A DNA stretch of 28,777 nucleotides from a virus. Lineage: Duplodnaviria > Caudoviricetes. Location of the stretch: positions 1 through 28,777 of IMG/VR virus record IMGVR_UViG_3300046714_000423; one strand, written 5' to 3'. The translations under genes and the position numbers were made by a program. Positions 1 to 28,777 of the stretch are shown here, piece by piece (position 1 is the stretch's first letter; each line of letters starts with the position of its first letter). The notes under the pieces are model-generated. The model worked only from the letters and a program-made list of their open reading frames with translations, made no database searches and was not told the DNA's origin.

Positions 1-104
1 GAGCGCGCCGCAGGTATTCGATGTGGAACCTGTGCGCCGATTACCAGCGCTATTTCGACCGGCTCATGACCCGCTGGGGTGCGGGTTGGAATTCCCTCGA
101 CTGA
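1..104 (+). CDS. 3' end of a probable GT-B (GT4-like) glycosyltransferase (partial)
   Basis: Frame 3 reads ARRRYSMWNLCADYQRYFDRLMTRWGAGWNSLD* (TGA 102-104). This resembles the A-x3-[FY]S...Y-x2-YF-x2-L...GW C-terminal helix of phage GT4 proteins. Not in the supplied ORF track. Confidence 0.55.
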   Translation, partial: ARRRYSMWNLCADYQRYFDRLMTRWGAGWNSLD

Positions 105-321
105 AAAGGAGCGCGGGTTCTTTCCGGAGCAGTTTCATCACCGTCGGCGAATGGTCGTCGCGGTTCTCCGAGGGCCCGGTGCAGACCGGCTCATACGGGT
201 CGTCGAACCGGAAAAGTTTTCGGCACGCTGGGCACTCGTAAATATACACGCCGCGCGTCACGAGGTGTGAGCCCGGGACGACGCGGGTGTAGGTGAGGAG
301 GGGTCGCTTAGGCGAACTCAT
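64..321 (-). CDS. Small hypothetical protein with Zn-ribbon-like motif (85 aa)
   Basis: ATG at 321 overlaps the end of the upstream gene. Contains YECPACRK...VC...H. Confidence 0.6.
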   Translation of the reverse strand: MSSPKRPLLTYTRVVPGSHLVTRGVYIYECPACRKLFRFDDPYEPVCTGPSENRDDHSPTVMKLLRKEPALLFSRGNSNPHPSGS

Positions 322-631
322 AGCCCCACGCGCCGAAGTTCGGGACGTTGGTCGCGATGGAGTCGGCCTTTGCCTGGAGGATGCCCGCGCTCGGGATGAC
401 CCACCAGCCGTTGCCCACGAGGGGCACACCGGGCGTGATGACTTGGTTCTCTACAAGCACCGTGCCTTCGCCTCCCGCCTCCCGCGAGAGAAAAGCGTTG
501 TGCGTTGTGGTCAGGACGTTGAACATGTAGGTCCGCATGATTCCTGTGACTGCGGTTGCCGTGTAAACTGTCGCGTAAGACGCCGTGAGGGCAGTCGGGA
601 CGCGAAGTTCTTTTGGTGTATAGGTTGCCAT
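308..631 (-). CDS. Small beta-rich virion/tail-fibre-associated protein (107 aa)
   Basis: ATG at 631 lies 5 nt after the fibre stop. MATYTPKELRVPTALTASYATVYTA...GYEFA is a Thr/Val-rich sequence typical of small phage tail beta-sandwich proteins. Confidence 0.65.
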   Translation of the reverse strand: MATYTPKELRVPTALTASYATVYTATAVTGIMRTYMFNVLTTTHNAFLSREAGGEGTVLVENQVITPGVPLVGNGWWVIPSAGILQAKADSIATNVPNFGAWGYEFA

Positions 632-636
632 GATTT

Positions 637-3005
<2,369 letters not shown>

Positions 3006-3006
<1 letters not shown>

Positions 3007-3443
3007 CAGCCGCAACAGTTAGAAAAAAACCACGCCGCCGCCAAGGTGGAGGACGAGACGCTTGAGCCGGACGGACCCGTGGGGCCCGTGGGGCCAGTCG
3101 GACCCGAGGAGCCCGCCGCGCCCGTTGCCCCGGCCGCACCAGTCGGACCCGTGGGCCCAGTGGGACCGGTCGTTCCGTTTCCGGATGCGACCGTGGCCTC
3201 GAGCTGAAAATCTGCGAAGAGGCCGGAGCCCGAAACCGTGTCGGCGTTCAGAGTGAGAGCGCCCGTGGTCAGTGAGACCAGCGGACCCTCGACAAAAAGC
3301 GTGGGGCGACCAGAGACAGTCGCGCGGACCCGCGTGCCGGGCACAAGCGTGAAGTCGGTGATTCGCAGGCGCAGGATAAAAGTTTTTGCTCCCGTGCTGA
3401 GCGTGACCGCGGTCGGGCTTGAGTTGAGAAACTTCGACGCCAT
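3006..3443 (-). CDS. Short collagen-containing tail/fibre protein (145 aa)
   Basis: N-terminal beta domain (TLSTGAKTF...GSG), short GPT tract, ends WFFSNCCG. Translationally coupled at both ends. Confidence 0.75.
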
Positions 3444-4129
3444 CAGACGGGGCGCTTGAGAATCGAGTTGAGGATGTTTCCGGCACCCGGGGCGGGGCCA
3501 CCGGTTGGACCCATCGGCGTGAGATTCTTGACGCGGCTCTGCGCGAGTTTATTCTGCACGCTGGGCGCGGGCTGGCTCATGGGCGGCGGCGTTGCGGGCG
3601 GGAGCTGGGCCCCCGCGATAGGAGCGGACGCACCTGCGCCGCCGGGGACGTTCCCGGCACTCGTGGCGGGAGAGTTGGTTGGCACGGAGTCGAAGGGCGG
3701 CGCGACTTCCAAAAGTCTGCCCTGCTGGTCGGCCTCTTGCAGGTCGCCGGGGTGCATCGCCTGCGTGTTGAAAAGCACGTCGGTTTTCTTGTCGATGGAA
3801 TGGTAAATCCCGAAGCCAGCGGCGACGAGAGGCTGCGCGTGTTTCACGACGGCGAGGACGGCCGGGTCCTTCGACTTGTCGGGCGCAGAAACCGCCGCCG
3901 GGTTGCCCTTGGCGACCTGAAAAATCAGCGGGTTGTCGAGTAGCTCGGACGGCAGCGTCTCGAGCAGCGCCGCGGGATGCATTTCGAGGCGCGGTTCTCC
4001 GGCGGAAGGCTCGGTGGGTTCTGTGGGTGGCTCGGCTGGCGCGGCTGCGTCTGGCGTCCCGGGCGGGAGCGGCGCGGCTCCGGCGGCTTGCACGTCGGCG
4101 GTCGTGAGAGAGAGTGGTGCGGCTGGCAT
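3443..4129 (-). CDS. Pro/Ala-rich hypothetical protein (228 aa)
   Basis: Fills the gap between neighbours. Low-complexity ends flank an ordered core (AAGFGIYHSIDKKTDVLFN). Stop overlaps the next start. Confidence 0.75.
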   Translation of the reverse strand: MPAAPLSLTTADVQAAGAAPLPPGTPDAAAPAEPPTEPTEPSAGEPRLEMHPAALLETLPSELLDNPLIFQVAKGNPAAVSAPDKSKDPAVLAVVKHAQPLVAAGFGIYHSIDKKTDVLFNTQAMHPGDLQEADQQGRLLEVAPPFDSVPTNSPATSAGNVPGGAGASAPIAGAQLPPATPPPMSQPAPSVQNKLAQSRVKNLTPMGPTGGPAPGAGNILNSILKRPV

Positions 4130-4135
4130 AACAGG

Positions 4136-4306
4136 TTAAGAGGTGCGGCGTTTGGGTTCGGCGTCAACGTCCGGTGTGATGTCTTCGAGTTCCCCGTCCT
4201 CGTCTCGCGCGGGCATGAACCGTTGCGAGCCGTTGACGAGCACCGTCATGTCTTCCGTGGTGAGCCCGAGGTCCTCGAGCGTGATGTCTTTGTGTGGGGT
4301 GGTCAT
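4136..4306 (-). CDS. Small acidic protein coupled to the giant protein (56 aa)
   Basis: ATGA overlap with the giant ORF stop. Sequence MTTPHKDITLEDLGLTTEDMTVLVNGSQRFMPARDEDGELEDITPDVDAEPKRRTS. Confidence 0.65.
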   Translation of the reverse strand: MTTPHKDITLEDLGLTTEDMTVLVNGSQRFMPARDEDGELEDITPDVDAEPKRRTS

Positions 4307-7300
4307 TTTTTCTCCTGAACGTCGCTCGCCTCGATGGTCTTGGCTTTCTTGGCGGCTTTCGGCTTTACGTCCTCGGGCGTGATAGTGAATTGGCCTTCGG
4401 GACTTTTGGTCGTCCGGTCCAACAGAGTGTTGTAGTCGGACTTCGCTTTCCCGGCGGCAGCGGTCCACCCCCTCTTTTCCCAGCGGTCCTTTTCGGCAAA
4501 CCAGATGATGGCCTGCAAGGCGTCGGCCTTGATGCCTAGCTTGTCCGCGGCGTTCTGAAAAACGTCCTGGCCGAAGTAAAACTCTGGGTCGGCGACGCCC
4601 GTTTCGTTGGACGGCTGAATTCGCCAGGGCTTTCCGGACCCCTCGTTCGCGAGGCGGTGCAGCGTTCGCATGGCCCACACGTCGATGGTTGCCTTGAAGG
4701 TTGTCCCCGCAAGGTTGCCCGTGAAGTTCGGCGTCTTCGGGCCCTCCACGCCCTCGAGCCAGGAGCGGTCCAGCACCTTCATCACGGCGCGCGAGTTCAT
4801 GCCGAACTTTTTGCCGTTGGCCTTGGTGGGAATAAGATTGTTCTTTTTCTGCCACCAGCTCATGAAGGATTTCTTGTCCGCTTTCGCACCCTTCTTGCCC
4901 GTCTCGGCCGTGAACTCCGCGAGGTCGCCGTCCGCGAATTTCTTCTGGCCTTCCCGATACTTGGCGAGCATCCCGTCGTAATCCCCACGCTTGAAACGGT
5001 TGTAGGCCTCGAGCGCGTCCTTGAAGTTCGGGCCCACGCCCTGCTGCGGCGAGGTTGCGCCCAACAGCTCGGCGAAAAACTTTGAGTCGTCTCCGAAAAA
5101 GTGGCCGACCTTCTCGCGGAAGCGGGAATACCAGAACTCACCCTCGGCGATTGCCGGGTCTTTCTTGGCCTCGTGATACTCGTGTTCCAGCTTGTCTGCG
5201 AGCGCCTGCTCGAATTCTTTCTTGCCCCCGGACTTCTCGGCGAGGTCCGACTTGAGAAGGTTGTAGGGCCGGGAAACGGGCAGCGGCTCGCCGTCCCACT
5301 CGGCCAGATAGTTCCCGTTCTTGTCCTTCCGGAACTCGAGAGGGTGCGCCTCGGGAAAGTTTTTGCTCTTCGCGATTTTGTTCTCGACGAAGGCATTGTA
5401 TTCCGGCGTGCCAGGAATTTTCTTCTGCGTGACGTGCTCGCCCGTGCGCGCCTGGGCGATGCGTTCCTCGGGAACTTCCCCGCCGCCCTTCTCAGGCGCG
5501 GCGCTGAAAGAATAGTCCGCCTTGTTTCCGAACTTCGCGTCTTTCACAAACACGCTGTTGCCGACGCTCACGGCCTGCGAACCGGACACCACGGGTTCCT
5601 CGGTGCCCTTCTCGTAAAAGTAGGAGTGCTTGGTCGGGTTGTAGCCCGCCTCGGTCCACTCGGGCCCGCTCGGAATCTCGCGGCTAGGGTTGTATTCGCC
5701 TTCGACCGTCGCGATGGGAAACTTGGCCGCGCCCGCCCGGATTTTTTCCGCGCCCTTTTCGTTCGAGAAAAAGGTCGGGTTGTCCACGGTCGCGATGCTG
5801 TCGTAGCCGATGCGTTTGCCGACGTTTCCGCCCTTGGCTTTTTCGTGGACCGTGATGACATACGTCCCGCTCCGCGTGTAAGCCGGGATGTCGATGCGAA
5901 GACCGACGGGCGTGCCGGGCTTCAAATCGCGCGCGGCTCCAACGAGCGGTTTCTTGTCCTCGCTGAGCGCCGTCGTGATTTCTTTGTCGGTCGGAACGCG
6001 GCTCGGGGAAAACCGCATGTCCGTGCTCGTCTTCCGGAACGTGCCCACGTTGCCCGTCGCCGATTTGATTTGCTCTGGCTTGAAGGCGATGTAGTGGACG
6101 GTGTCTGGCTGCAACTGCATGCCCTTGAACTTGTCGCTCACCGTCTCGTCGATGATGCCGTCGAAGCCCGCGGCCTCAAGTGCTTCGCGGACCATCTGCG
6201 AGCGAACCAGCTTGCCCGTTTCCGGGTCCTCCGCCATGAAGTGTTCGCTATCTCGAATGGTCTTGATTAACTGGCTCGCCGTGATGTGGTCGTAGTCAAC
6301 GGTGTTCCGGATTTCCTCGAGACCCGCGTAGATGTCCGAGTCATATTGGATGCCCTGTTCTTCGAGGCTCTTCAAAAACTTGTCCAGCGTGCCCGTGCCG
6401 CGAAAGTTTGTCGTGAGCCGGGTCTCCTCGACACCGCTGACCCTCATTCCGACGCGGAAAGGTTTCTTGATGGCGAGGTAGGCGGGAATCACCGCGCCCT
6501 CGTGCTGGCCCGCCACTTGTTTCTTGGCCTGCACCAGAGCTTCGTCCCGGGAAATGTCTTCGTGGTCCTGCTGGATGCGGTCGGCGGTCTCTTCGATTCG
6601 CTGCGTGAGGTCCGGGCCCTCTCCCGCGTAGTTCCGGCCCACGTCCTCGGCGCTGCTCGTGAAGTAGTAGCCCTTGCCAAAATCGTTGTCGAGGTTGCCG
6701 CGGTCCGGCTTGAACTCCGTGAACTCGTGCGTCGTGCCGTGATAAACGACGAGCGGGTCGCTCGGCTTGTAGGGGTCCACGACCTCGGACTTGCCGAACC
6801 ACTTCTTGAAGTAAGGCGACTCCGTGCCCTGCTCGACCCACGCCTTGCGGGCTTTTTCTTGCGAGGCTTTGCTCGGCTCCGCGCCTGCGAGGGCAGGAGA
6901 AAAGGAGTCCTGCACCTTCTGCTCGGGGTTGATGCCCGGGGCATACGTTTTCTCCGTGCTGACGTGATGCGCTCCCTCGGGGATGTTCGCCTTCGCCGTG
7001 GCCTCCTCGGGTGACGTGGCCTGCACCTTCTGCTTGATGACCGTCTTGCCTTCCTTGCGCGGTTTCCAGATGACGTCGTAAGGCCGGGTCTCGCCCTCGG
7101 AGTTGACCGGGGTGGCAGCCTCTTCTTTACGACGCACAGAAAAACGGTCTTCCGGCCGAATGCGGTTCACGACGTCGATGCCCGGGACGTAGGTGCTCGC
7201 GCCTTTCTTGATGTCCGCCGCAGTGAGCAGGGCATCCGGGACGGAGAGGGGCTCGCCGCCGCCTTCCAGTTTTTCAAACCGGCCACCGAAAATTTTATTG

Positions 7301-10300
7301 CGGATTGCGATGGGCTCCGGGGCCACGACCATGCCCTCAACGTGCTCGATGCCGTCCTTCTGGAGCTGCGCGAACATCTCTCGATAGAGGGCCTCGCCCA
7401 AACCTTTTCCGCGGAATTTCTTTTCCACGTTGGTCATTGCAACGTCGGCCACGTTTGGTCGGGTTTCGGAAGTGGTCGCGTTGAGATAGCCGACGGACTC
7501 GCCGTCCTTCTTGACCACGACGGTCCGGTCGCCCTTGTCCCCGATGAACTTGAAATCGAAGCCCTGCTTTTCCAGCTCCTGGCCCTTCGCGGTCGCGGGA
7601 GAAAAGCTCTGTCCCTCCGCCAGGAACGGAGGCTTCGCGCCCTCGAACTCCGGGCTCCGCTTGATGCCAACCTTCGCGCTCGCGATGCCCTGAGCGGCCT
7701 CCCATGCTTCGCGGAAAAACTGGCCCTTCATGATGCTCGCCATTGCGCCGTCCATGTCGCCGTCCGCCATCGCGGCCCGGCCTTCGTCGTTCGCTTTCTT
7801 GGCGTAGTCGGCGAGCGTGGCGAGGTCAGCCCTGTCGGTCAGCCCGAGACCAAGGCGATACGCCTCCTGCGTCAGGCCGCCCTTGAAATTCTGCGCGGTC
7901 TTCGTCCACTCCTCGGGAGGTTGGTCGAGGATTTTCTTCGCGTCGTCCACGGTCTTGACGGAGAAAAAGCCCGCGGCCTCGCCGGGTCCGAGTTTCTTTC
8001 CGCCGCGCAAATCTCGCTCGACTTCTTGCTGCGTCTTGCGCCGCTCGATTTCCGTGGGCGCGACACCGGCCTTGCGTTTTTCCTCGAGACGCCGGGCCAC
8101 CTCGGCCTTGACGTCGTTGACAGAAAAACCTGCGCGCGCGATGTCGGTCGAGCCTCCGCTTCCTGGCACATCCGGTCGTGGGGTGACGGACTCGATGTTT
8201 TTCAGGTTGACGTTCTCGGTGACCTCGATGAGGTTCCCGACGGGCGCACCGGCGGCGCGCAGTTCGTTTCGGAGCGGATTAACTTCCGCGATGCTGCGGA
8301 TTCCCGCCACGCCTTCGATGGGTTTGAAGGTCGCGCGCTGCACGTCGGCTGCGGTGAATCCTGCGGGCGTCGCGGGTTTGCGGCCTTGGGCCTCGGCGAG
8401 CAGTTGGCCCTTCACGTTGCCCGGGATTTTGCCTTTCGTCTGGCGCGGCGTCTCCGGGATGTTCAGACCCTGCACGAGGTTCAGAAAATCCGTTTTCTCC
8501 GGCGTCAACGTGGCCGCGGGACCGCGCGGGTCCTCGGGCGGCAGGCTCACGCCAATGTCGGTCGCGGGTCGGACCAGCCTTTCTCCGTCGCCGCGAAAAC
8601 CGCGGTCCTGGTTGCCCCAGTAATCCTTGAGGTCTTGCACGACCTCATGCCACCCGGCCTCGGTGAGTTTCCCGGCCGCATCCACTTCGTAGGGGAGGGC
8701 GACTTTCTTGTCTGCCGCCATGTCGGCGGCGTTCTTCACGTTCGCGAGCACCTTGTCGAGGCTGCGCGCGGTGAGCTGTAATCCGGACTTGCCGGTCTCC
8801 TGCCAACGGGTGCCGAAAAGCACCTTCTGATGTTGCTCGCGGATGTCGTCGGGCACACCGCCCATTGCCTCGGCGATGTAAGCCTCTTCTTGCTCGGCCC
8901 GGCGGGTTCCGCGCGCGACCGGCTTTTCTGGGCTGGGCCCGCCTTCGCGGACGACGCCCTTGTGGACGATTTCGACCCCGTGACCGTTCGCCATCGAGTC
9001 GTTGATGGTCTGGACCGCCGGACGCTGTTCGGGCGCTGCTTTGGCGAGCGCCGTGTCGGCGTTGGTGACCTGGGACCGCTCGGCGGCGTAGTCGAGCTGT
9101 TCTTTCGGGGTGACCCGGATGTTTGGGGTGAGATTTTCGGCCGGGGCAGCGGGCGCAGGGCCCGGGGGCGGCGTTGCGGGCTTAGGGGCAGGCGCTGCTG
9201 GCGGCGGTTCTGAGGGTGACGGAGGCGCAGCGGCCTTCGGGCTCGTCCTGGGGGCTCCTGGCGCGTTTTCCGGGCCCCGCGCAATCGGCTTCGGCGGGCT
9301 GAGCGTGCCTTCCTTGACGCGCTGGGCCATGTCGCCCAGAAAATCGCGCGCTACCTTCAGCTCCGAGTGCCCAGGTCGAACGCCAAGCGCGGAGACGCCG
9401 GGTCCTGCTGGGAGTGCTTTTCCCGCAAGCGGATAGCCCATTTTATCGAGCGCGCGGCTGGCGAACTCGGTTGCGCGTTTGACGACGCTGGGGCGGACGC
9501 CGCTGAGGTCGGTGGCGTTGAGGACGCGCCCAAAGACTTCTGCGGCAGCCTCTTCGAGAATCTGTTTCTTGTCATATTCGACGGTCCATTGGCTCTTTGG
9601 TTTTCCGCCGTTCAACGCGGCGTTGTAAGTGTCTGCAATCCAGGTCTGTTCCTCGGGGCTCCAGGTCTTGGAGATGTGCGACTCAAGGGCTTGCGCGGAC
9701 GCCGGGTCGAGGCTCTTGAAAGCATGGTAAAGCTCGTGGCCCAGACCGTTGGTCTCGCCGTTAAGTAGCACCTGCACAACGGGTTGGCGCGTGCCGTCCG
9801 CGTTGATGCGCTCGCCGCGCGTGGTGAAAAAACCTTCAGCGGCGGCTGCTCCCGCGACATTCGGGACGTGGTTCTGGAACGTCTTGTTGTCCAGGGCGTA
9901 GATTTCCACCCCGGCGTCCCGGAAAAACTCCCGCGCCCAGTTCACCACGGACTGCTGGCCGGGCGGCAGGCTCTGGACCTGCTCATTGTGGGCAGCGTCA
10001 AGTTTTTGGTCGGTGCCGTAGTAGGGCGAGTCTTTGATGGGCCCGCGGTCCACGGCTTCGAAAACTTTCGACGCGAGCTTTTCCTGCGCTGCCTGTCCAG
10101 CCGCGTGTGTGCCCAAACCGAGCGCCGCGCCGCCCGCGCGCAGTGCGCCAGCGCCGCCAATCATGCCGAGCAGGCCCTCGCGCTCCTCCGGCGTCGAGCC
10201 GATGAACAGCGGGACGGAAAGAGCCGCGCCTTCAGCCGCCCCCTTGGCACCCTCGAGTCCGATTTTCCCGATGGTCGGGGCCGCGCCTTGGACGGCTTCG

Positions 10301-11541
10301 CCCACCGCGCCGATTCCCTTGCCCGTGTATTTGAGCAGGGTCGGGGCTGCGAGCCCGATGGCCGCGACGGGGTTGTGATAGATGAGCGCGGCCTTGCCGA
10401 GACCGCCCAGATTGCTGGCCGCTTTCCCGGCGACTTCGCCGAGTTTTTCTGTCCCGGCACCGATTTTCTCGATGCCCTTTCCGGCGAGTTCGACAGTGCC
10501 ACCGGCCGCGCGTTCGAGGACCGCGTTGGTCACCTTCGCGAAGGCCTCCGCTGCCGCGGGGGAGATGGCCTTGCCGAGCAAAAACTTTCCGGACTTGCTG
10601 ACGACGCCGATTACGCCGCCGACAGGCACCAGGAACATCGGGTCCTCGATGACCGACAGCTTTTTGATGGCTTCGGGGTCGAGCGTGACGCCGGAGGCCT
10701 TGAGGCTCTCCTGGTCGGTGCCGAGTGCGTGCGCGAGTTCACCGTTGCCCGCGGCTGCGGCGAGTTCTTTTCGCTTGAAGTCTGCGTCGTAGGCCAGACG
10801 CTCACGGATATTTTCCGGGCGCGGCAAAAGTTTCGAGGTGAGCGTCGTCACCCAGTGTTGCTGCGCGGAATCGAAGGCATCGACGACTTCCGCGGCGCGC
10901 GCGGCGGTCTCCTTGAGGTCCCCGGCGGAGAGCGCACCAGCGGCTTTTCCGGCGGTAGTGAAAACTTGGCCCACGCCCTTTCCGAGTTCGCCGATGAACT
11001 CCCCGGTGCCCTTGACGATTTTTCCAACCGTCTTCGCGGTCTCAATCGGATGAAATGGCGCGGTGGCGACGGCTTTCGCGAATTGGCCCGCAGTCATGCG
11101 CTCCTTCTCGCGCTGCTCGTAGGCGTCTTCGACCAGCTTCAGGGCCTGCGGGTCGGCAAGAAGCGCGTCTGTGTTCTTCGCGTAAAACTCGACCGGGTTG
11201 AACTCCGACTTGTCTTTCACCAAGTCTTCGACCTTCGAGGACTTCAGCTTGGCGATGTCGTAGCCGCGCGATTCACCTGCGGGAGCCGCCCCGGCAAAGG
11301 GGTCCGCGGTTTTGACCTCAGTCGCTCCTGCGTATGGGTCCTCCGGGGCCTTCTCGGGAATCATCGGCTGCGGCGGGGCCTCTCCACGTCCCGCGGGGGT
11401 CGCCGCAAAAGGCGGGAGGATGTTCGTCGTCAGCGCCTGGGCGGCGTAGGGGTTCACCGCTTCGAGCGCGCCCGCATACGGGTCAGCCGCCGATGCTGCG
11501 GTCTCGCCCGCCACCGGCAGGAGTGTTTTGGTCTCGGCCAT
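4303..11541 (-). CDS. Giant polyvalent / DNA-ejection (internal virion) protein, 2412 aa, with zincin, GNAT, ADP-ribosyltransferase and HhH-glycosylase-like domains
   Basis: Third and largest of three ejection-type genes. Motifs: GHELYH plus downstream EEAAAE (zincin); VEKKFRGKGLGEALY (GNAT motif A); VYHGT...GYYFTS...GFDGII...YIAFKPEQIKSATGN (ART of polyvalent proteins); WY...ATSPQ...GPKTPNF..NL.G...TIDVWAMR (HhH-GPD-like). Confidence 0.85.
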   Translation of the reverse strand: MAETKTLLPVAGETAASAADPYAGALEAVNPYAAQALTTNILPPFAATPAGRGEAPPQPMIPEKAPEDPYAGATEVKTADPFAGAAPAGESRGYDIAKLKSSKVEDLVKDKSEFNPVEFYAKNTDALLADPQALKLVEDAYEQREKERMTAGQFAKAVATAPFHPIETAKTVGKIVKGTGEFIGELGKGVGQVFTTAGKAAGALSAGDLKETAARAAEVVDAFDSAQQHWVTTLTSKLLPRPENIRERLAYDADFKRKELAAAAGNGELAHALGTDQESLKASGVTLDPEAIKKLSVIEDPMFLVPVGGVIGVVSKSGKFLLGKAISPAAAEAFAKVTNAVLERAAGGTVELAGKGIEKIGAGTEKLGEVAGKAASNLGGLGKAALIYHNPVAAIGLAAPTLLKYTGKGIGAVGEAVQGAAPTIGKIGLEGAKGAAEGAALSVPLFIGSTPEEREGLLGMIGGAGALRAGGAALGLGTHAAGQAAQEKLASKVFEAVDRGPIKDSPYYGTDQKLDAAHNEQVQSLPPGQQSVVNWAREFFRDAGVEIYALDNKTFQNHVPNVAGAAAAEGFFTTRGERINADGTRQPVVQVLLNGETNGLGHELYHAFKSLDPASAQALESHISKTWSPEEQTWIADTYNAALNGGKPKSQWTVEYDKKQILEEAAAEVFGRVLNATDLSGVRPSVVKRATEFASRALDKMGYPLAGKALPAGPGVSALGVRPGHSELKVARDFLGDMAQRVKEGTLSPPKPIARGPENAPGAPRTSPKAAAPPSPSEPPPAAPAPKPATPPPGPAPAAPAENLTPNIRVTPKEQLDYAAERSQVTNADTALAKAAPEQRPAVQTINDSMANGHGVEIVHKGVVREGGPSPEKPVARGTRRAEQEEAYIAEAMGGVPDDIREQHQKVLFGTRWQETGKSGLQLTARSLDKVLANVKNAADMAADKKVALPYEVDAAGKLTEAGWHEVVQDLKDYWGNQDRGFRGDGERLVRPATDIGVSLPPEDPRGPAATLTPEKTDFLNLVQGLNIPETPRQTKGKIPGNVKGQLLAEAQGRKPATPAGFTAADVQRATFKPIEGVAGIRSIAEVNPLRNELRAAGAPVGNLIEVTENVNLKNIESVTPRPDVPGSGGSTDIARAGFSVNDVKAEVARRLEEKRKAGVAPTEIERRKTQQEVERDLRGGKKLGPGEAAGFFSVKTVDDAKKILDQPPEEWTKTAQNFKGGLTQEAYRLGLGLTDRADLATLADYAKKANDEGRAAMADGDMDGAMASIMKGQFFREAWEAAQGIASAKVGIKRSPEFEGAKPPFLAEGQSFSPATAKGQELEKQGFDFKFIGDKGDRTVVVKKDGESVGYLNATTSETRPNVADVAMTNVEKKFRGKGLGEALYREMFAQLQKDGIEHVEGMVVAPEPIAIRNKIFGGRFEKLEGGGEPLSVPDALLTAADIKKGASTYVPGIDVVNRIRPEDRFSVRRKEEAATPVNSEGETRPYDVIWKPRKEGKTVIKQKVQATSPEEATAKANIPEGAHHVSTEKTYAPGINPEQKVQDSFSPALAGAEPSKASQEKARKAWVEQGTESPYFKKWFGKSEVVDPYKPSDPLVVYHGTTHEFTEFKPDRGNLDNDFGKGYYFTSSAEDVGRNYAGEGPDLTQRIEETADRIQQDHEDISRDEALVQAKKQVAGQHEGAVIPAYLAIKKPFRVGMRVSGVEETRLTTNFRGTGTLDKFLKSLEEQGIQYDSDIYAGLEEIRNTVDYDHITASQLIKTIRDSEHFMAEDPETGKLVRSQMVREALEAAGFDGIIDETVSDKFKGMQLQPDTVHYIAFKPEQIKSATGNVGTFRKTSTDMRFSPSRVPTDKEITTALSEDKKPLVGAARDLKPGTPVGLRIDIPAYTRSGTYVITVHEKAKGGNVGKRIGYDSIATVDNPTFFSNEKGAEKIRAGAAKFPIATVEGEYNPSREIPSGPEWTEAGYNPTKHSYFYEKGTEEPVVSGSQAVSVGNSVFVKDAKFGNKADYSFSAAPEKGGGEVPEERIAQARTGEHVTQKKIPGTPEYNAFVENKIAKSKNFPEAHPLEFRKDKNGNYLAEWDGEPLPVSRPYNLLKSDLAEKSGGKKEFEQALADKLEHEYHEAKKDPAIAEGEFWYSRFREKVGHFFGDDSKFFAELLGATSPQQGVGPNFKDALEAYNRFKRGDYDGMLAKYREGQKKFADGDLAEFTAETGKKGAKADKKSFMSWWQKKNNLIPTKANGKKFGMNSRAVMKVLDRSWLEGVEGPKTPNFTGNLAGTTFKATIDVWAMRTLHRLANEGSGKPWRIQPSNETGVADPEFYFGQDVFQNAADKLGIKADALQAIIWFAEKDRWEKRGWTAAAGKAKSDYNTLLDRTTKSPEGQFTITPEDVKPKAAKKAKTIEASDVQEKK

Positions 11542-12950
11542 TATGGTCGAAAGTTGGGGTTGACCAGGAGGCGCGGCGGGTTCTCCGTCGTCTTGAAGAA
11601 CTGCACGTTGCTAGGGACCTCCGCGAGGCTAGAAAAGGCCGGGGCGGAGTTGGATTGTTCGACAGTCGGGCGCGGCGCTTGCGCGGGCGTCGCGGTGGGC
11701 ACGCCCTGTGCGGCGGCGTGGCCCTCGAGGAGCGCGCGGTGTTCGAGCGGGACCACCGTTCCGGGCGGGAGGCCCGCGGCGCGTTCGCGTTCGGCGTATT
11801 GCTTGATGCGAGGAGCGAGGTTCTGCACCTGCCCCTGATAAACCGGGGCGGCGGCTTCGCGCATTTCCTTGCGCTGTTCGGGCGTCAAAATCTGGCCGGT
11901 GAGCGCTTGGTTGTAAAAGTTGCGGACCTTGTCCGGGATGCCGCGGGCGTTTTTCGCCGAGGCGTATTCGCCTTCGCGGACTGTCGAGCCGGGGTCGAGG
12001 ATTTTCATCCACGAGAAAATTGCGGCTTGGTCGCGCAACGGCGTCGGCGGGATGGCCGGGTTCGGGTCGGTCGCGGAGATGAGTTTGTTGTAGGACGCGT
12101 CCACCTTGTCGAAGTCGTGCAGCGCCGGGAGGGCGTTGTATTCCTTCGCGAGTTTCTCGGCGTCTGCTGCGCGTTGTTCGGGCTCTTTCGCCGCCGCCTG
12201 GGCCTTCGCTTTGCCGAACTCCGCCAGCGTCTGAAACTGAATCGCCTGGAGTTGCTGGTGCGTGAGCGCTTGGTCCGTGCGGAGCCGCAGTTCGTGGTCG
12301 TATTCGGGCGTCCCGGGCTTGAGTTCGCGCGTCTGGTTTTTCGCGGTCTTGACGGCGACCTGATATTCCTCGCCCTTGTCTCCCTTGAGGCGGAGATTCG
12401 TTTCGTAGGCCGCGCGCTGTGCGGGCGTGCCTTCAAAAGCGTTGACCTGTCGGTTGACCCAGGAGTCAAACTCCTCGGGCTTCGCGCCAGTGAGCACTTC
12501 GAGCTTCGGTGTGGCGGTCCCGAAAACCTGAATGGCCGCGAGTTGGTTCTGGCGATGCTGGTAGGCCTCGCGCGCGGGAAGTGCCACGGACGGGTCCGGG
12601 TCGTTCAACTGGTTCAGCAAAGTCTGCTGCGTGGTTCCGCCCGTCGTCTGCGCCTTCGTGAGTTCGCGTTGAAGCGGGCGCACCTCGTTGATGTCGATGT
12701 TCGCCTGTTCCGCGGCGGATTTCGCGGCGACGTTCTGCGCGGCCTCCGCTTCGTATCCGGACGTGCCGACGGCTTGGCGGCGTTTGATGTCTTCCGCGGT
12801 GATGACGCCCGTTTTGTAGGCGTTCATGAAATCCTGGAACTCCGGCAGGTGGCCGAGCGAAGACACGTTGACGGGCGGCTGCGTGTCAACGGTGCCCGCG
12901 ATTCCTGCGGACTGGATTTGGGCTGGGACTAGGTCTGCGATGCCGGGCAT
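11541..12950 (-). CDS. Probable DNA-ejection / internal virion protein (469 aa)
   Basis: Helical Ala/Gln-rich protein with DQAAIFSWMKILDPGSTVREGEYA, a motif type I recognise from podophage injection proteins. Lies between the small and giant ejection genes. Confidence 0.7.
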   Translation of the reverse strand: MPGIADLVPAQIQSAGIAGTVDTQPPVNVSSLGHLPEFQDFMNAYKTGVITAEDIKRRQAVGTSGYEAEAAQNVAAKSAAEQANIDINEVRPLQRELTKAQTTGGTTQQTLLNQLNDPDPSVALPAREAYQHRQNQLAAIQVFGTATPKLEVLTGAKPEEFDSWVNRQVNAFEGTPAQRAAYETNLRLKGDKGEEYQVAVKTAKNQTRELKPGTPEYDHELRLRTDQALTHQQLQAIQFQTLAEFGKAKAQAAAKEPEQRAADAEKLAKEYNALPALHDFDKVDASYNKLISATDPNPAIPPTPLRDQAAIFSWMKILDPGSTVREGEYASAKNARGIPDKVRNFYNQALTGQILTPEQRKEMREAAAPVYQGQVQNLAPRIKQYAERERAAGLPPGTVVPLEHRALLEGHAAAQGVPTATPAQAPRPTVEQSNSAPAFSSLAEVPSNVQFFKTTENPPRLLVNPNFRP

Positions 12951-12956
12951 AAAAGG

Positions 12957-13952
12957 TTACGAGTAGGCTCCACGGAGGTTTGCAATCGCTTGGCCGGATG
13001 TCACGCCGCCAGAGGCTGCGCTGGGCCCGCCGAGGCTGCCGCCGTATGCGCCGAGAGCCGACGTGGCGAACTGGCCTGCCGCTCCGATGTAGGCTGCGTT
13101 TGCTTCGCCTTGCGCGAGGGCTTGCTGCGCGGAGACTGCGCCGCGTTGGCCACGAATCTTCATGAGCGCGTTGCCCCGGTTGATTTGCAGGTTGGCCGCT
13201 TCTGCTCCGGTGAGTCCGGCCTGCGGGAGGTTCTGGTCGCCGATGCCGAACGTGGACGCCGCGATGCCGCGCTGCGTCGCTTCGCTCTGGCTGATGGTCG
13301 GGAAAATGGATGACAGGATTTTCGCGCGAGACTCCTGGAGACCGGCGGCGGTGCCCGCGAGGCTCTGGGCTTCCTGCTGGCGCTGGGCTTCGAGCGCGAC
13401 GCCCGCGCTGCCGAGCGCTTGGTAGAGCCGCCCGCCGACGGTGCCCTGCGTGGGCTTGAGTCCGGCTTGTGCGCCCTGGCTCACGCCTGCGCGGACCAGC
13501 TCCGCCTGAAATTCGGGCGGAAGAGTAGCGCCTTGCGCCAGCTTTTCCTGCGCCTTGCCTATGATTTGGTCCTTGAGTTTCTCGAGCCCTTCGCTGGGCT
13601 TGATGTTCTCCTCGAAAAGTTGCTTGGCAACCTGGACAGACTCGCGGCTCGCTTCGGGTTGCTGCGCCTGCGCGAGTAGCTGTTGCTTGCCGAGCTGACG
13701 CATCTGCGCCAACTCCGGGTCGATTTCTTCCTGTAGCCGGATGCGTTCCTTCGCGCGGTTGCGCTCCGCATCGACGGAGGCTTGCTGCACCTTGTCGTAG
13801 CCGAGTTCCTCGCTGAGGATTTTCTTCTGGCCCTTGAGGGCAGTCTTCTGCGCGCCCGCGGCCTTGTCGGCGGCTTTCTTTTTCGCGTAGGCTGACCCGG
13901 CGGCGGCAGCCGCGGCTGCCCCGGCCACGACTAATGCAGTTACCACACCCAT
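12957..13952 (-). CDS. Probable DNA-transfer / pilot ejection protein (331 aa)
   Basis: Hydrophobic Ala/Gly N-terminus (MGVVTALVVAGAAAAAAAGSAY) followed by KKAA, a Gln-rich coiled region and a Gly-rich tail. Architecture and position match P22 gp7 / T7 gp14-like proteins. Confidence 0.7.
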   Translation of the reverse strand: MGVVTALVVAGAAAAAAAGSAYAKKKAADKAAGAQKTALKGQKKILSEELGYDKVQQASVDAERNRAKERIRLQEEIDPELAQMRQLGKQQLLAQAQQPEASRESVQVAKQLFEENIKPSEGLEKLKDQIIGKAQEKLAQGATLPPEFQAELVRAGVSQGAQAGLKPTQGTVGGRLYQALGSAGVALEAQRQQEAQSLAGTAAGLQESRAKILSSIFPTISQSEATQRGIAASTFGIGDQNLPQAGLTGAEAANLQINRGNALMKIRGQRGAVSAQQALAQGEANAAYIGAAGQFATSALGAYGGSLGGPSAASGGVTSGQAIANLRGAYS

Positions 13953-14471
13953 CTATTTATCCTCCAACACTTTACGTTGCTTAGTCAAGGTTCGGTGGCA
14001 ATTCGAGCACACCACTTGACATTTTGCGATTTCGTCTATGCAGGCCGACAGGCCATATGACGTGCCATCGCACCCGATGTTAAATCGCTTTTCCCTACCC
14101 GGAAGGTGGTCCCAGTCTAAACACTCAGCGGGGAACATCCCACCGCAGATGTAGCAGCCCCGCTCGACCTTCAGAAGGTCAATCTTCCTCCGGGTATCCG
14201 CCCTCTTCTCGGCCTCTCGTATCCCCACCTCGGGGTTCTCGGCCACCCGTCGATAGCCCTCTTCCCGCTCCCGCCATTCGGGGTCAACCGCACGTCGAAG
14301 TCTGCGCCCCGTGTTCTCTTTCTCCGCCTGCGCCCCCATCCTCCACTTCCGTCGATTGGCATTGATGCAATCTCCGCAGCAAGCCGACGGGATTTTGCTG
14401 CCGTGAGAGTTCTTCATTGGGAACTCACCCGATTCTTTCTCCGCCCCACATTTTGTGCAGATTTTTGTCAT
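13953..14471 (-). CDS. Free-standing HNH homing endonuclease (172 aa)
   Basis: MTKICTKCG...CCGDC zinc finger and GCYICG...LDWDH...KCQVVCSNCHR HNH core. Lower GC than neighbours. ATG at 14471 preferred over the track start. Confidence 0.85.
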   Translation of the reverse strand: MTKICTKCGAEKESGEFPMKNSHGSKIPSACCGDCINANRRKWRMGAQAEKENTGRRLRRAVDPEWREREEGYRRVAENPEVGIREAEKRADTRRKIDLLKVERGCYICGGMFPAECLDWDHLPGREKRFNIGCDGTSYGLSACIDEIAKCQVVCSNCHRTLTKQRKVLEDK

Positions 14472-14478
14472 AACGCCA

Positions 14479-14507
14479 AGCGTAAATGAATCGGCGAGGG
14501 CCGTCAA
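14479..14507 (-). promoter_or_regulatory. Sigma70-like promoter for the HNH gene
   Basis: TTGACG (14507-14502), 17-nt spacer, TACGCT (14484-14479), then 7 nt to the ATG. Confidence 0.55.
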
Positions 14508-14962
14508 CTTTCCTTCCTGAACGTCTGCTCTAGCAGCGAAAAACCTCGCGACTCATAGAGCTTCTGCAACCCCGCGCCCATGTGGGCGAAGTGGACCATC
14601 AAAATCTCGCTGCACCCGCGTGCTTCGGCTTGCTCTTCGAAGTGGTCGAGGAGCATCAGGCCCGCGCCGGTTTTCCGGAACTCGGGCAGCACATACCAGA
14701 ACATCTCCGATGCCGTGAGCACTCCGGAAAAGGGGTCGTTCAAAAACGAGGCACCGAGGGCCGCGATTATTTTCTGGTCGCGCGTCACGGGGCCGGAAGA
14801 CCACACGACGTAAATCTCGCCATAGCCGGAATCGAGGAGGCTGCCCCACGCATTGGCAAACGAGCACTCACTGAAGGCCGCGCGGCCCACCTCTTCGGTG
14901 AACGCGTGCCCAATCGGGAACAGGAACGGGAGCTGGTCTGATAGCAGTGGTGTGACTTTCAT
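14504..14962 (-). CDS. GNAT-family acetyltransferase (152 aa)
   Basis: EMFWYVLPEFRKTGAGLMLL (motif A) and LQKLYESRGF (motif B). Sits just before the ejection genes, like T7 gp13 / P22 gp14-type genes. Confidence 0.85.
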   Translation of the reverse strand: MKVTPLLSDQLPFLFPIGHAFTEEVGRAAFSECSFANAWGSLLDSGYGEIYVVWSSGPVTRDQKIIAALGASFLNDPFSGVLTASEMFWYVLPEFRKTGAGLMLLDHFEEQAEARGCSEILMVHFAHMGAGLQKLYESRGFSLLEQTFRKES

Positions 14963-15564
14963 GATTGCACGTCAAAGAAACCTACGTTGATGAGCCGGGC
15001 CGTTTCCTTGCTCTTGCCGAACGCCTCGAACGGCCAGCGGCTGTGCCACTGTGAGCAGGGGAAACAAATGCACTTGTTGAACTTCATCTCCGCGAAATGA
15101 ACCTGCTCCCACGCGTCGGCGTTCTGCATGTCTTCGCGGAGCATCTCGTAGATTCGCTTCTTGGACTTCCCCGTCTTGAGAACGTCTCCGTCCGTGGGGA
15201 ACCCGAGCCACTGATATTTTCGGTGAATCCAAAACGCGGTGCCGCCCTTGCAGTCCTGCGGGCGGCTCAGGTAAAGGATGTAGGCGAACGGAGAAAAAGA
15301 CTCGTCCGTGTGAATCGCGTTGTTCGGCAGTTCGTCCGCAAAGTTCATGCGCGCGAGGCACAGGTCGATGGTCACCGGCTTTTTCAGCCCGGCCTCGAGG
15401 TGCGGCCGAATCTCGCTCGGCGGGCGGACGTTGACGTGCTTGTAAATCTCTCCGTCGCTGTGCCGGATGTTGTAGAACTCCTGGGCAGCCAAAAAGTCCC
15501 GATACGCCTCGGCGTTCGGCAGAAAATCTTCGAAGGTTTGAACTCGAAGTTCTTTCCAGCTCAT
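14959..15564 (-). CDS. 2OG-Fe(II) oxygenase superfamily protein, DUF6445-like (201 aa)
   Basis: HTD iron-binding motif, ILYL, GGTAF, FNKCICF, distal H (WHSR) and terminal R (ARLINVGFF). ATGA overlaps at both ends. Confidence 0.8.
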   Translation of the reverse strand: MSWKELRVQTFEDFLPNAEAYRDFLAAQEFYNIRHSDGEIYKHVNVRPPSEIRPHLEAGLKKPVTIDLCLARMNFADELPNNAIHTDESFSPFAYILYLSRPQDCKGGTAFWIHRKYQWLGFPTDGDVLKTGKSKKRIYEMLREDMQNADAWEQVHFAEMKFNKCICFPCSQWHSRWPFEAFGKSKETARLINVGFFDVQS

Positions 15565-16613
15565 ACTTTCACCAGTGACCAAAACCAAACGGTCGGTTGG
15601 ATATTCGGGTGTCCCTCGGCCACGCCCGTGTAGTCGCCCCAATCGGTGAGAGAAAGCTGGCGGCTCGTGATGAGCTGCGTCCCGGCGGGCCCGTCGCCTG
15701 CCGTGCCGTCGTGTGTCCCGTCGCTTCCGCCGTCGCCGTTCACCTCGAAATAATTCGGCGGGATGATGGGCGGGAGGTTGATGGTGTCCGCGTTTTTCCC
15801 GCGGTGTAGCTGGACCGTGTTGCCGGAGTGCAGCGCGGTCGCGTGTCCCGTCAAGTGCGTGTGCTGCTCGATTTGCGCGGACGTCAGGACCACCGTCTCG
15901 GAGCCGTCTTGTTCGCCGGAGTCGCGGGGCGTGATGCCGCTGTCGGTCGCGAACACGTCGGTGCCGTCTTGCGTCGCGACACCTAAAACTTTTCCACGGA
16001 CGGTCTGGTCATCCTTACCGAGATACTGCCATCCGGGATTGAAAGTGAGTGCGTCAGACAGGAGCGACTGCGCCACGAACTTGATGTCGCCCGGGCTTCC
16101 GCTAACGGTTCGCCAGGAGCCGCGTTCCCAGTGAATCAGTGCGTTGATGCTCGTGTCCCAGAATTCTTCCAGGTCCACGGGGTTCGTCGGACGCTGAGCC
16201 GTCGTGCCGCTCGGGGGCGGGTTCACCAGCGCGCGCCACTCGGTGCCGTCGAAAGCATACCAGCCGATGGCCCGGGTTTCGAACGTGCGAAGCCAGAGCG
16301 TGGGGTCGCCGGGCTGCGGCGGGATGGCCGGAGTGTTGGGGCCGATGACGAAAAGGTTGAGGGACGCGCTGATGTCGAGCGGAACGTATTTCCCCTGGTT
16401 GATGTCGAAGACCCACCACTGCGTGCCACCCTTGAGCCAGGGGCCGACGTTCGAGCTGGGCTCGGAGTCGCCGACGACGAAAAATTCGGTGCCCTGCGGC
16501 GACTGGATTTCCATGCGCTCGACAAGTGCCTCGAAGAACTCTTGCGGGTTGCCCTTGAAGTCGGGCGGGAGTTGCGCGGCGACGATGACGAGGTTGGTCT
16601 TAAACAGTGACAT
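15561..16613 (-). CDS. Tail fibre / tail-collar-like structural protein (350 aa)
   Basis: PGDIKF...GW, GSETVVLTSAQIEQHTH and terminal HPNIQPTVWFWSLVK match the collar/short-fibre pattern. Also SGTTAQRP and Trp-rich strands. Confidence 0.7.
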   Translation of the reverse strand: MSLFKTNLVIVAAQLPPDFKGNPQEFFEALVERMEIQSPQGTEFFVVGDSEPSSNVGPWLKGGTQWWVFDINQGKYVPLDISASLNLFVIGPNTPAIPPQPGDPTLWLRTFETRAIGWYAFDGTEWRALVNPPPSGTTAQRPTNPVDLEEFWDTSINALIHWERGSWRTVSGSPGDIKFVAQSLLSDALTFNPGWQYLGKDDQTVRGKVLGVATQDGTDVFATDSGITPRDSGEQDGSETVVLTSAQIEQHTHLTGHATALHSGNTVQLHRGKNADTINLPPIIPPNYFEVNGDGGSDGTHDGTAGDGPAGTQLITSRQLSLTDWGDYTGVAEGHPNIQPTVWFWSLVKV

Positions 16614-17010
16614 TGGCTAATGGGGTGGGAAGCGTCTCGCCGAAGTTCGGCTCGATGCCCGTCACCTTGTAGTAATAGGTGCCCGGAACGAGCCCGACGT
16701 CAACATACGAGTTTTCCCCCAAATTGCTGGTGAGGAGGGTGAAAGGCCCGGCGGGGTTGGTCGCCCGGTAAACCACGTAGCTGAACACATAGCTCACCTG
16801 GGGCCAGTTCAGGGAAACGTCAGTGCCCACGACAATCGCCTCGAGAGAGTCCGGGCCGGGGCGACGGAAAACGGGCTCGATGTCGATGTTGCCCGCGGCG
16901 GACGCGCCGGACCCGCTCAACGGGATGGGCAGCTCGCAGATGCCGGGGCTCTTGTAGAAGAGCGAGATTGCCCGGCGGGTAATCGGGCGGAGAGAATTAA
17001 GGTTGTTCAT
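16600..17010 (-). CDS. Fibronectin type III-domain virion protein (136 aa)
   Basis: VSLNW...SYVVYR...YVDVGLVPGTYYYKVTG is the FN3 signature. Confidence 0.8.
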   Translation of the reverse strand: MNNLNSLRPITRRAISLFYKSPGICELPIPLSGSGASAAGNIDIEPVFRRPGPDSLEAIVVGTDVSLNWPQVSYVFSYVVYRATNPAGPFTLLTSNLGENSYVDVGLVPGTYYYKVTGIEPNFGETLPTPLANVTV

Positions 17011-18994
17011 TGGCGGCGGCTCCGAGGCTCACGACCAACGGCAGGTCCGCCTCGATTTTGTGGGACGCCTTCCGGGTGGCCACGCAGAGCGCGACCTTGT
17101 CGGCGTCCGCCTGCGAGATAATGCTGCGGCCCTCGCCGACGGCGATTTCAGTGAAGCCCTGGTTTTCAACCGCGGTTGAAATGCTCGAAGTGAACTCGAG
17201 AACGTCGTGCGACAGGTCTTCTTGCGCCTGGGCGGTGTTGTCGGCCTCAGAAGCCGCCCCGTCAAAGCGGACCACGTTTTCCTCGGTCTCGTTCTCGCAG
17301 TTGTCGGTCCGGAGGAGGTTGTCGCGGGACATCATCGGCTCATAGACCATTTTCACGGCGTCCACGGCGCACGGACCGCTGCCCGCGACGAGAACCTGGA
17401 AGGCTTCGTCGAAGAATTCGCCCCACGGGGATTCGATGCCGCAGGAACTTTCGGTCTGGTTCTCGATGAGGTCCTTCGCGTCTTCGGTGCGGATGATTCG
17501 CGACTGTTTCTTGAACCCGAAAATCGTCGTGTTCATGTCGATGACCATGTCAGGGCGGAAGCAGCCCTCGGTGGCCTTGAGGCGCTGAGAAAAGATTCGC
17601 TTGTATTTCCCGCGGCGCGCGCCCGCCCAGAAAACTCCGACGTCCACGTCGCCCATCATTTCGGACAGGTAGATGTCCGCGTAGCGGAAGTTTTTTCGAC
17701 GCAGCACGTCGCTCGGGGGCCCGAAGTAGCCGCGGGTCTCGAACCACCAGGAAATCGGGCAGGACTCGTCGCGGCGGTCGGGGTAAAAGGCCTCCCACAG
17801 CCGGTTGACGCCGTCGTAATCGGGCGAGATGAAGAACATTCGCTCGCGACCGTGGACCTCGATGTTCAGCCACTCCACCGGGCGCGTGCCGGTCCAAAAG
17901 CTGTTCCACGTCGGGGGCAGGTCCTCCTGATAGTTCTGACGGACCGCGTTGTCCATGACCCAGGTGTGCCGGTTGAAAATGTCGCCGTAAGGAACGCTCA
18001 GGAGGATGTAGTTTTCGAACGTGCCCGCCGCGACGCCCGAGAGGTCCTCAGACAGCCGGGACTTGCTCTCCATCATTTCCGAGTCGCGATAAGGCAGCTT
18101 GCTCGTCAGCTTCGCGTGTTCCGCGGAGTCGAGGGAGCAGAGGCCGAAAGACGAGAACCACCAGAGCATCCCCTGCTGGTCGATGACGGACCGCTGGCTT
18201 TTGCAGCCGATGTTCGGGAAAATCTCCTGCTGCATGTTCGGCGTGATGGGCCACTGCGTGCGGTCCCGGATGCCCGCCTGGATGAGCGTCGTTTCGTTGT
18301 CCGTGAAGACAATGAGCTGCGCGAACTCCACCGTCGGGTTGCGCGCGAGTGCGGTAATCTCGGAGGGCAGCACGAAAGAGCGGACGGTCGCGAGATAAAC
18401 ATCTTCGATGAACGAGATGGGGTTGTTGATGTCGGACGCGAAAAGTTCCGCGCCGCGAGCGACCCAGAGCCGGTCGCCGACCCAACGCATGGGCCCGCCC
18501 ATCGGGATTGCGCCCGTGCCACGCGATTGCGTGACGCGCGTGCCGTCGTAGTAGGCGGGAACCGTGAACGCGCCGTCCTGAATGATGAGCAGGTTCCGCG
18601 GGTTGATGAGCGTAAGGCTGCCGTCGGCGTTCGCTTCGATGGACTGCTCCACGAGTGCGAAGAAGGCCTGCCGCGCGGAGGGCGAGAACGTGACGTCGGT
18701 GAGCAGCCGGGAGTCGTGGAAAGGCGGGTCTGAGACGTAGAGCCGTCCGCTCACCATGAAGATGAGCTGTTCCGACCCGACCTTGGGTTTGAATTTCGAG
18801 AAGCCCTGGAGACGACCGTCGGCCAGAGCCGTGAGGCACCGGTAGCCGGGCCGACACTGGACGATGCCCCCGCGGTTGACGATATTCTCGCCGCGCGCGT
18901 ATTTTCCGGGCGGCAGCTTGATAGGGTGGCTGTTGGAATCCATGCCCACCTCAAACGATACGTCCCCATCCTCTAGGAAATTTGCGGAAGCCAT
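16997..18994 (-). CDS. Tail nozzle / tubular protein B-like (packaged-DNA stabilisation gp10-like), 665 aa
   Basis: Beta-propeller-like pattern (DRLWVA, LFASD, IGCKSQRSV, MLWWFS). Size and position after the adaptor gene fit. Confidence 0.7.
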   Translation of the reverse strand: MASANFLEDGDVSFEVGMDSNSHPIKLPPGKYARGENIVNRGGIVQCRPGYRCLTALADGRLQGFSKFKPKVGSEQLIFMVSGRLYVSDPPFHDSRLLTDVTFSPSARQAFFALVEQSIEANADGSLTLINPRNLLIIQDGAFTVPAYYDGTRVTQSRGTGAIPMGGPMRWVGDRLWVARGAELFASDINNPISFIEDVYLATVRSFVLPSEITALARNPTVEFAQLIVFTDNETTLIQAGIRDRTQWPITPNMQQEIFPNIGCKSQRSVIDQQGMLWWFSSFGLCSLDSAEHAKLTSKLPYRDSEMMESKSRLSEDLSGVAAGTFENYILLSVPYGDIFNRHTWVMDNAVRQNYQEDLPPTWNSFWTGTRPVEWLNIEVHGRERMFFISPDYDGVNRLWEAFYPDRRDESCPISWWFETRGYFGPPSDVLRRKNFRYADIYLSEMMGDVDVGVFWAGARRGKYKRIFSQRLKATEGCFRPDMVIDMNTTIFGFKKQSRIIRTEDAKDLIENQTESSCGIESPWGEFFDEAFQVLVAGSGPCAVDAVKMVYEPMMSRDNLLRTDNCENETEENVVRFDGAASEADNTAQAQEDLSHDVLEFTSSISTAVENQGFTEIAVGEGRSIISQADADKVALCVATRKASHKIEADLPLVVSLGAAANEQP

Positions 18995-19527
18995 TTGTCT
19001 CCCTTCTCCAGGTTCTCTCTTGCAAAGAGGGGTTGATAGTTGTCCCAGCGGAAGCAGATTTTCTGCTGCTCCGGGTCGGAGAGGTCAAAACTCGCGCAGG
19101 GACGAACGTGGTCGAGGTGCCACACAGGACCGTGGTTCTCCCACGTCATTCCGGGTCGGAATTGACCGTGGACGTAAATCTGGAACTCGTCTAGATTCAT
19201 ATCTAGGAGTCGGAGCGCAGAGGAACCCTTCCATCCGTTCTTGAGTGTGTCATACAGGCGGTTTCGGAGGGTCCTCGCCAGCTTATAGCTGGGGTCCGAA
19301 TCCCGGCGGGCCTTGTCATACGCCAAATTATAAGCCTTCACCCGGGCCCAATTCCTAACCACATACCCCCGCTTGGTTGACTTTACGGTCTCCGGATTTG
19401 CCTTGGCGTGCCGTAAACTAATTTCGTTCCGGACCAGTTTTCGGCAGGCGGCGCAATACTTTGGAACCTGCCCAGAAGGACAGGGTCGGAGGAAGGAGCA
19501 ACTGCACTTTTTGCATAAACAGTTCAT
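18973..19527 (-). CDS. Free-standing HNH endonuclease (184 aa)
   Basis: CKKC...CAAC N-terminus and MTWENHG..WHLDHVRPCASFDL...NYQPLFARENLEK. Low GC. ATG at 19527. Confidence 0.85.
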   Translation of the reverse strand: MNCLCKKCSCSFLRPCPSGQVPKYCAACRKLVRNEISLRHAKANPETVKSTKRGYVVRNWARVKAYNLAYDKARRDSDPSYKLARTLRNRLYDTLKNGWKGSSALRLLDMNLDEFQIYVHGQFRPGMTWENHGPVWHLDHVRPCASFDLSDPEQQKICFRWDNYQPLFARENLEKGDKWLPQIS

Positions 19528-19549
19528 CTTGAATTGTGCCACACAACGC

Positions 19550-20509
19550 TCACTCAATCCAATCAAAGCCCTCGTTCTTCACACTGTTGCGGTCTTGAAC
19601 TTGGATTGGTGTCAACGCGGGTCCCTCGAGGCTCGACTCCTTCTCCGTCAGGATTCGCACCGCGTGCGCTTCGTAGGTCGTCGCATTGGAGATGTCTGTG
19701 TCGTCGTAAAACCGCACGGCGCGCATCGCGAGAACAAGCGCAAGGCGACTGTTCATGTTGATGCGGTCGTATTGGCTGAAAAGCCGGTAGCTGCTCTTCC
19801 GGTAGCAGATGCGGACCCAGCACGCGTTCCGCCAGAGTTTGATTCGTCGATACATCGGTTTCGTCTCGTTGGGTTCGAAGATTCCGAGGAGCGTGCCGGT
19901 CGTGCTGTTGACGGTGGCCGAGTTGTCGAAGCTGGAAAGGCGCACGTCGCCGACGGTGTTCGCCTTGACGATTGCACTGATACGGCTGACGGTGGGCGCG
20001 TTTGCGTCTGGTAAAGCAAACCCAAAAACGGTGGGCACTAGGTAGCCGTCGGACCACACGCCGCCGACTTGCGTCCGGAGCGGCCGGTTCTGGTCGTCAT
20101 GGCCGAACACGCGCAGCTCTTTTCCCTCGTCCTCCTGGCTGTCCAGGTAGGCCACGAGTTTTCCGGGGCACGGCAGGTCCCGGTAGGTCGGGAACCGTCC
20201 GATGTCGGTCCAGGAGCGCCAGACGGTGACGAAATCTCCGGGGCCGTTCAGGTGAAAAGTATGCAGCGGGTTCCGGCCGATAGTCGGGTGGCCGTCCATG
20301 TTCAACGCGAGGATGGTCTCGACCTCGCGCGGGAGCGTGATGCACTGTGCGCCGTCCACGCAGATGTCCACGTAGCCGGTCAGCGCGTCGATTTCGCCTT
20401 TGCTGGCGAGAAGTTCGACGGCGTCACCGATTTTCTCGTAGAGCAACGTGTCGTCGCAGTGACGGAAAATCTTCTTGGCTTCGGACCAGATTTCTTTGAC
20501 GAGGAACAT
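19550..20509 (-). CDS. Probable head-tail adaptor / tail tubular protein A-like (319 aa)
   Basis: N-terminal helices, ITLPREVETIL strand, C-terminal helices (ALVLAMRA...AVRILTEK). Located upstream of the nozzle-like gene. Confidence 0.6.
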   Translation of the reverse strand: MFLVKEIWSEAKKIFRHCDDTLLYEKIGDAVELLASKGEIDALTGYVDICVDGAQCITLPREVETILALNMDGHPTIGRNPLHTFHLNGPGDFVTVWRSWTDIGRFPTYRDLPCPGKLVAYLDSQEDEGKELRVFGHDDQNRPLRTQVGGVWSDGYLVPTVFGFALPDANAPTVSRISAIVKANTVGDVRLSSFDNSATVNSTTGTLLGIFEPNETKPMYRRIKLWRNACWVRICYRKSSYRLFSQYDRINMNSRLALVLAMRAVRFYDDTDISNATTYEAHAVRILTEKESSLEGPALTPIQVQDRNSVKNEGFDWIE

Positions 20510-20829
20510 TATTTCTGTTCGCTGCGGTATTTGTCGAGGGTGTCACCGGCATGCTCTTCCTCCTCGTCCATCTCGCTCTCGACGTCGAGGATGGCGCGGA
20601 TTTCGAGTTCGACCGACTGCGATTTGCCGTCAGAGTTGGTTCGCGTGGTCTCGCTCTTCTTGACGAAGCGCACTTCCATCACGCCGGACTCGGGCAGGTC
20701 ATACTCGTCGTCCCAGTCGAGGAACAGGCACGGGTAGTATTTTTCCTTCTTGGAAGGCATGGTGGGCTCGGGCGCGGATATACTGATGCCGCCCATTGGT
20801 TTTCCTAAATCGATTGGATAGTCAGGCAT
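20509..20829 (-). CDS. Hypothetical acidic protein (106 aa)
   Basis: ATG at 20829 (MPDYPIDLGK), 4 nt after the upstream stop. TAATG overlap with the next gene. Confidence 0.7.
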   Translation of the reverse strand: MPDYPIDLGKPMGGISISAPEPTMPSKKEKYYPCLFLDWDDEYDLPESGVMEVRFVKKSETTRTNSDGKSQSVELEIRAILDVESEMDEEEEHAGDTLDKYRSEQK

Positions 20830-20833
20830 AAAA

Positions 20834-21160
20834 TTACCAGGAGATGGTGGCGACGCCATTCGATACGGAAACAGCGTAGCCGAGTGAGATGAGATACGTC
20901 CGCACCTGTGTGAGCAACGGGCCCAGCTCTGCGCGGTCTGCGGGTGAAATCTGGAGAGTGTCCAGAGAAATCGTGATTGAGGTGGGCGCGGAGGGGTCGC
21001 GCAGCAAAACGCGTCCGAATTCTTCCGTGACGGTCCGCAGAACTCCGAGCAAGAAGTTTCTCGCGACCTCGGGTTTGCTGGAGCCCTGAACAGCGGTGAG
21101 AAGGACACGCTTGGCGTCCATCTTCACTTTGAATTCCGCGGCCGAAAGTATGTTGTCCAT
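20834..21160 (-). CDS. Hypothetical phage protein (108 aa)
   Basis: Fills the gap exactly. Ends L..LGY.V......ISW, a pattern common in small phage proteins. Confidence 0.7.
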   Translation of the reverse strand: MDNILSAAEFKVKMDAKRVLLTAVQGSSKPEVARNFLLGVLRTVTEEFGRVLLRDPSAPTSITISLDTLQISPADRAELGPLLTQVRTYLISLGYAVSVSNGVATISW

Positions 21161-21163
21161 AGG

Positions 21164-22384
21164 CTAGTAAACTTTTCGGATTCCGATGGCCGCAATCTCC
21201 ATGAGGTGCGACGTGTCGTTCCAGTTGATGTTGACGGCGTCGAAAACTCCGGTGCTCTCGTCGAACGAGAAAGAGTTAGTGTTCGTGGCGGCGGGTGCCG
21301 TCGTGGCCCCGGTGATGGTGGCCCACGAAGTCTGCGAACCCACGGTGGAGGTGGCCTCGGAGTTCAGGAGGTCCAGGATTTCGTGCTTGGACGCGGAAAA
21401 GTTAATCCGGTCCACGTTGGTCGAGCGCATCGCGTTCGCATACGTGACCGCGGTCGCTGTGGTGGCCGCGACGGGGCGAGAGAACTCCAGCAAGAGCAAA
21501 GACCGGTAGGCCTCCGTGCGGGAATGACGGCGACCATCAGACCCCGAGCCGCCGCCTTGGTCCGTCGTGGTATTCACGCGTCGAGTAGCCCAGCGCGTGG
21601 AGACGCTCTGCAAATAGGAGTTCAACGCCGTCTCGGCGGTGTCGGTCCAGGTCGTGGGGCTGGCGGGGTCGTAAAAAACCCCGATGAAGTTGTCGCAGTT
21701 CGCGGAATTGAACCCGCGGAAGTTCGCGCTGTTGCAAAGACCGATTGCGCCATCCGCCGTGAAGTTTCCGGAGCCGGTGAATCGCCAAAGGATTGCGATT
21801 TGGATGCGGTGCCACTCGCTTCCGAAGTAAAATTTCCGGATGTATTCACCGTTGTTGAGCGAGAGTCGGTTTTCCGTTTTGCTGTTCGCGATGGTGCGGG
21901 ACACAATCGTGCCGTTCGTAATTTGTCCGTCTCCACTCCAGCCCACGCCCTTGTTGGGGGTGGCGAGTGCGCCCGCGGCGTAGTCGTCGAAAAACTCGAG
22001 GCACCATCCGTCGTTCGTGGAAAAAGCGTCCGTCCCGTTTGCTCCGGTGGCTCCGGTGGCTCCGGTGGCTCCGGTGGCTCCCGTTGCGCCCGCGGGGCCG
22101 GGGGCTCCGTCGATACCTGGGGCTCCGTCCGCCCCGTTCGCCCCGTTCGCCCCGGGGGCACCGTTGGAACCGGCGGGACCAGCGGGACCGGGTGAGCCCG
22201 AGCCTGCGGGACCGGGCGGGCCCTCGATTCCTTGCGCGCCCGCGGGACCAACCGCGCCGACGTTGTGTGGCGCGATTTTCTTCGTGATGTAGGACCCGTC
22301 GTCCTGCAATTCGGCAATGAAAAGCCAGCCGCCGTTCGGTGAAACGGATTCTGTTGCCTCTACGTAATCTGAAACTTTGCTCAT
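21164..22384 (-). CDS. Collagen-containing fibre/spike protein with large C-terminal beta domain (406 aa)
   Basis: Short N-terminal anchor (MSKVSDY...TKKI), about 24 Gly-X-Y triplets, then a ~285-aa Thr/Ser/Trp-rich head. Confidence 0.8.
22041..22076. repeat. Perfect 9-bp tandem repeat (GCTCCGGTG)x4 within a collagen tract
   Basis: Directly visible. Encodes repeated Thr-Gly-Ala on the minus strand. Confidence 0.9.
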
Positions 22385-22629
22385 GTCGGGCAGTCCGGGT
22401 TTTCTTTCAAGTTGTCGTGGATGAAGCTCGCGTCTGCCTCATTTAGAATCGCGAACCCAGCCTCGTCCTGCAAAACCTCTTCACACGCCGTGCTAAAGGT
22501 TCGGCGCGGCAGTGTGCGCGGCACTTTGTCGAGTCGTTTGATGCCCGCCGCTTTCGGGCGGCAGCAATCTCCCAACTCGTGGTTCGGGTCGCGGATGACC
22601 GGGTTGTTGCCCCTATGACAGTTTGACAT
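22381..22629 (-). CDS. Small Cys-containing virion-associated protein (82 aa)
   Basis: Overlaps both neighbours. C-terminal [12 protein letters not shown] resembles the L-x-E-x-G-x-x-I-x-x-E motifs often found just upstream of fibre genes. Confidence 0.6.
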
Positions 22630-23776
22630 AGATGAGCGTCGAGTCCGTGACGTTGACGGTTTGCGTTGCCGTGGCCGCGGAGGAAATCGCGTAAATCTGA
22701 ATCACTTGATTGTCGGCCGAGGTTGTCACCAGCGCGCGGATGTGGACGTTGTCGAACTCGGGGTGCGTCTCGAAAATGTAGTTGACCTTGGAGTCTGGGA
22801 CGTCAAGGGCGGTCGAGTTGTTGAAAAAGCCGAGTGTCCACGCCTTCTTAGCCCCGGAACTCTGAAGGACGGTGAGAGACGCGTCGAGCAGATACGTGCC
22901 CGCGGTGGGCAGCGTCGCCTCGAGGTCGGTGCCTGCAAAAGTTACCTTGGCGTAGGACGCGGTCAGGTTGTAGTCGGCCCCGAGTCCGGTGATGGTCGTG
23001 TTCGCGTTCGTTGCGACGGCTCCGGCCGGTCCGGTTGCGCCGGTCGCGCCCATGCCGCCCGTGGCACCGGTCGGGCCCTGCGCGCCCGTGTCGCCCTTGG
23101 GGCCCTGGAGACCCTGCGGACCGACGATGGTCAGGCCGCGCGGGCCGGTCGGGAGCACCAAGGTTCCGGGCGGGATAACCGCGGACGGAGACGGGATGCT
23201 CTCGAGCAGCGTGGCGAAGACAATCGACGTCTGGAAAACTTCTGTGACCTGATACCAGCCGGAGCCGGGAATGAAGACGGTTTGGCCGACAGAAATCACC
23301 GGGCTGGGGATGATGCTGAACTGGGCCGACTGCCCGACGGCGGGCGGGTTAAAGGCTGACGTCGCGACGGTGTAGGCGTTGTGGCCGATGTCGCCCGTGT
23401 CGCCCTTATCGCCTTTCGGTCCGAGAAGACCCACGAGCCCGTCCTCGAACAGGCGCTTGAAATAACAGGCGAGGCCCTCGTCGGTTCCCTTGGGGTTGCC
23501 GGGGATTCCGATGTCCAGGTCGCAGGGCAGAACCCAGGTGACCTTTCCGTTGACCTCAGTTTTCGTCAGGGTCCCGTAGAACGAGCGGATGAAGTTCTCG
23601 AGCGCACTCGGCAAGGTCTCGCAGGCGGCGCTGTTCGCGTCGCAGTTCGTGTTGCACGGCGTGCAGGCCACCGAACAGTTGGAGACGTCAGTGCAGGTGT
23701 CGCCCTGGCAGTTTCCCGCCGGGCCACCTTGGCAACCGCCGTTGCAGGTCGAACTATTGCAGCTTTGACAGGACAT
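22613..23776 (-). CDS. Cys-rich, collagen-containing fibre protein with BclA-C/C1q-like head (387 aa)
   Basis: 11 Cys in the first 52 aa, two Gly-X-Y tracts, and a C-terminal beta sandwich with TLPTAGTYLL. Confidence 0.75.
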   Translation of the reverse strand: MSCQSCNSSTCNGGCQGGPAGNCQGDTCTDVSNCSVACTPCNTNCDANSAACETLPSALENFIRSFYGTLTKTEVNGKVTWVLPCDLDIGIPGNPKGTDEGLACYFKRLFEDGLVGLLGPKGDKGDTGDIGHNAYTVATSAFNPPAVGQSAQFSIIPSPVISVGQTVFIPGSGWYQVTEVFQTSIVFATLLESIPSPSAVIPPGTLVLPTGPRGLTIVGPQGLQGPKGDTGAQGPTGATGGMGATGATGPAGAVATNANTTITGLGADYNLTASYAKVTFAGTDLEATLPTAGTYLLDASLTVLQSSGAKKAWTLGFFNNSTALDVPDSKVNYIFETHPEFDNVHIRALVTTSADNQVIQIYAISSAATATQTVNVTDSTLIYVKLS

Positions 23777-24299
23777 TTTCTTTGAGGGTCTTCAGCTCCG
23801 CGTGAATTCCGCCGTGACGGTGCGCGAACCAGTAAAGGACCGCCGCGCCAGCCGCGACAGCGAGAATCAGGAGTTCATGGCCGACGACGAGGACCGGAAG
23901 GACAACCATCGCGAGGCCCGCGCCGGTAATCACCGCGCTGGTCGTCACGCTCCCGCCGACAAGCACTTTCAGGGGCGGATAAACGAAGGACGCGGCACCG
24001 AAAAGGAACAGCGCGATGCCGACCCACATGACGGGCCGGAGAGAGCCGAGCTTCGCCGCCATCTCGCGCGCAACGTCTTTCTGCGCGGCCCCGATTTTCG
24101 TGTGGACCTCTTCGGTCGTGACGCCACTCGGGTCTGTGACCCGCTTGTAGTCCTGCACCGTGTCGTTTTTCGGGTTCTGCGATTGCCGGACCTCGAGGAC
24201 CTTGCCGGTGTCGGTGGTGACGGACGCGCGGCCGGGCCGGAGGGGCATGGCGGTGCAGCCCGCGGTGAGGAGCAGAGCAAAAATGTAGAGGAGTTTCAT
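23754..24299 (-). CDS. Lipoprotein with C-terminal transmembrane helices, spanin-like (181 aa)
   Basis: MKLLYIFALLLTAGC is a signal peptide with lipobox. About 70 polar residues follow, then three hydrophobic segments and a basic tail. ATGA overlap with the holin-like gene. Confidence 0.65.
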   Translation of the reverse strand: MKLLYIFALLLTAGCTAMPLRPGRASVTTDTGKVLEVRQSQNPKNDTVQDYKRVTDPSGVTTEEVHTKIGAAQKDVAREMAAKLGSLRPVMWVGIALFLFGAASFVYPPLKVLVGGSVTTSAVITGAGLAMVVLPVLVVGHELLILAVAAGAAVLYWFAHRHGGIHAELKTLKENVLSKLQ

Positions 24300-24478
24300 C
24301 GGTTTTTCTTCCACTTCGAATAGACGTAGAGCGCCGAGCACACCGCGACCGCAATCTGTGCGGCGAGCAGGAGCACTTTCAGTAGTGGCTCGACGCCGTC
24401 CAGGAAAAGGTTGGCCCCGGGCGTCGCGACACCGAGGAAGGTGGCAAGTGAGACTTTGATGTTGTCGGGGAGGTCCAT
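24296..24478 (-). CDS. Holin-like small membrane protein (60 aa)
   Basis: One or two hydrophobic segments and a basic C-terminus (SKWKKNR). ATG at 24478. Confidence 0.55.
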   Translation of the reverse strand: MDLPDNIKVSLATFLGVATPGANLFLDGVEPLLKVLLLAAQIAVAVCSALYVYSKWKKNR

Positions 24479-24479
24479 T

Positions 24480-25511
24480 TTAGGAAAGTCGGACGGCGAC
24501 GATGGAGGCCTCGTCAACGCTGATAGTTCCCGCAGTGGGGAGCACGCTGATGTCTGCGAAAATCTGAATGGTGTCGGTTGCCACAGCCGTGGTGTAGAAC
24601 ACCTCCGGGAGTTCGATGACTGCGAGAGTGTTGGTGATGGTCGTCACGACCGGCACCGTCCAGGTTGTGGAAGAGTTCGAGACGTCCGCCGGAGTGTTGT
24701 TTGTGCGGCGAAGTTTAATCGTCAGCGTTCGGTTGGCCGCGAAGGTCGCTCCGTTCAAGGCTACCTTTACCTTCGCGCGAATGGCGTAGGTCCCCGCGGC
24801 GTTGAGCGTGATAATTGGGTCGGTGGTCCCGAAGTCAACTCCCGCAGATACCGCAGTGAGAGTATAAACGGTCCCGCCAGCATAAATCTGCTGGGTGTTG
24901 AAGTAGGAGGACCCCGCGATTTGAAGCGCTGCTCCGTTGCGGAGGTCAACCGCATCCACCGTGAGTCGGAGGCATTCAGTTGTGGTTCCGTTTTTTGTCG
25001 GGAGCACCCGCAGTTGTGACGTGCGCGTCGCGTGCGTGGCGTCGGACCACAGAGAGGTGAACCGGCACTGAAGCTGGCGACCGGTAGTGTCGGAGTCCGC
25101 CCGCATGTCGTAGGACACGCCGCAGTTAATCGCGGGGGTCCCCGACGTGGTGTCGTGGTAAACTTCAAACGCTGACGGTGACGTCCCGGTCCCAGTGTCT
25201 TCGATTCGGGCCCACATGAAGCCCGCCAGAAGACTCGCAAAGGCGGAGCCGTCCCCTTTCATCACGGAGAGTTCGGAAAAGCCAGCGCCCGAGTCTTTGA
25301 GGGCGGGATGGACAGCGCTCGCGGCCCCGAAAATGAGGCTGAGGCTGGCGGGCAGAGTCAGCGCTCCGGTCATCGTGTCGCCAGACTTGAAAACATAGCG
25401 GGCGTCCGCGGCTGCCTGGGTGATGCCGTTAACCGCACCGGAGTCAAGCGCCGCCGCGATTTTGAAAAGGAGGTTGTTGTCGGTGTCGCCGAGTCGAGGT
25501 GTGAGGTCCAT
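24480..25511 (-). CDS. Fibre protein, possibly a head fibre/decoration (343 aa)
   Basis: ADARYVFKSGDTMTGAL fibre motif, beta-rich shaft and a BclA-C/C1q-like head. N-terminal GDTDNNLLFKI motif. Confidence 0.75.
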   Translation of the reverse strand: MDLTPRLGDTDNNLLFKIAAALDSGAVNGITQAAADARYVFKSGDTMTGALTLPASLSLIFGAASAVHPALKDSGAGFSELSVMKGDGSAFASLLAGFMWARIEDTGTGTSPSAFEVYHDTTSGTPAINCGVSYDMRADSDTTGRQLQCRFTSLWSDATHATRTSQLRVLPTKNGTTTECLRLTVDAVDLRNGAALQIAGSSYFNTQQIYAGGTVYTLTAVSAGVDFGTTDPIITLNAAGTYAIRAKVKVALNGATFAANRTLTIKLRRTNNTPADVSNSSTTWTVPVVTTITNTLAVIELPEVFYTTAVATDTIQIFADISVLPTAGTISVDEASIVAVRLS

Positions 25512-25569
25512 GTTAGGTTCCGCTGAAAATGTGGGCGAGCTTGAAAAGGAGGTTGTTGTCCGTGTCGCC
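25462..25569. repeat. 29-bp direct repeat, 28/29 identical (25462-25490 and 25541-25569)
   Basis: TTGAAAAGGAGGTTGTTGTC[G/C]GTGTCGCC occurs twice, 79 bp apart. Both copies encode GDTDNNLLFK, in two different genes. Confidence 0.9.
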
Positions 25570-25677
25570 CGGCTTGGGCGGGTGCAGCGTAGAAAACTCG
25601 TCGTTCGCCATCTGGCAAATCTTCAAGAGCAGGACGTTATCCGTGTCGCCCCAAACGGGTGTCGGGTCAGAGAACAT
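25513..25677 (-). CDS. 54-aa two-repeat microprotein (not in ORF track)
   Basis: MFSDPTPVWGDTDNVLLLKICQMANDEFSTLHPPKPGDTDNNLLFKLAHIFSGT*. GAGGG lies upstream and the stop is 1 nt before the next ATG. Confidence 0.8.
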   Translation of the reverse strand: MFSDPTPVWGDTDNVLLLKICQMANDEFSTLHPPKPGDTDNNLLFKLAHIFSGT

Positions 25678-25686
25678 GTTCCCTCA

Positions 25687-25714
25687 ATAAGTCCGGCTTG
25701 TCGCGCGGCGTCAA
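25687..25714 (-). promoter_or_regulatory. Candidate promoter immediately after the terminator
   Basis: TTGACG (25714-25709), 16 nt, then ACTTAT(T). The -10 element is non-canonical. Confidence 0.4.
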
Positions 25715-25719
25715 CGAAC

Positions 25720-25752
25720 AAAAAGGGCTGCGGATTTGATGTCCGCAACCCT
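25720..25752 (-). terminator. Intrinsic terminator downstream of the capsid operon
   Basis: AGGGUUGCGGA-caucaaa-UCCGCAGCCCU 11-bp stem followed by a U tract. A second 10-bp hairpin lies just upstream (25764-25791). Confidence 0.8.
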
Positions 25753-25798
25753 CTCCTACGAACCGGCGTTGCTGCGTGCAAAGCAACACCGACAGTGA

Positions 25799-26005
25799 TT
25801 AAGAGGCCCGGTTCATCAGCTTGACGAGCAAGCTGTCGAGGGTCTCCGTGTTTTTCGCGGCTACGCCAAGGTGGAGCAGGACCGCGACGAGAATCTGGAC
25901 CGCGTCATCCGCGGTGGACAGCGTGAGACCGAACTTGGCGTTAGCCGCTTTCGCGAGCGTCGGCCATTCCTGGTCGTGCAGTCCGTATTCGACGAATTCA
26001 GCCAT
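25799..26005 (-). CDS. Small capsid-operon protein (68 aa)
   Basis: Between the capsid gene and the terminator. Carries degenerate copies of the [DE]T-x3-LLxK motif. Confidence 0.7.
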   Translation of the reverse strand: MAEFVEYGLHDQEWPTLAKAANAKFGLTLSTADDAVQILVAVLLHLGVAAKNTETLDSLLVKLMNRAS

Positions 26006-26018
26006 AACGAGATGGAAT

Positions 26019-26047
26019 TCGGGGAGAGGTTTTTGGCCCCTCCCCGA
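26019..26047 (-). promoter_or_regulatory. Strong hairpin just after the capsid stop (mRNA stabiliser or attenuator)
   Basis: UCGGGGAGGGG-ccaaaaa-CCUCUCCCCGA 11-bp stem with one G-U pair. No clear U tract. Confidence 0.55.
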
Positions 26048-26053
26048 GATTGG

Positions 26054-27334
26054 TTAGGCCGAGCAGGTGACACCCACCGTGGTGAACGCGTCAGAACCAG
26101 AGAAGCTGGAGCTGGACGGAACAGCGCAGTCGGGCAGACCGAGGTCCGCGGTGCAGCGCCGATACAAAATCGGGACCACGAACTGAGGCCGGATGGGCTT
26201 GTAGGCCCGGATGATTTGATACTTGTGCCACCCGAAATCGCCATAGACGTTGCAGTCGTTGTCGATTTGGTAGTGCCACTCGAGTTCGCCCATGTAAAGC
26301 TGGGGGGCGAACTTGAACGTGCCTTCGCCGACGTAGCGTTCGGGCACCAAGCGTTCGAAGGACATGTCGGCAAGGAGGAAAAGCACCTCGTAGTCGGCAG
26401 TGAGCCAGGACGGGTTCGGCTTCGCATACGCCGTGTTCTTCGTGGCGTTCGTCACGATGGTGACGGGGTCCACGAGGTTCAGCGTGCCGTTGGCCTTGAA
26501 GCCAGTGGCGCGCAGCGGGCGCTGGTCGATACCGAAGGCGAGGCCACGGTAGGCAGGAGCCGTCTCCCAGGAGTAACCAGCGAGCGAGAGTTCGCCCTGC
26601 TTGTATCCGCCGGTGACGTAGCTTTGCAGCACGTCTTTGACGCCGGACTCGGCGCGGAACAGTTCAATCTGGTCAGCGGAGGCGATGACGCGGAAGTGCG
26701 GGCTGCCCTTGTCGCCAGCGTCGAACATCTCGGCGAACAGGTTCTCCTTGATGTAGCGGGCGATGAAGTGGAGCGCCTTGAAGGACATGGGTCCCGTGGG
26801 CAACAGCGGCGCGAACTTCACGCCGATGTCGGTTTCGACACCACCGGTGAAGAGCGAGTTGAAGTCGTAGCCAGCAACAGCCGTGAACTTCGACGCGGAG
26901 CGCAGGTAGAGCTGGGCCCGGATGTCGGAGTTGATGTATTGCGTGACGAGCTTCTTGAGCGAGTCTTCGGAGGCCAGATAGCTGGTCTTGAAGGCCGCAT
27001 AGCCTTTCTTGACGCAGACGCGGGGACCGAAGCCACGCTTCGATTCCAGTCGGCTGATGAAGTTGATGGCGTCCGTCAGGTCCTGATGGCCGCGGGTTCC
27101 GCAGAGGTCGGTGTCGCAGACGAACTCGGGCAGAGCCAGAGAGTCGCCGGGCGCGGCCTGTAGCTGCACACTCGTTCGGATTTCATCGGAAACGCCTGAT
27201 GGAAAGACACCTCCACCGATTACGTTCATGAATGGAGCGTTGGCAGCCAACGTCTTAGCGATGGCCCCCACCAGCCTTTGTGTATCTTTTTGCGCGATGT
27301 CACTGACCTGCGCCGGAGTAATGCAGTCACCCAT
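26054..27334 (-). CDS. Major capsid protein (426 aa)
   Basis: Size, strongly biased codons, own leader/promoter and downstream terminator, and position at the head of the structural module. No close named homologue recognised. Confidence 0.75.
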   Translation of the reverse strand: MGDCITPAQVSDIAQKDTQRLVGAIAKTLAANAPFMNVIGGGVFPSGVSDEIRTSVQLQAAPGDSLALPEFVCDTDLCGTRGHQDLTDAINFISRLESKRGFGPRVCVKKGYAAFKTSYLASEDSLKKLVTQYINSDIRAQLYLRSASKFTAVAGYDFNSLFTGGVETDIGVKFAPLLPTGPMSFKALHFIARYIKENLFAEMFDAGDKGSPHFRVIASADQIELFRAESGVKDVLQSYVTGGYKQGELSLAGYSWETAPAYRGLAFGIDQRPLRATGFKANGTLNLVDPVTIVTNATKNTAYAKPNPSWLTADYEVLFLLADMSFERLVPERYVGEGTFKFAPQLYMGELEWHYQIDNDCNVYGDFGWHKYQIIRAYKPIRPQFVVPILYRRCTADLGLPDCAVPSSSSFSGSDAFTTVGVTCSA

Positions 27335-27530
27335 ATTCTTATCTTAGAAGGACTTGCGTCCCTCAAACTTTCTATCTGAAATGTCCCTTTCGGGACGGTT
27401 TAACTCAACAATTTTTCACGATTGAAGTCGTGATGCTTTTCCGATTCTTTCGGGGGAATCGAAGCCGCCTTGTCGAGCCAACCAAGGAATTAGGCTCTGT
27501 CGCGGTGACCAGTCGCGGGTGTGGTCAGGG
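27335..27530 (-). ncRNA. Candidate structured RNA leader upstream of the major capsid gene
   Basis: Six stems in under 200 nt, two closed by GNRA tetraloops on the minus strand, and two possible H-type pseudoknots. Confidence 0.6.
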
Positions 27531-27534
27531 GAAG

Positions 27535-27561
27535 AGATGTGGGGAGAAGCGGGTTTGTCAA
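27535..27561 (-). promoter_or_regulatory. Candidate promoter for the capsid transcript
   Basis: Perfect TTGACA (27561-27556) overlapping the upstream TGA stop. Non-canonical -10 region (ACATCT after 15 nt). Confidence 0.45.
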
Positions 27562-28301
27562 CCCGGATTCTGGAGAGCGGCCAGGACGTGCCTCTGAATC
27601 GAGTCGTCTTTCACCCCGTGGACGAAGAAAACCCCGTCCCTACGCAGGCGTTGAAACACGTTGATGGGCATCGCGGGCGAACGCCAAAAGGACCGCATCC
27701 CCGGGCAGTCGGCCCAGCCGCGGTGCTTGAACTGCGGCGCGAGGAACCAATCCCACCCGGCGGTCGGGCGGCAGCCGCCCAGCTTGCGGGCAATCCAGTG
27801 CAGGTATTCCTGCTCGGCGGACACGAGGCAGTTGCCGTTGATGTGGACGCCACCGGTCTCGGGCGGACCCGGCGGGATGACCGCGCCGACCATGTTCGCG
27901 CCTTTCGCGTTGGCCTTGTCCCACGCGGCGTGCATCTGCGTGAGCCAGTCGGGCGTCATCGGGTTGCCGTCGGCTTCGAAGAACATGACTGCCTTGTATT
28001 GCGGCATCAGCTTCGCTTCGATTTGCGTGTAGATGTGGTCTGCGCTACCGAAAAACAGCTCGTTGCAACCGAACGGCCAACCCTCGGCGCGACGGTGGCG
28101 GTTGATGAACGTGAAAGTGTTGAACTTCTGCGAGACGTATTTGACGGTCGCGGCGTCGTGCGTGCAATCGAACCGCGCGCAGAAAAGGAAGTCGGCTTGC
28201 TCGCTGTGCTTTTCCTCGAGGTCCGCGACGAACCGCGCCATCCGCATCGCGTCGGCTTTATCGTTTTCCCAGAACTGGAGTGCGAGTAGGATTTTGTTCA
28301 T
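27558..28301 (-). CDS. Putative GT-A-fold glycosyltransferase-like protein (247 aa)
   Basis: Start MNKILLALQF at an ATGA overlap. Hydrophobic strand plus EAD (DxD-like; MFFEADGNP), HINGN, GWD and terminal VHGVK. Confidence 0.55.
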   Translation of the reverse strand: MNKILLALQFWENDKADAMRMARFVADLEEKHSEQADFLFCARFDCTHDAATVKYVSQKFNTFTFINRHRRAEGWPFGCNELFFGSADHIYTQIEAKLMPQYKAVMFFEADGNPMTPDWLTQMHAAWDKANAKGANMVGAVIPPGPPETGGVHINGNCLVSAEQEYLHWIARKLGGCRPTAGWDWFLAPQFKHRGWADCPGMRSFWRSPAMPINVFQRLRRDGVFFVHGVKDDSIQRHVLAALQNPG

Positions 28302-28642
28302 TCGCGGTGAAGGTATTCTATCGCCGCGTTTAGGTATCCCGCACGGTCTTGGAAGAGGCCCAGGCCGCGATTGCATTTCTCACACAGAACGCCGCGGATT
28401 TTCCCTGTGTTGTGGCAGTGGTCCACCTGTTCCGCCGGGCCGACTTTACAGATGGCGCACTTCCCTCCCTGGGATTCGACCAGGGAATCCACCGCCTCTG
28501 GGGTGAGAGAGTATCTGTCTTTGAGGTGCTTCCTTCGACTCCACCCGGGGGGCTTTTGGGCTCGCCACCTTTTCTCCCTGGCGCGAATTTTCTCTGCGTT
28601 CTTCTTTCGGTATTCTCGATGATATTCAGGTGAGCTTCCCAT
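28298..28642 (-). CDS. Recombination endonuclease VII-family (homing) nuclease (114 aa)
   Basis: QGGKCAIC...VDHCHNTGKIRGVLCEKCNRGLGLFQD signature. Low GC. Confidence 0.9.
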   Translation of the reverse strand: MGSSPEYHREYRKKNAEKIRAREKRWRAQKPPGWSRRKHLKDRYSLTPEAVDSLVESQGGKCAICKVGPAEQVDHCHNTGKIRGVLCEKCNRGLGLFQDRAGYLNAAIEYLHRE

Positions 28643-28777
28643 AAACACAGTCACCAATATGCCCGCAAAACAACCCTAGGTCAACGAATGGAACGTGTCC
28701 ACAATCCGCCGCGCGCTGGCAGAAGCTGACGTCTTCCCCGGCCCCAACCGCAATGCGGGACGATTGCCGAACCGCCG
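28626..28777 (-). CDS. 3' end of a GT2-family glycosyltransferase (partial)
   Basis: Reads AVRQSSRIAVGAGEDVSFCQRAADCGHVPFVDLGLFCGHIGDCVYGKLT*, with the GED-x2-FC...G...VD...GH GT2 C-terminal motif. Not in the ORF track. Confidence 0.75.
   Translation of the reverse strand, partial: AVRQSSRIAVGAGEDVSFCQRAADCGHVPFVDLGLFCGHIGDCVYGKLT

Follow-up and report, generated by a model that had tools for sequence, protein, structure and literature searches.

The closest described relatives of the protein analyzed here are the phage-type polyvalent proteins with a zincin (MPTase) domain, which the accessible text of Iyer et al. 2017 (PMC5512222) presents as large late-operon proteins joining MPTase, GNAT and ART-PolyVal domains in variable architectures. 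Autoprocessing by the MPTase was proposed in that text, which also describes the MPTase-bearing proteins N4 vRNAP, ArdC and TraC1 as packaged or transferred uncut; its accessible part names no junction motif or cleavage sequence, and the words "linker" and "interdomain" occur there 0 times. Giant packaged proteins with a zincin/metallopeptidase domain include N4 vRNAP (PMC13434306), phi14:2 gp65-67 (10.1101/2020.03.07.982082) and phi24B gp47 (10.64898/2026.04.10.717836), peptidoglycan digestion having been proposed for the last two; the available portions of these sources describe no cassette tag, and those of PMC12002296 and PMC9503650 hold no junction information. MARTX toxins, as far as the sources at hand cover them, resemble the present protein in their working, as delivered polyproteins with modular effectors and an embedded releasing protease, but they are bacterial toxins against eukaryotes with which no homology is expected, use a cysteine protease and have been shown to be cut, whereas cutting is only predicted here. 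The polyvalent class and the autoprocessing idea are thus already published, and a junction code of the kind reported below was not found in our literature search. Relative to the proteins in the accessible text of PMC5512222, the family studied here adds a tag at the joints, its switching between lineages, the re-coding of exchanged cassettes and depletion from the core.

The window, the whole stretch of 28,777 nucleotides analyzed (virus record G000), encodes a polyvalent polyprotein of 2412 aa, P0001 (4303..11541; this and all features below on the minus strand), delimited from its ORF, Pfam matches and homologues. Several biochemically unrelated domains of the polyvalent repertoire are united in this one large polypeptide. 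The homologue set held 75 homologues, and a profile search with its conserved domain B found that domain in 459 clusters at 50% identity, the best 150 of which were used as the domain-B homologues; all homologue counts given here were taken over related, not independent, sequences. A tblastn search of an annotated phage collection with domain B gave no match, and no cultured member was found. Two MAG contigs from unrelated taxa matched in the genome scan and were not accepted as hosts. A contig of run X1 spans P0001 with 0 differences and is possibly the same source DNA; one of run X4, which skips 6900-7201 and shows 80% likeness, was not counted as evidence.

PHROG matches around P0001 are to tail-fibre, minor-coat and internal-virion proteins, and in the relative G004 a weak terminase match lies upstream, so that P0001 is encoded among the late virion genes of a phage. 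The two genes upstream (469 and 331 aa, 11541..13952) match phrog_13634, of unknown function, and the G004 gene at the matching position matches phrog_8003, "virion structural protein". They occupy what we take to be the ejection-gene position of podophages (P22/T7-like modules), and this position suggests a role in ejection. Gene position likewise suggests that P0001 may be packaged in the virion and injected. Like the giant packaged proteins above it has a zincin domain; unlike N4 vRNAP it has no RNA polymerase.

The N-terminal region of P0001 (aa 1-490, 10072..11541) is Ala/Gly-rich with weakly hydrophobic stretches and could serve in ejection or at the membrane. It is followed by a zincin domain (aa ~500-745, 9307..10044), delimited by conservation and predicted fold, whose HELYH motif at aa 602 (9724..9738) and a downstream EE were already pointed out in the earlier note; we place H602, E603 and H606 there, with E664 as predicted third ligand and E668 further on. 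With HExxH plus a downstream Glu, the domain qualifies by its residues as a zincin-like MPTase. Y639 is near-invariant, and the metal ligands are retained in all full-length homologues; the 174 full-length proteins comprise 145 with HExxH, 27 with HDxxH and 2 with HExxxH, the last read by eye. The predicted fold resembles anthrax lethal factor and PPEPs (Z 5.3-6.2, rmsd 3.8-4.9 A, 146-173 residues aligned), a middling likeness of models that extends to HExxH and the conserved Tyr but comes with only 10-15% identity. PPEPs are specific for short motifs with a proline at P3', as predicted for the P0001 zincin, but cut Pro-Pro in separate secreted substrates, whereas a P1' Phe and a substrate in cis are predicted here (PMC12828418, in its accessible part). 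Membership in the PPEPs was rejected, as a Pro-Pro core is missing from the junctions, where position -1 is mostly S/K/Q and position 0 is F. Foldseek against PDB and BFVD returned nothing at E 0.001 or better, only weak polyvalent-protein matches; sequence searches of PDB, PHROGs and NCBIfam with the core gave nothing meaningful. In the Atlas the zincin occurs in unnamed clusters and one LPD23-bearing cluster (18% of members).

A Pro/Ala-rich linker (aa ~750-805, 9127..9294), predicted to be disordered with pLDDT mostly below 50, leads to domain B (aa 805-1138, 8128..9129), the most conserved part of the protein, whose C-terminal end is the first junction. Domain B is predicted to form a WYL/Sm-like barrel with large insertions; in a two-domain model it matches PafBC (Z 9.2, rmsd 2.7, 88 aligned), followed by CapW, BrxR and DriD (Z 8.1, 7.8 and 7.6). 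WYL proteins bind ssDNA. Domain B resembles them in its predicted barrel core (Z 7-9, 80-90 residues aligned) but differs in about 250 inserted residues and in having no sequence match to them; searches of PHROG, NCBIfam and PDB gave none at all, and the Atlas no usable one.

The C-terminal half is divided by F-S-[VPA] motifs. The earlier note had read seven of these by eye, all downstream of an FS-free stretch of about 1135 aa, and this reading holds: FS is absent from aa 1-1138 and occurs at aa 1139, 1193, 1313, 1467, 1547, 1844, 1925 and 2012, the positions agreeing except that 7960-7968 spans FFS, the FS proper lying at 7960-7965. The unit lengths agree too, with 401 aa for the last instead of about 400. 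Cassette 1 (54 aa, 7966..8127, opening with FSV at 8119-8127) consists of two helices and belongs to family 7 (18 members); cassette 2 (120 aa, 7606..7965, FSV at 7957-7965) belongs to family 2 (68 members), which has no family name. Cassette 3 (154 aa, 7144..7605, FSP at 7597-7605) is a GNAT acetyltransferase, and the unnamed cassette 4 (80 aa, 6904..7143, FSV at 7135-7143) is matched in part by homologues in 6 further proteins, apart from the near-identical P0014. An ART-PolyVal ADP-ribosyltransferase makes up cassette 5 (297 aa, 6013..6903, FSP at 6895-6903), and cassette 6 (168 aa, 5509..6012, FSP at 6004-6012) is Phage_L5_gp82-like, below the Pfam cut-off. Cassette 7 (401 aa, 4303..5508, FSA at 5500-5508) is DUF7178, family 1, the last cassette in 62/69 carrier proteins; it matches only DUF7178 and phrog_3842, a phmmer search of PDB giving no match. 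Relatives carry further cassettes including methyltransferase, PBECR5 and LPD23, and at least 26 cassette families, most of them unnamed, have residue-exact borders drawn from the tag.

The motifs were also said to bracket recognizable domains. This is borne out for the four Pfam matches (GNAT 1329-1402, ART-PolyVal 1596-1835 at E 1e-18, Phage_L5_gp82 1902-1991 and DUF7178 2115-2351), as every FS[VPA] falls outside them; the HhH-like label was not confirmed. The sole other FS, which had been noted as internal, is an FSN at aa 1925 (5761-5769); it lies inside the L5_gp82 match of cassette 6 and scores 0/12 in our boundary test. The statistics of FS from this single sequence are weak: the C-terminal half holds 8 against 3.2 expected (p=0.017, the 4th-ranked dipeptide), an excess that is not significant over 400 dipeptides, and the N-terminal part 0 against 1.2.

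Comparison with homologues gave much stronger evidence of a junction role. Six FS[VPA] sites of P0001 pass the boundary test, with alignment ends/run-throughs of 4/0, 42/17, 61/39, 25/13, 9/0 and 12/6, and aa 2012 is borderline (10/11). In the tails of the FS clade, FS[VPA] is boundary-like at 60/72 sites against 59/757 other Phe. The gain and loss of cassettes at FS sites for which the earlier note had proposed to look is indeed seen. FS[VPA] as such is nonetheless just the form taken in this lineage by an F-x-P code common to the family. In FLP-clade tails it is FLP that is boundary-like (207/232 against 254/2524 other Phe), FS[VPA] being so at only 6/33 sites in FLP hosts, and relatives carry FLP, FMP, FQP, FKP or [FY]L[TP] at equivalent joints. 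Boundaries called without regard to the motif carry the tag in 50/58 (FS), 93/119 (FLP/HE) and 98/109 (FLP/HD) cases, compared with 12.8, 22.1 and 22.9 for random windows. In 102 further proteins the tripeptide of the first junction recurs 277 times against 15 expected, and in matching groups the counts are 285 against 15.7 for FLP, 95 against 1.6 for FMP, 75 against 4.6 for FQP and 29 against 2.5 for FSV. Crossovers fall on the tag itself, residues up to -1 following the upstream family and those from +2/+3 onward the downstream one, and conservation is limited to 2-3 in-frame residues. Junction flanks are 13% hydrophobic against 26.5% in the tails, and pLDDT is below 50 at junctions 1 and 2. 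These alignments establish that the tags mark cassette borders at which cassettes are exchanged, and that P0001 carries a repeated motif at its domain borders that is read at the protein level; the junction code that had been suggested is thus well supported, cassettes being gained, lost and reordered at it.

The same cassette changes its tag with the protein that carries it. Members of families 1-9 begin with FS when they sit in an FS host and with FLP when they sit in an FLP host. In 8 of the 9, the closest FS-FLP pair of cassettes is more alike (57-78% identity) than the closest pair of cores (46%), the exception being family 8 (ART) at 38%. Concerted switches are nested among FLP neighbours: FKP at five junctions of P0042, FQP at four of P0041 and eight of P0086, FSP at seven of P0092 and FMP at four of P0088. 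By these comparisons, the tag is clearly set by the host protein and not by the cassette. Junctions make use of every one of the 6 Ser and 6 Leu codons and of both codons for Phe, the 116 FLP junctions comprising 37 different 9-mers, and FS is depleted from the N-terminal core of the 14 FS-clade proteins (5 against 20.1 expected) but not from that of the 56 FLP-clade proteins (161 against 92.3). Host-set tags, the use of every synonymous codon and the scarcity of FS in the FS-clade core together make this a protein-level code. The core is poor in FLP whichever of the four tag groups is considered, and that part of the avoidance is therefore not clade-specific. Junction codons are a little more alike within a genome (1.25 of 3) than in controls (1.12 +/- 0.05, 0/200 reaching 1.25), and TCT is over-represented at FS junctions (21/52 against 14%); DNA-level homogenization therefore also acts.

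Our preferred model is that the C-terminal half stores exchangeable cassettes like a magazine, with a tag specific to the lineage at each joint, and we lean, by a little, towards the tag being the place where the zincin of the same protein cuts, before Phe. By analogy with the prime-side recognition of PPEPs, which recognize P3-P3' and make contact with a proline at P3' (PMC12828418, accessible part), the bond would have P1'=F, P2'=S/L/M/Q/K and P3'=P/V/A, and drift of the S2'/S3' pockets would drag all junctions to a new tag. Cleavage would follow packaging or ejection and would free GNAT, ART and the other cassettes as separate proteins, possibly the host-takeover enzymes envisaged in the earlier note. 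The FS depletion in the FS-clade core is as a scanning protease would cause. Counting against the zincin as the enzyme, one clade with HDxxH keeps its tags, the trees do not single out the zincin, and N4 vRNAP, ArdC and TraC1 are uncut. The tag changes 18 times on the zincin tree and 15 times on the domain-B tree (shuffled, about 52), mapping no better on the former, and independent switchers have no convergent residue in zincin or domain B, for which reason domain B was rejected as tag reader. In the HDxxH clade Asp replaces the catalytic Glu with all metal ligands kept, G570A co-fixed in 27/27 and a new His569 in 25/27, changes that fit a remodelling of the active site; its junctions are at least as strict as those of the HExxH proteins (98/109 against 93/119, Fisher p=0.019). 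No HDxxH zincins were found in our literature search.

A further-reaching version of this model, which we offer tentatively, is that throughout a podophage-like family of at least 459 protein clusters the zincin, acting in cis, would read a drifting three-residue code (FLP, FMP, FQP, FKP, FSP, FS[VA] and [FY]L[TP]), with all junctions re-coded together, imported cassettes having to be re-tagged to work, and an active Asp-type zincin (HDxxH plus the new His) in one clade. Under the N-end rule, the first residue of a protein can act as an N-degron. Cuts before Phe, Tyr or Leu would leave a first residue of this type, a built-in timer.

The strict tags of the HDxxH clade could also mean that the tag is never cut and serves as a handle for packing, ordering or threading the cassettes, with the zincin cleft (as a pseudo-protease), domain B or the portal/ejection channel as docking site. 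That domain B, a predicted barrel and the best-conserved region, directly precedes the first tag, that the proline-relaxing clades (FS and [FY]L[TP]) are sisters in its tree but not in the zincin tree, and that N4 vRNAP is packaged uncut (PMC5512222, accessible part) would suit such a handle. We nevertheless hold it unlikely, as the 15 domain-B columns that set the FS clade apart have nearly all retained their FLP-type residues in five independent switchers, HExxH is kept in 145/174 zincins, and depletion of FS from the core comes about more easily through a protease than a passive handle. Cutting by another protease, of the host or an unrecognized phage enzyme encoded elsewhere, would account both for the HDxxH tags and for the zincin tree fitting no better, and the complete relatives contain many ORFs that match no family. 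We consider this quite unlikely: repeated switches among close phage lineages are more readily reconciled with an enzyme that the phage encodes and that co-evolves than with a conserved one of the host; no head-maturation protease was recognized among 70 of the 150 listed ORFs of at least 100 aa in the two complete relatives (57/80 in G004, 13/70 in G001; picked by eye, PHROGs only); and in the adjoining ejection-position genes tags are scattered without pattern, the lineage's own being rare.

A DNA-level origin has to be weighed as well, since crossovers map onto the tag, junction codons are mildly homogenized within genomes, TTT TCT stands at 4/7 junctions of the window and both complete relatives encode a serine-recombinase-like protein. 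The tag would then be a scar of microhomologies used in cassette recombination, homogenized within each genome, and the peptide functionless. This is very unlikely as every synonymous codon is in use, including AGY and TCN for Ser, the 9-mers are too diverse and the conserved stretch too short and in-frame, and the FS depletion in the core would go unexplained. A chance dipeptide noticed afterwards would agree with the non-significant single-sequence excess, but is refuted by the border and recurrence tests in homologues and can practically be dismissed.

Zincin processing of polyvalent proteins has been proposed since 2017 without a site, and the family of P0001 supplies exact predicted cut sites, protease-code pairs that differ naturally in their tags and a naturally occurring Glu-to-Asp variant; the processing proposal is therefore testable by a simple experiment. 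With tag-defined borders, the mostly unnamed cassettes can be produced one by one as candidate enzymes of anti-defence or takeover. If the model is true, the zincins of this family would constitute a new set of short-motif proteases.

The 2412-aa polyvalent protein of the window (4303..11541, minus strand) carries FS at aa 1139, 1193, 1313, 1467, 1547, 1844, 1925 and 2012 and at no earlier position, and its zincin motif HELYH lies at aa 602, ahead of all these sites, as the earlier note had stated. That note had proposed that F-S-[VPA] tripeptides open seven C-terminal cassettes. All seven fall outside the four Pfam matches and the single FSN lies inside one, while the "HhH-like" label given to the last unit was not confirmed. 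Judged on this protein alone, FS is only modestly enriched (8 sites where 3.2 are expected, uncorrected p=0.017). With homologues included, the junction feature proved real and larger than first described.

A homologue search with aa 480-1140 returned 75 proteins, and locus scans added 54 loci from viral records, 32 from metagenomes and 2 from genomes; merging gave 130 C-terminal tails, of which 105 were kept once redundancy was removed. Nearly all the proteins have a conserved core that terminates in T-D-x-x-R-[AG]-G, or in a variant of it, directly followed by a lineage-dependent tripeptide, the tag, which is FLP in 61 of the 105 tails, FS[VAL] in 16, FMP in 9, FKP in 4, FLT in 4 and others in 11. 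Borders were defined blind to the motif, by the ends of pairwise local alignments, and only sites with at least three informative alignments were counted. Border-like sites made up 60/72 FS[VPA] vs 59/757 other Phe in FS-clade tails, and 207/232 FLP vs 254/2524 other Phe, with only 6/33 FS[VPA], in FLP-clade tails, these trials being non-independent as the tag patterns were picked post hoc and the sequences are akin. In the reverse test, where borders were called first and the same dependence holds, the host tag was found at 50/58 FS-clade borders (12.8 from random windows), at 93/119 in FLP hosts with HExxH (22.1), at 98/109 in FLP hosts with HDxxH (22.9) and at 51/99 in hosts with other tags (20.3). 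One of the eight FS misses is a conservation step near aa 2052, within the last cassette.

A profile search with domain B, which follows the zincin, matched 459 clusters (50% identity). Of these, the best 150 held 120 new ids, and removal of 18 whose tail was short or whose junction could not be called left 102 proteins, partly overlapping the locus set. In these 102, drawn from the best 150 of 459, the first-junction tripeptide recurs 277 times in its own tail vs 15.1 expected, and at least twice in 64/102. Pooled by class, observed and expected counts were 285 vs 15.7 for FLP, 95 vs 1.6 for FMP and 75 vs 4.6 for FQP; in the FS class they were 29 vs 2.5 for FSV, 22 vs 2.2 for FSP and 1 vs 2.6 for FLP. 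The FMP and FQP classes are less strict, using FSP or FLP as well. FS is rarer than expected in the N-terminal core of 14 FS-clade proteins (5 vs 20.1) but commoner than expected in that of 56 FLP-clade proteins (161 vs 92.3). All 14 FS-clade proteins have FNP at the conserved F-x-P column of aa 114, where the six commonest FLP-clade states are FSP, FRP, FNP, FHP, FDP and FTP. No FLP was found in the cores of the 56 FLP-clade proteins; since core depletion of FLP is common to all four tag classes, clade-specific avoidance is limited to FS, where it is based on one clade.

Splitting at the tags yielded 545 pieces, grouped in 26 families with at least two members. The 16 FS-clade proteins show 15 different cassette architectures, and the cassette loss between tags that the earlier note had suggested looking for is seen in P0003, which at 82% over the core is the closest relative and lacks most cassettes. 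The tag follows the host protein, the same families starting with FS in FS hosts and with FLP in FLP hosts. The best FS-to-FLP match is closer between cassettes (57-78% identity) than between cores (46%) in 8/9 families, ART being the exception at 38%, and in six of nine family trees the FS members form 2-5 separate groups. The simpler reading of these comparisons is that cassettes would have been exchanged across tag classes and then re-tagged; slower cassette evolution could account for part of the high identity. Residues ahead of the tag match the upstream family and those behind it the downstream family, so the crossovers lie at the tag. Among FLP neighbours, all or nearly all junctions were switched jointly in single lineages (FKP x5, FQP x4, FQP x8, FSP x7, FMP x4). 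Units of just 8-22 aa between two tags, found in homologues P0004, P0012, P0015, P0030, P0033, P0039, P0067 and others, probably mark places where a cassette was deleted and both its tags stayed behind. The commonest families (2, 3, 5 and 6, with 45-68 members each) received no Pfam name in our scans; family 6 (about 255 aa), which is missing from the window, has conserved HDYFGH-like residues.

We weighed four readings of the tag and order them, from most to least probable, as cutting by the zincin in cis, an uncut handle, cutting by another protease and a DNA scar. Junctions use both Phe, all six Ser and all six Leu codons, and 116 FLP junctions comprise 37 different 9-mers; judged from these sequences, the code is therefore read at the protein level. 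A weak DNA signal does exist, with TCT at 21/52 FS junctions vs 14% background and within-genome codon likeness above controls (1.25 vs 1.12 +/- 0.05), which we read, in outline, as microhomology-driven shuffling over protein-level selection. That the tag is a DNA scar seems to us very improbable. The segment aa 488-1204 was modelled with AlphaFold2 (60 sequences, mean pLDDT 80, pTM 0.52) as two domains; the first two junctions lie in coil of low confidence. The predicted fold of the first domain is similar to those of lethal factor, Certhrax and PPEP-2/-3 at middling scores (Z 5.3-6.2), and the conserved residues H602, E603, H606, E664, E668 and Y639 agree with such a fold. According to the accessible text of PMC12828418, PPEPs recognize six residues around the scissile bond and contact a P3' proline, which suggests by analogy that the zincin would cleave on the N-terminal side of Phe and read F-x-P as P1'-P3'. 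Zincin residues specific to the FS clade include E569, N598, Y605 and K609.

The motif in 174 full-length proteins is HExxH in 145, HDxxH in 27 and HExxxH in 2. Tags are still strict in the HDxxH group, which counts against cleavage by the cis zincin because Glu-to-Asp usually cripples zincins. In this group Ala570 and His569 are co-fixed and every metal ligand is retained, and the active site looks remodelled. The HDAGH clade (the P0046-P0068 group; loci L015-L024, L036, L039, L071, L074, L076, L085 and L090) has G570A co-fixed with a new His on the neighbouring strand, and HE versions are nested inside it. An uncut handle is an unlikely though serious contender, and cutting by another protease somewhat less likely still; a scan of 70 ORFs from two complete relatives recognized no head protease. 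Cleavage at the tags by the zincin in cis is the preferred reading of the four, and we lean modestly towards it. The HExxxH variant (P0075, P0159) is a form mentioned in the accessible text of PMC5512222. Additional HExxH motifs occur in the cassette region of P0072, P0068 and P0074, that of P0072 being a DUF6782/M78-like peptidase adjoining LPD23.

Domain B (8128-9129) was considered as the tag reader and rejected, as FS-clade domain-B residues are almost absent from independent switchers. It is unnamed, and its model aligns with PafBC over 88 residues (Z 9.2, rmsd 2.7), which predicts a WYL/Sm-like barrel; large insertions add about 250 residues, and the motifs N-Q-x-x-G-[YF]-x-G-x-G and E-x-N-P-L-R are invariant. 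The zincin tree requires 18 tag changes and the domain-B tree 15, vs about 52 in shuffles (118 proteins; 56 without a dominant tag excluded); since kin share tags, neither count is evidence of co-evolution.

The virus record, of 28,777 bases, is about 40% complete, complete relatives being 70-74 kb, and a tblastn search of annotated phages with domain B gave no match. The minus strand encodes all the long genes, and their order is that of a podophage late operon. A 426-aa gene comes first, then the tail-fibre-like genes, two genes of 319 and 665 aa, a GNAT gene, two of 331 and 469 aa and finally the 2412-aa gene. The 426-aa gene, which has no family match, is taken by position as the major capsid gene. 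The 2412-aa gene stands last, the place of the largest ejection protein in P22/T7-like phages, and we infer from this position that the protein would be packaged in the virion and ejected. Within the operon, three small ORFs (13953-14507, 18973-19566, 28298-28657) look by eye like HNH or other homing endonucleases, and a Pfam scan of two of them gave no match. A 2OG-Fe(II) oxygenase-like/DUF6445 gene (14959-15642, phrog_1644) adjoins the GNAT gene in the virion module, and several glycine-rich and collagen-like fibre genes lie at 637-3015, which has Gly-x-y repeats, and 21164-23776. In both complete relatives a gene for a serine-recombinase-like protein (phrog_95, phrog_125; L096:8572-9336, L094:12135-12872) precedes the packaging genes on their upstream side.

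The polyvalent-protein class was defined by Iyer et al. 2017 (PMC5512222), whose accessible text calls the zincin a hub domain and proposes autoprocessing, with P1 DdrB processed and N4 vRNAP, ArdC and TraC1 unprocessed. No junction motif was found in that text, the supplements to which may bear on the point, and no published description of a comparable tag was found in the literature searched, subscription papers lying outside its scope. The peptidase role is left open in the accessible texts on N4 vRNAP (PMC13434306), phi14:2 (10.1101/2020.03.07.982082) and phi24B (10.64898/2026.04.10.717836). The window protein is a member of this class, to which its lineage-switching junction code is an undescribed addition, and the code makes the standing autoprocessing proposal precisely testable.
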